From positions 48,032-112,031 of the forward strand of contig JANWKT010000020.1 in NCBI GenBank assembly GCA_025451235.1: a stretch of 64,000 nt of DNA. The letters run 5' to 3'. Below the pieces are notes generated by a model, which saw only the letters and a list, made by a program, of their open reading frames with translations, was not told the origin of the DNA and made no database searches. The stretch is from Flavobacteriales bacterium (GTDB lineage: Bacteria > Bacteroidota > Bacteroidia > CAIKAF01). Made by a program: the position numbers and the translations under genes. The stretch's first letter is position 1. Every line of letters begins with the position of its first letter. This document shows positions 1-64,000 of the stretch, in pieces.

Positions 1-1
1 A

Positions 2-388
2 TATATATCCATAGGATCAGTTGTGATCGCAGTCATTACTTTGTTGGGTGCATTAATTGGTTTACTCAACATTATGTTGGTAAGCGTAACCGAACGCACC
101 AGGGAGATTGGTGTACGAAAAGCCATTGGTGCAACCAGAAGAAGTATAGCTTTCCAGTTTTTGATTGAAGCTATTTTGATTTGTCAATTAGGAGGTGCTT
201 TAGGAGTTGTATTAGGAATAGCGGTTGGAAACTTAATGACATTGATCTTCGGAGGAGCTTTTATTATTCCGTGGAACTGGATCATCACCGCTGTGGTAGT
301 GTGTTTTATTGTGGGTGTTATTTCCGGATTCTATCCTGCACTCAGGGCATCCAAACTTGATCCGGTTGAATCCTTGCGGTACGAATAA
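2..388 (+). CDS. ABC transporter permease, FtsX-like (MacB/LolE family); C-terminal fragment, 5' end lies outside the window
   Basis: The open frame runs from the window edge. The C-terminal TM segment has an FtsX-like layout (…ERTREIGVRKAIGATRRSIAFQFLIEA…). Confidence 0.8.
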   Translation, partial: YISIGSVVIAVITLLGALIGLLNIMLVSVTERTREIGVRKAIGATRRSIAFQFLIEAILICQLGGALGVVLGIAVGNLMTLIFGGAFIIPWNWIITAVVVCFIVGVISGFYPALRASKLDPVESLRYE

Positions 389-393
389 GCAGA

Positions 394-804
394 TCAATCA
401 TTTTTGATAATCATGACCACCAAACCAATTGGTATGGTTCCATCTATGCGATAGCGCTTATTTCCGCTTGGATATTCCAGAATATATTCTCCACTTATTC
501 GGTACAATCGTTGACCACTGGGGTATTCTGCTATATATTCACCATCTATATGAAACAATATATTCCCAGAAGGGTATTGATGAAAGTAGGTCCCATTTAC
601 TTCACCTACTCGATTCCCAGATGGATATTCTGTTATGTATTTCCCATCCATATGTAAGATCCGATTTCCGGAAGGATATTCAGATAAATAGGCCCCATCA
701 TATTGATAGAGTTTGTTGCCGGATGGATATTCCAGGATATAGGACTGAGCTGTAACAACCCCAATCGATATGAGCACAATAATGAAGAGTACAGTTTTTT
801 TCAT
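394..804 (-). CDS. Small secreted protein built from six tandem ~17-aa repeats (EYPSGNxxxxxDGxYI)
   Basis: N-terminal signal peptide (MKKTVLFIIVLISIGVVTAQ) followed by six copies of an EYPSGN…DG.Y repeat visible in the translation. Loosely MORN_2/YwqK-like in periodicity. Confidence 0.6.
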   Translation of the reverse strand: MKKTVLFIIVLISIGVVTAQSYILEYPSGNKLYQYDGAYLSEYPSGNRILHMDGKYITEYPSGNRVGEVNGTYFHQYPSGNILFHIDGEYIAEYPSGQRLYRISGEYILEYPSGNKRYRIDGTIPIGLVVMIIKND

Positions 805-872
805 AGGTTAGTTAAAACAAAAACCAGACCACAAATTTCTTTGTGATCTGGTTTTTGTTTTAGATAGCCCGG

Positions 873-2318
873 TTATTGTTTCATCAGGCGTTGAGTACCT
901 AGTCCGTTTATTTGTACGAAATAAATTCCTTTGGCCCACATTCGGGTGTCGATTTTTAATTCTGTTCCATTCAGCATATAGTTGCCGATGACCTGTCCAA
1001 CATTGTTGGTAACGATCACTTTTAAGTTCGCCACGGAGGATGGAAGTTTGATGATGCAATCATCACTCACTGGATTGGGATACAGTTGAAATAAATTCTG
1101 TGATTCGTTTTCAATTCCGATATAATTAAACGTCATTGTTTTTTGTACCCAGATAGGCTGCGGCGGAAAATAAACATCTCCATTACTCCAGCAAATCGTC
1201 CGATCCGGGATCGTTACACCGTGCACTGAAGTATCACTTACATTTTCGAAAATCTTTAATACGTTTGGAGGAGAACCGGGTTGCGGACCTCCGTTCGAAA
1301 TTCCATCGGAAGTATACATGATATCACGTTCTTCATCCCAATAAAAACCATATAAATTATGGTTGGAAGTATCCGTTAATAATGGATCATCATTGATCAT
1401 AAGCACTCTAGGAATCATGTTATATACCATGGGTGAACCAGGACTCATATTTACAGTATTCATATCAAAAAACAACATTTCATGTGTATGGTGTCCAACA
1501 GCTAATAATCCATTCAGTGTATTGTACCATACATTGTGTACCGTGGGGTTTCTAAAACCCAAACGGGTATTGCTTCCTTCAATTCTTACATTAGGTGTTA
1601 CGACTCCGTTGATTGTTGAGGCATTGTTATAAATAACCACCTTGGGTGGTCCTCCACAACCAATTCCACTGCATGCTACAAACATCCTGTCTGCCGGTTC
1701 ATCAATAAATATATATACAGGTGTAGACAACACCGGTGAAGAAATGATCCTGTCGGGTGGAGTATTTCCATTCCTGGTAGAAGCATTATTGAATACAAGG
1801 ATATTACAGCCAAATGAATTGGCTACATACAACCGGTCATTCACTTCATCCAACCAACAACCATGTGGTTGTCTTAATCCTGTAGAATCTCCAAAGATAT
1901 GTCGGCTGGGTGTCTGTCCACCGGTTAACGTACTTATGTTGTCAAAAATAGCAATAGAACCTTTGGCGGTATCTGGGTTTGTGGTCATGATATTTCCAGG
2001 GTTGGTAAAAAGCGTGGAAACATACATACGGTCGTTGGTTTCATCCAGGTAAAAACCGTGTTCGAAATTCATGAACATGGTTCCCGTTGAACATTGTTGT
2101 ACTGGAATAACCCCTTCAGGTATGTAAGTAGTATCACACAATGCTCCGCTGTTATAATTCATGGCATCCTCAAAACGAAGGATCCCATGCCAATCTGGAA
2201 ATGGATTGTACTCTCCGGTTCCTATATAAATTCTTTCGTGGTAAATAGTATCAACTATTTGGGCATATCCAAAAGTCATTGTAACCATGCTTACGGTTAG
2301 GTAAATTAATTTTCTCAT
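873..2318 (-). CDS. Secreted beta-propeller-like protein with T9SS type-A C-terminal sorting domain
   Basis: Signal peptide. Repeated D..NDRLYV / DEPADRMFV / DEERDIMYT blade-like motifs. The C-terminus LYPNPVSDD…GIYFVQINGLGTQRLMKQ is a typical Por-secretion CTD. Confidence 0.75.
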   Translation of the reverse strand: MRKLIYLTVSMVTMTFGYAQIVDTIYHERIYIGTGEYNPFPDWHGILRFEDAMNYNSGALCDTTYIPEGVIPVQQCSTGTMFMNFEHGFYLDETNDRMYVSTLFTNPGNIMTTNPDTAKGSIAIFDNISTLTGGQTPSRHIFGDSTGLRQPHGCWLDEVNDRLYVANSFGCNILVFNNASTRNGNTPPDRIISSPVLSTPVYIFIDEPADRMFVACSGIGCGGPPKVVIYNNASTINGVVTPNVRIEGSNTRLGFRNPTVHNVWYNTLNGLLAVGHHTHEMLFFDMNTVNMSPGSPMVYNMIPRVLMINDDPLLTDTSNHNLYGFYWDEERDIMYTSDGISNGGPQPGSPPNVLKIFENVSDTSVHGVTIPDRTICWSNGDVYFPPQPIWVQKTMTFNYIGIENESQNLFQLYPNPVSDDCIIKLPSSVANLKVIVTNNVGQVIGNYMLNGTELKIDTRMWAKGIYFVQINGLGTQRLMKQ

Positions 2319-2429
2319 AGAATCAATTATTTACTACCATAGTACGCAGGAAATGAGCTTTGTAATATTGAATTTGGTGAACCTTTCTATTAAATGAGTA
2401 AGGGATATTAAATCAGAAGCGAAACACGA

Positions 2430-2813
2430 CTATTTTTTTAGTAGGTCCCTGATCTCGGCAAGTAGTTTTTCCTGGTTACTAGGCTCAGCAGGTATAACTG
2501 ATTCAGTCTCTTTTTTCTTCTTCATTTTATTGACTGCCTTTACAAAAATAAAAAGTGCAATGGCAGTTATGGTAAAAGAAATAATGGTCGATAGAAAATT
2601 CCCATATTTAATGGCGGTTCCTTGAATGACCAATTCAGAAAGATTGGTTAAATGTGCAGCTTTCAACGCTGGTGTTAAAATTGCCGGGGTGATGATATCA
2701 TCCACCAGGGAGCTAATGATCTTATTAAAAGCAGCACCTATTACCACCCCAACAGCCAGGTCAATTACGTTTCCCTTGAGGGCAAACTCTTTGAATTCTT
2801 TTACAAAACCCAT
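2430..2813 (-). CDS. mscL: Large-conductance mechanosensitive channel MscL
   Basis: MGFVKEFKEFALKGNVIDLAVGVVIGAAF… and C-terminal …LLAEIRDLLKK align motif-for-motif with E. coli MscL. Confidence 0.9.
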   Translation of the reverse strand: MGFVKEFKEFALKGNVIDLAVGVVIGAAFNKIISSLVDDIITPAILTPALKAAHLTNLSELVIQGTAIKYGNFLSTIISFTITAIALFIFVKAVNKMKKKKETESVIPAEPSNQEKLLAEIRDLLKK

Positions 2814-2861
2814 ATAATGAATAATTTAGGACGAATATATTCAATTGGGCGATAGCAGGAA

Positions 2862-2898
2862 AGAAAAAAGCCCTGTTTAACTAGAAACAGGGCTCTTT
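2862..2898 (-). terminator. Intrinsic terminator hairpin (10-bp perfect stem agccctgttt/aaacagggct, loop aactag) with a T6 tract on the minus strand
   Basis: Read directly from the sequence. It lies 50 bp upstream of the mscL start and has no minus-strand ORF feeding it. Confidence 0.5.
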
Positions 2899-3278
2899 AT
2901 TAATTCACCAAAAACAATGCTCTAATGTATAATATATTTTTAATCCCACATGAGGGAAATAAGGATCTTTCACATTTTGTTAGCAAAATAATATCCCTAA
3001 ATAGGGTATAAATATCAATAATTCAATAGATTATTAAATCTATTTCAAGGAATCTCTTTGCAAGTATTAACAAATATATTATAGGCATGCCCGGGTATTT
3101 TCATTTTTAAAGTCGAAAATCATTGGGGAAATCCATGAAATCATCAACCCTACAAACCTTAATAATATTTTCATTTTTTATTCCATCAAATAATCTCCTT
3201 CTATTATACTGATTCATTAAATTAGTGAGTTATTGAATGGTTATTCTACTCATTTATCACAATTAAAAAACCTGCAGT

Positions 3279-4961
3279 ATGAAAAAAATCATCCCATTTA
3301 CCGCACTGGTCATTTTTATGTTGAGTCTTTTCTCATGTGCAAGAGAAGTAACGAACACCACAGGGTGGAGCTATAATAGCCATGGTAATGCCAGTATGAA
3401 AAGGTATCGGACATCCGGCAAAACAGCTAAAATGGCTTTTAGAACCATAACATGTCCATCGTTTGGATATACAGCTAGTCGTCAGAAAAAATCGGCCATA
3501 GCTCATGGAGAGATTGAGGGAGTGGTTGATCGAAGAACTATACCAAAAACTGATTCCACTGCTACCAATCCTGAAAATGGAGTGGTCATATCCGAAAATC
3601 CTTTCGAACTTGCCAAGAAGGACCATACTTCCACTTTTTCGATAGACGTTGACCGCGCCTCTTATTCCAATGTAAGAAGAATGATCAATCAAGGTACCAT
3701 GCCATCAGCCAACGACATCAGGCTGGAAGAAATGGTGAACTATTTTGTATACGACTATCCTCAGCCGGTGGATGAGCATCCTTTTTCCATCAATATGGAA
3801 ACAGCGGCTTGCCCATGGACTCCTAACCATCAATTGGTATTGGTGGGTCTGCAAGGGAAAAAATTGCCGGAAACTCAACTCCCTCCTTCTAACCTGGTTT
3901 TTCTCCTCGATGTATCCGGCTCCATGAACACCTATAATAAACTTCCCCTGGTAAAAAAATCCCTCAACCTGTTTATTGGTCAATTAAGAAAGAGCGATAG
4001 GATTTCCATCGTAGTATATGCAGGTGCCGCTGGATTAGTGCTTCCTTCTACACCTGGTAATATGAAAGATACCATCATGAATGCTATCAATGAGCTGGAG
4101 GCTGGTGGTTCTACTGCAGGTGGACAAGGAATCAAATTGGCATATAAGATCGCATCCGAAAACCTGATGCCAAACGGCAATAACCGGGTCATTCTATGTA
4201 CTGATGGTGATTTTAATGTGGGTGTAAGTTCGGATACCGAATTGCAAACATTGATCGAGGGGGAAAGGAATAAGGGCATTTATTTGAGTGTACTGGGTTA
4301 TGGGATGGGAAATTATCAGGATACCAAGCTGGAAATGTTGGCTGATAAAGGAAATGGTAACTATGCCTATATTGATTCGGAAGAGGAGGCAAAAAAAGTA
4401 TTTGTAAAAGAATTTGATGGGACCTTGTTTACTATTGCCAAGGATGTAAAGATCCAGGTAGACTTTAATCCTGATGTAGTGAAAACTTACCGTTTGCTTG
4501 GATATGAGAATAGGATATTACAGGATTGGGAATTTGATGATGATACAAGGGATGCCGGGGAGATCGGGTCAGGTCATACGGTCACGGCTATTTATGAGAT
4601 TGAGTTGTATGATCCATTAAATCCTACTCCTACAACAGATCCGGTGACCAATAAAAAGGGTTCTATTATGACCTTTAAGTTCAGGTATAAACCCATTGAT
4701 CAGGAAAAATCCATTTTGGTGGTAAAAGAACTGGATTATACGAACCAGGCATTTGAAAATGCTTCCAACAATCTACAATTTGCTTCCGCTGTGGCTGCCT
4801 TTGGAATGGTATTGAGGGAATCCAAATACAAAGGAACTGCGGATTTAAATATGGTGCTCAGCCTCGCTCAAAACAGCAAGGGTATGGACAAAGAAGGTTA
4901 CCGGACCGAATTTATCGAATTGGTGAAGTCGAGCAAGTTGCTGGGAACCGCCAGCAAGTAA
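3279..4961 (+). CDS. YfbK-like von Willebrand factor A (vWA) domain lipoprotein
   Basis: Lipoprotein signal (…LSLFSCAR). MIDAS motif DVSGSM. Domain order and length (~560 aa) resemble E. coli YfbK. Confidence 0.8.
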   Translation: MKKIIPFTALVIFMLSLFSCAREVTNTTGWSYNSHGNASMKRYRTSGKTAKMAFRTITCPSFGYTASRQKKSAIAHGEIEGVVDRRTIPKTDSTATNPENGVVISENPFELAKKDHTSTFSIDVDRASYSNVRRMINQGTMPSANDIRLEEMVNYFVYDYPQPVDEHPFSINMETAACPWTPNHQLVLVGLQGKKLPETQLPPSNLVFLLDVSGSMNTYNKLPLVKKSLNLFIGQLRKSDRISIVVYAGAAGLVLPSTPGNMKDTIMNAINELEAGGSTAGGQGIKLAYKIASENLMPNGNNRVILCTDGDFNVGVSSDTELQTLIEGERNKGIYLSVLGYGMGNYQDTKLEMLADKGNGNYAYIDSEEEAKKVFVKEFDGTLFTIAKDVKIQVDFNPDVVKTYRLLGYENRILQDWEFDDDTRDAGEIGSGHTVTAIYEIELYDPLNPTPTTDPVTNKKGSIMTFKFRYKPIDQEKSILVVKELDYTNQAFENASNNLQFASAVAAFGMVLRESKYKGTADLNMVLSLAQNSKGMDKEGYRTEFIELVKSSKLLGTASK

Positions 4962-5024
4962 TCATAACGATTAGTTCATCTTTATTTGTTGGTTCCTGCA
5001 AGGAGGGTACTTATATTTGTTACG

Positions 5025-5504
5025 ATGAAAAGTACTTCCCTAACCATATTCCTCTTGGCCGGTCTATGCACCCATTTATTATCACAAGGTATGGCTCCCT
5101 TTCCACCAACAACCGACATCTCCTATGCCGGGATTAAGGGTACGGTTAGAGATGTTCAATCCCTCGAAACTTTGCCGGGAGCAACAGTTTTCCTAATGCA
5201 AAACGATTCTATCCTTCAAGGAACTTTAACCGACATTGATGGGCATTACGAGTTTACCCGGGTACCCTCCGGAACTTACCAGTTAAAGGTGAAATATATC
5301 TCATATGAGGAGAAAATCATAGAAGTAAAGGTGGATACAAAAAATGGGGCATCCGACCTAATGGTCATGAATATTGAGGAAACACCTGTTTACCCTTGTA
5401 TTTGTGAAGAAAAAATTATTCCTCTTCCCCCTTACTGGTTATCCGGAAACACCTATTCAGGCTGGAAAGCAGAATATATCTTGATTCAAAGCCTGGGATT
5501 TTAA
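5025..5504 (+). CDS. Stand-alone CarboxypepD_reg-like domain protein
   Basis: Signal peptide from the internal Met. TVRDVQSLETLPGATVFL…DIDGHYEF…GTYQLKV is the carboxypeptidase-regulatory-like beta-sandwich that normally sits at the N-terminus of SusC-type TonB-dependent receptors. Confidence 0.55.
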   Translation: MKSTSLTIFLLAGLCTHLLSQGMAPFPPTTDISYAGIKGTVRDVQSLETLPGATVFLMQNDSILQGTLTDIDGHYEFTRVPSGTYQLKVKYISYEEKIIEVKVDTKNGASDLMVMNIEETPVYPCICEEKIIPLPPYWLSGNTYSGWKAEYILIQSLGF

Positions 5505-5614
5505 CACTTTTTTTTATTAGGCCAGGCAACCAAACGAAGGGGGCCGGCGTCTTATTAATAAATGGGCCGATTTCCCCAAGTTTGAGGTTCATTTTAAAAT
5601 CTTGTTTTGGTGAA

Positions 5615-5656
5615 TTAAAAAAGGTCCGGAAGGTAAAATCTCCGGGCCTTTTTATG
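5615..5656. terminator. Bidirectional intrinsic terminator (stem ggtccgga/tccgggcc with one G·U pair, A-run before, T5 after)
   Basis: Read directly. It sits between the convergent + gene ending at 5504 and the minus csbD-like gene ending at 5718. Confidence 0.6.
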
Positions 5657-5717
5657 TTATAGAGTTCTTCCAATGATTCTTAAAAGACAGTTGGTACCTT
5701 TTTTAGAACGATAGCTT

Positions 5718-5924
5718 TCAAGCCAATAGCATAGTGATCACCTCATCGCGTTTTTTGTTCAACCTTTTTATCATTCTTTCAATCAACTCGTTTTCTTTCC
5801 CGGTTTCAAACCTCAGGTCTTCCTGAGTCAATTGGACATATTCTTCTTTCAGTTTTTTTGATTGAGCCTCCCAGTTTCCGAAGATCTTAAAGGGCATTTT
5901 TTTCATGTTTTTATTTGTATACAT
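5718..5924 (-). CDS. CsbD-family general stress protein
   Basis: …GNWEAQSKKLKEEYVQLTQEDL…GKENELIERMIKRL matches the CsbD/YjbJ pattern (GNW..K..L.E.WG.LTDDDL…GK…L.G.IQE). Confidence 0.65.
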   Translation of the reverse strand: MYTNKNMKKMPFKIFGNWEAQSKKLKEEYVQLTQEDLRFETGKENELIERMIKRLNKKRDEVITMLLA

Positions 5925-6293
5925 AGTCGTTTTAAATAATAGAAGAATGAAGGTATCTACATTTACATTTCAACCTGTTACAAAATTTTATAAATAGATT
6001 GCATCATTAACGAATGAAGGTTGATATTCATTTAAAACCTTGAATAACAGTTATTCAGCATTTTTAGTAGAGCCTCGATTGCGTTAACGGCTTAGTTAGC
6101 TGAAATGTCAGTAAAAACAGCATTTACAGGAGCATAATCCACCTCAAACTGGCTTAAAATATAAGGAAATTAACAACACCCTGCTTATAAGTTCGATGGT
6201 TATTGGTGAATGCGCTCTTCGGGTACCATACCTTTATGCTTATTTCAACCAAAAACAATTCTTAATTATTGCCACAGTTCAATACCATTATCT

Positions 6294-7835
6294 ATGGAAA
6301 TGAATAACTGTAAGCCGTTAAGATTTCTGATCGGATCTTGTCTCCTTATAGGAGGGATCCTTTCAGTGTCCGCCCAAACCTTTGTTCCCAAAGCCTCTTA
6401 CCTAGGGCAATGGGCCTTTGCCCCCGGGGTAGCGCATCAACCCAGCCAATCTATTTACCTCATGGGTACCTACCAGTTTGGAGATATTGATCAATTTATT
6501 AAATATGATGTAACCAATAATAGCTGGAGCACCATACCAGGAGTACCTCCTATCAAAAGTGAATTTGGATTTGCTTTTGGGGTGAGCAACAGAATATTTT
6601 TTGGAGGCGGTGTGGACCAACCAGGAACATTCTCCAATGCCACATATGAATTCATTCCTCCCAATATCTTTAACGTAGTAGATAATATTCCAAATGGACC
6701 CGCATCTGCCTTTAATTTCGTTGTTGGTAATTACGCCTATGTAGGTGGAGGTATGGTTACAGGTTTTGTGAATCTGAATAGTATGTTCCGGTTTGATCCT
6801 ACAGGAGCTGCGGGTACCCAATGGTCGGCTGTGAGTTCCTATCCTGGTTCAGGTAAATTAAATTGTAGTGCTGGTTCTCTCAACGGTTTTGGTTATGCAG
6901 GATTAGGACGTTCGAATCCCGGATCTACCGAATACAATGATTTCTGGAGATATGATCCCAATACAGGTGCAGGCGGAACATGGACTGCAATGAGTCCCTT
7001 CCCTGGAATTGCCAGGGAATGTGCCATCCTTACCCCCATTTGTGGAAAGTTGATCTTAATGGGAGGGGTTACCCAAACAGGAATGAACTTTAATGATATA
7101 TGGCAATTTGATCCTGCTGCCGGACCTTCGGGAGCCTGGACCTATCTTGGGACCAATAACGGAGTATATGGACCTCAAAACGGAAGATATGGGCCTGCTT
7201 ATGCTTCCTACGGAGATAGTTTGTTCTTAGGAATGGGGTATGGCGTGGCAGGAGCTAATAATGATTGGAAAATGTTTACATATTGTCCGGTAGTTCCCCT
7301 TCCAATCGAACTGGTGAATTTTAATGTTCAATTGAATCAGGAGTATGGAGTGGATATTTTATGGACAACTGCTTCGGAGATCAATAACCACCATTTTGAG
7401 GTGCTGAGATCAGTAGATGCGATCCACTGGGAGACCATTGAGCAAATAGAAGGTGCAGGCAACTCATCTTCATTGTTGGAGTATCAGGTGATCGACCGAT
7501 TTCCGATGCAAGGAATCAATTATTATAAAATAAAACAGGTGGATTATAATGGAGATTTTACATTTTCTGAAATGGCATCTATTGAAATCCTCGAAAACTT
7601 CCCTGAAGATCCTACGGTTTACCCAAACCCCGTAGAACAAAACCTGGAAGTAATTATTCAATACCTAACAGAAGGCATGTCCTATACTATATTGAATTGC
7701 TATGGTTCAGAAGTATTAAATGGGAAGATCAATGACGGTCAAACCACCATTCCTACCCAATCCCTTGCTCCAGGTATTTATTACCTGCGAATTCGCGATT
7801 CAAAAGAATCTACGTTCAAGATCATCAAGCTTTAG
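6294..7835 (+). CDS. Kelch/beta-propeller-like secreted protein with a conserved ~95-aa LPIELV…YYKIKQVD module and T9SS type-A CTD (paralog 1)
   Basis: Signal peptide from the internal Met. Glycine-rich propeller repeats. C-terminal VYPNPVEQN…GIYYLRIRDSKESTFKIIKL. Confidence 0.75.
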   Translation: MEMNNCKPLRFLIGSCLLIGGILSVSAQTFVPKASYLGQWAFAPGVAHQPSQSIYLMGTYQFGDIDQFIKYDVTNNSWSTIPGVPPIKSEFGFAFGVSNRIFFGGGVDQPGTFSNATYEFIPPNIFNVVDNIPNGPASAFNFVVGNYAYVGGGMVTGFVNLNSMFRFDPTGAAGTQWSAVSSYPGSGKLNCSAGSLNGFGYAGLGRSNPGSTEYNDFWRYDPNTGAGGTWTAMSPFPGIARECAILTPICGKLILMGGVTQTGMNFNDIWQFDPAAGPSGAWTYLGTNNGVYGPQNGRYGPAYASYGDSLFLGMGYGVAGANNDWKMFTYCPVVPLPIELVNFNVQLNQEYGVDILWTTASEINNHHFEVLRSVDAIHWETIEQIEGAGNSSSLLEYQVIDRFPMQGINYYKIKQVDYNGDFTFSEMASIEILENFPEDPTVYPNPVEQNLEVIIQYLTEGMSYTILNCYGSEVLNGKINDGQTTIPTQSLAPGIYYLRIRDSKESTFKIIKL

Positions 7836-7983
7836 CTTTCGCATCCTTCATAATAGCTAGAACCACTTGTCCTTAGCCCAGGGTCCTCTTATTTATCCCT
7901 GATTTATTTGCTGCAGTTATTATTAATCGCTAATTTCAGTTTGATTTTAACAGCACAAAAGTTAAACCCAAATCAATCCGGTT

Positions 7984-9525
7984 ATGATCACTCTTCATAA
8001 AAAAATATTTTATTCAATTTATTTAGTTGGATTTTTCATTTTACTGAATTCAACTTTTGCAGATGCTCAAACTTTTTTGGCTAGAACACCTTATTTGGGT
8101 CAATGGGCATTCGCACCAGGGCTAGCACATTTACCTACTACCTCTATTTATATTCCGGGCACCTACCAGTTTGGAGATGTTGACCAATTTGCCAGATACA
8201 ATGTAACCACAAATTCATGGAGTACAGTGGCAGGTTTACCCGCCATAAAAAGTGAATTTGGTTTTGCTTTTACGGTGGGGAACCGAATGTTTTTTGGAGG
8301 TGGGGTGGATCAGCCCGGTACTTTCTCAAATGTTACCTATGAATTTATTCCTCCTAATATTTTTACCACCATGGATAATATTCCTAATGGCCCAGCATCG
8401 GGATTTAGTTTTACGGTAGGAACCTTTGGATATGTGGGTGGAGGATTGGTGGCTGGATTTGGAAATTTAAATGCTATGTTCAGGTTTAATCCATTAGGTA
8501 TTCCAGGCACGCAATGGTCAACGATGACTGCTTATCCAGGTTTGGGAGATATTAATTGTGGGGCAGCTTCATTGAATGGATATGGATACGTTGGTTTAGG
8601 AAGAGCTAATCCGGGAGCAACGGAGTACAACGATTTTTGGAGATATGATCCACTCTTAGGTGCTGGAGGAACCTGGACAGCTATGGCACCCTTTCCTGGT
8701 GCACCCAGAGAATGTCCGATCATTTCTGCATTATGCGACCGGCTTATTTTAATTGGTGGGGTAGATCAATCGGGGGGTAATTTTAATGATATCTGGGAGT
8801 TTGATCCTACCGCCGGAGCTACCGGTACCTGGACCTTTTTAGGAACCAACAATGCGGTATATGGTCCGCAAAATGGACGTTATGGTCCTGCCGCAGGGGC
8901 CTACGGGGATAGCTTATTTTATGGAATGGGATATGGTGCACTTGGAGTTAACACGGATTGGAACATGTTTACCTATTGCCCAATACCATTGCCTATACAA
9001 CTCCTGAGTTTTGAAGCAAATAAATTAGATGGAGATATTGTAGAATTGAACTGGACCACTGCATCAGAGATCAACAATGATCATTTTGAAATTCAAAGAT
9101 CCATGGATGCAATGAACTGGATCGAAATGGGAAGAGTAAACGGAGCTGGAAATTCTTCTTCGAACATTCATTACCAGCATATTGATTATTCTCCATTTAA
9201 TGAGATCAATTACTACCGTTTAAAACAAGTGGACGTAGACGGGAAATTTGAATATTCCTGGATTATCTCCATTGATATTGATAAAAATAAAAAACCTGAA
9301 ATATTGGCTTACCCCAACCCCTCTTATGATTTTGTGAATATTACCCAAACTATTCAGCCTAGCCCTCTTTCCTATTCTATCTATGATAGCTTTGGAACAA
9401 AGATCTCTTCCGGAACTTTGGGAGAAGAAAAAAACGTATTGAGTACGGATGAGTTGTTACAGGGAATTTATTTTATGCATTTCGATGATAAAAACAATAC
9501 TACTGTGAAGATCATTAAATACTAA
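7984..9525 (+). CDS. Kelch/beta-propeller-like secreted protein with the LPIQLL…YYRLKQVD module and T9SS type-A CTD (paralog 2)
   Basis: Colinear with 6294..7835 at roughly 60–65% identity along the whole length. Ends …GIYFMHFDDKNNTTVKIIKY. Confidence 0.75.
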   Translation: MITLHKKIFYSIYLVGFFILLNSTFADAQTFLARTPYLGQWAFAPGLAHLPTTSIYIPGTYQFGDVDQFARYNVTTNSWSTVAGLPAIKSEFGFAFTVGNRMFFGGGVDQPGTFSNVTYEFIPPNIFTTMDNIPNGPASGFSFTVGTFGYVGGGLVAGFGNLNAMFRFNPLGIPGTQWSTMTAYPGLGDINCGAASLNGYGYVGLGRANPGATEYNDFWRYDPLLGAGGTWTAMAPFPGAPRECPIISALCDRLILIGGVDQSGGNFNDIWEFDPTAGATGTWTFLGTNNAVYGPQNGRYGPAAGAYGDSLFYGMGYGALGVNTDWNMFTYCPIPLPIQLLSFEANKLDGDIVELNWTTASEINNDHFEIQRSMDAMNWIEMGRVNGAGNSSSNIHYQHIDYSPFNEINYYRLKQVDVDGKFEYSWIISIDIDKNKKPEILAYPNPSYDFVNITQTIQPSPLSYSIYDSFGTKISSGTLGEEKNVLSTDELLQGIYFMHFDDKNNTTVKIIKY

Positions 9526-9527
9526 AG

Positions 9528-9562
9528 TAAAAAAACCGGGTTAATTACTCCCGGTTTTTTGT
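9528..9562. terminator. Bidirectional intrinsic terminator (aaccggg…cccggtt, A7 before and T6 after); a second small hairpin lies at 9587-9600
   Basis: Read directly. It lies between convergent genes. Confidence 0.6.
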
Positions 9563-9621
9563 TTGTCGAACCCGAATGATATCGCATCCGCCGAAGCGGA
9601 CACTAAGAACGAATAAGGTTT

Positions 9622-11835
9622 TTAATCCACCACGATATAGATCTGGTTGTTATGAACGAATTGAACGTTTCTGGCCTTGGTTAAATATTCCTTGGCGGTT
9701 TTATCGGTATTCACCAGGTTAAAATACTCATCGCTGGCAAATTTTATTTCTTTTTTCTTCAGATTGGAATTCGTCATTACATCTGCATCGATCATCTGGT
9801 TGTTCTGATAATACATGGCCCTACCATTGGCAATGGTATTATAGTTGACTATATCCATTGCTTTATCTGATTCTGATCCTTCATTCACTTTCATCCGCTT
9901 ATTTCCGGCTTTTGTATCAGAATAATTAGCAGCTCCATTGAGTTGCTGCACCTCTTCACTCTGGGTCATGGATATTTTTCCGTTGTCTTTTTGCAGATCA
10001 TCATATTCTTTCTCCATATTCATCGAACCCTGTCCAAGTGCCCCGTCGTTGAAAATAGTGAACCCGTTTCTGTCAACGTTACTCACTTTTTCATCCTCTA
10101 ATATGAGGTAACTTGTATAAGGAGTAATAATTCCATACCTGCGAGCCAACGTAACAATTTCGTCCTTGATCTCCTCGTTCTCGCCGGTAAGCCTGATCTG
10201 ATCCAACAGATCTCCAACCCTTCTGGATGCCCAAATAGATGGAACAAATTCATTGCTCATGGCTTCCTCTTTCCAGGCTACATCATATTCAAATTTCTGC
10301 ACTATCCCGTTCAGCTTGCCCTCAACAATTAATGTTGAGTTTCCAGGATTACGGAAACGACCACTGATGGTTAATGAGCTTCCATAAAAAATATCCGGAC
10401 AGTTCTTAGGAAAGATTTGATACTCATTAGGAGCATCTGCAAAATATATTTTCACATCCGTAAGTACAGGGGCAGATATCTTCGAGAAGAAATTGGTAAC
10501 GGTAGAACTAATATCATCCCCTTCCGAAACATAAGCCCTGAGGCCTCTTCCATCTGCTGCAATTTTATCCAACAATTTAATATTGAGGTCCTCCCCTATT
10601 CCAAAAGTAAAAATACGATGGCTCTTCGAATTGGCATCTGTTATTTTTTTCATGAGTTTTCCTTCATCGTATTCGCCAATGGTCGGTTTTCCGTCAGTAA
10701 TAAAAATAATATTCGAAGGGCGCAAAGGGTCGACCTTCTCTGTAAATGCCAGCCTGAATGCATCATCCATATTGGTCCCACCCAAGGCTTCTATCTTATC
10801 GATAAAAGCAAACGCTTTTTTCTTGTTGATTTCATCTGCGATCATTCTTTTTCCAAAAAGCTGATAAGCTTCCGTACCAAAAGTGATCACTTCAAACTTA
10901 TCCCCAGGATTTAGGATCTCCACACACTTAGTAAGGGTATTTCGGGCCTGAATGATCTTATCACCTCTCATGCTTCCGCTGATATCCATAATAAATGTCA
11001 CATCCTTGTTCACAATTTTATTCTGCTCAATAAACCCTGGACTAATATCCGCGATAAAAAATCCGTCCTCATTTTGTTCCTTGAACTGGAACATTGACAT
11101 TCCAAGTAAAGTAGAAGAAGTGGAGTAATACAGTTTGAATTGTGAAGGCATCGCATCGTTTCCTAATTCCATGGAAGCCTTGGCTTTGAAGTCGGAAGAA
11201 TGGACCACATCCACCAAATGAGTAGGCGAATACACATTCTTGATCTTTTCATTGGATTTGATATCCACATTCAATACTACCTCATCAATAGGTTTTGAAT
11301 TATACTTCAATGCATTCAATGGATAGGAATATTCGTAAGTACCGTTATCAATTGGCATATGATGTGCAAATACCAGTTTGATCTCTTTGGTTGATTTGGG
11401 CTCAATGGGAAATATCCTCATTCTTAACATCCCCTGATCTGAAAATTCAAGCAAAGCAGGGTCCTTCATCTGGCGAACAATATCTTCATAGACCTGTCTT
11501 GCCTTTAAAGCATCCAACATTTCCGCTTTTACCATTTGCCCATTCATTTCCATTCTAAATTCTTTGATGATAGCATTTTTGGGTAAGGGGAAAAAATAAT
11601 CCCCTTCCATTCGTTGTGAAGTACTGTTCTCGAATGTTTGTTCAACGGTGGTGATGGCTATTGGTCCGTCCATTTGAACGTCTATCCTTAGTTTTTTACA
11701 GTGTAGGGTATAATCCTGCACCCGCTGGGTCTGTATATTGGCCATAGCTGCATTGGTGATGATAAAACCACCCGCGAAACTGAACAGGCAACTGCAGCAG
11801 ATGGCTGCCATTACCAAAAATATTTTTTTGTTCAT
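9622..11835 (-). CDS. Secreted VIT-domain + vWA-domain protein
   Basis: Signal peptide. The N-terminal region resembles a vault/inter-alpha-trypsin (VIT) domain. MIDAS motif DISGSM with downstream T..G and ITDG motifs. Confidence 0.8.
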   Translation of the reverse strand: MNKKIFLVMAAICCSCLFSFAGGFIITNAAMANIQTQRVQDYTLHCKKLRIDVQMDGPIAITTVEQTFENSTSQRMEGDYFFPLPKNAIIKEFRMEMNGQMVKAEMLDALKARQVYEDIVRQMKDPALLEFSDQGMLRMRIFPIEPKSTKEIKLVFAHHMPIDNGTYEYSYPLNALKYNSKPIDEVVLNVDIKSNEKIKNVYSPTHLVDVVHSSDFKAKASMELGNDAMPSQFKLYYSTSSTLLGMSMFQFKEQNEDGFFIADISPGFIEQNKIVNKDVTFIMDISGSMRGDKIIQARNTLTKCVEILNPGDKFEVITFGTEAYQLFGKRMIADEINKKKAFAFIDKIEALGGTNMDDAFRLAFTEKVDPLRPSNIIFITDGKPTIGEYDEGKLMKKITDANSKSHRIFTFGIGEDLNIKLLDKIAADGRGLRAYVSEGDDISSTVTNFFSKISAPVLTDVKIYFADAPNEYQIFPKNCPDIFYGSSLTISGRFRNPGNSTLIVEGKLNGIVQKFEYDVAWKEEAMSNEFVPSIWASRRVGDLLDQIRLTGENEEIKDEIVTLARRYGIITPYTSYLILEDEKVSNVDRNGFTIFNDGALGQGSMNMEKEYDDLQKDNGKISMTQSEEVQQLNGAANYSDTKAGNKRMKVNEGSESDKAMDIVNYNTIANGRAMYYQNNQMIDADVMTNSNLKKKEIKFASDEYFNLVNTDKTAKEYLTKARNVQFVHNNQIYIVVD

Positions 11836-11843
11836 ATTACCTA

Positions 11844-13016
11844 TTATTTAAAGGTATAGTTCTTTTTCTCAGCTACCGACTTTACACTTTCAATCACCGC
11901 CTGATCCAAAGAGTTGGCTTCTCCTTTTTCTTTCATTTTTTCGTCAATAAATGCCTGACGTTGTACGTTGATCAAATTGATCTCATTCTTGATGGTGTCT
12001 CTTTTGGCAGACTGATCTGATACATATTTTACTTTTTGGTCATCATCCATATCCTTCATCGCTTCTGGCAATTCCTCTTTTTTAAGCTTTTTTATGTCCA
12101 CTTTATTTTCTTTTTGGGCATCTACCAGGTCCCAACTACCATTATAGTATCCACTACCCGCTTTGGCTACCGCTCTGTCAGCAATATTGGCTTTAGAATA
12201 GGATTCAGCATTTTTATCCTGGTTGGTTTGATTGGTTGCTGCCAAAGTCCCTTCAGCTCCATAAAATATATAAGTGGAATTCAGTTCATTGTTCAGCCTG
12301 ATCAAGGTTGAATCAAAAGGAGTTTCAATATAAACGGTGGCTTCATTCATATTAATACTTATAAATGATCCATCAGCCAACAAAGCTCCATCTTTCCATC
12401 CGGAATTAGCTCCATCCGATTCGTTGCCACAGTAAATAGTATTGATAATGATCCCTTTTTTAATGGCATCCCTGCAAGCTTTTTGGTAATCTATTGATCC
12501 TTGATTGAAGGGTTCGTTTCCAGCAATATAAACCAGCTTCAGGTCTTCATTCGATTCGGTCCAAGCCAAATTCAAAGTGGCATCCTGAATAACTGCACCG
12601 CAATATTCACTGCCGCCGTTGGTGGATAATTTAAAAAGTTCTTCCGATACCTTGTCAAGATCCGTTGTAAATGGAAGTACCTGTTGAATATAATTGCTTT
12701 GGGAAGATAATCCATCATTTCCATAATGGTACAATGCGATCTCTATGGTTGGTTTTTCGCCATTATATTCAGCTGTGGCCAGTTCATTCACTATTTTCCA
12801 TAATTGCGATTTGGCTTGTTCGATCAGGCCATCCATGCTGCCGCTGGTATCCATTAAAAGTGCTACCTGTATTTTTTGTTTACCATGGACCCATGATGAT
12901 GAAGATCGTTTGATAGCGGTTAACTTATCGGCTGCGGATACGGTTGATCCGGCCAATGCAGAGCTCAAAATACCTATCGATACTAATGCTGTTAATAGAA
13001 TTGCTCGTTTGCTCAT
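11844..13016 (-). CDS. Secreted vWA-domain protein with a charged, coiled-coil-like C-terminus
   Basis: Signal peptide from the internal Met (MSKRAILLTALVSIG…). MIDAS motif DTSGSM. Only 9 bp from the upstream VIT-vWA gene on the same strand. Confidence 0.75.
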   Translation of the reverse strand: MSKRAILLTALVSIGILSSALAGSTVSAADKLTAIKRSSSSWVHGKQKIQVALLMDTSGSMDGLIEQAKSQLWKIVNELATAEYNGEKPTIEIALYHYGNDGLSSQSNYIQQVLPFTTDLDKVSEELFKLSTNGGSEYCGAVIQDATLNLAWTESNEDLKLVYIAGNEPFNQGSIDYQKACRDAIKKGIIINTIYCGNESDGANSGWKDGALLADGSFISINMNEATVYIETPFDSTLIRLNNELNSTYIFYGAEGTLAATNQTNQDKNAESYSKANIADRAVAKAGSGYYNGSWDLVDAQKENKVDIKKLKKEELPEAMKDMDDDQKVKYVSDQSAKRDTIKNEINLINVQRQAFIDEKMKEKGEANSLDQAVIESVKSVAEKKNYTFK

Positions 13017-13135
13017 AATATTTAATTTTTTGTTTTTGAGGAACTCACCACTCATCGTGATTGAATTCATTTTTACCTATTTTTATGTATTGATTACACC
13101 CCAAAAAAAATTAGGTTCATTTTTTCTGAGTTTTT

Positions 13136-13210
13136 TGGCGGCCTGCCTGCTATAGTGCAGGCCTGCGCTCCGGCAGGCAGGCTCCCCGGCTATCCAACAG
13201 GCAAGCCAGG
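13136..13210. repeat. GC-rich nested palindromic element: gcctgcctgc – gcaggcctgc (self-palindrome) – gcaggcaggc
   Basis: Three related decamers at 13141-13150, 13157-13166 and 13174-13183. The outer two are reverse complements, and the middle one is a perfect palindrome made from half of each. It stands out as locally GC-rich in an AT-rich divergent intergenic region. Confidence 0.45.
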
Positions 13211-13275
13211 GGGCTAAAAGAAATCTATCCGTTTCTGAATAAATTTTCGGACTTTTGTGTTTCAATTGATACATA

Positions 13276-13710
13276 GTGAACAGAGCTATCATATATATAG
13301 GTATCCTTCTTACATTTTTAATTACCGGTTGCGGTGCATCAAAAGAACAAAAGCAGAACAGGGAACTGGAAAAACTAGCGCTGGAGGTAATGAACATACA
13401 CGACCGCAGTATGCCCGATCATGGAAAATTGTTCAAGTTAAAAAAGAGTTTGCTCGCCATCTATGAAAGCGTTTCAGACACTCTGGTAAAAAAAGAGATA
13501 TCCTCAACCATTGAAGATATCGATCACGCTGATAGGGGCATGATGGACTGGATGCATCATTATACTGCACCGGCAGATTATCTTCCCTTCGAAGAAAAGA
13601 AAGCCTATTATCTTGAACAGAAAAAAATAATTGAAGATGTAGAAAAGTTGACCACCCAAACCATAGAGAAAGCAAAACAAATCATTGATGCATATCCCTC
13701 AGTAGAATGA
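13276..13710 (+). CDS. Hypothetical lipoprotein with a Met/His-rich patch (DHADRGMMDWMHHY); GTG start
   Basis: Lipobox LITGCG. Its stop overlaps the start of the downstream SCO1 gene by 4 bp. Confidence 0.55.
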   Translation: MNRAIIYIGILLTFLITGCGASKEQKQNRELEKLALEVMNIHDRSMPDHGKLFKLKKSLLAIYESVSDTLVKKEISSTIEDIDHADRGMMDWMHHYTAPADYLPFEEKKAYYLEQKKIIEDVEKLTTQTIEKAKQIIDAYPSVE

Positions 13711-14366
13711 TCCAAAGAATCGCTATTATATTATTTTTACCGATCCTCATGATGAGTTGTGGTAAAAAAAATGTCCAGGAAGCCCATCCAAAAACAAAAA
13801 GTTTACCTTATCTGGGCGAACCAGGTATCACCTCTCATGAGGAAAACGGGAAACTGGTGGCAGATACTATTTATCCTACAATTCCTGAATTTTCGTTTAC
13901 GAACCAGGATGGAAAAATGGTGAACCTAAAGACTTTCGATGGAGGTATCTACGTAGCTGATTTCTTTTTTACGACCTGCCCCACGATTTGCCCAAAAATG
14001 AAAGCGGAACTATTAAGGGTTTATGATGCTTTTAAAAATGAGCCCAGGGTAAAAATATTAAGTCATACCATTGATCCGGAACACGATAGTGTACCCGTGC
14101 TTCGTGAATATGCCAGCCGTTTGCAGGTGAGTAGTGATAAATGGAATTTTGTAACAGGTGACAAGGATTCTATTTATACCATCGCCGAATATTATTTATG
14201 TACTGCCGAAGAAGCTCCGAATGAACCTGGTGGTTATATTCACAGTGGCTCGTTGATATTGATCGATCATGAAAAACATATTCGTGGGATGTACAATGGA
14301 ACCAAACCCGAAGAAGTGGATCAGTTGATAAAAGACATTCCATTATTGTTAGGTGAAATCAAATAG
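13707..14366 (+). CDS. SCO1/SenC family copper chaperone (thioredoxin-like)
   Basis: Lipoprotein signal. The CxxxC motif FFFTTCPTICP is the SCO1 signature. Confidence 0.85.
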   Translation: MIQRIAIILFLPILMMSCGKKNVQEAHPKTKSLPYLGEPGITSHEENGKLVADTIYPTIPEFSFTNQDGKMVNLKTFDGGIYVADFFFTTCPTICPKMKAELLRVYDAFKNEPRVKILSHTIDPEHDSVPVLREYASRLQVSSDKWNFVTGDKDSIYTIAEYYLCTAEEAPNEPGGYIHSGSLILIDHEKHIRGMYNGTKPEEVDQLIKDIPLLLGEIK

Positions 14367-14769
14367 ATCCTATATCATCATTATTGTGGTTTGCCTGCTA
14401 CTTATTGGGCTGGTATTGATCGTTACCCAATCCAAAAAAAAGGATTATCTCACCAGAGGAAAAATGAGTTACGAAAAACATTGTGCCAATTGTCATGGGA
14501 TAAAAGGGGAAGGTTTACAATTATTGATCCCACCATTAACTGATCCCACCTGGACCCAAAACGATTCCATTGCATGCATTATTAAATATGGAATGGAGGG
14601 AAAGATCATGGTCAATGGAAAAGAATATAATAACCGAATGACCGGAAACGCGGTTATTGAAAATGACGAGATTGCGGATTTGGTTAGTTATATCCGAAAA
14701 GAATTTACCCAAATGCCTAAACGAATGACCCTAAAAGTAGCCGGAGAACAAATTTTAAAGTGCAAATAA
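14353..14769 (+). CDS. Membrane-anchored class I c-type cytochrome
   Basis: N-terminal TM anchor. CANCHG haem-binding CxxCH motif. Overlaps the SCO1 stop. Confidence 0.8.
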   Translation: MKSNRSYIIIIVVCLLLIGLVLIVTQSKKKDYLTRGKMSYEKHCANCHGIKGEGLQLLIPPLTDPTWTQNDSIACIIKYGMEGKIMVNGKEYNNRMTGNAVIENDEIADLVSYIRKEFTQMPKRMTLKVAGEQILKCK

Positions 14770-14846
14770 TCAGCATCTTAGCGTATTTATCCCTTTCAAT
14801 GTTAAGCCAATGTTACCAAAATGTAACCTAATTGTAAATTAGTCGT

Positions 14847-14854
14847 TATATTTG
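14847..14854 (+). promoter_or_regulatory. Bacteroidetes-type -7 promoter element TAnnTTTG (TATATTTG)
   Basis: Exact match to the published Bacteroidetes sigma-A -7 consensus, 28 bp upstream of the ATG at 14882. The same motif (TAAATTTG) occurs at 18743-18750 and 26125-26132, upstream of other genes. Confidence 0.35.
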
Positions 14855-14881
14855 CTACATCACCAATAAACAAAGGGAATC

Positions 14882-15274
14882 ATGAAAAGAATCCTCATCC
14901 TGACAACCCTCCTTCTTCCTTTAGCTATTTTTAGCCAAGGAGTCAATAAATTCAGCTATAATGTTGAGGGGCAACTAAGTGCTTCATATATCGGATCGGA
15001 TAATGGCAACTATACCGTTGTTAAATACCATGAAAATGGGGTAAAGGCATCGGTTGGTCATTTTAAGAACGGAGAAAAACATGGAATATGGAAAACATGG
15101 GATTCTAACGGAAAACTAGAAGCCATCGCTCATTATGCAAATGGTGAAAAAACTGGAAAATGGAAAATTGTTGACCAAGCGGATCATACTGTTTTTGAAA
15201 TCAGCTTTAGTCATAACCATATGTTGCATGCCTGGAAAAAAAATGAGCATGGGCACGTGATTGCAAAAAGATAA
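14882..15274 (+). CDS. Secreted MORN_2/YwqK-like repeat protein
   Basis: Signal peptide. G..Y..NG.K..G.WK..D.NGKL…Y.NGEK.GKWK repeats. Confidence 0.55.
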   Translation: MKRILILTTLLLPLAIFSQGVNKFSYNVEGQLSASYIGSDNGNYTVVKYHENGVKASVGHFKNGEKHGIWKTWDSNGKLEAIAHYANGEKTGKWKIVDQADHTVFEISFSHNHMLHAWKKNEHGHVIAKR

Positions 15275-15423
15275 TTACCTTACTCGCAAGAAGGTATGAA
15301 CATCATTCCCCTGGAATGGTGTTTTTTTTTAGCCAAATGATATTCCAGAGGAAAAAGATCATCCAATCTGATAGATAGCATTTTTTATTTCGTACATTTA
15401 TATAGAATCTATTCATCGGTGTT

Positions 15424-16590
15424 ATGAAAAATATACCCGGAGCTCTTAACCTGTCCATCAAAAATTTTTTGTTACTGATTTGTTGTATGCTGAACTCATC
15501 CAGCTCCTTTTCTCAGTTATGCAATGGATCGGGTAACGTAGTGGTTTTTTCTAATTATGATGGTTCTGGTAACACAGCCGCAACTAGATTGAACATCAAT
15601 GTGGATGTAAATATTGCCAACTTAAAAATAGGTATCGCCTCTTATGAAAGAGTTACTGTAAATATTGCAGGTGCATTTGTTGGAAACGTAACCGCTGTCC
15701 GTTGGGCCGGATATGGAGCCACCAATAACCATTGCACTTCTACAGCGGCTACTGTAATTACTGGTGTACCGGCCGGTATTATTACTTATGTAACGAGTCC
15801 TCCGGCTACAGTCAGTGATCCTCTGGGTAATGCTAATATTATTGGAGGCTATTCATGCCCAATGGGAAATGGCGGGGGTTCGGCAAGTATGTATCAAATC
15901 GTGAATTATTTTTTATCGGCATTCGGTCCTGGCAGCACCTTGCGCTCTTCTTTTTCACAATATGGTTGTTGGGCTGGTGCTACAAAAAACTTATCTGCAG
16001 GTGCTTCTGGCAATTGTTGCCCCGCCACTCCGCTGCCTATAGAGCTGGTTTCGTTTACAGAGTCATGCGATCAGAATCGCAGAACACTTAATTGGACCAC
16101 TTCATCAGAAATCAACAATGATTATTTTACGGTGGAAAGATCTGTTGATGCTGTTAACTATGAACCTATGGCTGAAATAAGAGGTGCTGGCAATTCAAAT
16201 ACCCTGATGCATTATGAATGGGTGGATGAATCTCCCCTGCCAGGGATCAATTATTATCGCTTAAGTCAGACTGACAATGATGGAACCACTGAATATTTTG
16301 AACCTATTTCCGCTGGCCCTGAATGTGGTCCAAAGTCATCAGATCTTACCATCATACATAATCCCACTGAATCTGTGCTTAGCTTTCAGGTAAATGGATC
16401 CATGAATGATGAGGTACTCAATATTCATATTTACGACTTAAAAGGAGGTTCTGTATTGAATAAAAAACTTATTTCCATGGAAGGAACCAACATTTTCATG
16501 ATTGATATCGAATCACTCGAAAGAGGTGTCTACTTTTTAAGAGTTGAAAGCGAAACTTATTCGGTACAGAAAAAATTTATTAAGATCTAA
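15424..16590 (+). CDS. Secreted protein with the LPIELV…YYRLSQTD module and T9SS type-A CTD
   Basis: Signal peptide. Shares the ~95-aa module with the genes at 6294 and 7984. Ends …GVYFLRVESETYSVQKKFIKI. Confidence 0.7.
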   Translation: MKNIPGALNLSIKNFLLLICCMLNSSSSFSQLCNGSGNVVVFSNYDGSGNTAATRLNINVDVNIANLKIGIASYERVTVNIAGAFVGNVTAVRWAGYGATNNHCTSTAATVITGVPAGIITYVTSPPATVSDPLGNANIIGGYSCPMGNGGGSASMYQIVNYFLSAFGPGSTLRSSFSQYGCWAGATKNLSAGASGNCCPATPLPIELVSFTESCDQNRRTLNWTTSSEINNDYFTVERSVDAVNYEPMAEIRGAGNSNTLMHYEWVDESPLPGINYYRLSQTDNDGTTEYFEPISAGPECGPKSSDLTIIHNPTESVLSFQVNGSMNDEVLNIHIYDLKGGSVLNKKLISMEGTNIFMIDIESLERGVYFLRVESETYSVQKKFIKI

Positions 16591-16793
16591 AGAGCCGACT
16601 TCCGGTTGGAAAACTCTTTGAGGCAGTCAGGACATAAGCAATCATCAAAATCTTTTTTAATATCCGACAGTTGTTCCGGCAATAATTTAATGCCCAGGCA
16701 CCAACATTCTCCCTCAGGAGTACAGGTAAATTTACGGTGGCACTTTGAACAGGTTTTATTGGGTTTATTCTTCACTGATAGTAATACTAACAT
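16587..16793 (-). CDS. Small cysteine-rich protein (CWC-type)
   Basis: 68 aa with CSKCH…CTPEGECWCLG…CLCPDC. Cys spacing resembles the Cys_rich_CWC family. Weakly supported as a gene. Confidence 0.45.
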   Translation of the reverse strand: MLVLLSVKNKPNKTCSKCHRKFTCTPEGECWCLGIKLLPEQLSDIKKDFDDCLCPDCLKEFSNRKSAL

Positions 16794-17121
16794 GTTCTAA
16801 CGGTCCCCCTAATGGAGCTCCCATTTTTTTTACCGTGGTCGACAATTGAGAAACTCCTTCTACCTCCATTTTGATCCGTTGATGGATCCTCCCAGCCACA
16901 TGCTCTATTAACTTGGATGCAACCTCCATTTCTCCTTTTACAATTCGATAAACATCTTCGTAATTAACGGTTCCTTCTATTTCATCCTTAGCTATACCTC
17001 CAGCCGCAATACACTCAAAACAAATATCTACCACAAACCACCCTCCTTTTTGTCTTTCTTCCTCATACAAACCATGGTGAGCAAAAAATTTCAGTCCAAT
17101 CAGTTCAATCCGGTTGATCAT
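16765..17121 (-). CDS. folB: Dihydroneopterin aldolase
   Basis: IELIGLKFFAHHGLYEEE…GGWFVVDI… matches the FolB pattern. Confidence 0.8.
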   Translation of the reverse strand: MINRIELIGLKFFAHHGLYEEERQKGGWFVVDICFECIAAGGIAKDEIEGTVNYEDVYRIVKGEMEVASKLIEHVAGRIHQRIKMEVEGVSQLSTTVKKMGAPLGGPLEHVSITISEE

Positions 17122-17128
17122 GGTAGGA

Positions 17129-18661
17129 TTAGTTTTTTGAAATAATATCGATACCGTTCTTCATTCTTTTGATCGTTTCTTCCTTTCCTAATATAGCTGC
17201 AATATCAAATACTGCAGGCCCTGTAAGCCCTCCAGTTAGCAATATCCTTACCAATGGCATTACTGCCCCAATCCCGATCTTATTTTCCTCCAGGTATTTC
17301 TTGATGGATGATTCAATCGTTACCGGTTCAAAATTTTCAATGGACTCAATAACCGGGATCAATTGAAGTGCCAATTCTGTCGAACCCTCTTTCCATTTTT
17401 TTTGTATGAGTTCAGTATCAAAACCTGCCGGAGGAACAAAGAAAAATTTGCCTTCGGTATAGATATCCTTTGGATACAAGGCCCGTTCTTTTTGAGCTGC
17501 CACTACTTTTTCAAGCAGCTCATCACTCACCTTCACCCCATCCGCTTCTACGAGTGGCTTGATAATAGCCGCCAGGTTTGCATCGGATTGTAACCTCAAA
17601 TAATGTTGATTGAACCATTTCGCTTTTTCCACATCAAACTTGGCCCCTGACTTCGAAACCCTGTCCAATGAAAATGCTTCGATCAATTCCTCCATGCTGA
17701 ATACTTCTTTATTATCAGCAGGGTGCCAGCCAAGTAAAGCCACCAGATTAACTACGGCCTCTGGGAACCAGCCTGATTCTCTATAACCTGAGGATATTTC
17801 CCCCGAAAAAGGATCTTTCCATTCCAATGGGAAAACCGGGAATCCTAAACGGTCTCCATCTCTTTTGCTTAACTTTCCATTTCCATCAGGTTTCAATATC
17901 AAAGGTAAATGGGCAAATTCAGGCATTACATCTTCCCAACCAAGATACCTGTATAACAATACATGTAAGGGTGCTGATGGCAACCATTCTTCTCCACGGA
18001 TCACGTGGGAAATTTTCATTAAATAATCATCTACCACATTGGCCAGATGGTATGTTGGCATTCCATCTGATTTAAACAATACTTTATCATCCAGGTTGTT
18101 TGAATTAACTACCACAACTCCGCGAATAATATCTGTTAACCTTACTTCTTCATTTCTTGGAATTTTAATTCTTATTACATATGGATCTCCGGCATCCAGC
18201 TTGCGTTTCACCTCATCAGCAGGCAAAGTCATTGAATTCTTCATATTCACCCGGGTGATATTGTTATATTGCCAGGTGGAATTACCAGATACTTTCATTT
18301 TTTCACGAATCTCCTCCAGTTCTTCAGAGGTATCAAAAGCATAATAGGCATATCCTTTTTCGATCAACAGTTCAGCATATTGCCGGTACATTTCTTTTCT
18401 TTCACTTTGGCGATAGGGTTGATCAGGTCCACCCACATGAACTCCTTCATCAAAAGTGATCCCCACCCAGGTGAGTGATTCGACTATATATTCTTCCGCA
18501 CCAGGGTAAAACCTTGTCTGATCTGTGTCCTCAATCCTTAATATGCATTTACCTCCGTGCTTCTTTGCAAACAGGTAATTATACAGTGCTGTCCTTACCC
18601 CTCCTAGATGAAGTGGGCCCGTTGGGCTTGGTGCGAATCTTACTCTTACTTCTTTGTTCAT
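17129..18661 (-). CDS. gltX: Glutamate--tRNA ligase
   Basis: RFAPSPTGPLHLGGVRTALYNYLFAKKHGGKCILRIEDTDQTR is the class I GluRS signature, and a KMSKS-like …LSKR motif is present. Start taken at the internal ATG (MNKEVRV). Confidence 0.9.
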   Translation of the reverse strand: MNKEVRVRFAPSPTGPLHLGGVRTALYNYLFAKKHGGKCILRIEDTDQTRFYPGAEEYIVESLTWVGITFDEGVHVGGPDQPYRQSERKEMYRQYAELLIEKGYAYYAFDTSEELEEIREKMKVSGNSTWQYNNITRVNMKNSMTLPADEVKRKLDAGDPYVIRIKIPRNEEVRLTDIIRGVVVVNSNNLDDKVLFKSDGMPTYHLANVVDDYLMKISHVIRGEEWLPSAPLHVLLYRYLGWEDVMPEFAHLPLILKPDGNGKLSKRDGDRLGFPVFPLEWKDPFSGEISSGYRESGWFPEAVVNLVALLGWHPADNKEVFSMEELIEAFSLDRVSKSGAKFDVEKAKWFNQHYLRLQSDANLAAIIKPLVEADGVKVSDELLEKVVAAQKERALYPKDIYTEGKFFFVPPAGFDTELIQKKWKEGSTELALQLIPVIESIENFEPVTIESSIKKYLEENKIGIGAVMPLVRILLTGGLTGPAVFDIAAILGKEETIKRMKNGIDIISKN

Positions 18662-18755
18662 AATACTATTCTGGAAGCAAAAGTAGGGATTTAAAGGGAA
18701 TAAAATAGGGCAAAAACCATATGAATGAATAGGTAAAAATCGTAAATTTGTAAAT

Positions 18756-21113
18756 ATGGGATTCAACAAATACCTGGGATTTTTCTTTATTTTTTGGCTG
18801 GGCCTTGTATCCTCCTTTTCTCAGAAAGCCAGCATTTATGGAACCGCTGTTGATACCCTGAGCGGGGAAAAGTTGATCGGAGTAACAATATCAGTAAATG
18901 GTAAACCCGTTTCCAATACGGATATTGGGGGGAAATTCGCTATTGAACTGGATTCCGGGACCTATATACTTTCGTTCAATGTATTGGGCTATAAAACATT
19001 TGAAGAACAGATCACACTTGCAGCCGGTGAAAAGAAAGAAATGAAAATCCTCATGAAGGATGCGCCCAAAGAGATGGGAACCTATGTGGTATCAGGTAGC
19101 CGGTATGACAAGGATATCAGTAAAGAAACCATTTCCATGGATGTGATATCCGCTCAGTTGATCAAAAATACCAATTCCATTGATGTTGCTGAAGTGGTCA
19201 ACCGGGTACCCGGTGTACAGATTACTGACGGGCAGGCCTCCATACGTGGGGGGGCTGGCTATTCTTATGGTGTGGGTTCGAGGGTTAACTTTTTGCTGGA
19301 TGGGATCCCTTTGATTGCGGGTGACCTCGGAAATGTTGAATGGAATCTGGTACCGATTGAAAACATCAGTCAGGTGGAAGTAATGAAAGGTGCTTCATCG
19401 GTTTTCTATGGAAGCGGATCATTGAATGGAGTGATCAATGTAATTACCGATTGGCCCACCGCCAAACCTTCTACAAGCATCAGCGTATATTCACAATTAT
19501 TCGGAGATCCCAGAAGATCGGATACCAAATGGTGGAGCTCAACCGAGCAACCCATGGCTACCGGGGTGTTCTTTAATCATTCCAGGCAGATCAAAGAAAA
19601 TACAGACCTGGTAATAGGAGGAAATTTTCATATCGACCGAAGCCCCTTACAAGGAAATAGCCAAACCAGGGGTAGGATCAATTTCAAGTTTAGACATAGG
19701 TTTAAAAAAACTCCCGGTCTTTCTATTGGACTTAATGGAAATTTTATGTTTGAAAGGGCCGGTCGTTTTGTATTGTGGCAAAATGCGAATGAGGGAATTT
19801 ACCGACCCACTTTTTCTTCAGATGATAAATATTATTTTCTTGTATTGGATCCGCATCTGAAATATTTCGACAAAAAGGGCAACAAACATGCCGTAACGAT
19901 GAGATATTATCGAAAATTTAGGTACGGATTTGATGGGGATATTGATGCTGTTGCCAATAATCTCTTACTGGATTATCAGTACCAGCGTAAATTCATCAAG
20001 AACATGTTCACAGTAACCGCTGGTGCTTACGTAAATTATGGATGGATCCAAAGCAATTTATTTCCGGATAGCCTTCAGCTGGATTCAAATGGAAATGCCA
20101 ATCATTTTTTTCAAACCTATGCAGCCGCAGCATTTGCGCAACTCGAATTTAATTATAGAAGGTGGAGTGTGGTAGCGGGTGTAAGGTACGAGTTAAACGG
20201 AGCTGACTTCCTGGTAGAAGGATCTTTGCCTGTATTTCGGGGTGGAATTAATTTTAGAGCTGCTAAACGAACTTTTTTACGTGGTTCCTTCGGACAATCT
20301 TATCGCATTCCTTCTTTGGGAGAAAGATTTATCAGAGCTGAATTGGTCCCGGGATTTTATGTACTGCCTAACTATGGCCTTAAACCTGAACGGGGATGGA
20401 GTACGGAATTAGGGGTCAGGCAAGAATTCAATATCACCAAAAAATGGACGGGTTATGCCGACCTGGCTCTTTATTGGATGGAATATACTGATATGATACA
20501 GTACAACGTAGGAAACTATCCACCTGATGGTATCGGCTTCAAAGCTTTTAATATTAGTCAGGCAAGGATCATGGGATTTGAATTCACGGTGGGAGGAAAA
20601 GGGAATATAGGACCTGTACAAGTGAACGCCTATGGAGGATATAATTATTGCTTTCCGGCAAACCTTTCCTCACATCCCGGATTGAATAATCTGGGAAATT
20701 ACCTGGATACTATGTTCAGGTATTTTGGAAACCATTTGCTCGATAGCAGTTCATTCAATGATATGTTGCTCCCTTTCCGCAATCGACATACGTTAAGAGC
20801 AGATGTGGATCTTATGTGGAAGAATATAAGTGTAGGATCTACTTTTTATTTTATGAGCACCTATGAATATATTGATCCGAATTTTATCTTCATGGAAATA
20901 GCCATTATTGATTTTATCAATCCATGGATCACCACCCATAAAGGTTATAGAGGAGATTTTACGATGGACGTGAGGGCATCTTACCATTTTAAAAAGATCA
21001 ACACCAAGGTCAGTTTCCTCATTAAGAACCTTACCAATCTCGACTATATGGCACGCCCAGGAGTAATGAATCCTCCACGAAGCTTTAATGTGAGGCTGGA
21101 TTTCAATTTTTAG
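18756..21113 (+). CDS. TonB-dependent outer-membrane receptor with N-terminal CarboxypepD_reg domain
   Basis: Signal peptide. CarboxypepD_reg domain, plug region, and a long beta-barrel ending in terminal Phe (…RLDFNF). A TAAATTTG -7 motif lies only 5 nt before the ATG. Confidence 0.85.
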   Translation: MGFNKYLGFFFIFWLGLVSSFSQKASIYGTAVDTLSGEKLIGVTISVNGKPVSNTDIGGKFAIELDSGTYILSFNVLGYKTFEEQITLAAGEKKEMKILMKDAPKEMGTYVVSGSRYDKDISKETISMDVISAQLIKNTNSIDVAEVVNRVPGVQITDGQASIRGGAGYSYGVGSRVNFLLDGIPLIAGDLGNVEWNLVPIENISQVEVMKGASSVFYGSGSLNGVINVITDWPTAKPSTSISVYSQLFGDPRRSDTKWWSSTEQPMATGVFFNHSRQIKENTDLVIGGNFHIDRSPLQGNSQTRGRINFKFRHRFKKTPGLSIGLNGNFMFERAGRFVLWQNANEGIYRPTFSSDDKYYFLVLDPHLKYFDKKGNKHAVTMRYYRKFRYGFDGDIDAVANNLLLDYQYQRKFIKNMFTVTAGAYVNYGWIQSNLFPDSLQLDSNGNANHFFQTYAAAAFAQLEFNYRRWSVVAGVRYELNGADFLVEGSLPVFRGGINFRAAKRTFLRGSFGQSYRIPSLGERFIRAELVPGFYVLPNYGLKPERGWSTELGVRQEFNITKKWTGYADLALYWMEYTDMIQYNVGNYPPDGIGFKAFNISQARIMGFEFTVGGKGNIGPVQVNAYGGYNYCFPANLSSHPGLNNLGNYLDTMFRYFGNHLLDSSSFNDMLLPFRNRHTLRADVDLMWKNISVGSTFYFMSTYEYIDPNFIFMEIAIIDFINPWITTHKGYRGDFTMDVRASYHFKKINTKVSFLIKNLTNLDYMARPGVMNPPRSFNVRLDFNF

Positions 21114-21164
21114 TACAATCTATCGGTAATTACAACGTTCATATTTCACAGTAACCCGAAAATA

Positions 21165-21590
21165 ATGAAGGGAATCTTTTTTATTATATTGGTTTTTATC
21201 TTAACCACTTCATTGGTACATACCCAAGTATTTATAGAAATTGAGGGAGAAGACAAAAGTGAGCTTCGAGGTACTAATATTCGAGGAGGATGTCCAATAC
21301 CCATACTTCCAGAATATCCAGGAGGCATAGACAGCTTACACGCATTTCTTAATCGAAATCTTACCTTACCAAAACCTGATACCTGTCAGGAAGAAAAAAT
21401 CTGGATTGTTTTTACCATTGATTCCACTGGTCAAGTCGTCGATATTTCGTCAGTAAGAGGAGGTTGTAAAGCATATATTGATGAAGCTATCAGAGTATTT
21501 TCTATCATGCCCAAATGGATACCAGGTAAATCCAGTGGTAAACCAACAAAAGTACAATATCGGCTTCCTATCATTTTTAAAAAGGAATAA
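21165..21590 (+). CDS. Secreted protein consisting only of a TonB C-terminal-like domain
   Basis: Signal peptide plus PEYPGG…IWIVFTIDSTGQVVDISSVRGG… (TonB_C-like). It has no TM anchor or proline-rich spacer. Confidence 0.55.
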   Translation: MKGIFFIILVFILTTSLVHTQVFIEIEGEDKSELRGTNIRGGCPIPILPEYPGGIDSLHAFLNRNLTLPKPDTCQEEKIWIVFTIDSTGQVVDISSVRGGCKAYIDEAIRVFSIMPKWIPGKSSGKPTKVQYRLPIIFKKE

Positions 21591-21625
21591 AAATTGGACA
21601 TTCCACATGTGCAGACAGTGGTCCA

Positions 21626-21776
21626 TTTATTTTTTGTCAATACCGTTTGTCATCTCGACCTGGATCGGGGAGAATGGCTTGCAGGGAGTGGAGAGATCTC
21701 AAATTTAACGATGAGATTTCTCCACTCGCCGCAGGCAGATCACCCATGGCTGGGTCGAAATGACAAAAAATAAAAG
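21626..21776. repeat. ~150 bp nested inverted-repeat element (outer arms ~22 bp, inner 16-bp stem)
   Basis: Outer arm tttattttttgtca…tctcgacc pairs with ggtcgaaatgacaaaaaataaa (21753-21774), with a 13-nt bulge in the left arm. The inner stem ggagtggagagatctca/tgagatttctccactc has one mismatch around a 10-nt loop. Confidence 0.5.
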
Positions 21777-21779
21777 CCT

Positions 21780-22979
21780 GTGCCGCGTATTTTTCCTACC
21801 TTGCTCCCAACCCCAATCAATCTTTCTATGTCCACCGTTGATATTATACCCCTCACAGCACTGGTCGTTTTTGTTTTCACCGGATTCTTCATGGCCAAGA
21901 TCAAATTATCCAAAATAAAAAAATGGATCATCTCCATCACATTGATGTCATCATCGATGATCATGATATTTGTGTATTTCAATCAGCTGGCTCCCCGTTA
22001 CAGAGATGCATTTTGCATCAATGAAATTACTTATTTCAAGGGGCCTAATGGAAACCTCATCCTTGTTCAACACAATGCATCCGTTCCTTCCAAAGTTTCG
22101 ATCTCCTATTCCAGGTTAAGTGTGTTGGATGCTGAAACCGGAAAGATCATGCATACTGTTGTAGCAGGTCCTTCCATGAGTAACAAAAAAGAATTGTTCC
22201 TGGAATTGGTAACCGATGATAAGATCTGGTATAGCAGTTATAAGTTTGGCTTACATGCCCGGGATCCATATACGGGCAAAATTGTATCAACGGAAAAGGA
22301 CATTATAAAAAGATACCCTCAATTGAACGGATCAACCAAAGTGCAGGTAAAAACGGATGATGGTTACTTGTTCGAATCAAAGCCACCCGATTTTAACCTC
22401 AAAATGATCTCTTATCCTCGCAATAAACTCAATAGTGGTGAAAGCTTTATTCAAGCCGATCGGGAACCACATCATTCTACCTATCAATATATTTCTGCCG
22501 AGGTGCTTGAAGAACATTTGTATAACTTGGATACTTCCTATTTTCGGTTAGCCTGGGATCATGGTATTGCCATTATGGACGCAGAAAAAGGATTCTGCTT
22601 TGAAAATAACGACAAAGATGACCGTGATGTGATGCAACTTATGCTGGCACGTAATACAAAATATGGATATAAGCAGGATAGTTGCCTAAATAACGAACTG
22701 AACCTGAGAAGTCCTTTTATCATCGAAAATTATTTATTGAAAAATCCCAAAAGTCTATTGGTAGGCCATTATGGTTATGATGAAAAGAGGGATATTCAAT
22801 TTTTGATGAGTAGAATAGACCTGGATGGTAATATCTTATGGACCCTCAAACAACATGAGTTAGGCGGAGAACCCAATATTTTTAGTTTAAATAATGGAAT
22901 TTTATATTTAGCCATCAAAGGCAAACTGGTAGCTATTGATCCGAATACAGGAAGTAAAAAATGGTCAATACAGCTTTGA
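21780..22979 (+). CDS. Hypothetical membrane-anchored protein with a C-terminal PQQ/beta-propeller-like region; start uncertain (alternative ATG at 21828)
   Basis: Two N-terminal hydrophobic segments. C-terminal …DGNILWTLKQ…LYLAIKGKLVAIDPNTGSKKWS is PQQ-repeat-like. Confidence 0.5.
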   Translation: MPRIFPTLLPTPINLSMSTVDIIPLTALVVFVFTGFFMAKIKLSKIKKWIISITLMSSSMIMIFVYFNQLAPRYRDAFCINEITYFKGPNGNLILVQHNASVPSKVSISYSRLSVLDAETGKIMHTVVAGPSMSNKKELFLELVTDDKIWYSSYKFGLHARDPYTGKIVSTEKDIIKRYPQLNGSTKVQVKTDDGYLFESKPPDFNLKMISYPRNKLNSGESFIQADREPHHSTYQYISAEVLEEHLYNLDTSYFRLAWDHGIAIMDAEKGFCFENNDKDDRDVMQLMLARNTKYGYKQDSCLNNELNLRSPFIIENYLLKNPKSLLVGHYGYDEKRDIQFLMSRIDLDGNILWTLKQHELGGEPNIFSLNNGILYLAIKGKLVAIDPNTGSKKWSIQL

Positions 22980-22984
22980 TAAAA

Positions 22985-24037
22985 CTATGGTTGACTAAAA
23001 GCGGGATTTGCTATGAAATCCGGATCGGTCAATGTTTTCAAAAAGTTGATGAGGTCGATTTTTTCCTGTGCCGTTAAATTCAATCCGGGTTGCTGACTTC
23101 CAGGTAAGTGTTTCATCAAAGGGTCTACGGTACTGCTTTCGATCCCGCCCTGATCGTAATGATTCACTACATCGTCTAAGGTAGCAAAGCGACCGTCATG
23201 CATATAGGGGGCAGTTAACTCAATATTGCGCAAAGTGGGCACCTTGAATTTTCCTCGATCGGAAAGCAATCCGGTTACATCCATTCTTCCATCATCTGTC
23301 ATCGAAGCATCACTATCAAGCCCGTTATTCCTAAACTGATTATCTGTTGCCAATCCATTGGTGAGTGTATGACAATGAAAACAATCTCCTTTTTCGGTGT
23401 TATAAATAACAAGGCCGTTTAGTTCAGAAGTCGTTAGATTTACCTCCTCTCGGACAAATTTATCAAACTTGCTATTACCGCTTATCATCGTCCTTAAAAA
23501 CTGGGCAATCGCTTTGGAAACGTGTACCGAATCAATCACATCAATATCAAATGCCTGTTTAAACAGGTCACGATAGGTGGCAGATGCATTCAGTTCTGCT
23601 TCCACCTCAGGCCAGGTAGTATTCATTTCTATCGGGTTGGTTACTGGCCCATAGATCTGGTTTTCCAACGAGCTTGCTCTTCCATCCCAGAAAAATTCTG
23701 TGCCCCAGGCCAGGTTAATGGTGGCCATGGAGTTCCGGTCGCCTGCAAACCCATCAACTCCTATACTATATTGTAAACCATCATCCGTAAATCCATAGGA
23801 TTGTACATGACAATTGGCGCATGACTGAGCATCATTTTTAGAGAGAAGAGGGTCGTAAAATAATCTTCTTCCCAATTCTATTCCTTCCACCGTCATCGGA
23901 TTATCAGCCGGAAGTGTAGGCGTAATAAACCCAACGGGAACCTGAAAGGTATAGGGTGTGGTGGCTGGTTCCTTCTCACAACTGGTGAAAATAAAAGCAC
24001 CTGTAAGTCCTAATAATATGAATGCTCGTTTATCCAT
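22985..24037 (-). CDS. ccp: Di-haem cytochrome c peroxidase (CCP/MauG family)
   Basis: Lipoprotein signal. Two CxxCH motifs (CANCH, CFHCH) with spacing typical of bacterial CCP. Confidence 0.85.
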   Translation of the reverse strand: MDKRAFILLGLTGAFIFTSCEKEPATTPYTFQVPVGFITPTLPADNPMTVEGIELGRRLFYDPLLSKNDAQSCANCHVQSYGFTDDGLQYSIGVDGFAGDRNSMATINLAWGTEFFWDGRASSLENQIYGPVTNPIEMNTTWPEVEAELNASATYRDLFKQAFDIDVIDSVHVSKAIAQFLRTMISGNSKFDKFVREEVNLTTSELNGLVIYNTEKGDCFHCHTLTNGLATDNQFRNNGLDSDASMTDDGRMDVTGLLSDRGKFKVPTLRNIELTAPYMHDGRFATLDDVVNHYDQGGIESSTVDPLMKHLPGSQQPGLNLTAQEKIDLINFLKTLTDPDFIANPAFSQP

Positions 24038-24077
24038 GATCTAAACAATAAACGAATATACGAAGAAGGTTTGATTG

Positions 24078-24154
24078 TTCGAAGTTTGAGGTTTGATAAA
24101 TTATATACAAGTTTGAACTTCAAACCTTGTCAAACATCAAACCTAGAAGTTCGA
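24078..24154. promoter_or_regulatory. Array of GTTTGA heptamers (3 direct, 4 inverted) forming a large imperfect palindrome with an inner 7-1-7 palindrome gtttgaa-c-ttcaaac
   Basis: Read directly. It sits between the stop of the 24143 gene and the ccp start, so it is either a terminator or an operator. Confidence 0.35.
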
Positions 24155-24664
24155 CCTGGCCTCTTCTTTTATAAAGTCAATGGCCAGTTGGGTAGGCATT
24201 TTATCCAGTTGCATGCTTAATTCGAGTACCATTTTGCTCAATTCTACCCCTTTGGCATTATCATTCACTTTTGATGCGGCAATATTGATCAGCTTAATGG
24301 TCTCTTCTTTGGCTCTTTTAACGGCTTCCCAGGCCCCTTTTGAAATATATACTTGCTGGGTAAGGTTATGCTCATACTCGGCCCTAATAGAGGTTAAGAG
24401 CTCCTGATGCATCTGTGCGGCAGTGCCATTGGCATTATTCATCCGCATCACCAGACTTTGGGGGGTGATCCTTTCCAATAAGAGTATCATTCTTTCATAG
24501 GCCTGCAACCTGATGGGAAGTACCGTACTTTGCTGGTCCTGCTTGCCTTTTACCACCTGCGACCTTAATTGGGTATCCAATTGTTTTCTTAATACAAAAT
24601 ATACCGCCAGAAATACAATGGCTGAGGGTAAAATGTATTTGAGAATGTCTAAAAGATCTTCCAT
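24143..24664 (-). CDS. Hypothetical protein with N-terminal TM helix
   Basis: ORF with a hydrophobic N-terminus. I recognised no family. Confidence 0.45.
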   Translation of the reverse strand: MEDLLDILKYILPSAIVFLAVYFVLRKQLDTQLRSQVVKGKQDQQSTVLPIRLQAYERMILLLERITPQSLVMRMNNANGTAAQMHQELLTSIRAEYEHNLTQQVYISKGAWEAVKRAKEETIKLINIAASKVNDNAKGVELSKMVLELSMQLDKMPTQLAIDFIKEEARSNF

Positions 24665-24795
24665 AGAATCGTTGAATTGGTTGCTAAAATAAGGGTTTTA
24701 ATCATATAATGCAGTATTTGAATAAAAGATACAATCTGGTTAATATTTGGTCGAATAGAAATTTTACTTACCATTGTGAAGGTAAATTAATATTC

Positions 24796-25989
24796 ATGGT
24801 TCACTTTTCAAGACGGCTTCTTCAAATGGCCGAGTCGGAAACCCTTGCAATGGCTAGATTAAGCAGAGAATTGAAGGCGCAAGGAAAAGATATCATCAAC
24901 CTTAGCTTAGGAGAGCCTGATTTTGACACTCCAGATTACATCAAACAGGCCGCTAAAGACGCCATTGATCAGAACTATTCACATTATACACCGGTAGCTG
25001 GTTATGACGAATTGCTGGATGCCATTTGCCTCAAGTTAAAACGCGACAATGGCCTGGATTTTAAGCGATCGCAGATCATGGTCTCCACAGGAGCCAAGCA
25101 ATGTATTGCCAATCTGGTGATGGCTTGTATCGACGAAGGTGATGAGGTAATTGTTCCGGCGCCTTATTGGGTAAGCTATCGCGAGATCATTAAAATGGCC
25201 GGAGGCAAGCCGGTAGAGGTATTGGCAGGGATCGATCAGGATTTTAAAGTAAGTCCGGAGCAGGTAGAAAAAGCCATTACGAGCAAAACAAAGATGTTCA
25301 TGTTTAGTTCTCCCTGCAACCCTACCGGTTCTGTTTATAGTTACGAGGAACTGGAGTCAATCGTAAATGTATTAGCCAAATATCCTGATATTACGGTGGT
25401 ATCGGATGAAATATATGAACTCATTAATTTTGTAGGCAAACATGTAAGTATAGGGAGTTTTGATCAGATCAGCGATAGAACAGTTACCATCAACGGCTTG
25501 TCAAAGGCATTTGCGATGACCGGCTGGCGATTGGGCTACCTGGCAGCACCTGAGCCTATTGCAAAAGCCTGTATAAAAATGCAGGGTCAGTTTACCTCGG
25601 CCACCTGTTCAATTGCACAGCGGGCAGCTATTACCGCCCTGACCAATGGCCCTGAAAAGGTGAGTAATATGATTGCCGCTTTCAAAAAAAGAAATGAGCT
25701 AACACATCAACTGTTATTGGAAATTCCCAACATCATCGTTAACAATCCACAGGGAGCATTTTATTTTTTCCCGGATATCAGTTATTATATTGGAAAGAGT
25801 TTTGGTAACACTAAGATCCAAAATTCTGATGACCTAAGTATGTATCTCATACACGAGGCGAACGTATCTACGGTTCCAGGCTCTGCCTTTGGGGCGGAAA
25901 ATTATATACGTTTATCCTATGCTACTTCCGAAGATGCCATTGTCAAAGCGGTGGAGAGGATCAAAGTGGCCTTGTTGAATCTGAAATAA
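24796..25989 (+). CDS. Pyridoxal-phosphate-dependent aminotransferase, class I (aspartate aminotransferase-like)
   Basis: …LSRELKAQGKDIINLSLGEPDFDTP…, SKAFAMTGWRLGY (PLP-lysine region). Start chosen at MVHFSRRLL… to keep the conserved N-terminal helix. Confidence 0.85.
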   Translation: MVHFSRRLLQMAESETLAMARLSRELKAQGKDIINLSLGEPDFDTPDYIKQAAKDAIDQNYSHYTPVAGYDELLDAICLKLKRDNGLDFKRSQIMVSTGAKQCIANLVMACIDEGDEVIVPAPYWVSYREIIKMAGGKPVEVLAGIDQDFKVSPEQVEKAITSKTKMFMFSSPCNPTGSVYSYEELESIVNVLAKYPDITVVSDEIYELINFVGKHVSIGSFDQISDRTVTINGLSKAFAMTGWRLGYLAAPEPIAKACIKMQGQFTSATCSIAQRAAITALTNGPEKVSNMIAAFKKRNELTHQLLLEIPNIIVNNPQGAFYFFPDISYYIGKSFGNTKIQNSDDLSMYLIHEANVSTVPGSAFGAENYIRLSYATSEDAIVKAVERIKVALLNLK

Positions 25990-26151
25990 GAGTTCTCTTG
26001 GGGACTTTCGGATATCATAGCTCATTCCACTCAACCATCTACATCATTTAATCAATCAAGGGCCTTGCTTACAATATTGTTGATAATTGATGTTAAAATG
26101 CTGGTAGCTCCCATCTTCTATGCTTAAATTTGTAATTCAGATGATTCACCC

Positions 26152-26883
26152 GTGAACACAACCACCAACGTTAAGCCATATAGCACCGAAAAGTCGAAAA
26201 AGGAAGAGGTGGCAGAAATGTTCAACAACATTTCCCATCGCTATGATTTTTTAAACCGGTTTTTGTCAATGGGGGTTGATATAGGCTGGAGAAAAAAAAC
26301 CGTGAGGGCAGTTGCTACAACAAACCCGCAACGCATTCTGGACGTGGCCACAGGAACAGCCGATCTGGCCATTGCACTTCGAAAAACAGGAGCCAAGGAA
26401 ATTATCGGATGTGATATTTCGGAAGGCATGATGGCCAAAGGAAGGGAAAAAGTGATCAAAAGAGGATTAGAAGACCTGATCCATTTACAACTGGGAGATT
26501 CGGAGCATTTGCCTTTTGATGACAATAGCTTTGATGCGGTAACGGTTGCCTTTGGAGTTCGAAATTTCGAATCACCCCGGGATGGATTAAGAGAAATTAA
26601 CAGAGTATTGAAACCAGGTTGTCGGATCCATGTATTAGAATTTTCAAAACCTGAGAAATTTCCCGTTAAGCAACTCTATTCCTTTTATTTCAAAACCATT
26701 CTACCTTTCTGGGGTAGAATCATTTCCAAAGATAAAGCGGCATATACCTACCTTCCCAATTCTGTAAAGGCTTTCCCTCATGGCGAAGGCTTCCTGCAAC
26801 TGCTGGCTGAATGCGGATTTCGCTCCAATTCGGCAAAAAAGCTTACTTTTGGCATTGCATCGCTCTATATAGGCGAAAAATAA
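26152..26883 (+). CDS. ubiE: Demethylmenaquinone/ubiquinone C-methyltransferase UbiE/MenG
   Basis: VAEMFNNISHRYDFLNRFLSMGVDIGWRKKTV plus the SAM motif VLDVATGTADLA. Probable GTG start. TAAATTTG -7 motif at 26125-26132. Confidence 0.85.
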   Translation: MNTTTNVKPYSTEKSKKEEVAEMFNNISHRYDFLNRFLSMGVDIGWRKKTVRAVATTNPQRILDVATGTADLAIALRKTGAKEIIGCDISEGMMAKGREKVIKRGLEDLIHLQLGDSEHLPFDDNSFDAVTVAFGVRNFESPRDGLREINRVLKPGCRIHVLEFSKPEKFPVKQLYSFYFKTILPFWGRIISKDKAAYTYLPNSVKAFPHGEGFLQLLAECGFRSNSAKKLTFGIASLYIGEK

Positions 26884-26914
26884 ATACCTGGTTTTCCCGT
26901 TGTATTGTTCAATA

Positions 26915-27658
26915 ATGTTAACTAACAGTTTCATAAAAAGATCCCTTTTTTCTGTCGTATTCGTTGGAATTTTTATGTCTCAGCATTCCTTTGCTCAATT
27001 TACTGGTAACAAAAAACAAAAAAGAGTGGTAGGGACCAATATGCCAAAATACGACAGAAGGTTATTTCATTTTGGTATCAATATAGGAACGCAGATCACC
27101 GGGGTGGGGCTTCGAACCATTCCTGATCTAAGGGCTTTATATCCTGATACTATTTATTCCATTACTCCAGTATGGACACCTGGCTTTACAATGGGTATTG
27201 AAACCAACCTGAGATTGAATGAAAATCTTGATCTCCGGTTTACTCCACAGCTCACCCTCACCTCCCGAACATTATTATATGAACGCCCAGCCGGTAGAGT
27301 GGATAAATTTGAAATCGAGGCTACCTTCATTGAATTTCCCTTATACATAAAATTCAAAACCAATCGGATCAATAATTTCAGAGCTTATGTAATCGGTGGT
27401 GGAAAATACGTATACGATATTTCTAATAAGGTTCAAGCTGAAAACGCGGCCGACTATCCGGTGAAATTTCGTGCAAATGATGTTCAGGCGGAAATGGGAT
27501 TCGGGCTGGACTTTTATCTGCCCTATTTTAAATTTTCAACACAGATCAAAGGCTCCTGGGGATTTGTTAATTTGCATTATCCCGAAAACAATGCCTATAA
27601 TCGGGGTATTGAGGGCTTATATGCCCGAAGTATCTTTATTACTTTCCTCTTCGAATAA
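26915..27658 (+). CDS. Outer-membrane beta-barrel protein (PorT/OmpA-like small barrel family)
   Basis: Signal peptide, ~240 aa with alternating hydrophobic strands. The family call is by resemblance only. Confidence 0.5.
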   Translation: MLTNSFIKRSLFSVVFVGIFMSQHSFAQFTGNKKQKRVVGTNMPKYDRRLFHFGINIGTQITGVGLRTIPDLRALYPDTIYSITPVWTPGFTMGIETNLRLNENLDLRFTPQLTLTSRTLLYERPAGRVDKFEIEATFIEFPLYIKFKTNRINNFRAYVIGGGKYVYDISNKVQAENAADYPVKFRANDVQAEMGFGLDFYLPYFKFSTQIKGSWGFVNLHYPENNAYNRGIEGLYARSIFITFLFE

Positions 27659-29208
27659 TGCCCTCTATTTTTCAGATCAATATTCCCGCTGAGCATCATG
27701 ATGATATTGCTTATATTCAATCGTCCCTGGCAAAGGATCAGGGAATAGATCCTGGCAGGATCCGACATATATCCATCAGAAAGCAGAGTATTGACGCAAG
27801 GGGTAGAAATATTAAACTGGTGATCAGCCTGGAAGCCTGGATCGATGAAGAATATACACCTGCCGATATTTATTCTCCTGCGTTTAAAAATGTAAAGAAT
27901 GAAAAGGAAGTATATATTATAGGTGCAGGACCTGCAGGTTATTTTGCAGCACTTCAGCTCCTATTATCAGGAAGAAAACCTGTTATTATTGAAAGAGGGA
28001 AAGATGCAAGAAGTAGAAGAAGGGACCTGGCAGAACTCACCAAAAACCATATCGTCAATACAGAAAGTAATTATTGCTTTGGCGAAGGAGGTGCAGGTAC
28101 TTATTCCGATGGGAAGTTATATACCCGATCAGATAAACGCGGAGATATCAAATCAGTGCTGGATCTTTTTATTCATTTTGGTGCTTCGCCCAATATTGGC
28201 ATAGATGCCAAACCCCATATTGGTACCAACAAACTTCCTGAGATCATTCAGCATATGCGTGAATGTATCCTTGCCCATGGGGGTGAAATTCATTTCGAAA
28301 AAAGGTTGGATGATTTTGAGGTACAGTTCGATCAAATCCATTCGCTTACTTTCAATGGAAATGAAAAAGTGCTCGCTTCTCAAATGATCCTTGCTACCGG
28401 CCATTCTTCACGGATGATATTTGAAATGTTGCACCATAAAAATATATTGCTCGAGGCCAAACCTTTCGCTTTAGGAGTAAGGGCTGAACATGCACAAAGC
28501 ATGATCGACCAGGCACAATATCATTGCAATGCACGTCCGGATTATTTACCGGCAGCTTATTATCATTTTGTAAGCCAGGAAATGGAAAGAGGTGTTTATT
28601 CATTCTGTATGTGTCCTGGTGGAATTATTGCCCCGTGCAGCACAAGTCCAGGTGAGATCGTTACGAACGGATGGTCCCCGTCCAAACGGAACAATCCATA
28701 TGCAAATTCGGGTATAGTGGTAGAGATCCGTTTAGAAGATATTTTAAAATCAGGTTACCAGGAGAATCCATTGATGACCTTGGAATTTCAAAGAGATATA
28801 GAACAACTCGCCTGTAAAATGGGTGGAGGAAATCAAACCGCTCCGGCCCAAAGGTTGGTTGATTTTGTGGAAGGAAAAACAAGCAATACCCTTCCCGTTT
28901 GCTCTTACACACCAGGAACAAAATCGGTCAATCTCGATCAGGTCTTGCCAGATTTTATAGCAAAAAGACTAAAATCGGGTTTCAAAAACTTTGGTAAAAA
29001 GATGAGGTCCTACTATACAAATGAGGCGATTCTAGTTGCCCCAGAATCCCGTACGTCGTCACCCATAAAAATCCCAAGGGATACTAAATCCATGCAGCAC
29101 CCCCAAATAGGAGGTTTGTACCCATGTGGAGAAGGGGCAGGCTATGCAGGTGGGATTGTTTCTGCCGCTATTGATGGAATGAAGTGTGCTGCATGCAGCA
29201 TAACATAA
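27658..29208 (+). CDS. NAD(P)/FAD-dependent oxidoreductase (COG2509-type)
   Basis: VYIIGAGPAGYFAALQL dinucleotide-binding motif. Length and architecture fit the uncharacterised FAD-dependent dehydrogenase family. Confidence 0.75.
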   Translation: MPSIFQINIPAEHHDDIAYIQSSLAKDQGIDPGRIRHISIRKQSIDARGRNIKLVISLEAWIDEEYTPADIYSPAFKNVKNEKEVYIIGAGPAGYFAALQLLLSGRKPVIIERGKDARSRRRDLAELTKNHIVNTESNYCFGEGGAGTYSDGKLYTRSDKRGDIKSVLDLFIHFGASPNIGIDAKPHIGTNKLPEIIQHMRECILAHGGEIHFEKRLDDFEVQFDQIHSLTFNGNEKVLASQMILATGHSSRMIFEMLHHKNILLEAKPFALGVRAEHAQSMIDQAQYHCNARPDYLPAAYYHFVSQEMERGVYSFCMCPGGIIAPCSTSPGEIVTNGWSPSKRNNPYANSGIVVEIRLEDILKSGYQENPLMTLEFQRDIEQLACKMGGGNQTAPAQRLVDFVEGKTSNTLPVCSYTPGTKSVNLDQVLPDFIAKRLKSGFKNFGKKMRSYYTNEAILVAPESRTSSPIKIPRDTKSMQHPQIGGLYPCGEGAGYAGGIVSAAIDGMKCAACSIT

Positions 29209-29326
29209 CTGTTAAATAAAAATTAAATAAACAGCCTATGTTAAAAAGTATATACTATATAATTTGAATATATAGTATTCGTTTTCTAATTTAGATTCAT
29301 CAACCCCTACAACAAAATCTACAAGT

Positions 29327-29518
29327 ATGATTCAATCCATGCTAGAATACTCAAAGTTCATTCTTCAAAAAGTTAGCTTCGATGAACTTCTGTTTAAAAA
29401 AGAATTAGAAAAGGCATTAAAAATATTATTACCCGAAGAAATCAAGCAATTAATTAATTGGGCAAAAGAGCAGTTTTACGGTATGCCCGTATATGAGTAC
29501 ATTCCTGCCCAAAATTAA
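29327..29518 (+). CDS. Small hypothetical helical protein (63 aa)
   Basis: ORF only. Its stop abuts the convergent mpl stop. Confidence 0.3.
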   Translation: MIQSMLEYSKFILQKVSFDELLFKKELEKALKILLPEEIKQLINWAKEQFYGMPVYEYIPAQN

Positions 29519-30886
29519 CTAGCCTTCTATTTTTTTTCTAAGCAGATCAAAAACATTTACTGAATTCCAGTTCCCTGAACTCATCATTAGAAATACAGAT
29601 GAGGTGGAATCGACATTTAATAGGTATTTTTCTAATTCCTCATTTTGGTTAAATACATTCAATTGTGAATTGTCAAAAGCACTCGATATTTCATCGGGGT
29701 CAATAGATGGTAGTTTTTTTAATTCCAATGTATGTTGACTATAAAATACCACCCCCTCATCTGCTTCATCCATTGTATTTTTGTATTGCTCCAAAAAGTT
29801 TTTATTCAAGCTACTGTAGGTATGCAATTCTACAAAAGCATATAACCTCTTTTCCGGATATTGAAGTCTTACAGCATGTATGGTAGCTTTTAACTTCGAG
29901 GGAGAATGGGCAAAATCTTTATAAATGATACTTTCCTTGGTCCTGAATACCAATTCAAGTCTTTTCGCTGCACCGGTAAATGTTTCCATGCAGGCGTAGA
30001 AGTCCTCTTCTCCAATACCAGCAGCCTTACAGGCTAACCTGGCAGCCTCCAAATTCATGAGGTTATGTTCCCCGAATATCCGTAAATGATATTTTTTTCC
30101 ATTCGAGTGAATATAGGTCTCTTCATCGATAATCTCGTAGGCGGGTACCTTATAGGCAATCATTTCTATATCCTTTCTGGTATTCTTTTTCACCAGTTCA
30201 GCCAATATTTGATCATCCACACAATAGATCAATTGTCCGCCGGGCTCGATCATATGTATGAACTGTGCAAACTGATCACAATAGTTTTCAAAAGTGGGGA
30301 ACACATTCATATGGTCCCAAGCTATCCCACTAATAATAGCTATATGCGGATGGTATATATGGAACTTGGGAACGGGATTCAAAATAGAAGATAAATATTC
30401 ATCCCCTTCAAAAACTGCCAGCTCTGATGAGGGATCCACTTTTACCATGGTATCAAAACCCTCTAGTTGGGCCCCCACCAAATAATCAAACTGCTTTTTC
30501 TGCAGACGGAATACATGCATGATCATAGAGGTGATGGTGGTTTTTCCATGGCTTCCTCCCACCACGATTCTTTTTTTATGAAGGGATTGCTGATATATAA
30601 ATTCAGGGTAGGAATAAACAGGGATGCCTAATGCCAGCGCCTTTAATAATTCAGGGTTGTCTTTATGCGCATGCATTCCCAGGATAATTGCACCAATATC
30701 GCTTGTTATTTTTTCCGGGAACCAGCCCATTTGAGGGGGTAAAATCCCGGCTTTTTCCAATCTTGTTCGGGAGGGTTCGAAAATTTCGTCATCAGAACCT
30801 GTTACCTCATGTCCATGCAAGCTAATATCCAAAGCCAGGTTATGCATGACCGATCCGCCGATAGCTATAAAATGGAATTTCATCAA
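29519..30886 (-). CDS. mpl: Mur ligase family protein, Mpl-like (UDP-N-acetylmuramate:L-Ala-gamma-D-Glu-meso-DAP ligase)
   Basis: The N-terminus HFIAIGGSVMHNLALDISLHGHEVTGSD…LEKAGI and the P-loop GGSHGKTT track E. coli Mpl more closely than MurC. Confidence 0.7.
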   Translation of the reverse strand: MMKFHFIAIGGSVMHNLALDISLHGHEVTGSDDEIFEPSRTRLEKAGILPPQMGWFPEKITSDIGAIILGMHAHKDNPELLKALALGIPVYSYPEFIYQQSLHKKRIVVGGSHGKTTITSMIMHVFRLQKKQFDYLVGAQLEGFDTMVKVDPSSELAVFEGDEYLSSILNPVPKFHIYHPHIAIISGIAWDHMNVFPTFENYCDQFAQFIHMIEPGGQLIYCVDDQILAELVKKNTRKDIEMIAYKVPAYEIIDEETYIHSNGKKYHLRIFGEHNLMNLEAARLACKAAGIGEEDFYACMETFTGAAKRLELVFRTKESIIYKDFAHSPSKLKATIHAVRLQYPEKRLYAFVELHTYSSLNKNFLEQYKNTMDEADEGVVFYSQHTLELKKLPSIDPDEISSAFDNSQLNVFNQNEELEKYLLNVDSTSSVFLMMSSGNWNSVNVFDLLRKKIEG

Positions 30887-31183
30887 GAATAATTTCGAAA
30901 TAAAGATATATCCGGAACCTTATCTTCAAATCGAAAATGGAAATACTTATTAACCTGCAAATGATAAAAAAACTTAACGCGATGTTGGAGCCTGTAGCAA
31001 AACCATCTGCAGAATGATTTGTTTATAAGGCGTTTACCCAACCGGGCAGCGGCTTACACAGAGGATAGGAAAAGTTTAACAAAAAGAAAGCTTGGAGAAA
31101 AACTAAAATAAATCGTACCTTTGAATATACAAAAAATTAGATAATGTCGTTTTAAAGATAGTTTTTTTCATAGTAGGTTGGTT

Positions 31184-31220
31184 AACCAAGAGGGAGGCGA
31201 AAGCTTCCCTTTTGGTTTTT
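31184..31220 (+). terminator. Orphan intrinsic terminator: 15-bp perfect stem with a GAAA tetraloop followed by a T-tract
   Basis: aaccaagagggaggc-GAAA-gcttcccttttggtt then ttt. There is no + strand gene for ~1.7 kb upstream. Confidence 0.5.
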
Positions 31221-31365
31221 ATAGGCTTCTCTAAAACCTGTAAATTTCTTCGTTGTATTTCAACCTCAAATGCTCATTTACCTATGTAAACTCCGCTTTT
31301 CGGTTTCATACGCCTCGAAATTCTTTGTTTTTAGAGAAGCCTACTTTAAAGTAAGCTAGTCGATG

Positions 31366-31827
31366 TTATTTGTATTCTTCAATCTCCGGATCTGGAGCCT
31401 GGTCGTACGAATTGCCTTTGGGTCTTAGTTTTTCTTTAAATACTACATTCAGCTCATGCCGGTTTCCTCTTAATTTCGCCACGATGGTTTCTGAGATCCC
31501 ATTCACAATAGAATAATCTTCTTTTATATCGAAGGTTACTTTTTCGTATTTACCATCCACAATCCTGATCTCAATCGATCTCAATGTACCTTTTTTAACA
31601 CTTACCTTTCCATAATAGCAGTTTCCATGTACACCTTGTCTTAAGCTCACCACCACATTATCATAATCACCGTCTTCCACCTCATCTGCTCCCCGTATTT
31701 GAAATATTTTATACCATTTTCGATAGCAGCTTTCATCTTCTTTTTTATCCGCATCAGCAGACTGGGCAAATACACCCAAGGAAGAAGGAATCAGTAACAG
31801 GCTTAAAAACATCCATTTTTTAATCAT
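31366..31827 (-). CDS. Hypothetical secreted protein
   Basis: Signal peptide. No family recognised. Confidence 0.5.
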   Translation of the reverse strand: MIKKWMFLSLLLIPSSLGVFAQSADADKKEDESCYRKWYKIFQIRGADEVEDGDYDNVVVSLRQGVHGNCYYGKVSVKKGTLRSIEIRIVDGKYEKVTFDIKEDYSIVNGISETIVAKLRGNRHELNVVFKEKLRPKGNSYDQAPDPEIEEYK

Positions 31828-31973
31828 AGTCCTATATTTTATTATTCACTTTATATTTATGTTATTTGGTGTTCATGCTCTCGCCTCGGCTTAGCCGAGG
31901 CTCGGGTGGTGATTTTGAAGTACTAAAATTAGTAAAATACCTTTAAACACAAAATTTTTTGAGCAATAAAGTT

Positions 31974-32693
31974 TTATGAACCTAAAGCGAATACCACCTG
32001 CCGGTCTTTCAAGCCTGGCTTAGTTTTTAATTGATTCCAACCATCAACCGTATGGGTAATAATTTCCTGGTTTGGGGAGAAAATATCTATTCCAAGGCAT
32101 ACCCTGCTGGAACCCGCAAGGTGCTGTAGCAATTCCTTAAAAGTAACTTCAGCACGGTAGGGGGTTTCAATAAAGATATAGGTGGTATTGGCTAACTTCA
32201 TTCCGGCTGATAATTTTTTGATCTGATCAACACGTTCTTTTTGGTCCTTCGGTAAATAACCTATGAAATGGAAATTCTGTCCGTTCAATCCACTGGCCAT
32301 AAGTGTAAGAAAAATAGAAGAAGGTCCAACCAACGGAATGATCTCTATATTCTTTTCATGTGCCATCTTCACCAGTTCTGAACCAGGATCAGCAATCCCC
32401 GGACAACCGGAATCCGATAGAACACCCACATCATTTCCATTCTTTAAACAAGAAATCACTTCCAAATATAAGGCTGAATTATCCTTTGCATGTTTATCAA
32501 AGTGAAACAGGGTAATTTGGTCGAAAGCAACTTCCTGATCAATGGATTTAATAAAAGCCCTGGCAGGTTTGGGATTTTCAACAAAATAGTACTTCAGGCT
32601 TTGGATGATCTCGGTATTCCAGATAGGGAACTGATGGGTACCTGCATCATCACCAATGGAACTGGGGATTAAAAATAATTTTCCGGTTTTCAT
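31974..32693 (-). CDS. Tetrapyrrole-methylase-fold SAM-dependent methyltransferase (RsmI-like)
   Basis: LFLIPSSIGD…VLSDSGCPGIADPG…IIPLVGPSSIFLTLMASGL follows RsmI/YraL-family conserved blocks. Confidence 0.7.
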   Translation of the reverse strand: MKTGKLFLIPSSIGDDAGTHQFPIWNTEIIQSLKYYFVENPKPARAFIKSIDQEVAFDQITLFHFDKHAKDNSALYLEVISCLKNGNDVGVLSDSGCPGIADPGSELVKMAHEKNIEIIPLVGPSSIFLTLMASGLNGQNFHFIGYLPKDQKERVDQIKKLSAGMKLANTTYIFIETPYRAEVTFKELLQHLAGSSRVCLGIDIFSPNQEIITHTVDGWNQLKTKPGLKDRQVVFALGS

Positions 32694-33160
32694 TTAAAAT
32701 GGGATTTGATCACTTGTTCGCAAGCCTCATCCAACAGTTGAAAAACATGCTCAAAACCATTCATCCCTCCAAACCATGGATCAGGAACTGAATTTTTATC
32801 CGTGGTTGCCGAATAAGACAGAATGAGTTGTACTTTTTTTCGATGATGATCATGGGAACTCAATCGTAAAATATCATCATAATTAGATTCATCCATGGCC
32901 AATATCAGATCGAACCTGTCAAAATCACTTTTTTTGAATTGTCGGGCCACTAAATTTGAAATATCAAGGCCATGTTGGTTCATGGTTTTAACAGCCCTTT
33001 CATCCGGGTTCTGACCGGCATGCCAACCACCGGTACCTGCTGAGTCAACCTGAGAATTGTTACCAAGTTCTTTGAGTTTATGCCGCATGATGCCCTCCGC
33101 CATGGGTGAACGGCAAATATTGCCCAGACATACCATTAATATCTTTATTTCATTATTCAC
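32690..33160 (-). CDS. Low-molecular-weight protein tyrosine phosphatase
   Basis: C(X)5R P-loop CLGNICRS near the N-terminus and a DP motif near the C-terminus. Confidence 0.85.
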   Translation of the reverse strand: MNNEIKILMVCLGNICRSPMAEGIMRHKLKELGNNSQVDSAGTGGWHAGQNPDERAVKTMNQHGLDISNLVARQFKKSDFDRFDLILAMDESNYDDILRLSSHDHHRKKVQLILSYSATTDKNSVPDPWFGGMNGFEHVFQLLDEACEQVIKSHFK

Positions 33161-33239
33161 ACTTTAAACGTTGTTTAACAACCATGAAAAAATATAATGC
33201 GTAAATTTACATATATTCTTATGCCTTAAAAACATTCTT

Positions 33240-34064
33240 ATGAAAACAATAATGATTCCGGTGGCCCATAATGCGCCAAAGGAGAAAATAAGGAACTGTA
33301 TTCATTTACTTGCTGATAAATCAAGATATAGGCTCCTGTTGTTTCATGTGGTTTCTATTCCTACGGTTGGTGACTCCATAGAAGGTATTGTGGTGGGGGC
33401 CGAAAAGACCATCGAAGATATCCGGGAAAAGGAGGAGAAAGCCTTTCGTGAATTTGCAGAACTTATCATTGCTGATGGATATACCGTAGATATTTCGGTC
33501 CCTATTGGTTTTTTTGATGAGAAATTCATTTCAACTGCCAACGAGGTAAAACCATCCTTTATCATCATGTTTACAGGAGGCTCTCATGGGTTATTAGAAG
33601 ATATGTTCGGCACCAACGCATCTTTTGTTTTTGAAAAAGTAACACCTCCTATTTTTATCATTTCCTATGATTATAACTTGAAGAAATTGTCAAAGGCAGT
33701 AGTTGGCCTCCACCTGGAAAATGAACGCCTTGCTGTTCTGGGTGACTACTTTCACTTTGCAGATGAGCATAAATTGGAATCCAATTTTATAAAAATAGAC
33801 CATCGCCTTCAACTTGATATTATAGATGACGGCAAAGTGCTTAACCAGCTCCAAAAAATGTACCCTGGTAAAATCGAGTTCATTGTCCACCGATCATCCG
33901 AAGATATAGCCGAAGGTCTCGAGAAATATGCCGATGAGTCTGGTTCTGATGTGATCGTATTGTTTACTACCAAAAGAAACTTTATTGAGAAGTTATTCCA
34001 CAGAAGTGTGGCCCGTGACCTGGTATTGCACTCTAAAAAGCCATTGCTGATCTATCATTACTAG
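33240..34064 (+). CDS. Tandem (double) universal stress protein-domain protein, paralog 1
   Basis: Two Usp-like halves. GGSHG…G ATP-binding-like motif. Ends …KKPLLIYHY. Confidence 0.65.
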   Translation: MKTIMIPVAHNAPKEKIRNCIHLLADKSRYRLLLFHVVSIPTVGDSIEGIVVGAEKTIEDIREKEEKAFREFAELIIADGYTVDISVPIGFFDEKFISTANEVKPSFIIMFTGGSHGLLEDMFGTNASFVFEKVTPPIFIISYDYNLKKLSKAVVGLHLENERLAVLGDYFHFADEHKLESNFIKIDHRLQLDIIDDGKVLNQLQKMYPGKIEFIVHRSSEDIAEGLEKYADESGSDVIVLFTTKRNFIEKLFHRSVARDLVLHSKKPLLIYHY

Positions 34065-34257
34065 GCCTCTGGTTGAATAGTAGTAAAAAAAATGCCCTTA
34101 CCGAGATAGGGAAATGCTCTATTTTTGCCAAAATACCGGTTTGTTTTTTTTATTGACCGAATCATATTTATAAAAATGCTATATTGTTTCGATAATTCTA
34201 TGGGCTTATAGCAGTCCAAGCCACAAGTATAGTTTGTAATGAATAAAAAGGTGATCT

Positions 34258-35082
34258 ATGAAAACTGTTCTCATTCCTGTTTCTAAAGATGCTCCATGGG
34301 AGATCATCACAAAAAGTATGCGTTTGTTTATAAAACAAACTGTTTACCGTTTACATTTTGTGCATATGTTAAGTTCAATATCCTCTAAAGAGTATCTGGA
34401 AGCCGTTGAAAATGGTGAAAAAGAAAAAGTGGAGGAAATGAAAAGGCTTGAAGGAGAGCCGATCCATGCATTTGCTGAAAACCTGAAAAAAGAAGGATAT
34501 AAAGTAGAAGTTTCTACTCCAATGGGTGTATTCCATCAGAAATTTGCGGAGATGGCGAACGAAATGAAACCCGCGTTTATCATGATGCTCACTACCGGCT
34601 CTGATAATCTGTTGGAAGAAATAATGGGAACAAATACTTCCTATGTATTTGAGAACACACTATCACCTATGTTTATTGTTCCCATCAAGTCGGAGTTAGT
34701 AAACTTTAAACAAGCTGCCATAGGTCTTGAACTGGAAAATGAAAACCTGGAAGCATTAAAACCATTTTTTGATTTTGTCGACGAAACAGGAATTGATACA
34801 AGCTTTATAAAGATAGAGGACCATCTTCAGATGGATATTATTAACGACGAGCGTGTATTAATTGAGCTGGGAAAGCTATACCCAAACCGGATTGACCATA
34901 TTGTTCATAGGGAGTCGGAGGATGTGGCGGAAGGACTTGAAAAGTATGCTGATGAATCGGGCTCAGATCTGATCGTTCTATTTACCACCCGGAGGAATTT
35001 CATTGAAAAGCTCTTTCATAAAAGTGTAACCAGGGATTTGATATTACACTCTAAAATGCCGCTTCTGATCTATCATTACTAA
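34258..35082 (+). CDS. Tandem (double) universal stress protein-domain protein, paralog 2
   Basis: Same length (274 aa) and colinear with paralog 1. Ends …KMPLLIYHY. Confidence 0.65.
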   Translation: MKTVLIPVSKDAPWEIITKSMRLFIKQTVYRLHFVHMLSSISSKEYLEAVENGEKEKVEEMKRLEGEPIHAFAENLKKEGYKVEVSTPMGVFHQKFAEMANEMKPAFIMMLTTGSDNLLEEIMGTNTSYVFENTLSPMFIVPIKSELVNFKQAAIGLELENENLEALKPFFDFVDETGIDTSFIKIEDHLQMDIINDERVLIELGKLYPNRIDHIVHRESEDVAEGLEKYADESGSDLIVLFTTRRNFIEKLFHKSVTRDLILHSKMPLLIYHY

Positions 35083-35120
35083 AAAAAACCGCTTCGTGGA
35101 AGAAGCGGTTCTTTATTTAT
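35080..35120. terminator. Bidirectional terminator (aaccgcttc/gaagcggtt, A8 before, T-rich after) between the usp paralog and dnaA
   Basis: Read directly. Confidence 0.6.
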
Positions 35121-35146
35121 AATCCGGCACTGCTTAAAAAAAGCCA

Positions 35147-36577
35147 TTAAATGTTGATCTTCTTTTCCAGCTCATCTACATAAGCTCTGAATCGCTTGTC
35201 AGTTTCCATTAGATTATTTACTGTTTTGCAGGCATGCAATACAGTAGCATGGTCTTTACCTCCGCAATGAGCTCCAATAGTAGCTAAAGAAGATTTGGTG
35301 TAGTTTTTGGCAAAATACATAGCAATTTGTCTTGCCTGAACCACTTCACGTTTACGTGTTTTGGATTTCATGAGTTCAATAGGTAGCTCAAAATAATCGC
35401 AAACCACTTTTTGAATGTAATCGATCGATACTTCACGGGCATTGTTCTTCACAAATTTATCGATCATCTTTTTAGCAAGATCAAGGGTAACCTCTTTCTT
35501 GTTAAGGGATGATTGGGCGATCAGGGAGATCAAAGCTCCTTCGAGTTCCCGGATATTGGTTGTGATACTATATGCCAGGTATTCGATTACATCCTTAGGT
35601 AATTCTATACCATCATTGTAAATTTTCTTTTCAAGGATGGCAATTCTTGTTTCCAACTCTGGAATTTGTAAATCAGCAGAAAGTCCCCATTTAAATCTGG
35701 AAAGAAGACGTTGTTCCATACCCTGCAATTCAACTGGTGGTTTGTCGGAACTCAAAATAAGTTGTTTGCCATTTTGGTGCAGGTGATTGAATATATGGAA
35801 GAACACATCCTGTGTTTTTTCTTTTCCGGCTAAATACTGTACATCATCTATAATTAAAACATCCACTAACTGGTAGAAATTCACAAAGTCGTTATTGCTC
35901 CCGCTCTTTACAGCATCAATGAACTGGTTAATGAATTTTTCAGAAGGTACGTAAAGTACCGTTTTGTTAGGGAAGTTTTTCTTGATCTCAATTCCAATTG
36001 CATGAAGCAGGTGGGTTTTACCCAAGCCAGTGCTTCCATAAACCATTAAAGGATTAAACGATGTTCCGCCTGGATTTTTAGCTACAGCATAGCCTGCAGA
36101 TCTGGCCAAACGATTACAATCGCCTTCAACGAAATTTTCAAAGGTATAATTAGGATTAAGGTTAGAGTCAATATTAACTTTTTTAAGCCCGGGAATAATA
36201 AATGGATTTTTTATTGATTTGTTTCCACCCAAATCAATAGGCATGTTTACTGTAGGATTTACTAATGCTTTTTTGTCTGTCGTTGGTAGTTTTACCGAGT
36301 AAGATTGTTTAGAATTTGTATGATTTTCCATAATAATACTGTATTCCAATCTGCCCTCTGGCCCCAGCTCTTTTTTCACTACTTTTTTTAATAAAGTAAT
36401 GTAGTGTTCTTCCAGCCATTCGTAAAAAAATTGGGAAGGAACTTGGATCGTCAGAACACTATCAATAAGCTTGAGCGGCTGTATTGGCTCAAACCAGGTT
36501 TTGTAGCTTTGGGGGCTTACGTTATCCCGGATAATGTTCAGACAGTTCTCCCATAAATCATTGTGGTTTTTAGCCAT
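35147..36577 (-). CDS. dnaA: Chromosomal replication initiator protein DnaA
   Basis: MAKNHNDLWENCL… N-terminus. Walker A YGSTGLGKTHLLHAIG. C-terminal DNA-binding helix …QIAMYFAKNYT…. Confidence 0.9.
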   Translation of the reverse strand: MAKNHNDLWENCLNIIRDNVSPQSYKTWFEPIQPLKLIDSVLTIQVPSQFFYEWLEEHYITLLKKVVKKELGPEGRLEYSIIMENHTNSKQSYSVKLPTTDKKALVNPTVNMPIDLGGNKSIKNPFIIPGLKKVNIDSNLNPNYTFENFVEGDCNRLARSAGYAVAKNPGGTSFNPLMVYGSTGLGKTHLLHAIGIEIKKNFPNKTVLYVPSEKFINQFIDAVKSGSNNDFVNFYQLVDVLIIDDVQYLAGKEKTQDVFFHIFNHLHQNGKQLILSSDKPPVELQGMEQRLLSRFKWGLSADLQIPELETRIAILEKKIYNDGIELPKDVIEYLAYSITTNIRELEGALISLIAQSSLNKKEVTLDLAKKMIDKFVKNNAREVSIDYIQKVVCDYFELPIELMKSKTRKREVVQARQIAMYFAKNYTKSSLATIGAHCGGKDHATVLHACKTVNNLMETDKRFRAYVDELEKKINI

Positions 36578-36628
36578 AATTTCACCTCCTTTTTTTTGAT
36601 CTGAAACATGTTTTCGCAACTCTGTTCG

Positions 36629-36656
36629 AAAAAAAAAGGAACGCTGAGTTCCTTTA
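36629..36656 (-). terminator. Intrinsic terminator for the 5'-nucleotidase gene pair (aaaggaac/gttccttt, T9 on the minus strand)
   Basis: Read directly. It lies 70 bp upstream of the dnaA start. Confidence 0.6.
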
Positions 36657-36732
36657 ATGATCGTATGTTTGATTGCTCACAGCAAATATTAGGATAAAAA
36701 AGATGAAAAAAAAACTTTTCTCCTATTGTTTT

Positions 36733-37650
36733 TTAAGAAATTTCTTTATTCCCCGAAAATGCTGATACTTCCAGCGTTTCTGGGTTTTGTAGCACATCTA
36801 CCCTACCCAAAATTAATCCTGCCCAACCTGCCTGCGAAACCATTAGTTTTTTGCCCGATTTGTTGGCAATGATTGTGGCCTCTTTCAGGAAAGTATGGGT
36901 ATGTCCCCCTAAAATAATGTCAATGTCCTGACTCTGTGCCGCCAGCACCAGATCGCTTACTTGTGTGGTTTTATACTCATAACCCAAGTGGGACAAGCAG
37001 ATCACCAGATCGCATTTCTTTTCCTCTTTCAATTCCTTGGCCACCCTATTCGCATTTTCAATTGGGTCATTATATATAATGGTCCCAAATAATTTTTTAT
37101 CCACCAATCCTTCCAATTTTATTCCCACCCCCAAAACTCCAATTTTCAGGCCTGCTTTTTTAAAGATTTTATAAGGAATTATCTTATTTTCAAGTACACT
37201 ATTCCTGCAATCATAATTACAGTTAATAAAAGGGAAATCAGCTATCCCCATTTTAGAACCCAGGTTATCAAGTCCTCCATCAAAATCATGGTTACCAATG
37301 GTAGCTGCATCATATTTCATCAGGTTCATTAACTTCATTTCTAGTTCTCCCAGGTAATAATTAAAATAAGGAGTCCCTTGAAAAATATCCCCACAATCCA
37401 ATAATAAGACCTCTGCTCCTTCTGCCCTGATCGATTCTATTAAACTGGCCCTTTTTGCAATACCTCCTTGTCCGGGGTACCTCGGATCATTATCCGCAAA
37501 AGGCTCTATATGACTATGCATATCATTGGTATGAAGTATCACCAGCTTATTGAATTTTTTCTGGTTCGAATTACCTAAAACCAGTTTAGGTGCCAGCATC
37601 GTACTTGCTGCACCTAAAAAAATATTCCCTATGAACTTTCTTCTTTTCAT
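36733..37650 (-). CDS. Metallophosphoesterase, UshA N-terminal-domain-like (5'-nucleotidase/2',3'-cyclic phosphodiesterase family)
   Basis: Tat-like signal (MKRRKFIG). Metallophosphatase motifs LHTNDMHS, LDCGD, GNHDFD. Confidence 0.8.
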   Translation of the reverse strand: MKRRKFIGNIFLGAASTMLAPKLVLGNSNQKKFNKLVILHTNDMHSHIEPFADNDPRYPGQGGIAKRASLIESIRAEGAEVLLLDCGDIFQGTPYFNYYLGELEMKLMNLMKYDAATIGNHDFDGGLDNLGSKMGIADFPFINCNYDCRNSVLENKIIPYKIFKKAGLKIGVLGVGIKLEGLVDKKLFGTIIYNDPIENANRVAKELKEEKKCDLVICLSHLGYEYKTTQVSDLVLAAQSQDIDIILGGHTHTFLKEATIIANKSGKKLMVSQAGWAGLILGRVDVLQNPETLEVSAFSGNKEIS

Positions 37651-38409
37651 TTAGTTCACTATGGAGATCCTACCATCCAATACCGGATTCAGTTTTTTAT
37701 TCTCAGTCGTTTTCAAACGGATATAATCCAAAATAGCATCTCTTAGTTTTTTTAAAGTGGTTTGAATGGTCCCGGTCGACCAGAAGTTCATATTATCCCC
37801 CCCTCCTGCCAGATAATCAGAAGTGGCAATTTTATAAGTCCTTTCCTTCGAAAATTTTTCTCCGTTTATTTTTATATCTGCGGGAACCAGGTTTCCGTTC
37901 ATCTTTTCGAGCTTCATCTCCACCCCAGCAACAGGAACACCTCCCTTACTGGCAGCATAACTAAAAATTTCATTTACTTTCTCCCCCTTCAGTGTTACAA
38001 TTACAATCTCGTTATCAAATGGCATGAGTTCGTAAACGTTTCTTATGGTAATATCACCCTGGGGCAATGACGATCTTAATCCACCATTGTTCAACAGGCA
38101 AAAGTCGGTTTCCTGATCAATGGTCCTTGAAAATTCAAGCACCAGGTCGGCAACAAAGTTCCCTAATATAGTTTCTGGTTCACCGTTTACCTTAGGCATG
38201 GCAACTTCACTATTCCCTATTACTTTATTCATTTCGGCATCTATTCCCAATTTATATGGATCGATGATCTTATTGAGAGCTGCATTTTCGGTTTCGTTCT
38301 TAATACCAGCATACGATGCATGATATACAAGGTCTTTTTTTACCGGTTGGCAGGCTACCAACCATAAAATAACCAGGCTCATCAATCCGGTTTTATTTAT
38401 TTTGTGCAT
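37651..38409 (-). CDS. 5'-nucleotidase C-terminal (substrate-binding) domain lipoprotein
   Basis: Lipoprotein signal. NGGLRSSLPQGDITIRNVYELMPFDN matches the 5_nucleotid_C domain. Abuts the metallophosphatase gene. Confidence 0.75.
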   Translation of the reverse strand: MHKINKTGLMSLVILWLVACQPVKKDLVYHASYAGIKNETENAALNKIIDPYKLGIDAEMNKVIGNSEVAMPKVNGEPETILGNFVADLVLEFSRTIDQETDFCLLNNGGLRSSLPQGDITIRNVYELMPFDNEIVIVTLKGEKVNEIFSYAASKGGVPVAGVEMKLEKMNGNLVPADIKINGEKFSKERTYKIATSDYLAGGGDNMNFWSTGTIQTTLKKLRDAILDYIRLKTTENKKLNPVLDGRISIVN

Positions 38410-38860
38410 GTTCCTCTATCCATTCCAGCAAAGGTAGTTGAACCGGATGAATTTTTTGTTTAGCTTTTGTTAAATCGAAGAAATCCAATTGGTCAATTTC
38501 ATCAAAAGTAGCTGAGGTAACCGACTTGGGCGGCCATATCAATTCAAAGGTGTTACTTTTAAAATTTTCTATATTCAGGTCCTCTACTTCCAATGCCCAA
38601 CTATATAAGGTTTTACCGTTTTTATATTTTACTATAGGCAGCTCTATAAAATTTCCTTCCTCCAGCTTCAGGTTGGTTTCCTCAAAAAATTCACGTTTGG
38701 CAGTTGTTAATGGATCCTCCTCTTTTTCAACCAACCCTTTTGGAATTCCCCATGCGCCTTCATCCTTTTTTTTATAAAAAGGTCCACCCGGATGTGCCAA
38801 TAAAAAATGGAGCTGGTCATTCACTTTTTTAAAAACCAATATTCCGGCGCTTACAGGCAT
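38393..38860 (-). CDS. NUDIX hydrolase
   Basis: NUDIX box GIPKGLVEKEEDPLTTAKREFFEETNL. Confidence 0.8.
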   Translation of the reverse strand: MPVSAGILVFKKVNDQLHFLLAHPGGPFYKKKDEGAWGIPKGLVEKEEDPLTTAKREFFEETNLKLEEGNFIELPIVKYKNGKTLYSWALEVEDLNIENFKSNTFELIWPPKSVTSATFDEIDQLDFFDLTKAKQKIHPVQLPLLEWIEEHAQNK

Positions 38861-38904
38861 ATGAGAGGTGGGTGAAGAATTGAATGCACGAATATAGTTT
38901 TTTT

Positions 38905-39026
38905 TATGGGCATTGCACCTCCCCTCAACCCCTTCTCCACAATCCTTGGTGCACCGGGTGTTCTGCAGTAGTCCTCGTTTCGGCTACGCCTCAACTGTGG
39001 GCTACTGCTGCCACCCCCTATGCCAC
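38905..39026. other. GC-rich structured intergenic island (candidate small RNA or REP-like element)
   Basis: ~120 bp that stands out as locally GC-rich. Contains the palindrome ggtgcacc and a stem gcagtag…ctactgc (38965-38971 / 39002-39008). No ORF. Confidence 0.3.
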
Positions 39027-39112
39027 TAAAAACAAAAAATGAAATTTATTCGATCATAGTTCGGAGGTAATATATTGCGTCCATGCCTTACCAGAAAAAA
39101 AACAACAATAGC

Positions 39113-39637
39113 CTAATCTTTCAGTATCCGCAAATACTCCACCCATGGCCCCACATTCTCTTTATATTGTTTGGCCATCACCCGTACAATCTGGCCAATA
39201 TGTCCAAGGTCATGTACGGTCCAGGTAGAAAGTAATTGACGCAAGGTAACTTCCCCGAATTTAGGATGAATCCCTTTTTTATCCAACATATCCTCCGTTA
39301 CATTGAGAGACCTGATAAAGTCCAGGTTCTTTTTCCTTACTTCCTTAAATTCGGTGAGTAAGATCTGTAAAGATTTACCTTTACTTTCTTCGTACATGGC
39401 AAACCGGTCGAATACGGCAAAATCTTTGTCATTCTCCGAAAGGATCTTCTTGGTTCTTGCAATCCAATCGGTAGTTTCACCATGCACTAAATGACCAACC
39501 ACATCATAAGGACTAAAAGTTTCGCCCCCTTCATTGTTCATGGTCCATTCATCTGATAAACCGGCCAGTAAATGTTCGATAACGGTTGGAGTTCTTTCCA
39601 ATAACTCCATACTTTTGTTGAGGTTAAAAGGTATCAT
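39113..39637 (-). CDS. DinB/YfiT-family metal-dependent hydrolase (DinB_2)
   Basis: Spaced His residues (…HLVHGE…HDLGHIGQI…) and length fit the DinB superfamily. Confidence 0.7.
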   Translation of the reverse strand: MIPFNLNKSMELLERTPTVIEHLLAGLSDEWTMNNEGGETFSPYDVVGHLVHGETTDWIARTKKILSENDKDFAVFDRFAMYEESKGKSLQILLTEFKEVRKKNLDFIRSLNVTEDMLDKKGIHPKFGEVTLRQLLSTWTVHDLGHIGQIVRVMAKQYKENVGPWVEYLRILKD

Positions 39638-39647
39638 ATAAACTTCA

Positions 39648-40601
39648 TTAAAAATATTCTATTTTTCTTTCGTACATCTTCACCGGCTTATCATCCTTGT
39701 ATTCTATTTTTTCAATCCAGTTTCCTAACGGATCATACTTATAAGCTGCACTATTTTTACTTTGTTTAAAAGTCTTATCCTTTAAATAGGTAATGGTGAG
39801 TTCCACCACTAGGCTTCCCCATTGATCATACTCATAGGTGATGAGAGATTCAGTAGCCATTTCGCTGTTAGGTAGGATGTATCTTTTTTCCATCATCTGG
39901 CCCTTTTCATTGTAGGTAGCGGTATAACGGTAAAAGCTCTTTCCGGCATACCATTGCGTAGAGATATATTCGATCATGTTCCCTTTATCATCATAGGTAT
40001 AAGTAGAGGTATCATGTAACGCTTGAGGATCATTGCCTGCTATGTACTGATGCTGTATAATACGGTCTTTTTTATCATATTTATTAAGCCACTTATCACG
40101 TAAAATATTTTCGTAGAAAAATTTCCACTTCATTAAATTTCCTCTTTTATCAAATTTAGCTATTGAATATTCCTCCAGTTTCGAATCGGGCCCATAATAC
40201 TCGTATCGTAGCAAATTGCCTTTCCCATTATAATAAAACAAGGAAAAACTATGCTTTCCATCACTGATCTTATAAGTATCTATTCTGGTATTTTCGCCTT
40301 TCTTATTATACGTATAGCTACTAGTCTTAAATAATTCATTGTTGATCGAGTAGTCCTTTTCTTCTTTTATATTTCCTGATTCGTTAAAAAAAATATGCCT
40401 GTCCAGGTCAATCCAGTTATCAATCACCTTTTCTCCTTTTACAACTATCCCCGCTTTTTCAACCGGCTTATATTGGCAACTCTCCATATATTTAACCTTG
40501 CCTTTCAATCCCATTTCATCCCAGTCTTTCTTATAATGCTGCGCATAAGAACATACGGTAGTGAAGCTAAACAAAAACAATATATAGGGTATACGAGACA
40601 T
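39648..40601 (-). CDS. Secreted YD-repeat-like protein
   Basis: Signal peptide. Repeated Y.YD..GN / YTYNKKGE motifs. Confidence 0.5.
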   Translation of the reverse strand: MSRIPYILFLFSFTTVCSYAQHYKKDWDEMGLKGKVKYMESCQYKPVEKAGIVVKGEKVIDNWIDLDRHIFFNESGNIKEEKDYSINNELFKTSSYTYNKKGENTRIDTYKISDGKHSFSLFYYNGKGNLLRYEYYGPDSKLEEYSIAKFDKRGNLMKWKFFYENILRDKWLNKYDKKDRIIQHQYIAGNDPQALHDTSTYTYDDKGNMIEYISTQWYAGKSFYRYTATYNEKGQMMEKRYILPNSEMATESLITYEYDQWGSLVVELTITYLKDKTFKQSKNSAAYKYDPLGNWIEKIEYKDDKPVKMYERKIEYF

Positions 40602-40736
40602 TATTGGGTAAATATGATCAGGTAATAACGAAGGATAAACGAATATAAGTATAAAACCAATCCGAGAAAAAGAAATTAGGTTGCAAAGTCTCCAAAATCA
40701 ATAAAAAAAATTAATTTTAGCCATTCAACTGTATGA

Positions 40737-42155
40737 ATGGTTTTTAGCAGTATCATATTCCTGGCCTATTTTCTTCCTATCTTTTTGCTCCTCTATTTTA
40801 TTGTGGACAAAAAGTATAAGAATGGATTATTGCTCATAGGTAGTATTATTTTTTATAGCTGGGGAGCCCCTAAATTCATTTTCGTTATTCTGCTCACCAC
40901 CTTTATCGATTTCCACCTGGTAAAATTGATGGATTCAACCCAAAAGAAATTGCATAAAAGAATTTTATTGACCCTTTCCATTTCCATCAATGTAGGATTA
41001 CTCTTCTATTTTAAATATTGTAACTTTTTTATCGGTAACATCAATCGTGTCTTGGGCGTTGCCGGGGGTGGTGAGATCTCCTTGCTCAATGTGATCATGC
41101 CCATCGGGATCTCATTTTATACTTTCGAAACCATTACCTATGTAGTGGATGTGTATAGAAAAGTGCATAAGCCACTTAAAAAATTCTGGGACTATCAATT
41201 ATATATCATCCTCTTCCCCAAATTAATTGCCGGACCCATTATCCGGTATCATGACCTGGCCGACCAGATCACCGAACGTCCGGATAAAGTAGATGATAAA
41301 CTATTGGGATTTTATAGATTTGCTATTGGTCTGGGGAAAAAAGTAATTATTGCCAATTACCTGGGCGCTCAGGCCCAGCATATTTTTAATTGGGATTACC
41401 AACAATTAGATGCAGTGGGTGCATGGATGGGTGCATTATGTTTTACCTTCCAGATCTATTTTGATTTTGCAGGTTACAGTGATATGGCCATTGGTATTGG
41501 CAGAATGTTAGGATTTAAATTTCCCGAAAATTTCCATAACCCCTATACCGCTACTTCTATTACCGATTTTTGGAGAAGGTGGCATATTTCACTGGGCAAA
41601 TGGATGAAGAGTTATTTATACATTCCGCTTGGAGGAAACCGGGTAAAACCCGAAATACTGGTATACGTAAATTTATGCATCGTTTTCCTCATCTCAGGTT
41701 TCTGGCATGGAGCCATGTGGAGCTTTATTCTTTGGGGTGCTTACCACGGTATTTTCCTGGTGCTGGAAAGAGCTTTCTTGTTAAAAGTATATGATAAAAT
41801 AGGCAGAGTTCCTTCGATGATCATTACATTTATTATTGTGGTGGTGGGTTGGGTGCCTTTTAAGCTGGAAAGTGTTCGATTAAGCTGGCAATATATTAAA
41901 GCCATGTTTAGCTTTGAGGTAAGTGGCAAGTTCCATTGGGACCATGAATTTTATTTTTATTTTTTTCTGGCAGTTTTCTTTTCCTTCTTTACGGTTTCTA
42001 AATGGGGGCAAAAGATCCAGGATAGCATTTATGTAAAGGAATATGGAAATGTAAAACATGCCTTGGCAACAGTTATAAGTATTGCATTGATGATCGTATG
42101 TGTTGGTTTTATTGCGGCGAATGGATTTAACCCTTTTATTTATTTTAGGTTTTAG
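40737..42155 (+). CDS. MBOAT-family membrane O-acyltransferase (AlgI/DltB/PatA-like)
   Basis: Multi-TM protein with the conserved His in FWRRWHISLGKWMKSYLYIPLGGN. Confidence 0.85.
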   Translation: MVFSSIIFLAYFLPIFLLLYFIVDKKYKNGLLLIGSIIFYSWGAPKFIFVILLTTFIDFHLVKLMDSTQKKLHKRILLTLSISINVGLLFYFKYCNFFIGNINRVLGVAGGGEISLLNVIMPIGISFYTFETITYVVDVYRKVHKPLKKFWDYQLYIILFPKLIAGPIIRYHDLADQITERPDKVDDKLLGFYRFAIGLGKKVIIANYLGAQAQHIFNWDYQQLDAVGAWMGALCFTFQIYFDFAGYSDMAIGIGRMLGFKFPENFHNPYTATSITDFWRRWHISLGKWMKSYLYIPLGGNRVKPEILVYVNLCIVFLISGFWHGAMWSFILWGAYHGIFLVLERAFLLKVYDKIGRVPSMIITFIIVVVGWVPFKLESVRLSWQYIKAMFSFEVSGKFHWDHEFYFYFFLAVFFSFFTVSKWGQKIQDSIYVKEYGNVKHALATVISIALMIVCVGFIAANGFNPFIYFRF

Positions 42156-42167
42156 ACGAAAATTCAA

Positions 42168-43484
42168 ATGAAAATAGGGATCAAACATATTCTTTTAAGT
42201 ATTATCATGGTATTTCTGTTTCTACCATTGATACAGGAGAATTTTAATATTTCGAAGATACGACCTCTATCCGGAGATTATGTTCCTGCAGGTGACGTGC
42301 CCATTACCCGACATGGCTGGTTCAGCAAAAACTTCCAGGTTCAAAAAGAAAAGTTCCTTCACGATCATTTTGGATATCACAATACCTATATAAGATTACA
42401 TAACCAGATCGCCTTCCATTTATTTAAGAAGGCCAAAGCGAATGGAGTTGTGATCGGTAAGGAAAACTATCTATACGAGGAAAGATATATTGATGCATAC
42501 TATGGACAGGATTTTATTGGGGTGGATTCCATTCGCAAAAAAATGGTGATGGTTTCATTCCTGGCCGATACATTGAGAAAAATGAACAAAACTCTATTGT
42601 TGGTGTTTGCCCCTGGAAAGGGTTCTTTTTTCCCAGAATACATTCCTGAAAGTAAAAAAGCACCCAAGGGTATTACCAATATGGAAATTTATACGCGGTT
42701 TGCAAGGGAAATGGGTATACCCCATATTGATTTTCATACCTGGTTCATTCAGCAAAAAAATATTTCGCCATACCCCCTTGTTCCAAAATATGGTATTCAT
42801 TGGAGTCAATATGGAGCCATACTAGCCACTGATTCCATTTTAAAAACCATAGAGCAAACAAGAGGTATTGATATAGCCGACATTTACTGGACTCAATTGA
42901 CCACCGAAAAAGCAAAGGATTCGGATATCGATATTGAAAAGGGAATGAACCTTCTTTTTAAATTAAAGTCAGAGCATATGATGGCTTATCCGGAAGTATT
43001 GTTTGAAGATACTGTCGGAAAGGTGAAGCCTTCGGTTTTGGTGGTGGCTGATAGTTATTATTGGCAGATCTTTGCCATGGGTATTTCAAGCATTTTCGAC
43101 CGGTCGGATTTCTGGTATTATTTTAAGTCGGCCCATAGTCCGCGGTTCGATAAAACCAAAAAAATAGAAGATGTAGACGTCGTAGACGAAATCAATCGTC
43201 ATGAAGTGATCATTTTGATGTCGACAGATGTTCACTTACCCGAATTCGGATGGGATTTTATTGAAACCATGTTTGAATTTTATAAGGGTACTCTTCCAAG
43301 AGAAAAATTAGATCCTACTTATTACGACAAAATTGATGAAATGGTGGAATATATTCGAACAGACGCTATCTGGATGAAAAGTATTACCGAAAAAGCCGCA
43401 ACAAGAAAAATATCAGTCGACTCTATGTTATATATTGACGCCAAATGGAGTGTAGATGAGAATGAAAGGAAGAAGAAAAAATAA
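42168..43484 (+). CDS. AlgJ/AlgX-like periplasmic partner of the MBOAT protein (putative O-acetyltransferase)
   Basis: N-terminal TM anchor. GIHWSQYG resembles the D/G-x-HW motif of AlgJ/AlgX-type proteins. Sits immediately downstream of the MBOAT gene. Confidence 0.45.
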   Translation: MKIGIKHILLSIIMVFLFLPLIQENFNISKIRPLSGDYVPAGDVPITRHGWFSKNFQVQKEKFLHDHFGYHNTYIRLHNQIAFHLFKKAKANGVVIGKENYLYEERYIDAYYGQDFIGVDSIRKKMVMVSFLADTLRKMNKTLLLVFAPGKGSFFPEYIPESKKAPKGITNMEIYTRFAREMGIPHIDFHTWFIQQKNISPYPLVPKYGIHWSQYGAILATDSILKTIEQTRGIDIADIYWTQLTTEKAKDSDIDIEKGMNLLFKLKSEHMMAYPEVLFEDTVGKVKPSVLVVADSYYWQIFAMGISSIFDRSDFWYYFKSAHSPRFDKTKKIEDVDVVDEINRHEVIILMSTDVHLPEFGWDFIETMFEFYKGTLPREKLDPTYYDKIDEMVEYIRTDAIWMKSITEKAATRKISVDSMLYIDAKWSVDENERKKKK

Positions 43485-43492
43485 AGCTGGAT

Positions 43493-44428
43493 TTATACTA
43501 CTTTATTTTTAATTCCGGAAATGATCTTCAGGCTTCGGGTGATCATTTCTATATCAACCGGTGTATGACCCAATTCCTCTCCATCCGTTTCGACATATAC
43601 AGCGTTTTCCGATTCTATGCGGATCTTATGCGCTGTATGTTGAGATATAAAAGGAAGTTTTACAAAACTTCCATCATATAACTTATTGGTATTTTTTATC
43701 ACCTGCATCTTGGTAGGGTTGTGATAAACCGTAAGATCGAAGACCCCGTCATCAGGCATAGCATCAGGCAGCTGCATCATGGCTTTTCCATTGAAACGTC
43801 CATGCCCTATAGCAGCAGAAAAAATAATTTCATTCAATACTTCTTTATCGTCTAAGATCAATTTTACCACTTGAGGCTTATACTTGAGCAAAGAAGTGAA
43901 TACGGTCATTTTATAGTTGCTCGATTTTTTCTTGTTCACTCTTTGAACAACAAAAGCATCATAAGCTAACCCTGCAATATTGGCAAAATATCTCGATTTA
44001 CGTCCTTCATTGGTTTGGTAAGTAACCTTCCCTACATCGTGTAAAAAAAAAGATCCGGTTTTGATGGTTTTTATCGCCCCTTCGTAATCATGAGGAATAC
44101 CTACCGTCCTTACCCAATCGTTTCCACTGCCTACTGGAATAAATGCAAAAGCAATTTCGCTGGGAGATACCACCTGTTGATTAAAAATACCATTTACAAT
44201 TTCGTTCATGGTCCCATCTCCTCCAATCCCAATTATTTTTCGATGGCCTTCTTCAATTAATTTTTTGGTCAGATCAATTCCATGACCCACATGCTCGGTA
44301 AAGAATGGTTTAAACGATATCTTATACTTCTCAAGTAATTTAAATATCTTTTCCTTATGCTTGGTGGCTTTTTTCTTTCCTGCAAATGGGTTCAAGATTA
44401 CAACCCATTCCTGGTCTACTAATGTCAT
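43493..44428 (-). CDS. Diacylglycerol kinase-family lipid kinase (YegS/DagK-like)
   Basis: GGDGTMNEIVNGI catalytic motif. Confidence 0.8.
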   Translation of the reverse strand: MTLVDQEWVVILNPFAGKKKATKHKEKIFKLLEKYKISFKPFFTEHVGHGIDLTKKLIEEGHRKIIGIGGDGTMNEIVNGIFNQQVVSPSEIAFAFIPVGSGNDWVRTVGIPHDYEGAIKTIKTGSFFLHDVGKVTYQTNEGRKSRYFANIAGLAYDAFVVQRVNKKKSSNYKMTVFTSLLKYKPQVVKLILDDKEVLNEIIFSAAIGHGRFNGKAMMQLPDAMPDDGVFDLTVYHNPTKMQVIKNTNKLYDGSFVKLPFISQHTAHKIRIESENAVYVETDGEELGHTPVDIEMITRSLKIISGIKNKVV

Positions 44429-44528
44429 TTAAACTATTTTAGGCGAACAAATGTAATCAAATTAAGGTTGTATCAACTGATTGTTAATAGTTTTTACCAA
44501 TTGGTAAGCTCCTGAGGATCAAAAAGCT

Positions 44529-46586
44529 CTACCTAAAGCGGCTGCTAAAGTAGCCTTCATCGGCTATTGAATAAAAGTCGATGTTTTCTTCAGCCAATAG
44601 TTCCTTAAATTTTTTGATCTTCTTTACCGGATGATTGTTCAGGAGGATCACCTTTTTGAATCGAAACTGTTCCTTTAACAGATCTGTATCCAGGTATTTC
44701 AGGTTGGAAAGCACCAAATAATCGGTGGTCAATATATTTTCAGATCTGGGTATAAATCCTTCTATGAAAAAGAACCTGGTTTCTCTGATCTGGAAGCCTG
44801 GAAGGTTTAATTCAACATCCTCGTGTTGATCCACCCGGTGAAATATACCTTGATGCTGGTGGTTGGTTCTTATAAAAAGACCAAAATCCAGATCGGTGAG
44901 CGGTTTATTTAAAACGTTGATAGCTTCATGTCCACTTACATATTCAATATAGCTGGTTTTATTAAGGTTGTAAACATATATTTCCCTATGTTGCAGTATT
45001 TCAAATCTTCTATAAATAAGCGTGATTGTAAACAAACATAGGATTATTAATCCTACTCTTACATAAAGAACCTTCCTGTACTGAAAGTAGAAAACGGTTG
45101 AAAATAACAATAGATATATTAGCACAGCCTGCCATCGGTTGATGAGTAAATGATCAAGGTATGAATATGGAAGTGTTTCGATCCAATCAATACTTATATC
45201 CAATACCCATAGTAATCCATATAATAATTTCCCCAAAAGCATCGACAACCCAGGCACCTTAAAGAAAATAAGGGCCGCAATACCCACGTAAATGATCAAG
45301 GTGGAAAGAGGTACTGCGATGAGGTTGGAAATCAAAAAAGATAATGGGAATTGTCCAAAATAATATAATACAATGGGAGTAGTAAAAAAGGTAGCAGCTA
45401 ATGAAACTGCGGTTAATTGCCAAATCTGGTTGAGAAGCCAGTACTTTGAATCAAACCATTTCCGCATATATGGATATAAATAAATGATACCAAAGACAGC
45501 AATATAAGATAGCTGAAATCCTACATCAAATAAATAAGCAGGCTGCCAGAACAATAAAAGGAATGCTGAGCTGGATATATTATTATAGGCGTTCCCCTGG
45601 ACCTGGAAGCTGATAATAGGTATTAGCAGGGTAAACATAAGGGAAGCTCTAACAATGGATGGTGAAAAACCAGCGATCAATGCATAACCCCATAAGAAAG
45701 CAATCAGGATAAAGGCTTTCAGTACCCTGGTGTACTTATTTCTATCAAGCGGAAATAATATTTTAGACAATAGTAAAAAGATGATCCCCACATGCAAGCC
45801 TGAAACGGCCAGAATATGCATGGCCCCTACCCTGGAAAAACTGGTTTTGGTTTCCGGATCCAACTCCTCCTGATAGCCCACCAGCAATGCCGTTGCAATA
45901 GAGCTCAGGTTTTCATCAGGGATCATTGAATGAAAAACATGTCGGGTATATTGTACCGATGCTTCTGCAAAATCATCGAGGGTAAAATGGTGATCCTCGC
46001 CAACAATTCTAAAATCCTCCTGCTTTACATAGGTTTGATAAAATATCTCCTTTTTTTCAAGATATTTCTTGTAATTGAATTGATGAGGATTGGCAGGTGA
46101 TTTAGGACGTGCAATATTTGATCTTAAAAAAACAATGTCATCATACTTCCAGAATGCCTGATCTGAAAGAGGAGTATAAATGATCATTTTTTTGCGAATA
46201 TCTATCCAATTACCTCCAATCAACGCACTTTGTACATAAGCTTCCGATTTATACGACCTGGTTTTGGCCACTGGAGTTTGAGTAATTCTGCAGATTACCC
46301 CATCAGCATTTTCCAGATCTACCACCTTCACTTTCCGTGAGTGAAAGTGAGCATCCCCAAAACCCAATACAAAGAAAAATAGCTGAAGGGAAAGCCCCAG
46401 ATAGACCGTTTTCTTATGGTGTAATCTTATTTTCTTCGGAGCAAGGACGGAAAAAAGAAATACCGGGATAATAAGTAAAAAAAGCAAGTAAATAGAAATA
46501 GTGGCAGGTAAAAACTCGTTCAATACAATTCCGGCAATAAATGCTATCAATAACCTTAAAAAAGGATATTTTGAATACGATATCAT
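44529..46586 (-). CDS. comEC: ComEC/Rec2-family competence membrane protein (no recognisable metallo-beta-lactamase HxHxDH motif)
   Basis: DUF4131-like N-terminus followed by a poly-TM competence domain (…FQLSYIAVFGIIYL…). Start taken at the internal ATG. Confidence 0.7.
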   Translation of the reverse strand: MISYSKYPFLRLLIAFIAGIVLNEFLPATISIYLLFLLIIPVFLFSVLAPKKIRLHHKKTVYLGLSLQLFFFVLGFGDAHFHSRKVKVVDLENADGVICRITQTPVAKTRSYKSEAYVQSALIGGNWIDIRKKMIIYTPLSDQAFWKYDDIVFLRSNIARPKSPANPHQFNYKKYLEKKEIFYQTYVKQEDFRIVGEDHHFTLDDFAEASVQYTRHVFHSMIPDENLSSIATALLVGYQEELDPETKTSFSRVGAMHILAVSGLHVGIIFLLLSKILFPLDRNKYTRVLKAFILIAFLWGYALIAGFSPSIVRASLMFTLLIPIISFQVQGNAYNNISSSAFLLLFWQPAYLFDVGFQLSYIAVFGIIYLYPYMRKWFDSKYWLLNQIWQLTAVSLAATFFTTPIVLYYFGQFPLSFLISNLIAVPLSTLIIYVGIAALIFFKVPGLSMLLGKLLYGLLWVLDISIDWIETLPYSYLDHLLINRWQAVLIYLLLFSTVFYFQYRKVLYVRVGLIILCLFTITLIYRRFEILQHREIYVYNLNKTSYIEYVSGHEAINVLNKPLTDLDFGLFIRTNHQHQGIFHRVDQHEDVELNLPGFQIRETRFFFIEGFIPRSENILTTDYLVLSNLKYLDTDLLKEQFRFKKVILLNNHPVKKIKKFKELLAEENIDFYSIADEGYFSSRFR

Positions 46587-46697
46587 GAATTGGATTTGGG
46601 TACAATAAATATATACAGTAAATATGTTAAAAACCAAGCCCTTTAGATGTTAAAATATCAGGAAAAAGAAGTAATTTGGTCCTACTCAAAAGCATAG

Positions 46698-47345
46698 ATG
46701 AAAAGATACAGGAAGTTGATCTATATATTAATAGGAATTGTCATTGTGCCTTTCCTTTTTGTATTTGCATCAAATGCCATTATAAAAAAAACCACCCGCG
46801 ATAAAATATATAGTAATATTGAACATCTGCCAGTGAATGATATTGGTTTGGTGTTGGGTACCAGTAAATATACCCATGGAGGCCTTAATCAATATTATAG
46901 TTACCGGATGGAAGCAGCGGCTGAGTTATTTTTTGCCGGAAAGATCAAACATATCATTGTAAGTGGAGACAACCATGTAAATGGTTATAATGAACCGGAG
47001 CAAATGAAAGCTTCTTTGGTAAAGTTGGGTGTGCCTGCCGAAAAGATCACTTGTGATTATGCCGGATTGAGAACATTTGATTCGGTGGTAAGGCTAAAAA
47101 AGATCTTTCTCACGAACAAAGCCACCATCATTTCCCAAAAATTTCATCTGGAACGAGCATTGTTTATCGCCCAACATTATCATATTGATGCGGTGGGCTA
47201 TTGTTCAAAAGATGTAGGTGCCCAATATAATAAGACCACAAAATTCCGAGAACTCCTGGCACGTTCAAAAGCCGTGCTTGACTTATACGTTCTCGGCACC
47301 AAACCCAAACATTTAGGTACAGAAATTAAAATCAATATCCCATGA
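46698..47345 (+). CDS. SanA/YdcF (DUF218) family protein
   Basis: N-terminal TM helix. …HIIVSGDNHVNGYNEPEQMK…YAGLRTFDSVVR fits the DUF218 pattern. Confidence 0.7.
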   Translation: MKRYRKLIYILIGIVIVPFLFVFASNAIIKKTTRDKIYSNIEHLPVNDIGLVLGTSKYTHGGLNQYYSYRMEAAAELFFAGKIKHIIVSGDNHVNGYNEPEQMKASLVKLGVPAEKITCDYAGLRTFDSVVRLKKIFLTNKATIISQKFHLERALFIAQHYHIDAVGYCSKDVGAQYNKTTKFRELLARSKAVLDLYVLGTKPKHLGTEIKINIP

Positions 47346-49207
47346 ACAAACTATTTACCATCGCGTTATTTGCCATCACCATCACTACGACGGCCCAGGC
47401 TCCTCATAAACTACATTTTGCAGTTGCACCAGCAGGTTCGGCTAGTTTCAATGCGGTAGATGAAGGCCCCTGGTATGTAAATATCGAAAACCACGAGGCA
47501 GGGCAACAACTGAATAGCCAGGAAAAAATACGGATGGGTGAACTAAAAGCAAATACCAATTATCTCTTTCCGCATAAAAACTCAATGGAAATAAAAGCAG
47601 ATCGTGCTTTACCTGATCCGGTGATCAACAATTCCTTTATTGCCAATGCGGCTTCAGGAAGTGTGCCTATGGATAATTATATGGCCAATTCGGATAGCGG
47701 ATATATCACCTCGGTATCCAACACCCTTATACAGGTATACAGAGAAAATGGGGTACTCGTAAAATCCAGGACCTTACAGAGTTTTGCAACTTCATTGGGA
47801 TTGAATGGAATTAATAACGGCAAGTTCGATCCTAAAGTGATCTACGACCCGCAGGCGGATAGATTCATCGCTGTTATACTGAATGGTTTCAATTCTACGT
47901 ATAGCAAGATCATTGTGGCCTTCTCTCAAACCAACAGGCCCGATAGTACCTGGAATTTCTATACGCTTTCAGGAAACCCTTTAAGTGATACCACCTGGTT
48001 TGATTACCCGGCTGTTTCAATTACTGATGACGAATTATTCATTACCGGTAATCAATTAAAAGAAGGACAATCGTGGTTACTTGGGTTCAAGCAATCGATC
48101 ATCTGGCAAATTGATAAAGAGGATGGTTATAATGGAGATACATTGGATATGGACCTATGGTACAATATCAATTCAGGAGGTCGACCGATCAGGAATCTTC
48201 ATCCGGTAAAAGGCGGAGAAGACATTTATGGTCCTAAACAATATTTTTTGAGTAATAGAAATATATCCACATTAAATGATACGATTTTTGTTCTTAACAT
48301 TAATGATACCATTGGCGCACCAGGCACTCAGCTAAATGTAGATGTCCTCCAGGCGGATATCCCCTATGGCTTTCCTCCGAATGCATATCAGAAAGTAGCC
48401 GGTCAATACCTCGCTACCAATGACGGGAGGGTACTAGGTGGGTTTTACGAAGAAGGAAGGATCTACTTTGCCTCTAACTCTGTTGATACCTCCAATGGAC
48501 GTGCTGGAATATTCTTTGGGGAGATCACCGGAGTGGATACCGCCAACTATAATATCACCGGAACCATGATCTCGAATGATACCTTGGATTTCGGCTATCC
48601 TAACCTGTCATGGTGCGGTTCTTATGGAACACAAAGTAACCTCTATCTATCCTTTCTGCATTCAGGTCCCAACAGGTTCCCGGGTATATCCACTGTTTTG
48701 TATTCCAACAATGAATGGTCGAACCTAAAAACAGTAAGAGAGGGAACGGCCAATCTGCTGGCATTATCCGATTCGGTGGAAAGATGGGGAGATTATTTTG
48801 GGTCGCAACCTAAATACAATAATGATGGAGTGGTTTGGATCTGTGGCACCTTCGGCAATACAGGGAATGCCTATCGGGCATTCATTGCAGAATTATATAA
48901 TCCAATGGGAATTGAAATAGGAATAGAAGAAGAGAAACCAGCTTCCGCCAACACAAATAATAAAATATATCCAAATCCGGCGATGGATCTCACTAATGTT
49001 GAAATTGAATTGTTGCAGGATCGAAATGTAGAAATTTCCCTATATGATATCAACGGAAAAATGATCGCTATCCTTTATAAAGGGAAATTATATGCAGGAG
49101 TGAACAAAGTTCAATTCAATATCGGTCATTTATCAAATGGTAGTTATATATTGCATGCAATATCGGGGAACGAATCTATTTTAAGAAAGACCATTGTTAA
49201 AAACTGA
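47342..49207 (+). CDS. Secreted hypothetical protein with T9SS type-A CTD
   Basis: Signal peptide. C-terminal KIYPNPAMDLTNVEIELLQ…ISLYDINGKMI…GSYILHAISGNESILRKTIVKN. Confidence 0.7.
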   Translation: MNKLFTIALFAITITTTAQAPHKLHFAVAPAGSASFNAVDEGPWYVNIENHEAGQQLNSQEKIRMGELKANTNYLFPHKNSMEIKADRALPDPVINNSFIANAASGSVPMDNYMANSDSGYITSVSNTLIQVYRENGVLVKSRTLQSFATSLGLNGINNGKFDPKVIYDPQADRFIAVILNGFNSTYSKIIVAFSQTNRPDSTWNFYTLSGNPLSDTTWFDYPAVSITDDELFITGNQLKEGQSWLLGFKQSIIWQIDKEDGYNGDTLDMDLWYNINSGGRPIRNLHPVKGGEDIYGPKQYFLSNRNISTLNDTIFVLNINDTIGAPGTQLNVDVLQADIPYGFPPNAYQKVAGQYLATNDGRVLGGFYEEGRIYFASNSVDTSNGRAGIFFGEITGVDTANYNITGTMISNDTLDFGYPNLSWCGSYGTQSNLYLSFLHSGPNRFPGISTVLYSNNEWSNLKTVREGTANLLALSDSVERWGDYFGSQPKYNNDGVVWICGTFGNTGNAYRAFIAELYNPMGIEIGIEEEKPASANTNNKIYPNPAMDLTNVEIELLQDRNVEISLYDINGKMIAILYKGKLYAGVNKVQFNIGHLSNGSYILHAISGNESILRKTIVKN

Positions 49208-49222
49208 ACCGGCAAATAGTTA

Positions 49223-50719
49223 ATGAATCCTTACCTCATCTTAGGCTTTATTGCCTTATACTTTCTTGTTTTATTAACCATCTCCTATTTTACGAGTAGA
49301 AATGCCGATAACGACAGCTTTTTTATTGGAAATAGAAAATCTCACTGGTTTTTAATTGCCTTAGGATTAATTGGAGATTCTCTTTCCGGAGTCACCTTTA
49401 TTTCGGTTCCCGGCAAAGTGGTATATGATCAATTTTCTTATTTACAATTGGTTTTCGGTTATCTGGTAGGATATTGGGTGATCGGTTATGTATTGTTACC
49501 TGTATATTATAAATTAAAACTCACTTCCATATACTCTTACTTGTTAGGCCGTTTTGGTGTATTTTCTCAAAAAACAGGCTCTTTCTTTTTTATTCTCTCC
49601 AGGCTATTAGGTGCCGGTGGCCGTTTATATCTGGCCGTAGGGACCATTCAGATCTTTGTATTCGACCGGTTAGGTATCAATTTTTATTTTACCGTGGCCA
49701 TTATGATCTTGTTAATGGTTGCTTATACCTACCGGGGGGGGATAAAAACCCTGGTATGGACGGATAGTTTTCAGAGCATTCTGTTGTTAGGTGGGTTAAT
49801 ATTTTCCATCGTTGCCATTGGATCTCAATTGCATTTGGGGTTGGGGGGCATGGTGAGTAAGGTAATTGAATCCGATCATTCACGGGTTTTCTTCTGGGAT
49901 TTTAAAGAAAAAAATTATTTCTGGAAACAATTCATCGGTGGGGCATTCATCGCTATTGCAATGACTGGACTTGATCAAAACATGATGCAAAAAAACCTAA
50001 GTTGCCCCAACTTAAAGGATGCTCAAAAAAATATCATGAGCTTTAGTTTTGTGATGGTATTGGTTAACCTCTTGTTCATCTCCTTAGGAGCATTGCTTTT
50101 TGTATATGCTGCCGAATTAAATATCCAACTTGACCTGAATACAAAAAATAAGATCATTACTGATAGAGTCTTCCCTACCCTGGCCTTAGGTCATCTAGGC
50201 ACTATTGCGGGGTTAGCGTTTATTGTAGGATTAACCGCAGCCACCTTTAGTAGTGCCGACAGTGTTTTAACCACCTTGGCCACTTCGTTTTGCATTGATT
50301 TTTTAGGATTCGAAAAGGAAGGGAAATACAATGAAAAAGATAAGATGACCACCCGTAAAATGGTGCATGTGCTTTTTGCTGTTTTTCTTTTTATTATCAT
50401 AGGATTGTTTAAACTCATGAATAAACAGGCCATCATCGACACCATTTTAATGGTGGCCGGTTATACCTATGGTCCCTTGCTGGGTTTATTTGCATTCGGG
50501 ATCTTTACCAAAATAAAAACCATCGACTGGATGGTTCCAGTGGTTTGTATTATTTCACCTATCCTCTGTTATATCATTGACTTCAACAGCCAGGCATGGT
50601 TCGGAGGTTATAAATTCGGATTTGAATTACTCCTGTTAAATGGATGCATTACCTTCTTATTTCTTTTTGTCCTTAGTTGGATGAGAAAAAAAGATCCCCT
50701 TCAGAGGAAACTTACTTAA
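49223..50719 (+). CDS. Sodium:solute symporter family transporter
   Basis: About 13 TM helices. N-terminal region (…FFIGNRKSHWFLIALGLIGDSLSGVTFISVPG) is SSF-like. Confidence 0.8.
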   Translation: MNPYLILGFIALYFLVLLTISYFTSRNADNDSFFIGNRKSHWFLIALGLIGDSLSGVTFISVPGKVVYDQFSYLQLVFGYLVGYWVIGYVLLPVYYKLKLTSIYSYLLGRFGVFSQKTGSFFFILSRLLGAGGRLYLAVGTIQIFVFDRLGINFYFTVAIMILLMVAYTYRGGIKTLVWTDSFQSILLLGGLIFSIVAIGSQLHLGLGGMVSKVIESDHSRVFFWDFKEKNYFWKQFIGGAFIAIAMTGLDQNMMQKNLSCPNLKDAQKNIMSFSFVMVLVNLLFISLGALLFVYAAELNIQLDLNTKNKIITDRVFPTLALGHLGTIAGLAFIVGLTAATFSSADSVLTTLATSFCIDFLGFEKEGKYNEKDKMTTRKMVHVLFAVFLFIIIGLFKLMNKQAIIDTILMVAGYTYGPLLGLFAFGIFTKIKTIDWMVPVVCIISPILCYIIDFNSQAWFGGYKFGFELLLLNGCITFLFLFVLSWMRKKDPLQRKLT

Positions 50720-51422
50720 TATAAAAATCTTTCGAAATAGTTTTATACCAATCACTCCTGCTTTTATCGGAATGATATAAATATTGAGTTTCTTCCACCA
50801 GTTTTTGTTCTTTCATCGAAAAGATCCCCAATTCCCTGATGATCTCACCCTGTTTGTGACTCGAAAGGTGACAAACCTGGTTCAAATAAATATTCCTGGT
50901 GTTTAAAATTTTTACCACTCGTGCAAATTCAGTGGTTGGCAGGATGATCCCTAACTTCCCCTCGCTTGATAAATGCACTGGAAGAAAGTCAGCCAAAGTC
51001 TCTGCATTAAAATGGGTTGAATGCCGGGCCAATGATTTTCTTTCATCCAGGTTTTTAAGACTATTAGTAAAATAAGGAGGATTGGTGATAACAAGATCGA
51101 ATTTTTCTGTTGGGTGATGGACACTCCAGTTCATCAGATCATCATTAACTAATATGAGTTCTTCCTTCCATCTACTTAGCGTAAAATTATTAGCACAATC
51201 CTCGGCGGATGCCTGGTCGATTTCAATGGCAACTACCTTCCCAGGTTCAAACCGCTGAGCCAGTATTAAGCTCAAAATGCCAGTTCCAGCCCCCAGGTCC
51301 AATACCTTTTTATAACTCTTGCCCGGCAACCAGCAACCCAGTACTACCGAGTCAGTACCTAGCTTAAATGCGGCTTTCCCCTGGTATAGGGTAAATTGTT
51401 TGAACTCAAATGGAGCTGACAT
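50712..51422 (-). CDS. tRNA1(Val) (adenine37-N6)-methyltransferase (YfiC/TrmN6-like)
   Basis: FEFKQFTLYQGKAAFKLGTDSVVLGCW matches the YfiC N-terminus. NPPY (DLVITNPPYF) N6-adenine methyltransferase motif. Confidence 0.8.
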   Translation of the reverse strand: MSAPFEFKQFTLYQGKAAFKLGTDSVVLGCWLPGKSYKKVLDLGAGTGILSLILAQRFEPGKVVAIEIDQASAEDCANNFTLSRWKEELILVNDDLMNWSVHHPTEKFDLVITNPPYFTNSLKNLDERKSLARHSTHFNAETLADFLPVHLSSEGKLGIILPTTEFARVVKILNTRNIYLNQVCHLSSHKQGEIIRELGIFSMKEQKLVEETQYLYHSDKSRSDWYKTISKDFYIK

Positions 51423-51483
51423 GCATAAAGGTATTTCCTTTTTTCAAAAAATTTCTTCATTTTGCGTTAAATATGATAGCTAT

Positions 51484-52617
51484 ATGGCTGATATTGTAGT
51501 AAAAAAGGTGACGGATACCCCGGAAATGAAGAAATTCATCCGGGTTCCCTGGAGGATCTATAAGGACGACAAAGTTTGGGTGGCACCTATTAAATCACAG
51601 TACAAAAAAATATTCGATAAAAAGAAAAACCCTTTCTTTTTACATGGAGATGCTGACTTTTTTATTGCAGAAAAAAACGGCGAAACCGTTGGTAGAATTG
51701 CCGCTATCACTAATAAACTGCATACCGAAACCTGGAAAGACAAAGTGGGTTTTTTTGGATTTTTTGAATGTATCAATGACCAGGAGGTAGCAAATGCCTT
51801 GTTGAACGCTGCGGCACAGCACTTAAAATCACTTGGATTTGTGCAAATGAGAGGACCTGCAAGTCCCTCCAGTAACGAAGACTATGGAGTATTGATCGAT
51901 AATTTTACAGATCAACATGTACTGCTTTCGGTTTACAATGCCTCTTATTATCACCAGCTATACCAAAAATATGGTTTAGAAGGTATTAAAAAACTATATG
52001 CTATTAAATTCCCTGGTCTGCTGATTCGGGAAAAGAGCGGTGAAAGGCTCACTAAATTGCGAAAAGCAGTGATGGAAAGAACAGGTATTTCTTTTGAAAG
52101 CCTGAACATGAAAAAATTTAAAGAAGCAGTTACTACCTTTAAGGGGTTGTTTAACGAGGCATGGACTACTGAGAACAACCATGGATGGGTTCCACTAACA
52201 GATGCGGAATTTGAGGCTATTACAGGTGATCTGAAGCAAATTACAGATCCTGACCTGGTGATGTTGGCCAAGGTAGGCGACCGGGTGGTAGGTGGAGTTA
52301 TTTGCTTGCCGGATTACAACGAAATTTTCAGGAAATGGAAAGGAAATATTTTCCCGTTTCATTGGATTGACTTATTTACCAAAAAAAGGAAGATCCAATG
52401 CTTACGCATTGTTATTTTAGGTGTTCTACCCGAATATCAGAAAAAAGGATTAGATGCCATTATGTATTATGAGATCCTTGAAAGAGGACTTGCCAAGGGC
52501 ATGAGTTGGGCCGAAGCATCCTATATTGTAGAAGACAATATGCCCATGTTCAAACCTCTTATGAATATCGGCGGTGAGATCTACAAGACCTATATGGTCA
52601 TGGAGAAAAATATTTAA
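51484..52617 (+). CDS. GNAT-fold acyltransferase-like protein
   Basis: C-terminal GNAT motif-A-like …LGVLPEYQKKGLDAIMYYEI… Start set at MADIVVKK to avoid overlapping trmN6. Confidence 0.45.
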   Translation: MADIVVKKVTDTPEMKKFIRVPWRIYKDDKVWVAPIKSQYKKIFDKKKNPFFLHGDADFFIAEKNGETVGRIAAITNKLHTETWKDKVGFFGFFECINDQEVANALLNAAAQHLKSLGFVQMRGPASPSSNEDYGVLIDNFTDQHVLLSVYNASYYHQLYQKYGLEGIKKLYAIKFPGLLIREKSGERLTKLRKAVMERTGISFESLNMKKFKEAVTTFKGLFNEAWTTENNHGWVPLTDAEFEAITGDLKQITDPDLVMLAKVGDRVVGGVICLPDYNEIFRKWKGNIFPFHWIDLFTKKRKIQCLRIVILGVLPEYQKKGLDAIMYYEILERGLAKGMSWAEASYIVEDNMPMFKPLMNIGGEIYKTYMVMEKNI

Positions 52618-52647
52618 GACGAACTTAACATCCCAGGTAGCAACCGC

Positions 52648-52680
52648 AAAAAAAAGACGGATAAAAATCCGTCTCTTCAT
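52648..52680. terminator. Bidirectional terminator agacgga-taaaaa-tccgtct with A8/T tracts
   Basis: Read directly. Nearly identical to the hairpin at 54460-54490. Confidence 0.6.
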
Positions 52681-52700
52681 TTATATTTTCATTCTTGCCA

Positions 52701-54431
52701 TTAATTCTTGAACACCGTAAAGAATCCTTTAAATGGTTCGTTTACTTTATCATCCACCACATAAAAATATACCCCGTCAACCACATCGGGTTTCCAGTCG
52801 TTTTTATATGACTTTTCATAATGTAACAAAGTTCCCCAGCGGTTATAGAACCAGACTTCATTTTCTGGATATTGCTCTATATTCTGTATGAAGAATATAT
52901 CATTCAATCCATCATCGTTGGCCGTGATCACATTAGGGATAATAATTGGACATTGAATCACAATCGTGACGGGCGTACTTGTTCCTGCCTTTTCACAATC
53001 ATCTTCAATATTTACATAATATACCGTGGTGGTACCCATAGTGGCGTTCGAAGTAGCCGTAGTATCACCTGTGGGATACCATGTATAATGATAGTTCCCA
53101 AACCCACCTGTTACAATCGGATTGAGTAATGGGGGAATTCCTCCAGGGCATAAGGTGGTGTCACCATCCATAATAGCAACTATTGGAATATAATCTTGTA
53201 TATACAGTTTACGGAAAAGAGTAATAAGACCCGTATCACATGGATTGGTAAAGCTCATGGACAAGATCAGGGTATCTGTTCCTTCATCTAATCCATCGGC
53301 ATTTGCTGTAATAATAATACTGTCGGCAAAAACACCCTGGGGTATGATCAATGTATTCACAATGGGATCATAATCGGATCCTTCAATTGCATTTCCACCT
53401 TTTATAATAAAAATGGTATCGGCAGAGCTGGTATCCTGGCGTGAAAAAATAAATACTCCTTGCTCACATCCTTCGGTAAAAACACTGTCAGGTGTAAATA
53501 TTCCACCTTCGATCGTACCACTGCTAAATTGTAATGTTGGAGTTGGAGGGCAATTGGTGACGTTAAACTGAAAATCGCGGGTATGGGTACCAATCAATAC
53601 TCCATTTCTATATTCATCACAACAAATACCTACTACAAACTGACCCAACTGGGTTGGAGTAAGCGTTAATATTCCGGTTACCGGATCAATAGCCAATGGA
53701 GGCGCCCCTGAAATGGGATCCAACGCGGTAAATGGTGGAATAAAAGTAATGGGGTTAAAGGGTGGTGCTGAGGTAATCTGAGGTTGTGAATTGAATGCAT
53801 CTGCACCAATATAGGGAGAGCAAATATAATATACCAATGAATCACCATCGGGGTCAGTGGCAGAATGATCAAAAACCAAGGGTTGATTAATACATAATGC
53901 TATAGGGGGAAAGTTCGTATACCTGGGACTGTTGTTACAAGAATCTTGAACAGGAACTGTTTCGTAATAGGTGGTTCCAGTATTCCCGGGATCCAAAATA
54001 TTGATGATCGAATTGTTTCTACAACATCTCTGATAAGCAAAAATATACCCTGTTGGTGAGACGGGCAGTGTTACAACGGTTTGATAAATGGCTTCCTCCA
54101 CACAAACACCGCTGGGGGCTATAAAGCAAGGATCGGTAGAAACGATCGGTAATACAATAGCTCCCGGAAATGGAATGGCCACCGTATCAATAAATAAGGG
54201 GCTGCCTGATCCATCCCAGATGCTTATATAGGCAGGATTATCATATGCGGCAGTTCCGGGATTACAATCGCGGTAAACTTTTAAGGTCAAACGATAGGTG
54301 TTGGGGCCTATGCAATCATAAATCAATTCACCTCCAATGATATGGGTCGCATTAGTACGAATCACCGATGAACTGAATAGCAACATGAAAAGGGCTATAC
54401 CAAGGAACCTTAATCGTTGAAGTTTTGCCAT
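52701..54431 (-). CDS. T9SS type-B sorting-domain (CHU_C/SprB-type CTD) protein with a Cys-rich N-terminal domain
   Basis: C-terminal IIPNVITANDDGLNDIFFIQNI…NRWGTLL… is the 'gliding motility-associated C-terminal domain'. The N-terminal …THIIGGELIYDC…YRDC…CC… domain is typical of this cargo class. Confidence 0.8.
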   Translation of the reverse strand: MAKLQRLRFLGIALFMLLFSSSVIRTNATHIIGGELIYDCIGPNTYRLTLKVYRDCNPGTAAYDNPAYISIWDGSGSPLFIDTVAIPFPGAIVLPIVSTDPCFIAPSGVCVEEAIYQTVVTLPVSPTGYIFAYQRCCRNNSIINILDPGNTGTTYYETVPVQDSCNNSPRYTNFPPIALCINQPLVFDHSATDPDGDSLVYYICSPYIGADAFNSQPQITSAPPFNPITFIPPFTALDPISGAPPLAIDPVTGILTLTPTQLGQFVVGICCDEYRNGVLIGTHTRDFQFNVTNCPPTPTLQFSSGTIEGGIFTPDSVFTEGCEQGVFIFSRQDTSSADTIFIIKGGNAIEGSDYDPIVNTLIIPQGVFADSIIITANADGLDEGTDTLILSMSFTNPCDTGLITLFRKLYIQDYIPIVAIMDGDTTLCPGGIPPLLNPIVTGGFGNYHYTWYPTGDTTATSNATMGTTTVYYVNIEDDCEKAGTSTPVTIVIQCPIIIPNVITANDDGLNDIFFIQNIEQYPENEVWFYNRWGTLLHYEKSYKNDWKPDVVDGVYFYVVDDKVNEPFKGFFTVFKN

Positions 54432-54459
54432 TTTTTTATTTGTTATATTTTGTAAATAT

Positions 54460-54490
54460 AAAAAAAGACGGACAAAAATCCGCCTCTTTT
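54460..54490 (-). terminator. Intrinsic terminator agacgga-caaaaa-tccgcct (one mismatch) with a T6 tract on the minus strand
   Basis: Read directly. A duplicated copy of the 52648-52680 terminator. Confidence 0.55.
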
Positions 54491-54512
54491 ATATAGATAT
54501 TCATTCTTGCAA

Positions 54513-56213
54513 TCACGGATTTTTAAATATCATGAAGAAATCTTTAAATGGATCATTCACTTTATCGTCAACCACATAGTAATAAACTCCATCCGATAAA
54601 TGAGGGGTCCAGTCGTTCTTATAGGACTTGGCATAGTGCAGCAAGGTCCCCCATCGATTAAAGAACCACACCTCGTTCTCAGGATATTGATCAATATTCT
54701 GAATGATAAATGTATCGTTCAGTCCATCTTCATTGGCTGTAATAACATTGGGTATCACTATTGGACATTGGATCACGATTGTTACAGGCATGCTAGCAAT
54801 GGTTTTACCACAATCATCTTCAATATTTACATAATATACCGTGGTTTCACCCATAAATGCATTAATCGTGGCGGTTGTATCCCCTGTGGGGTACCATAAA
54901 TAATGGTAATTACCGAATCCCCCCGTGACGACGGGGTTCAATAAAGGAGGAGGCCCACCCCCCGGACAGAGCGTAGTATCCCCATCCATGAATGCACTCA
55001 TTGGAGTATAATCCTCCAGGTATAATGTTTTAAATATAGTATCTGTTCCGCATGGATTATCAAAGGTGATATAAATGGTTACGGTTTCTGTTCCCTCACC
55101 ATTCACTCCATCATCAAATGCAGAAATGATGATGCTATCCCTGAATTCTCCTTGTCCGATCACAATAAAATCAGGCACATCGGTATAGTCGGTTCCCTCG
55201 GTCGCCGAACCTCCGGTAAAGAAGAAAATTGTATCTACTGCATTGGAATCAGGTCGGGTGAAAAAATAAATGGCCTGCTGGCAACCCTCTACGAAAACTG
55301 AATCCGTAGTAATACTATCACCGTCAATCGTTCCTCCAGAAATTTGCAGGGCACTGGATTGAAAACTACCCGCCTCCAACATAACGCCTGAATCAAAAGC
55401 TGCATCACCTGCATCCGCCACTGCTATCTTCAAATGGTAGGTCTGATTACATTGTACTACAGCCATCGCTGTAAGTCTTACCGTAAACCCATCATACTGG
55501 CAATTGTTAAAACCAGGTTCAGCCACATTATCGTTATTTACATAATAAACGTTGTCTCCATTATCCCAATTGGGGTTGGCCGTTTCACAAGTAGCAGGTG
55601 TACCAAAAGCTCCGGAAACACCCAGGTTAATAGTATTAATAGCCACAGGAGTAGATGTTCCAGGGATGAGAGCTATATTTTCTGCTCCTAAGGAAAAAGG
55701 GCCACTAAAACCTGGACCACTGATAAAAAAGCCAAATACATCGTTAAATCCTGAACAAGTATATTCGTTATACTCTTCGGAACAGAATACATAATTGAAT
55801 CGGATAGTGTCACCTGCTGGCACGAAGTCAAACTCCAATACGGCTTTGTTAAAGGTAGTATTACTGCATAAAGTGTTCAAATCGCCATCAGAACCAGCAT
55901 CTGCTGTGGGTGGTAGGCTAAAACTTCCTGAATTATTTGGTCCTAGCGCTTCATTAATATCCCCCGTTGCCAGGATCATACCGTTGCCAATACCTATGCT
56001 TCCATTTCCCTGTGTAAAAGTACCAATCTGGTTATTGAGAGAGGATCCTGGATTTCCGTTAAAAGTAATATTAGAAATAACCACCCCTTGGCCTGCCAAT
56101 ACGTTCTGTACAATCTGGGTTGGAGTTAAAGCCCCGCTTACTGCGATGGGTTGAGCCCATAGGGTGATTCCTCCGGTTATTACAAAGAGTAGAAGTAAAT
56201 AAATTTTCTTCAT
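54513..56213 (-). CDS. Choice-of-anchor-L domain + T9SS type-B sorting-domain protein
   Basis: N-terminal …FDFVPAGDTIRFNYVF.SEEY.EY…FNDVFGFFISGPG…YHLKIAVADAGDAAFDSGVMLEAGSF matches the choice-of-anchor-L pattern. The C-terminal 190 aa are ~80% identical to the 52701 gene. Confidence 0.8.
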   Translation of the reverse strand: MKKIYLLLLFVITGGITLWAQPIAVSGALTPTQIVQNVLAGQGVVISNITFNGNPGSSLNNQIGTFTQGNGSIGIGNGMILATGDINEALGPNNSGSFSLPPTADAGSDGDLNTLCSNTTFNKAVLEFDFVPAGDTIRFNYVFCSEEYNEYTCSGFNDVFGFFISGPGFSGPFSLGAENIALIPGTSTPVAINTINLGVSGAFGTPATCETANPNWDNGDNVYYVNNDNVAEPGFNNCQYDGFTVRLTAMAVVQCNQTYHLKIAVADAGDAAFDSGVMLEAGSFQSSALQISGGTIDGDSITTDSVFVEGCQQAIYFFTRPDSNAVDTIFFFTGGSATEGTDYTDVPDFIVIGQGEFRDSIIISAFDDGVNGEGTETVTIYITFDNPCGTDTIFKTLYLEDYTPMSAFMDGDTTLCPGGGPPPLLNPVVTGGFGNYHYLWYPTGDTTATINAFMGETTVYYVNIEDDCGKTIASMPVTIVIQCPIVIPNVITANEDGLNDTFIIQNIDQYPENEVWFFNRWGTLLHYAKSYKNDWTPHLSDGVYYYVVDDKVNDPFKDFFMIFKNP

Positions 56214-56225
56214 GGTGGTAGCCTT

Positions 56226-56591
56226 TTATTTAATGATGAGTTTTTTAGCCAAAAGGGTTGCATTGCCTTTCCAGATATATAAGGTATAATATTTCTCGGT
56301 AAAAAGGCTCAGAGGTATGATTAGATGCTTATCATCCACCACTTCGATGGATTTGGTGTCAATTTCTGTGCTTTTTGACGAAATAATGCTGATTTTCCTT
56401 GATTTAACAGGAATATCGGCAGGAACAATATTCTTTATATAAACATATTTGCCGATGGCCTTCGAAAATTCAACCGGTTTGTTAGGGTCACTTACCAAGT
56501 AAATAGTATCATTCACAACCTGACCGATTTGGGAAAAACCCACCGACAGAGCTCCTACACTCAATAAACAGGTCAGAAAAATCCTCTTCAT
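56226..56591 (-). CDS. Mini-protein: signal peptide plus a T9SS type-A-like CTD only
   Basis: MKRIFLTCLLSVGALSVGFSQ then ~100 aa ending …KYYTLYIWKGNATLLAKKLIIK, which resembles the CTD endings of the other cargo genes in this window. Confidence 0.4.
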   Translation of the reverse strand: MKRIFLTCLLSVGALSVGFSQIGQVVNDTIYLVSDPNKPVEFSKAIGKYVYIKNIVPADIPVKSRKISIISSKSTEIDTKSIEVVDDKHLIIPLSLFTEKYYTLYIWKGNATLLAKKLIIK

Positions 56592-56672
56592 TCGTAAATT
56601 TAATGATAAAGTCAAGTATAAAAATACGAAAAATTTTAAACTTTGCCAGAATTTAAGGTAGATTTATGCACC

Positions 56673-58760
56673 ATGGATGAATCGCGGTATTTTAACAGGG
56701 ATATAAGCTGGCTATCCTTCAATTACAGGGTTTTGCAGGAAGCCATGGATCCATCTCTTCCCATTTATGAACGGATAAAGTTCCTGGCCATCTACAGCAG
56801 TAATCTTGACGAGTTTTTTAGGGTCCGGGTTGGGGTGATCAGGCATTCTTTAACGATTTCTAAAGAGAGAGAAAAGGCAGAATTACTCCTCAGCCAAATC
56901 AATGAAATAGTGGATTCACAACAAAAAGAATTCGGCTATGTTTTTAGAGAAACAGTTTTACCTGAACTGGAACGGAATGGGATCCGGCTTATCTTGGATG
57001 GACATTTTACCAAAAAACAACAGAGCTTTTTAAAACAATATTATCAGGAAGAACTCATTTTTCATGTTCAGCCGATCTTATTGGTAAAAAATAAAGTAGT
57101 TCCATTTCTGCAAAATGGATCCATATATTTATTGGTTGCACTTACCAGTAAAAGAAAAAAAGCCTCTAAAACCGGTAAGTCAGCTAACACCGCTACGAAA
57201 AGAAGAAAATATGCCATTTTAAAAATTCCCAGTGATGTGGCTAAAAGGTTTGTTGAACTACCTGCCGCCAATAGTAAGTTCTGTATTACCTTCCTGGATG
57301 ATGTGATCAGGTTCAACATGGAAGAGATCTTTAAGGGATATGACATTGAATTTGCGTATAGTATTAAATTATCCAGAGATGCAGATCTTCATATTGAAGA
57401 TGAATTCAGGGGAGATTTAGTGGAAAAAGTAAAGAAGAGCCTGGGCAAAAGAAAAACAGGTGAACCCAGCAGGTTTTTGTATGATGAGAAAATGCCTAAG
57501 GATGCAGTTAGTTTTTTGAAGACCACTTTTAAGCTCAAAAAGAACGAAATGATTGCAGGTGGCGGGTACCATAATTTCTATGATTTTTTCAAGTTCCCAA
57601 ATCCACTATCCCCAGCATTGGAAAGTTTCCCAAGATTACCATTAAGACTTCCACATTTCGATAGCTTCCCATCTATGTTCGAGGCGATCAAAACCAAAGA
57701 CTGGATACTTCATTTTCCTTATCAGAACTATGATTACGTGTTAAGGTTTTTAAACGAGGCTTCCTTCGATCCCAAGGTTTTCGAAATTAAAGCTACTCAA
57801 TATAGAGTGGCTCCTGAATCAGGGATTGTAAATGCGTTGATCAATGCTGCCAGAAATGGGAAAAAAGTGACGGTTTTTGTGGAAGTAAAGGCCCGATTTG
57901 ACGAAGAAAGTAATATGAGGTTCGCCCAGCAAATGGCATCAGCCGGGGTAAATATTATTTATAGTTTGCCAGGTTTGAAAATGCACGCCAAAGCTATCCT
58001 GGTATCGCGGGAATCAGGCAACAGAAGAGGAGTAAGACAATATGGCTATTTGAGCACTGGCAATTTTAATGAGAGTACAGCAAAAATATATGCCGATCAT
58101 GGTTATTTTACTTCTACGTACGAAATATGTGATGAGTTAACTTTATTCTTCAAGGAACTTGAAAAACGCACCAATGAAATTTCTTTTCAACAGCTCCTGG
58201 TGGCCCAATATAATATGGTCCCTCGGTTACACGAGTTGATTGACAGAGAAATAAAAAATGCAAAAAACGGGAAGAAAGCAAATATCGTGATCAAGCTCAA
58301 CAACCTGGAAGATGAAAGTATGATCGATAAATTATACGAAGCATCTATAGCCGGAGTAACCATTGAGATTATTGTTAGAAGTATTTGCAGAGTGATCCCC
58401 AATCAAACTTTTTCAAAGAATATACGGGTAAGAAGAATTGTAGATCAATACCTGGAACATGCCCGTATTTGTGTTTTCTACAATGGAGGAGAGGAAGAGG
58501 TTTATTTATCATCCGCTGATTGGATGAAAAGAAATTTATTGCACAGGATCGAATTAGGTTTTCCCATCAATGACCCCACCTTAAAAAGTGAGTTACTTGA
58601 GATTATTCAATTGCAATTGAAGGACAATACCAAAGCCCGTATTATTGATGAGCACCTCCGCAATATTCATCCACCTAAGGTCGGCTTAATTCATCGGTCG
58701 CAATCCGAAACATACGAATTATTAAAAAACAAATATTATCAAGTCTTCGCAGACGATTAA
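56673..58760 (+). CDS. ppk: Polyphosphate kinase 1
   Basis: YFNRDISWLSFNYRVLQEAMDPSLPIYERIKFLAIYSSNLDEFFRVRV and PLD-like HxK motifs. Length ~695 aa. Confidence 0.9.
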   Translation: MDESRYFNRDISWLSFNYRVLQEAMDPSLPIYERIKFLAIYSSNLDEFFRVRVGVIRHSLTISKEREKAELLLSQINEIVDSQQKEFGYVFRETVLPELERNGIRLILDGHFTKKQQSFLKQYYQEELIFHVQPILLVKNKVVPFLQNGSIYLLVALTSKRKKASKTGKSANTATKRRKYAILKIPSDVAKRFVELPAANSKFCITFLDDVIRFNMEEIFKGYDIEFAYSIKLSRDADLHIEDEFRGDLVEKVKKSLGKRKTGEPSRFLYDEKMPKDAVSFLKTTFKLKKNEMIAGGGYHNFYDFFKFPNPLSPALESFPRLPLRLPHFDSFPSMFEAIKTKDWILHFPYQNYDYVLRFLNEASFDPKVFEIKATQYRVAPESGIVNALINAARNGKKVTVFVEVKARFDEESNMRFAQQMASAGVNIIYSLPGLKMHAKAILVSRESGNRRGVRQYGYLSTGNFNESTAKIYADHGYFTSTYEICDELTLFFKELEKRTNEISFQQLLVAQYNMVPRLHELIDREIKNAKNGKKANIVIKLNNLEDESMIDKLYEASIAGVTIEIIVRSICRVIPNQTFSKNIRVRRIVDQYLEHARICVFYNGGEEEVYLSSADWMKRNLLHRIELGFPINDPTLKSELLEIIQLQLKDNTKARIIDEHLRNIHPPKVGLIHRSQSETYELLKNKYYQVFADD

Positions 58761-58765
58761 ATGGT

Positions 58766-59035
58766 ATGCAACTAACAGTAGAGATCAGCCTATATCCCCT
58801 CACAGAGAATTTCGAACAAGTAGTGATCGATTATATTGGGGAAATTAAAAAAACTCCAGGCATAAAAGTGGAAGTAAATGGGTTAAGCACCCAGGTATTC
58901 GGCGAATATGAGCTAGTGATGAAAACACTTGCATCGGTGAACAAGTCTGCTTTTGAGAAAAATAAATGTGTTGTGCTCATGAAAATGGCCGCTGGAGAAA
59001 AAACGGTTGAGAATTTGCCGGAGGCATTGAAGTAG
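58766..59035 (+). CDS. MTH1187/YkoF-family small protein (putative thiamine-binding)
   Basis: MQLTVEISLYPL…E.V……IK..G.K.EV..L.T.V.GE pattern, 89 aa. Confidence 0.55.
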   Translation: MQLTVEISLYPLTENFEQVVIDYIGEIKKTPGIKVEVNGLSTQVFGEYELVMKTLASVNKSAFEKNKCVVLMKMAAGEKTVENLPEALK

Positions 59036-59048
59036 GGTTAATTTTCAC

Positions 59049-59125
59049 CGAAGTACGAACTTGTACAAACCTACGAACGATTCAAGGTACGGTTCGTAAG
59101 TTGGTATTATTTTATTCGTACTTCG
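59049..59125. repeat. Array of four TACGAAC-containing motifs (two direct, two inverted) forming nested inverted repeats
   Basis: cgaagtacgaac (59049-59060) pairs with ttcgtacttcg (59115-59125). The inner pair is ctacgaacg / cggttcgtaag. It lies between convergent genes. Confidence 0.4.
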
Positions 59126-59165
59126 ATGGAGATAAAGAGATATAGCGGAATACTGGATCAGTTTC

Positions 59166-59867
59166 CTATAAATAATTCTTCAACTCCGCTAAATGATGAA
59201 TAGAAGGATGCTCCAAACCTTCTACATCTTTTTGGCCATGGTTATACCAAACAGCATGTAACCCTGCATTGGCGGCCCCTTTTACATCGGTTTCGAGATC
59301 ATCACCGATCATTACCGAAGAATGAGCATCGGCATTGGCAATTTTTAAAGCATAAGCAAAAATTTTAGGTTCAGGTTTTCTCTTTCCTACTTTTTCACTG
59401 GTGATTACTTTGCTGAAATATTGTTCAATCTTAGAATTGCGCATTTTCAACGATTGAACCTCTTGAAAACCATTGGTAATGATATGTAAAGGATACTTTC
59501 CGGATAAATAATCCAACAACTCCGCCACTCCTGGCATTAAAGCTGTTTTGGTAGGGCTAATATCTACATATCTTTTCCCCAGTTTTTTTGAGAGCTGACG
59601 ATCAACGATCCCAAAGTCTTTTAGCGTTAAATAGAAACGTTGGTGTCTCAGTAGGTCCTTTTTCATTTGGTTTTTGCGGTACATGTCCCAACAATATTCA
59701 TTGCAGCGGAAATAGACAGGTAGAAATTTTTCCAACGTCAAACCAATATCTGTCAACTTAAACTCCTCGTACAAGTCGGTGATCGCATCTTTTGAATTGG
59801 TTTCGAAATCCCAGAGGGTATGATCGAGATCAAAAAAGATATGTTGTATGGTTTGGCCTTTAAACAA
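59166..59867 (-). CDS. HAD-superfamily hydrolase, subfamily IA (YjjG-like nucleotidase); start uncertain
   Basis: Motif I (HIFFDLDHTLWD) and a C-terminal GDD motif. The longest frame (to 59939, GTG) overlaps the upstream gene by 80 bp. A TTG at 59867 gives the usual short N-terminus. Confidence 0.65.
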   Translation of the reverse strand: MFKGQTIQHIFFDLDHTLWDFETNSKDAITDLYEEFKLTDIGLTLEKFLPVYFRCNEYCWDMYRKNQMKKDLLRHQRFYLTLKDFGIVDRQLSKKLGKRYVDISPTKTALMPGVAELLDYLSGKYPLHIITNGFQEVQSLKMRNSKIEQYFSKVITSEKVGKRKPEPKIFAYALKIANADAHSSVMIGDDLETDVKGAANAGLHAVWYNHGQKDVEGLEHPSIHHLAELKNYL

Positions 59868-60342
59868 CCTTAATGGAATTAAAGATCTCAAGGATAGCCG
59901 ATCCGAAGCCGGCATAAATAAATGACCATATGACCACACTGATAAATAAGTATAGAAATATTTTCTTTTTGTTCTTATAATACCTCATGGCTATAAAACA
60001 ACCAATGGGGATTGAAAGCAGGATGGGGGTGAGGATCGCTATACCTGCTAATCCGAAACGGCCTTTCAACCTTACCCATCTCCTTGTTCTCTTGGAGAAC
60101 TTTTTTCTGGGCTTTTTCCTTTTAAACCAACCTGTTTTTCTTTTGAACCAATTCCAGATACGAAGGATACCAGAACTTAGATACATAAAAACAATGATCC
60201 CAAATGTGCCGGAGGCTATTCCAAATAAAACGGATTCCCAAAAAGATAATTTTTCGCTGAGAATAAAAAAGGGAACCGTAATAGCAAATTTAAAGGATGC
60301 TATTAAAACCGCAATAACCAGTTCGAGCCAGGTAGTTTCCAT
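59860..60342 (-). CDS. Small hypothetical membrane protein (4 predicted TM helices) with a basic loop KRKKPRKKFSKRTRR
   Basis: ORF flanked tightly by upp, whose stop overlaps this start, and by the HAD gene. Confidence 0.5.
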   Translation of the reverse strand: METTWLELVIAVLIASFKFAITVPFFILSEKLSFWESVLFGIASGTFGIIVFMYLSSGILRIWNWFKRKTGWFKRKKPRKKFSKRTRRWVRLKGRFGLAGIAILTPILLSIPIGCFIAMRYYKNKKKIFLYLFISVVIWSFIYAGFGSAILEIFNSIKVV

Positions 60343-60992
60343 TATAATTTTACTCCATAAGCAAGGTCCCCGGCGTCTCCCAATCCTGGAATAATATAGG
60401 ACTTGGCATTGAGTTCAGGGTCTACTGCTCCAATCCAATAACTAACGTCAGCTGGTAAATGATGACGGGTATGGTTCAACCCGTCTTCGCTAGCGATTAC
60501 AGAAACAATATGGGTGCTTTTTGGCATTCCTCTTCTCTCGGTAAGGATCTTCCAGCAACTTACCATGCTCATTCCTGTAGCTAGCATAGGATCGCAAAGG
60601 ATCAAAACCTTATCCTGTAAAGAAGGTGCCGACATATATTCCACCTCGATATGGAACTTAATATCCGTATCATGTTTTCTATAAGCCGAAATGATGGCAT
60701 TTTCTGCCTGATCAAATGTTTCCAGTAAACCTTCGTGCAAGGGTAACCCTGCCCGCAAAATTGTTCCAAGAACAATTTGATCATCACAAATACTTTGAGT
60801 GGCAATTCCTAACGGAGTTTGCACTTCCATTGTAGTATAATTCAACTTCTTGCTGATCTCATATCCCATATGAAGACCTATTCTGCGCAAATTATTTCTA
60901 AATCTCAGGCTGTCCTTCTGCACCTCGATATTTCGAAGCTCTGCAATATAATTATTGACGATGGTATTATCGTTGGAAAAAAGGTGAATCAT
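60342..60992 (-). CDS. upp: Uracil phosphoribosyltransferase
   Basis: …ILRAGLPL…, PRPP-binding VLILCDPMLATGMS, and C-terminal IIPGLGDAGD. Confidence 0.9.
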   Translation of the reverse strand: MIHLFSNDNTIVNNYIAELRNIEVQKDSLRFRNNLRRIGLHMGYEISKKLNYTTMEVQTPLGIATQSICDDQIVLGTILRAGLPLHEGLLETFDQAENAIISAYRKHDTDIKFHIEVEYMSAPSLQDKVLILCDPMLATGMSMVSCWKILTERRGMPKSTHIVSVIASEDGLNHTRHHLPADVSYWIGAVDPELNAKSYIIPGLGDAGDLAYGVKL

Positions 60993-61060
60993 CGGGTGTT
61001 TCTTTTACGATCTAAATGTATACAAATTTAAGGAACCCGAGGTTATGAATGGACCTTTTA

Positions 61061-61945
61061 TTAAATTTTAAATTTTTTATACTCGTTCAGGTAATAGTCA
61101 ACATCCTTGCCACCAAAGCCTTTATAGAAACGTGCCACAGACTCGGTATTGGATCCTCCAAAGTCAAAAAAATCGCATTTGTTGATATGATCATTGATCT
61201 CTGAGTCGATCAAAAAATGCATGGCTCCTGAATTCTTTCCCTCATTCGTTACAGCACCTTTGTAATAAGTAACGGTTTTTCTCCATGTTAAAAAATATCC
61301 GATGGCTAACAAAATTTCTCCATCATATACACCGGTAATATGTCCATCGTTTTTTTGGAGCCAATGTATCATCAGTTTTCGGAGCAAAACATAAGAGTCC
61401 TCATTTATATTTTCTATTTGGTCCCCTTTATTTTCTTTAAAGGTGTTGATCACCAGGTCTACATCCGATACTTTTTTTATTTCTATGCCCTGTTTTACAG
61501 CTTTTTGTCGATTCCTCTTTGTATTCTCATTATATTCTTTCCGGACATCTTCCATATTTTTACCGGCCAATCCAAGTTGCTGGTATTTCCACAAGGTAGG
61601 TTTTATTAAATTTCCTTCAGCGGGTTGGAAATAAAACATTTTTACCCACCAGGAATGTTGGATCATCTCCTCCAACATCTTCTGTTGAATCTGAGGATCC
61701 TCCTCATTTCCAAAAATACCCAAAGGCCCCATGAACTGGGGGTGCCAGGAATAAGTAAGTCCGAGTTTTTTCTTTTGGGGAAGGGCCAGCACCCATTGGT
61801 AATCATTATAGATGATCCCAACCCATCGATCGCAAGCCATACAAATAGAATCGTATAAGCCATAAATATTCCCATTCTTACCTGAATGGATACAAGCATC
61901 CCATTTTGTTCTATTGATTTTTTCAAATGGAACTACCTGGATCAT
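61061..61945 (-). CDS. FemAB/Acetyltransf_6-like acyltransferase-fold protein
   Basis: C-terminal …GAMHFLIDSEIN…DFFDFGGS resembles the FemAB-family ending (…yDFGG). Confidence 0.4.
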   Translation of the reverse strand: MIQVVPFEKINRTKWDACIHSGKNGNIYGLYDSICMACDRWVGIIYNDYQWVLALPQKKKLGLTYSWHPQFMGPLGIFGNEEDPQIQQKMLEEMIQHSWWVKMFYFQPAEGNLIKPTLWKYQQLGLAGKNMEDVRKEYNENTKRNRQKAVKQGIEIKKVSDVDLVINTFKENKGDQIENINEDSYVLLRKLMIHWLQKNDGHITGVYDGEILLAIGYFLTWRKTVTYYKGAVTNEGKNSGAMHFLIDSEINDHINKCDFFDFGGSNTESVARFYKGFGGKDVDYYLNEYKKFKI

Positions 61946-63252
61946 TCCGAAACCGATTTTACCATCCTTTCAAAACCATCTTTCCAGCCAGCATATTCTG
62001 GCCATGGAGCAAATGAGCGGTCATGCCATACAAATACAAACAAGCCTGACACTTTTTTCACTTCTTCCATGATATCGATCATGGAGTTAGTAGCCGAAAT
62101 GGCATCCATTTTTTTATAGTCCCGGTACTGAGTATCCATTACCTGGAATGGAACAATCATCAAAGAAGTGATCTCTTCAGCTTCCAAGTCATAGAAAGGA
62201 TAGGGTTCGGCAATGCAAGCTCTGAAACCAGGACGGTCGGGGTAGCCCATGCTATAATCCTTTTTAATTCCACAACTGATCAAGTGGCGGTAAGTATCAG
62301 GAAATTTTAATTTGATAAAATGCTGTCTGCTATGTCGTACTCTTTTTCTCAGAATTTTACTCAAGGCCCTGATCTCAAGTTTCAATATGGCCACATCGGT
62401 GTTCGAGGCATACGATGGATGAATTCCCACCTTACCGCAAAATCTCAGTTTCCTGATCAGTTTCTTAAATGAGATGGAAGTTATATCCAATCCATGGTCA
62501 TGCTCCCCCTTACTTGCACATAAGGCAAAATAACGAAGGGGAATGCCATAATTGGTGCATACTTTTTTCTGGAATTTATAATAATTAAAAGGGTCCTTTT
62601 TGTTTCCGGTGATCACATGGGTCCTTTCCATGGCCGATTTGAATTTAAACCTCAAAATATCCTTTACATAGGCCCCAAACGTTCTGATCGACCCTTTTCC
62701 TCTATACGCATAGCCATTGTCTACATCAACTGTGGCCAATGCTCTGAAACTTTTCTCGGGAAACTCAAACTCAGGAAATTTTGAAGATAGTTTATCTTTT
62801 ACTTCCTCAGCCCAATAATGCACCATGGGTTTCAAATAAAAATCATGCTGGATCGAAAATACTTTGTCAGGAACAAATCTGCCATATTGATCGGTTTCCT
62901 GAGATAAGTATTCTTCATAACGGCTCACCATATAAAAAACAGCCGCCAATGGATCATAAGTAAAGTCCTTACTTCCTTCCACCGGAAAAATAGCCTTGCT
63001 GTATTGACCATCGGTAATTCCAGGAAATTCAGGTTTGATCTTTAATTGAAAAAGAAATCCGGAGGGAACAATATGCAGTCCTTGCTCAAGTGCATCATTG
63101 CTATAATTGATCTTGGCTCCTTTGGTAGATAAAAAATAGCCTACATTATCCGTATAATTTACAGGCATCTCCAGTTTCAAAACATGGTTAAAGATCACCT
63201 GAGCTGCAAATTGCAGCCTGGGAGTCATATGTTGGCTATAGATAAGGATCAC
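61942..63252 (-). CDS. Polysaccharide-deacetylase-like protein (divergent)
   Basis: TVDVDNG (DxD), HPSY and RQHF motifs are reminiscent of the NodB-type metal-binding triad. Overlaps its neighbours by 4 bp and 0 bp. Confidence 0.35.
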   Translation of the reverse strand: MILIYSQHMTPRLQFAAQVIFNHVLKLEMPVNYTDNVGYFLSTKGAKINYSNDALEQGLHIVPSGFLFQLKIKPEFPGITDGQYSKAIFPVEGSKDFTYDPLAAVFYMVSRYEEYLSQETDQYGRFVPDKVFSIQHDFYLKPMVHYWAEEVKDKLSSKFPEFEFPEKSFRALATVDVDNGYAYRGKGSIRTFGAYVKDILRFKFKSAMERTHVITGNKKDPFNYYKFQKKVCTNYGIPLRYFALCASKGEHDHGLDITSISFKKLIRKLRFCGKVGIHPSYASNTDVAILKLEIRALSKILRKRVRHSRQHFIKLKFPDTYRHLISCGIKKDYSMGYPDRPGFRACIAEPYPFYDLEAEEITSLMIVPFQVMDTQYRDYKKMDAISATNSMIDIMEEVKKVSGLFVFVWHDRSFAPWPEYAGWKDGFERMVKSVSE

Positions 63253-63253
63253 T

Positions 63254-64000
63254 TTAGCGAGTAAATTGTTTGACTGTTTGCTTTAAATATAAGGTAAAGT
63301 TAAAATTAATTAGATTCCGTGCCTTATTGTTTTTAATGTCATTTTCAATCACCCTATATGCTTTTTTCAAGTCAATCTTGAATATGGGTACTCCGTTCAA
63401 TTCCATTTTTACCAAGGCTCCTGCATCCTGCAACGGTTTTTCGAGGCTATTCAGCACAGGAATATATCCATTCTTCTTGGCGTATATCTTAAATTCTTTT
63501 TTTTCGGTAAGTCCTTTCAAGTCGGTAAATTCGAAGGGATACAGTTTTGTTTCCCGGTACCCCACATTTAATTGTTGTTCTACATAATGGGCAAAAGTAA
63601 ATCCGTAATATAGTTCCAGGTCGATAATAAGTAAGGTACCTCCTATTTTGTATAAATAATCAAAAACTGAATGAGGTCCGAATGTATCCGTATTGGAATA
63701 AGTGGCCTCAGTTATTCTATTCGACTCCTCACCGAAAATGAAAAAAGAATGAAAAGGATCGTTCGTCCTTGTGCATTCATTTTTTTTGAACAATGTAAAT
63801 GCCTGTTTCGACAATCCACCGGTTTCGGGTTTCAGCGTTCTCATATCCACCTTGGTTCCAGGTTTCAATGTGTTTACAAAACCAGGTATGAGCAGATTCC
63901 CAGCGGATAAATGATCCTTGAAGGAAGATATGAACGCCTGGGGCTTAAATTCTCCCTCCTTCCGAATGGTGGCCAGCATCAAACGTGAAACATCCGACAC
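63254..64000 (-). CDS. AAC(3)-family N-acetyltransferase-fold protein; partial, N-terminus beyond the window end
   Basis: …TRTNDPFHSFFIFGEES…HSVFDYLYKIGGTLLIIDLELYYGFTFAHYVEQ parallels the AAC(3) blocks (RS.HP..SFAA.G…SPL..LYELDG.VLLLGV…NTS.HLAEY). Confidence 0.55.
   Translation of the reverse strand: MSDVSRLMLATIRKEGEFKPQAFISSFKDHLSAGNLLIPGFVNTLKPGTKVDMRTLKPETGGLSKQAFTLFKKNECTRTNDPFHSFFIFGEESNRITEATYSNTDTFGPHSVFDYLYKIGGTLLIIDLELYYGFTFAHYVEQQLNVGYRETKLYPFEFTDLKGLTEKKEFKIYAKKNGYIPVLNSLEKPLQDAGALVKMELNGVPIFKIDLKKAYRVIENDIKNNKARNLINFNFTLYLKQTVKQFTR

Follow-up and report, generated by a model that had tools for sequence, protein, structure and literature searches.

The closest described counterparts of the two genes studied here, called A and B, are the orphan T9SS type-B substrates of F. 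johnsoniae. Three of its 12 type-B substrates are orphans and share the unlinked shuttle Fjoh_1677 (PMC12618676). The same study showed that closely similar CTDs can cross-use shuttles and that the functional type-B signal takes up to ~235 aa, exceeding the conserved CTD (PMC12618676). PorP-like proteins anchor type-B cargo (PMC9143113). [quoted passage not shown] The F. johnsoniae orphans have one shuttle in common, and A and B, whose CTDs are related, would be expected to share one as well. Unlike these orphans, A and B are adjacent, form a phylum-wide pair and carry a signal module of ~165 aa that was probably exchanged. In the published accounts (Kulkarni et al. 2019 as cited in PMC12618676; PMC9143113), SprB/SprF and Fjoh_3952/Fjoh_3951 resemble A and B in their type-B CTD, their T9SS secretion, a signal exceeding the conserved CTD and a repetitive beta-sandwich structure. 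A and B differ from SprB/SprF in having no downstream shuttle gene and in their size (~570 aa versus the giant SprB).

The window is the whole 64-kb stretch of DNA that was analysed. A preliminary description had reported two adjacent minus-strand genes in it, and the ORFs lie exactly at 52701-54431 and 54513-56213. The features of the locus are as follows, in the order of transcription.

56226-56591, minus strand: small conserved secreted ORF, 121 aa from MKRIF...
54513-56213, minus strand: gene A, 566 aa, predicted T9SS type-B cargo (ORF list)
55362-56111, minus strand: choice-of-anchor-L domain of gene A, aa 35-284 (NF038133)
55002-55346, minus strand: Calx-beta-fold domain of gene A, aa ~290-404, orthology-type evolution
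54516-55001, minus strand: Ig-like domain and type-B CTD of gene A, aa 405-566, homogenised and putatively exchanged module
54460-54512, minus strand: 3'UTR of A with its intrinsic terminator, a copy of the element after B
52701-54431, minus strand: gene B, 576 aa, predicted T9SS type-B cargo (ORF list)
53544-54347, minus strand: N-terminal region of gene B, Cys-rich (THIIGGE...YRDC...QRCC) plus cadherin-like domain
53193-53543, minus strand: Calx-beta-fold domain of gene B, aa 297-413, orthology-type evolution
52704-53192, minus strand: Ig-like domain and type-B CTD of gene B, aa 414-576, homogenised and putatively exchanged module
52649-52700, minus strand: 3'UTR and intrinsic terminator of B (hairpin search, alignment, folding)

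The domain order of gene A is signal peptide, choice-of-anchor-L, Calx-beta, Ig-like and CHU_C CTD. The match to NF038133 covered positions 3-219 of the 219 in the profile (246.1 bits, E 2.5e-73, cut-off 27), and the same model gave no match to gene B. This match puts gene A clearly in the choice-of-anchor-L family, as had been proposed for one of the two genes. Its choice-of-anchor-L domain shares 66% identity with the A protein of one related locus (L088_A) but only 45-46% with those of L001 and L002. CHU_C (PF13585) was found in both proteins, at aa 486-554 in A (62.9 bits) and aa 496-573 in B (67.6 bits; cut-off 27). Gene A thus belongs to the choice-of-anchor-L family (NF038133 / PF26766), and both genes belong to the CHU_C "gliding motility-associated C-terminal domain" family. 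To our knowledge these family names are domain labels, and we know of no function or partner gene described for them.

The domain order of gene B is signal peptide, Cys-rich THIIGGE beta-sandwich, cadherin-like, Calx-beta, Ig-like and CHU_C CTD, so the Cys-rich THIIGGE...YRDC domain was correctly assigned to the N-terminus of the second gene. Residues ~170-294 showed a cadherin EC fold with a DxDGD-type calcium motif, and the domain carries the motif FDHSATDPDGDSL. No Pfam or NCBIfam model covers the N-terminal region of gene B, and a PDB sequence search with its profile returned no match. GTDB representatives nevertheless contain no fewer than 596 matches to this N-terminal domain, so it is an abundant family without annotation in Pfam or NCBIfam. 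The invariant His of THIIGGE prompted consideration of an LPMO-type histidine brace; the predicted signal-peptide cleavage places this His at position 2, the fold is a beta-sandwich beside a cadherin-like domain, and the idea was set aside.

Sec signal peptides were read by eye from the sequences of both proteins (MKKIYLLLLFVITGGITLWAQ and MAKLQRLRFLGIALFMLLFSSSVIRTNA). The AF2 models (pLDDT 81.6 and 85.5) showed N-terminal helices at residues 2-18 and 2-21. A PF03160 match or a Calx-beta fold was taken as the mark of a Calx-beta domain and was found. TIGR04131 (Bac_Flav_CTERM) scored 33.2 and 34.8 bits on the two genes (E 4e-8 and 1e-8), against an NCBIfam cut-off of 35. The host has a T9SS, because a PorT/SprT equivalog (NF052311, 189.9 bits, cut-off 125) is present in the window at 26900-27658; five type-A CTD cargo genes were also found in the 64 kb. 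A and B are predicted to be T9SS type-B CTD cargo, whose export would use the Sec pathway first and the T9SS next, through the type-B CTD. Both are strings of beta-sandwich domains like those of calcium-binding adhesins, which suggests an adhesin function.

The comparative set comprised 88 related loci. In 34 of 65 informative loci from GTDB species representatives, an A-like gene lay directly upstream of a B-like gene, across several orders of Bacteroidota, with gaps of -165 to 125 nt. Two A-like genes were present at 12 loci. The partners share the type of their pre-CTD domain within each clade, which is PKD elsewhere and Ig-like here. In relatives, the same slot is occupied by A and B, by A only or by B only. 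A and B are the local form of an old Bacteroidota pair, a choice-of-anchor-L surface protein followed by a THIIGGE/cadherin-like one. Literature searches found no description of a linkage between choice-of-anchor-L and THIIGGE genes, so the linkage is apparently undescribed.

The preliminary description had noted that no PorP/SprF gene is nearby and had treated this as an anomaly. The Pfam scan of 23 window ORFs found no PF11751 (PorP/SprF), and a home-made PorP HMM, run on every six-frame ORF of 100 aa or more in the window, had no match. The absence therefore stands, but it is not an anomaly: orphan type-B substrates with an unlinked shuttle are documented (PMC12618676), and no PorP/SprF gene was found within 10 kb of any of the 34 A-B pairs. 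In the 88 related loci, PorP/SprF was found behind just six genes, all of them long and with the B domain alone. A and B have no adjacent porP/sprF-like gene, the property by which orphan type-B substrates are defined. Because neither has a linked PorP/SprF gene, they most likely depend on an unlinked shuttle. A single one, located elsewhere in the genome, most likely serves both, and such sharing would explain why selection keeps the two signals alike.

The small ORF and ppk1 flank the locus on one side, a GNAT-like gene flanks it on the other, and a convergent 432-aa gene ends at 52617, facing the terminator of gene B. The small ORF stops 12 nt short of the gene A start and probably heads the transcription unit. 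In seven relatives, an orthologue with 49-76% identity separates ppk1 from the A/B slot. The small ORF had no match in Pfam or NCBIfam. A stand-alone type-A CTD, considered for its KKLIIK ending, was rejected (hhalign probability 0.1%). We also considered that no PorP/SprF shuttle is involved and that the small ORF or another factor is the dedicated partner of A and B. In the window clade the small ORF always precedes the slot, here close to A, and no A-B pair has PorP/SprF within 10 kb, both of which would fit this. However, the ORF is absent from the A-B loci outside the window clade and from L085, its mature protein of ~100 aa is too small for a PorP-type barrel, and it has no detectable homology to characterised proteins. 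We regard such a dedicated partner as very improbable.

A and B are homologous over 282 aa with 67% identity, and the identity is a mosaic: 48% in the Calx-beta domain, 81% in the Ig-like domain and 81% in the CTD. The earlier figure of ~80% over the last ~190 aa consequently holds roughly for the last ~165 aa (~81%) only. No similarity could be detected between the N-terminal halves, as had been stated, and the view that unrelated N-terminal regions sit on a homologous C-terminal secretion module is supported. The nucleotide alignment is confined to the last 554 nt (73.5% identity). The match starts at 55013 in A and 53195 in B, passes the stop codons by ~52 nt and stops at the end of the T-tract. 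The comparison of the two genes at the DNA level that had been suggested, together with the part-wise trees described below, places a breakpoint near 55010 (A) and 53195 (B), at the Calx-beta/Ig boundary.

The word-index search with the 185-aa C-terminal handle returned 53 candidates and missed A and B themselves, and an exhaustive HMMER search was used instead. One B-family representative reached 68% identity and all others were at or below 53%; nothing spanning the full module exceeded 47%. Outside this clade, the identity between partners A and B is 27-42%. The high C-terminal identity of A and B is, by these sequence comparisons, clade-specific. A mere CTD family likeness of the shared region had been named as a refuting condition; the outcome lies in between, as 81% here is far above the 27-42% of the other clades, yet the similarity is old. 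Where A and B have the same amino acid, their codons agree 41% of the time; codon usage predicts 46%. The synonymous divergence (pS 0.84) is at chance level, and no reduced synonymous divergence was found inside the A/B tract. The dN of the Ig-like + CTD module is low (0.10-0.15). An exchange between A and B would have to be old, because the synonymous sites are saturated.

Part-wise trees were built by NJ only, with 14 sequences, and some of their supports lie at 43-62%. In the Calx-part tree, the A-versus-B split received 100% bootstrap, and the gene B of the window grouped with L082_B at 100%. In the Ig+CTD tree, the same split received 0%, and the sequences grouped partly by genome: A and B of the window with L084_B (80%), L002_A and L002_B with L082_B (85%), and A and B of L087 (60%). 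Since the Calx part sorts by orthology and the Ig+CTD part does not, the recombination-type breakpoint between the two genes is supported as that of an old exchange. The tract tree conflicts with that of its flank (100% versus 0%) and groups by genome, as gene conversion would leave it. The CTD phylogeny proposed earlier therefore shows the loss of the A/B split, and the synonymous sites at chance argue against the recent origin that had been expected. A known parallel is mammalian TLR1/TLR6 (PMC2077338), which are likewise tandem paralogues homogenised in one segment with a discrete boundary. In comparison with TLR1/TLR6, the synonymous sites of A and B are saturated, so any conversion is ancient, and the support for conversion here is protein-tree incongruence and the shared UTR only.

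The preliminary description had read the locus as one cargo gene that was recently duplicated in tandem, with a different N-terminal domain swapped in afterwards. A and B do stand in tandem on the same strand with a common C-terminus, UTR and terminator. Against this, their synonymous sites are at chance level, their Calx-beta domains are only 48% identical and sort fully by orthology, and the A-to-B order recurs in more than half of the informative loci, over several orders. A recent duplication with local domain shuffling is hardly tenable. An old, probably exchanged signal in a Bacteroidota-wide pair makes this an ordinary, largely explained arrangement and not a recent domain shuffle.

The near-identical terminator reported after each gene was recovered: a 24-nt hairpin follows both stop codons, with just two occurrences at no more than three mismatches in the 64-kb window against 0 expected by chance. 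The 3'UTR and terminator of A and B are identical at 45 of 53 nt (85%), and the element has the motif GCAAGAATGAA. Folding gave dG values of -16.6 (A) and -18.5 (B) kcal/mol, with z of -3.6 and -4.6. The element is absent from all relatives compared, including the A orthologues of L001, L002, L087 and L088, and the combined UTR motif had 0 matches in metagenome contigs. The bare hairpin had eight matches in those contigs, none of them beside a handle homologue; their surroundings are unrelated, for example downstream of tRNA genes, so the hairpin alone is a generic terminator sequence. The Rfam search of 52000-57000 (E <= 1) gave sub-threshold chance matches only. Conservation of the non-coding 3'UTR exceeds that of the synonymous sites. 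With synonymous sites randomised, a single old event is insufficient for 85% identity in the UTR unless the UTR is under selection.

The UTR also bears on a reading without DNA exchange, in which an ancient duplication was followed by purifying selection and by parallel co-adaptation of both Ig+CTD regions to a lineage-specific shuttle. The missing conversion signal at synonymous sites, the low dN of the module, and the documented CTD-shuttle specificity and cross-use by similar CTDs (PMC12618676) are in its favour. However, the non-coding homology that ends at the T-tract is beyond what selection at the protein level can produce. The A-versus-B split collapses over 165 aa, and the relatives with both genes, A only or B only in the slot are as expected of recombining repeats. 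We consider co-adaptation alone unlikely.

We favour, as the probable explanation, an old conserved A-B pair of orphan type-B cargo with an exchanged Ig+CTD signal. The functional signal unit would be the last ~165 aa, Ig-like domain plus CTD, swapped between the two neighbours, whether by homologous recombination or by gene conversion, with the breakpoint at the Calx-beta/Ig boundary. In this lineage, the copied tract would have run through the stop codon and brought the 3'UTR and terminator with it, which placed a terminator between A and B, a spot where relatives have a gap of 0-125 nt. The case for gene conversion is built on protein-tree incongruence and the UTR, without a synonymous-site signal.

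The importance of these findings is modest, and they leave the understanding of the T9SS unchanged. We speculate, and think it unlikely, that A and B form a conserved two-component surface adhesin, with matched extended type-B signals, one unlinked shuttle and the same surface site, in which the exchanged unit is the shuttle-specificity determinant and the UTR is selected. If true, selection would be maintaining the 3'UTR and terminator as a regulatory element, setting the A:B expression ratio or giving a 3'UTR-derived RNA, and the repeated exchange of the ~165-aa unit would mark a real specificity determinant for type-B shuttle recognition. In experiments, the five CTD motifs alone are insufficient for type-B shuttle specificity. 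A and B may serve as a natural experiment on what within a type-B substrate determines the choice of shuttle: the matched unit of two co-resident orphan cargos is the Ig-like domain plus CTD, with a sharp edge at Calx-beta, in agreement with the experiments in which the functional type-B signal exceeds the conserved CTD.

[quoted passage not shown]

52701–54431, minus strand: gene B, ORF of 576 aa
54513–56213, minus strand: gene A, ORF of 566 aa
56226–56591, minus strand: small ORF, secreted protein of about 121 aa without known domain

[quoted passage not shown] The TIGR04131 scores of A and B were 0.2–1.8 bits below the NCBIfam cut-off. The AF2 models (pLDDT 85.5 for A and 81.6 for B) showed that both are all-beta, beads-on-a-string proteins. 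The domain order of A is signal peptide, choice-of-anchor-L, Calx-beta, Ig-like, and CTD; that of B is signal peptide, Cys-rich THIIGGE domain, cadherin-like, Calx-beta, Ig-like, and CTD. By modelled fold alone, A and B look like calcium-type adhesins. Their two families are large (>2,700 and >3,900 matches), and those members that have a name in the sources are listed as gliding-motility-associated C-terminal-domain or choice-of-anchor-L proteins. Although Pfam, NCBIfam and PDB sequences gave no match to the N-terminal region of B, GTDB species representatives contain at least 596 occurrences of it. Proteins of 729 aa (locus L003; P0012–P0026) match the N-terminal half of B at 64–66% identity and carry PKD domains and a CHU_C tail unlike that of B, so the THIIGGE/cadherin-like head is found on at least two C-terminal architectures.

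BLASTP aligned B297–576 with A286–565 (67% identity, E 6e-132) and nothing outside this region, in agreement with unrelated N-terminal halves. The shared C-terminal region is real, and the earlier figures (about 80% over about 190 aa) are corrected to these. In the suggested DNA-level comparison, the alignment was confined to the last 554 nt (73.5% identity) and extended about 52 nt past both stop codons, across a hairpin and T-tract. When the last 185 aa were searched exhaustively, 22,361 related cluster representatives were recovered. None covered the full module at >47% identity, and only one, of the B family, exceeded 53%. Therefore, the high-identity module is private to A and B of the window's clade and is not a widely shuffled cassette.

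The shared region was divided into three parts for identity and tree analysis, and locus L087, which has both genes, was added for the domain-wise comparisons. The Calx-beta part follows orthology strictly. The A proteins are 71–80% identical among themselves (except the more divergent L088_A) and 32–48% identical to the B proteins, and the A-versus-B split and the group WIN_B + L082_B each received 100% bootstrap. In the tree of the Ig-like+CTD module (the last ~165 aa), the A-versus-B split had 0% bootstrap. There, WIN_A grouped with WIN_B + L084_B (80%), L002_A with L002_B + L082_B (85%), and L087_A with L087_B (60%). The phylogenetic breakpoint falls where the DNA-level match begins (55013 in A, 53195 in B). 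The choice-of-anchor-L domain of A (55362–56111) has only 45–46% identity with its counterparts in L001 and L002 (78% to each other) but 66% with that of L088_A, whereas the Calx-beta part of the same protein is 71–74% identical to L001 and L002. This N-terminal domain may have been replaced or may be fast-evolving.

The pS between WIN_A and WIN_B was 0.79–0.90 in every part, and identical amino acids shared their codon in 41% of cases, where codon usage predicts 46%. Any exchange must therefore predate the saturation of synonymous sites. A recent duplication is ruled out, and the recent shuffle first proposed is not supported. All inter-genome comparisons are at or near saturation; therefore, synonymous sites cannot date events relative to speciation.

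The near-identical terminators reported after A and B were found: the window contains the hairpin just twice, where chance would give 0, and each copy folds into a strong terminator. The homology runs from the stop codon to the last T of the T-tract, and this 53-nt 3′UTR and terminator is identical at 45/53 positions. It was not found after A or B in any relative compared; in L001 and L087, A continues almost directly into B. The bare hairpin recurs in metagenomes in unrelated contexts, the combined UTR motif did not recur in the metagenomic search, and no Rfam family was detected at the A/B locus. The A/B 3′UTR is better conserved than synonymous sites, which would point to one of three explanations: selection acting on the element itself, a short conversion that took place separately and later, or independent insertion of a small terminator cassette.

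A and B form an old, conserved gene pair, of which the literature searches gave no description. A profile built on the B N-terminal region was used to collect loci, and the neighbouring genes were then called. Of 65 informative loci, 34 have an A-like gene immediately upstream of the B-like one, and 12 loci have two A-like genes; the gaps range from −165 to 125 nt. The MAGs that carry these loci are labelled Flavobacteriales, Chitinophagales, Sphingobacteriaceae, and other Bacteroidota. In most of them, the A and B C-termini share only 27–42% identity over 80–230 aa. The domain just before the CTD is of the same type in both partners, PKD in those clades and Ig-like in the window. An A/B identity of 59–68% over ~280 aa is limited to the window's clade (window, L001, L002). 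Synteny in this clade is ppk1/small ORF, A, B. The slot between the small ORF and a GNAT-like gene holds A and B in the window, L001, and L087; L002 has both genes with different downstream genes. Close relatives have A and B, B only (L004, L082, L083, L084), or A only (L088) in this slot, which fits either recombination through the 3′ modules that A and B share or gene loss on several occasions. The small ORF, ending 12 nt before the gene A start, lies constantly between ppk1 and the cargo slot in the clade (orthologues in L001, L002, L004, L082, L083, L084, and L088), with the conserved C-terminal sequence YYTLYIKKGNATI..KKLIIR.

Other tandem or clustered genes in the window are as follows.

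6210–7835 and 7984–9525, plus strand: tandem Kelch beta-propeller genes with type-A CTDs, 59% identity over 502 aa
33240–34064 and 34258–35082, plus strand: tandem 274-aa paralogues with similar sequences, ending KPLLIYHY and MPLLIYHY
3279–4961 (plus), 9622–11835 (minus), and 11844–13070 (minus): three genes with von Willebrand factor A domains, close to several cargo genes of the type-A CTD kind

The Kelch paralogues differ from A and B in their type-A CTDs, which take the generic PorV route. Conservation between them is lowest in the CTD, whereas in A and B the reverse holds. The von Willebrand trio comprises a vWF_A + YfbK_C protein, a VIT-domain protein, and a third that matches VWA_2 weakly.

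A PorT/SprT equivalog in the window shows that a T9SS is present.

26152–26883: ubiE-like methyltransferase gene, directly before the equivalog
26900–27658, plus strand: PorT/SprT equivalog (NF052311, 189.9 bits against a cut-off of 125)

PorP/SprF-family proteins collect type-B cargo from the translocon and anchor it (PMC9143113). The window has no PorP/SprF gene, as first noticed: Pfam scans of 23 candidate ORFs were negative, as was a search of six-frame ORFs across the 64 kb with an HMM built from six Pfam-confirmed relatives. This absence had been considered odd, a reading that the comparison does not support. In F. johnsoniae, an sprF-like gene adjoins nine of 12 type-B genes, and the other three are orphans with a common unlinked shuttle, Fjoh_1677 (PMC12618676); the lack of a neighbouring PorP/SprF is therefore a known state. 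It is also the rule for this pair, with 0/34 A-B pairs having PorP/SprF within 10 kb. In the comparative set, PorP/SprF lies 3′ of just six long B-domain-only genes. PorP/SprF genes downstream of very long B-domain proteins of 1272–1552 aa (L034 3887–4972, L038 13903–14934, and L048 14635–15666) all encode the ending AKKRVCPIYM. The cysteine in this C-tail recalls those of SprF, for which a disulfide bond to GldK has been reported (PMC12635249).

Closely similar CTDs can cross-use shuttles, and the functional type-B signal can span up to ~235 aa, past the conserved CTD (PMC12618676). The sharp exchange boundary may mark this signal. A and B are best interpreted as orphan substrates served by one unlinked putative shuttle, and the Ig-like+CTD unit would then be the part that needs to stay matched.

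Follow-up and report, generated by a model that had tools for sequence, protein, structure and literature searches.

On balance, the three-gene cassette at the end of the window (the whole 64,000-nucleotide stretch of Flavobacteriales DNA that was analysed) probably corresponds to the Vim half of the Bacteroidota Wbp/Vim pathway, in a form particular to its lineage. In this pathway a UDP-diacetamido-uronic acid has its 2-N-acetyl group replaced by Ser or Gly, and the resulting sugar links type IX secretion system (T9SS) cargo to LPS (Veith et al. 2020, PMC7468200). The published role of VimE and VimA is deacetylation and then aminoacylation of a glycan precursor (PMC7468200), which agrees with the order of reactions that an earlier sequence-only reading had proposed for the cassette while leaving the system unnamed. 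The second and third genes (g2 and g3) look like members of this known type. The first gene (g1), which encodes an AAC(3)-fold acyltransferase, is the new element, an extra partner with no known counterpart in the Porphyromonas/Tannerella pathway.

Layout of the cassette

The three co-directional genes were found as ORFs on the minus strand (Table 1), as the sequence-only reading had described. They are real genes. A 253-kb NCBI contig encodes full-length proteins with 100 % identity to them (P0121, 262 aa; P0001, 436 aa; P0158, 294 aa), homologues at 50–80 % identity are numerous, and each product matched one Pfam family above the gathering score. Tight coupling had also been claimed, and g2 and g3 do overlap by 4 bp (ATGA), but the g1/g2 junction, given as 0, is TAA-A-GTG with a 1-nt spacer. 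Comparison with P0121 placed the first 14 codons of g1 beyond the window edge, and the GTG 'start' at 64000 is an artefact of that edge. The cassette had been expected to continue upstream, but just these 14 codons are missing and the relatives then show a divergent sigma-54-type regulator. No sigma-54 promoter (GG-N10-GC) was found upstream of g1 in the relatives, and consensus scans for promoters and terminators performed no better than shuffles. Signal peptides were absent from all three products, which should therefore act in the cytoplasm.

Table 1. Coordinates of the cassette genes and their conserved neighbours in the window
Feature	Coordinates	Strand	Remarks
g1, AAC(3)-fold N-acyltransferase	63254..64000	minus	248 of 262 codons inside the window
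g2, VimE-like amino-sugar N-deacetylase	61942..63252	minus	436 aa
g3, VimA-like FemAB-type (tandem GNAT) aminoacyl transferase	61061..61945	minus	294 aa
upp, uracil phosphoribosyltransferase	60342..60992	minus	68 nt after g3; conserved downstream neighbour
Small membrane protein (160 aa)	59860..60342	minus	conserved neighbour
YjjG-family HAD pyrimidine nucleotidase	59166..59939	minus	conserved neighbour; true start probably near 59867

The g2 product is a relative of VimE

A DUF7033 region at the N-terminus of g2 is followed by a CE4-type barrel. Neither single-sequence nor profile searches of the PDB with g2 gave a match, and the CE4 fold was revealed solely by structure prediction (AlphaFold pLDDT 91) and fold search. 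The DxD and His motifs from which a NodB-like deacetylase had been proposed were borne out, with D176-x-D178, H278 and H410 invariant in 27 homologues on a CE4/NodB-type fold. The sole NCBIfam match of g2 was NF053580 (VimE, UDP-2,3-diacetamido-2,3-dideoxy-alpha-D-glucuronate deacetylase), at 121.8 bits (E 2.7e-35). Residues 100–414 of 436 aligned to model positions 89–410 of 431, a near full-length match between proteins of the same size and architecture. Since the equivalog cut-off is 440 bits, g2 counts as a relative of VimE rather than as an equivalog certified by this model. Among the 27 homologues, the best match to the model reached only E 9.2e-57.

The g3 product has the fold of tRNA-dependent aminoacyl transferases

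g3 matched Pfam Acetyltransf_6 (E 2.3e-6, 28.3 bits, cut-off 22). Phmmer gave a match to FemA (1lrz, E 0.004), while the profile search returned marginal FemX matches only (E 0.26). The AlphaFold model (pLDDT 94.6) was most similar in Foldseek to Sbb17 (9wqw, E 1.9e-13, TM 0.70), with Sba18, FemA and FemX (TM about 0.7) and MprF also matched; E values for Sbb17, FemA and FemX ranged from 1e-13 to 1e-10. All of the best structural matches are aminoacyl-tRNA-dependent transferases. The FemAB-like character and DFGG ending noted from the sequence were upheld by these matches and by the invariance of DFGGS (261–265). In FemX the counterpart of this C-terminal D-F/L-G-G block is a DLGG block, with which it aligns, and the surrounding region, with its R/K-F-x-K-G-F/Y block, aligns with FemA.

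g3 shares the tandem-GNAT fold with FemX/FemA and Sbb17/Sba18 at 11–16 % identity, and the coiled-coil insert of FemA is absent from it. Sbb17 and Sba18 aminoacylate an amino-sugar-containing substrate, as proposed for g3, but the acceptor of g3 is presumably the amine of a UDP-sugar, in contrast to the peptide or streptothrisamine acceptors of those enzymes. A match to TIGR03019 (pepcterm_femAB) was obtained for g3 at E 0.014 and for 17 of 27 homologues, the best at E 3.2e-6, and VimA has the same weak pattern of GNAT and pepcterm_femAB signatures (PMC7468200). No VimA model was among the NCBIfam matches of g3. The term VimA-like refers here to the fold, the weak family signature and the adjacency to a VimE-like gene, and not to a comparison with the P. 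gingivalis VimA sequence. PEP-CTERM/XrtA exopolysaccharide loci likewise pair a FemAB-like protein (TIGR03019) with a CE4 deacetylase (TIGR03006) in a system of sortase-type anchoring, a likeness already pointed out for the Vim proteins by Veith et al. (PMC7468200). However, the scores obtained here were far under the equivalog cut-offs and an exosortase/PEP-CTERM context is absent.

The g1 product is an AAC(3)-fold acyltransferase in a Vim-like context

That g1 has the AAC(3) fold, as the sequence-only reading had recognized from its conserved blocks, was supported by a match to Pfam Antibiotic_NAT (PF02522; E 9.2e-14, 52 bits, cut-off 25), by the presence of the FTFAHYVE block, and by a family profile that found YokD (2nyg, E 1.5e-8), BA2930 (3e4f, 1.4e-4) and FrbF (3sma, 1.5e-3). 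The Thr-x-x-His-x-x-Glu motif, common to this fold family, has the same spacing in g1 as the catalytic triad of AAC-VIa (Thr186/His189/Glu192; PMC5884680), and its His aligns with those of BA2930 and YokD. T149, H152 and E155 were invariant in alignment A1. Invariance of FTFxHxxE in loci L007–L078 was by construction, because the pattern served to find them; conservation was therefore re-checked on an independent HMMER set, in which the Thr, His and Glu were retained in 112, 119 and 121 of 122 library representatives. As judged from this motif, g1 is predicted to be catalytically intact.

Known members of this family include aminoglycoside resistance enzymes, from which g1 differs in several respects. 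Against the NCBIfam AAC_3 model (NF033082) it scored 18.5 bits (E 0.001), far under the equivalog cut-off of 270. In AAC-VIa the drug is bound by Asp183 (PMC5884680); the residue three before the catalytic Thr, its equivalent by spacing only, is Tyr in g1 and variable in the family (N, H, D, R and others). In addition, g1 lies in a chromosomal operon with glycan-tailoring genes. Members of the PF02522 family are not restricted to aminoglycosides, since FrbF can N-acetylate a nucleotide-linked amine.

In a neighbour-joining (NJ) tree, the Bacteroidota homologues of g1 formed one small clade in which a vimE- or vimA-like gene usually adjoins; this adjacency was scattered throughout the clade and synteny was kept down to 35–40 % identity. 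Members of the sister clade lie in nonulosonic-acid (diamino-sugar) loci, adjoining NeuB. An AAC(3)-fold gene within a diamino-sugar (pseudaminic or legionaminic acid) locus has a parallel in Campylobacter jejuni, where the flagellin glycosylation locus contains Cj1296/Cj1297, described as 'aminoglycoside N3'-acetyltransferase' (PMC3025981, PMC13130089); the likeness considered here is one of fold and locus type. The family members of Campylobacter and Lysinibacillus adjoin NeuB, a DUF4910 aminopeptidase-like protein, an AMP-binding enzyme and a methyltransferase; unlike g1, they fall in another NJ clade, never stand beside VimE/VimA-like genes and belong with a different sugar class.

Conservation of the locus

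The sequence-only reading had been staked on co-occurrence of the three genes elsewhere, and the order g1, g2, g3 was found in eight other full loci (L001, L002, L007, L009, L016, L020, L083 and L084), down to 50 % identity in g2. A VimA-like gene next to a VimE-like gene was seen in these eight and in L081 and L082, where the pair is adjacent without g1. Partial combinations comprised g1 with g2 alone (L003–L006, L079/L080) and g1 with g3 alone (L011–L013). In L015 and L017, a UDP-GlcNAc 2-epimerase family gene (WbpI type) lies directly upstream of the VimE-like gene, a feature that favours a link to the Wbp route. In more distant loci, g1 homologues adjoin an FkbH-domain protein, or a carrier protein together with a DltA-like adenylation enzyme; the neighbours there suggest that these lineages use donors different from acetyl-CoA.

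The surroundings of the locus consist of housekeeping genes and do not form a variable polysaccharide cluster; no glycosyltransferase or flippase gene was adjacent to the cassette. The upp product (Pfam UPRTase, E 6.7e-40; NCBIfam NF001097, 200.6 bits, cut-off 114) is also encoded after the VimA-like gene in L001, L002, L081/L082 and L083, and an ORF of 216–220 aa, identified by position only, takes its place in L007, L009 and L016. The small membrane protein had 55–76 % identity to its counterparts in L016 and L009, and in more distant loci follows the VimA-like gene directly (31–38 % identity in L015, L017 and L020). Its Pfam matches were weak (Sm_multidrug_ex, E 0.001; LPG_synthase_TM, E 0.007), and it is a possible fourth member of the module. 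The HAD nucleotidase (NCBIfam TIGR02254, 192.3 bits, cut-off 159.9) is 43.5 % identical to its HAD counterpart in L020, which is likewise encoded after the small membrane protein.

Relation to the Wbp/Vim pathway and type IX secretion

In Porphyromonas gingivalis and Tannerella forsythia, both T9SS-bearing Bacteroidota, a CE4-type deacetylase of about 430 aa is likewise found with a FemAB/GNAT-type transferase of about 300 aa, and vimE and vimA are adjacent in P. gingivalis (PGN_1055/PGN_1056; Veith et al. 2026, PMC13086638). VimE as the only NCBIfam relative of g2, and the VimA-type combination of signatures in g3, add to this likeness. Because g3 has the fold of a FemA/FemX-type aminoacyl-tRNA-dependent transferase, g2 and g3 together look like the Vim half of the pathway. 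There are also differences. In the window the vimE-like gene precedes the vimA-like gene, whereas the order in P. gingivalis is presumably the reverse, with vimA before vimE. No vimF-type glycosyltransferase stands beside the pair, g2 is well under the VimE cut-off, and the pair comes after a gene for an AAC(3)-fold protein, a type of enzyme absent from the published pathway.

That the organism has a T9SS and CTD cargo is evident from four cargo proteins encoded in the window, with Por_Secre_tail (15424–16590 and 47342–49207) or CHU_C domains (52701–54431 and 54513–56213). No wbpA, wbpB, wbpE, wbpD, vimF-like glycosyltransferase or porU gene was found in the 64 kb or beside the cassette in the relatives examined. 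A Pfam scan of 33 window proteins, a subset of the ORFs, gave no Wbp-type dehydrogenase, oxidoreductase, DegT-type aminotransferase or hexapeptide acetyltransferase, and the sole aminotransferase (24709–25989) was of class I/II. Since the Wbp, vimF-like and porU genes were not found nearby, the upstream part of the pathway and the link to the sortase are assumed. Vim homologues are not mentioned in the Cytophaga and Flavobacterium papers citing the pathway.

Proposed mechanism and alternative explanations

The substrate of the cassette would be a cytoplasmic, nucleotide-activated 2,3-diamino-2,3-dideoxy-uronic acid. In the preferred reading, g1 would acylate the 3-amine, with acetyl, before g2 acts, so that gene order would equal reaction order. 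In P. gingivalis the 3-N-acylation step belongs to the hexapeptide-repeat enzyme WbpD, and that g1 performs it in place of WbpD is our best guess, a tentative one. The VimE-like deacetylase g2 would then strip the 2-N-acetyl group, and the VimA-like g3 would attach an amino acid to the freed amine, with aminoacyl-tRNA as the probable donor. The free alpha-amine of this amino acid may serve as the acceptor through which the T9SS sortase joins the C-terminus of CTD cargo to the LPS tether.

Two other placements of g1 in the reaction sequence were considered. It is unlikely, though worth weighing, that g1 acts last, N-acetylating the added amino acid on its alpha-amine. The product, an N-(N-acetyl-aminoacyl) amino sugar, would be either a normal constituent of LPS or glycan or a linking sugar whose cap prevents it from accepting cargo. 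Such substituents occur in O-antigens, all three enzymes would fit one chemically sensible sequence that needs no replacement of WbpD, and g1 adjoins a VimA-like gene alone in L011–L013. VimE/VimA homologues are also carried by O-antigen clusters of bacteria outside the T9SS organisms (PMC7468200). However, the sortase could not use a capped amine as acceptor, although type A CTD cargo is present in this organism; g1 is paired equally often with a VimE-like gene alone, and the locus lies among housekeeping genes. Still less likely, g1 may re-acylate the amine freed by g2 with a non-acetyl acyl or aminoacyl group, either in parallel to g3, which would give two alternative 2-N substituents, or replacing g3 in some lineages. 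Bacteroidales MAGs in which the g1–g2 pair has no adjacent VimA-like gene are consistent with this. Before the pair in L079/L080 come genes for an amino-acid adenylation enzyme (TIGR01733, 311.8 bits), a carrier protein of 88 aa and a GNAT, and an FkbH-domain protein, a glyoxalase/epimerase-like protein and a TylF methyltransferase are among the neighbours in L015, L020, L014 and L013. Against it, acyl-activation genes are absent beside the trio in the window and in close relatives, VimA-like genes may exist elsewhere in the L003 and L079 genomes, and with acetyl-CoA as donor g2 and g1 would form a futile cycle.

Neither peptidoglycan tailoring nor drug resistance was retained as an explanation. 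The sequence-only reading had allowed for a peptide stem as the target, and deacetylation of the glycan strand combined with addition of a bridge amino acid to the stem would suit CE4 and FemXAB enzymes, which are best known from that setting; two members of alignment A3 also weakly matched the FemX NCBIfam model. This is nevertheless very improbable, given that g2 has no signal peptide and matches only a nucleotide-sugar deacetylase in NCBIfam, that no mur/fem context is adjacent, and that the FemX and FemA sequence matches of g3 are marginal. Interpeptide bridges are not known from Bacteroidota. For g1 as a true aminoglycoside 3-N-acetyltransferase resistance gene standing beside glycan genes by chance, there are the PF02522 match and the JGI label 'aminoglycoside 3-N-acetyltransferase' on homologues, but the AAC_3 score, the occurrence of Tyr, His or Asn at the position equivalent by spacing to Asp183, the far-reaching synteny with Vim-like genes, the absence of mobile-element genes and the uniform base composition leave this the most remote of the explanations considered.

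Implications for anchor-sugar diversity

The sugar that links T9SS cargo is known chemically in three oral species only, the third of which, Prevotella intermedia, has a different sugar, and the authors of the work on that species expect several biosynthetic routes across the phylum (PMC11969387). The locus described here indicates retention of the VimE/VimA core in environmental Flavobacteriales-type bacteria, and the conserved extra acyltransferase and the variant loci with carrier-protein acyl activation are candidates for variation in the anchor sugar. A broader and distinctly speculative possibility is that AAC(3)-fold enzymes form an unrecognised class of N-acyl or N-aminoacyl transferases that diversifies the sugar between T9SS cargo and LPS, with the enzyme of the window clade supplying the 3-N-acyl group without WbpD and its homologues in other Bacteroidota working with FkbH-type or DltA/DltC-type carrier-protein modules. 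If so, an AAC(3)-fold enzyme may even replace the tRNA-dependent VimA in those other Bacteroidota, so that an aminoacylated or glyceroylated anchor sugar would be made independently of tRNA. The whole clade that metagenome annotations label 'aminoglycoside 3-N-acetyltransferase' probably belongs to glycan biosynthesis and ought to be left out of counts of antibiotic resistance.

Layout and boundaries of the cassette

The sequence-only reading had placed three tightly coupled minus-strand genes at 61061–64000, and this observation is confirmed: ORFs for an AAC(3)-fold N-acyltransferase (g1), a VimE-like deacetylase (g2) and a VimA-like FemAB-type transferase (g3) are co-directional and fill the final 2.9 kb of the window. 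Of the overlaps claimed, the 4-bp one at the g2/g3 junction (ATGA) stands, but that of 0 bp between g1 and g2 is a spacer of one base (TAA-A-GTG). Proteins 100 % identical to all three are encoded on one 253-kb NCBI contig, where full-length g1 is 262 aa, so only the first 14 g1 codons are missing from the window. GC content is uniform across the window (~0.39) and thus gives no hint of an island.

A continuation upstream of g1 had been expected and was not borne out. Close relatives have a divergent Response_reg/Sigma54_activat regulator at this place, which indicates that the cassette starts with g1; two further loci have a divergent ORF matching the regulator by size and position. The regulator–g1 intergenic region of the window's clade contains a common TATTTTGC...GAATATAnTAATTTTACC element, and a GG-N10-GC sigma-54 promoter was sought in this region and not found. 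Nor does a glycosyltransferase or flippase gene, also sought as a neighbour, adjoin the cassette in close relatives in which the operon start is visible.

Coordinates of features in the window and in loci of relatives (L numbers)
Feature	Locus	Position	Strand	Remarks
g1	Window	63254–64000	minus	ORF, partial at window end
g2	Window	61942–63252	minus	ORF, 436 aa
g3	Window	61061–61945	minus	ORF, 294 aa
upp	Window	60342–60992	minus	Downstream of g3, co-directional
160-aa membrane protein	Window	59860–60342	minus	Downstream of g3
YjjG-family HAD pyrimidine nucleotidase	Window	59166–59939	minus	TIGR02254, 192 bits, cut-off 159.9
Por_Secre_tail (type A CTD)	Window	15424–16590; 47342–49207		Pfam
CHU_C (type B T9SS C-terminal domain)	Window	52701–54431; 54513–56213	minus	Two in tandem, ~570 aa each
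dnaA	Window	35147–36619	minus	
MBOAT membrane O-acyltransferase, then AlgX-like SGNH protein	Window	40737–43484	plus	
Response_reg + Sigma54_activat regulator	L001; L002; L083; L084	8760–9938; 4581–5759; 3962–5137; 3907–5079		Divergent from g1; family scan
392-aa ORF	L007; L009	4343–5521; 4734–5912		Divergent
Small membrane protein (~150–160 aa)	L015; L017; L020	8697–9152; 8678–9148; 9000–9464		3' of VimA-like gene
Gene set 5' of AAC(3)-like gene	L015; L020; L014; L013	3918–7771; 3591–5962; 3877–5955; 2976–5966		
~330-aa ORF	L015; L017	6776–7771; 6768–7754		Between AAC(3)-like and VimA-like genes
Adenylation enzyme, carrier protein and GNAT with AAC(3)-like/VimE-like pair	L079/L080	4775–9308		Bacteroidales MAG
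Firmicutes/Campylobacter g1-family members and neighbours	L043; L049	4904–8040; 4859–10355		
196-aa hexapeptide-repeat transferase	L081	1155–1745	minus	

Homology and fold of the encoded proteins

g1 falls in Antibiotic_NAT (Pfam PF02522; E 9.2e-14, 52 bits, cut-off 25), and a profile of 20 homologues matches solved YokD (E 1.5e-8), BA2930 (1.4e-4) and FrbF (1.5e-3). The catalytic residues of AAC-VIa are Thr186, His189 and Glu192 (PMC5884680). The g1 motif T149-x-x-H152-x-x-E155 has all three invariant in the homologue alignment; among the 122 near-full-length matches of an unbiased HMMER search, run over 1.84 billion representatives, Thr, His and Glu are conserved in 112, 119 and 121, respectively. 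With an NCBIfam AAC_3 score of 18.5 bits (cut-off 270), g1 does not qualify as a certified resistance enzyme. The position matched by spacing to the drug-binding Asp183 is Tyr in g1 and variable across the family. Its subfamily is small, with 30 representatives at E ≤ 1e-30 and 179 at E ≤ 1e-10 (HMMER).

PDB sequence searches with g2 gave no match, and Pfam identified only DUF7033 (residues 98–185). The single NCBIfam match was NF053580, 'UDP-2,3-diacetamido-2,3-dideoxy-alpha-D-glucuronate deacetylase VimE' (E 2.7e-35, nearly full length; 121.8 bits, below the equivalog cut-off of 440), which was also the only NCBIfam family matched by diverse g2 homologues (27 of 27). The homologue alignment shows no variation at D176, D178, H278, R309, H311 and H410, and the Asp/His residues among them are putative CE4 motifs.

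g3 matches Pfam Acetyltransf_6 (28.3 bits, cut-off 22) and, weakly, FemAB and TIGR03019 (pepcterm_femAB); the latter is matched by 17 of 27 homologues (best E 3.2e-6). FemA was matched at E 0.004 in a single-sequence search and FemX at E 0.26 in a profile search, with the invariant DFGGS block aligning with DLGG of FemX and RFYKGFG with FKKGY of FemA. The structure model (pLDDT 94.6) is nearest to Sbb17/Sba18 (E 2e-13, TM 0.62–0.70), FemA and FemX, then MprF domains, its closest structures being aminoacyl-tRNA-dependent transferases. The AAC(3)-fold, deacetylase-like and FemAB-like calls of the sequence-only reading are thus supported.

Proposed relation to the Wbp/Vim pathway

The signature of g2 and g3 is the same as that given by Veith et al. 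for VimE, a CE4 member, and VimA, which matches N-acetyltransferase and pepcterm_femAB models (PMC7468200). According to the published proposal, VimE takes off the 2-N-acetyl group and VimA attaches Ser in Porphyromonas gingivalis or Gly in Tannerella forsythia (PMC7468200). These roles match, and lend support to, the order of deacetylation then aminoacylation postulated earlier; a published precedent for the g2–g3 system therein unnamed does exist. Four T9SS cargo proteins are encoded in the window, and directly 5' of the VimE-like gene of L015 and L017 lies a gene of the UDP-GlcNAc 2-epimerase family (WbpI type). Together with the VimE/VimA signature, this leads us to read g2 and g3 as the putative Vim module of the source organism, g2 being a sub-equivalog VimE relative. 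No wbp, vimF or porU genes were detected among 33 window proteins scanned against Pfam.

The block of upp, membrane protein and HAD gene also lies 3' of the VimA-like gene in L001, L002, L081/82 and L083. ORFs of like size and order occur there in L009 and L016, with the membrane protein and HAD confirmed by BLAST. L015, L017 and L020, with no upp at that place, have a homologous small membrane protein (31–38 % identity) directly 3' of the VimA-like gene, followed in L020 by the HAD gene. This protein, with only weak Pfam similarity (Sm_multidrug_ex and LPG_synthase_TM), may be an unrecognised Vim-module member; upp and the nucleotidase may be simply conserved neighbours.

Elsewhere, the cumulative GC skew reaches its lowest values in the bins at 38–48 kb and in the final bin, and with dnaA present the window may be close to the origin of chromosome replication. 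The MBOAT/AlgX-like genes form a pair for polysaccharide O-acetylation and have no relation to the cassette.

Distribution of the trio and inserted genes

The g1–g2–g3 order, whose recurrence bears on the proposed linkage, was met again in eight other full loci: four metagenome contigs (L001, L002, L083 and L084; g2 identity 50–79 %) and four GTDB species genomes (L007, L009, L016 and L020), mostly Flavobacteriales or Bacteroidota MAGs. L008 stops within g2. Other arrangements were g1–g2 only (Bacteroidales MAGs L003–6 and L079/80), g1–g3 only (L011–13), g2...g1...g3 with inserted genes (L015 and L017) and g2–g3 without g1, a widespread lineage (L081/82). A neighbour-joining tree united the Bacteroidota g1 homologues in a single clade, with Vim-adjacent members spread through most of it; members of the Firmicutes/Campylobacter clade never adjoined g2- or g3-like genes. 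The VimE-like family, for which a word-limited search gave 5779 clusters, is large and the g1 family small, which indicates that g1 is an accessory partner of a widespread g2–g3 core.

Several loci carry additional genes. A DltA-like amino-acid adenylation enzyme, an 88-aa carrier protein and a small GNAT lie 5' of the AAC(3)-like/VimE-like pair in L079/L080, which no VimA-like gene adjoins; this points to a way of making an aminoacylated sugar without tRNA. A recurrent set in L015, L020, L014 and L013 comprises a 101–117-aa ORF without family match, a ~555-aa FkbH-domain protein and a 134–136-aa glyoxalase/methylmalonyl-CoA-epimerase-like protein, with a TylF O-methyltransferase added in L013, and hints at a glyceryl-type acyl donor. 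The ~330-aa ORF of L015 and L017 may be a second deacetylase, given its HIHPH motif and weak match to TIGR03006 (XrtA-system polysaccharide deacetylase; E 1.6e-4).

Candidate roles of g1

The published Wbp/Vim pathway has no AAC(3)-fold enzyme, whereas the window cassette has g1. In the clade sister to the Bacteroidota one (Campylobacter, Lysinibacillus), the neighbouring genes encode a methyltransferase, a NeuB-type nonulosonic acid synthase, an AMP-binding enzyme and an aminopeptidase-like protein (DUF4910/DUF2172); L043 and L049, where a second paralogue of the AAC(3)-like gene is also present, are nonulosonic-acid modification loci. C. jejuni Cj1296/7, annotated as aminoglycoside N3'-acetyltransferase, lies within the flagellin glycosylation locus (PMC3025981, PMC13130089). 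These contexts, with the association of the Bacteroidota clade with VimE/VimA, suggest that g1 is a candidate diamino-sugar N-acyltransferase.

Such an enzyme could act at three points. Tentatively preferred, as a possibility short of even chances, is that g1 would 3-N-acetylate the sugar before g2 acts, which is the WbpD step in P. gingivalis; the genes would then stand in the order of the reactions. N-acetylation by g1 of the amino acid already added also fits the chemistry, as does re-acylation in which the freed 2-amine receives a different group. Re-acylation draws some support from the FkbH-domain, epimerase-like and TylF genes flanking the g1 homologue (L015, L020, L013 and L014) and from the adenylation enzyme, carrier protein and GNAT of L079/80; however, the acyl-activation genes of these distant loci are absent beside the trio in the window's clade. 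Separately, the L081 lineage, without an AAC(3)-like gene, has a hexapeptide-repeat transferase of WbpD size and type ~6 kb from its VimE/VimA-like pair, which bears on replacement of WbpD and may be coincidence.

We infer the function of the cassette from homology, fold and gene context only. Two features are new relative to the published pathway: a conserved partner of AAC(3) fold, and the variants with acyl-activation genes that related loci show.
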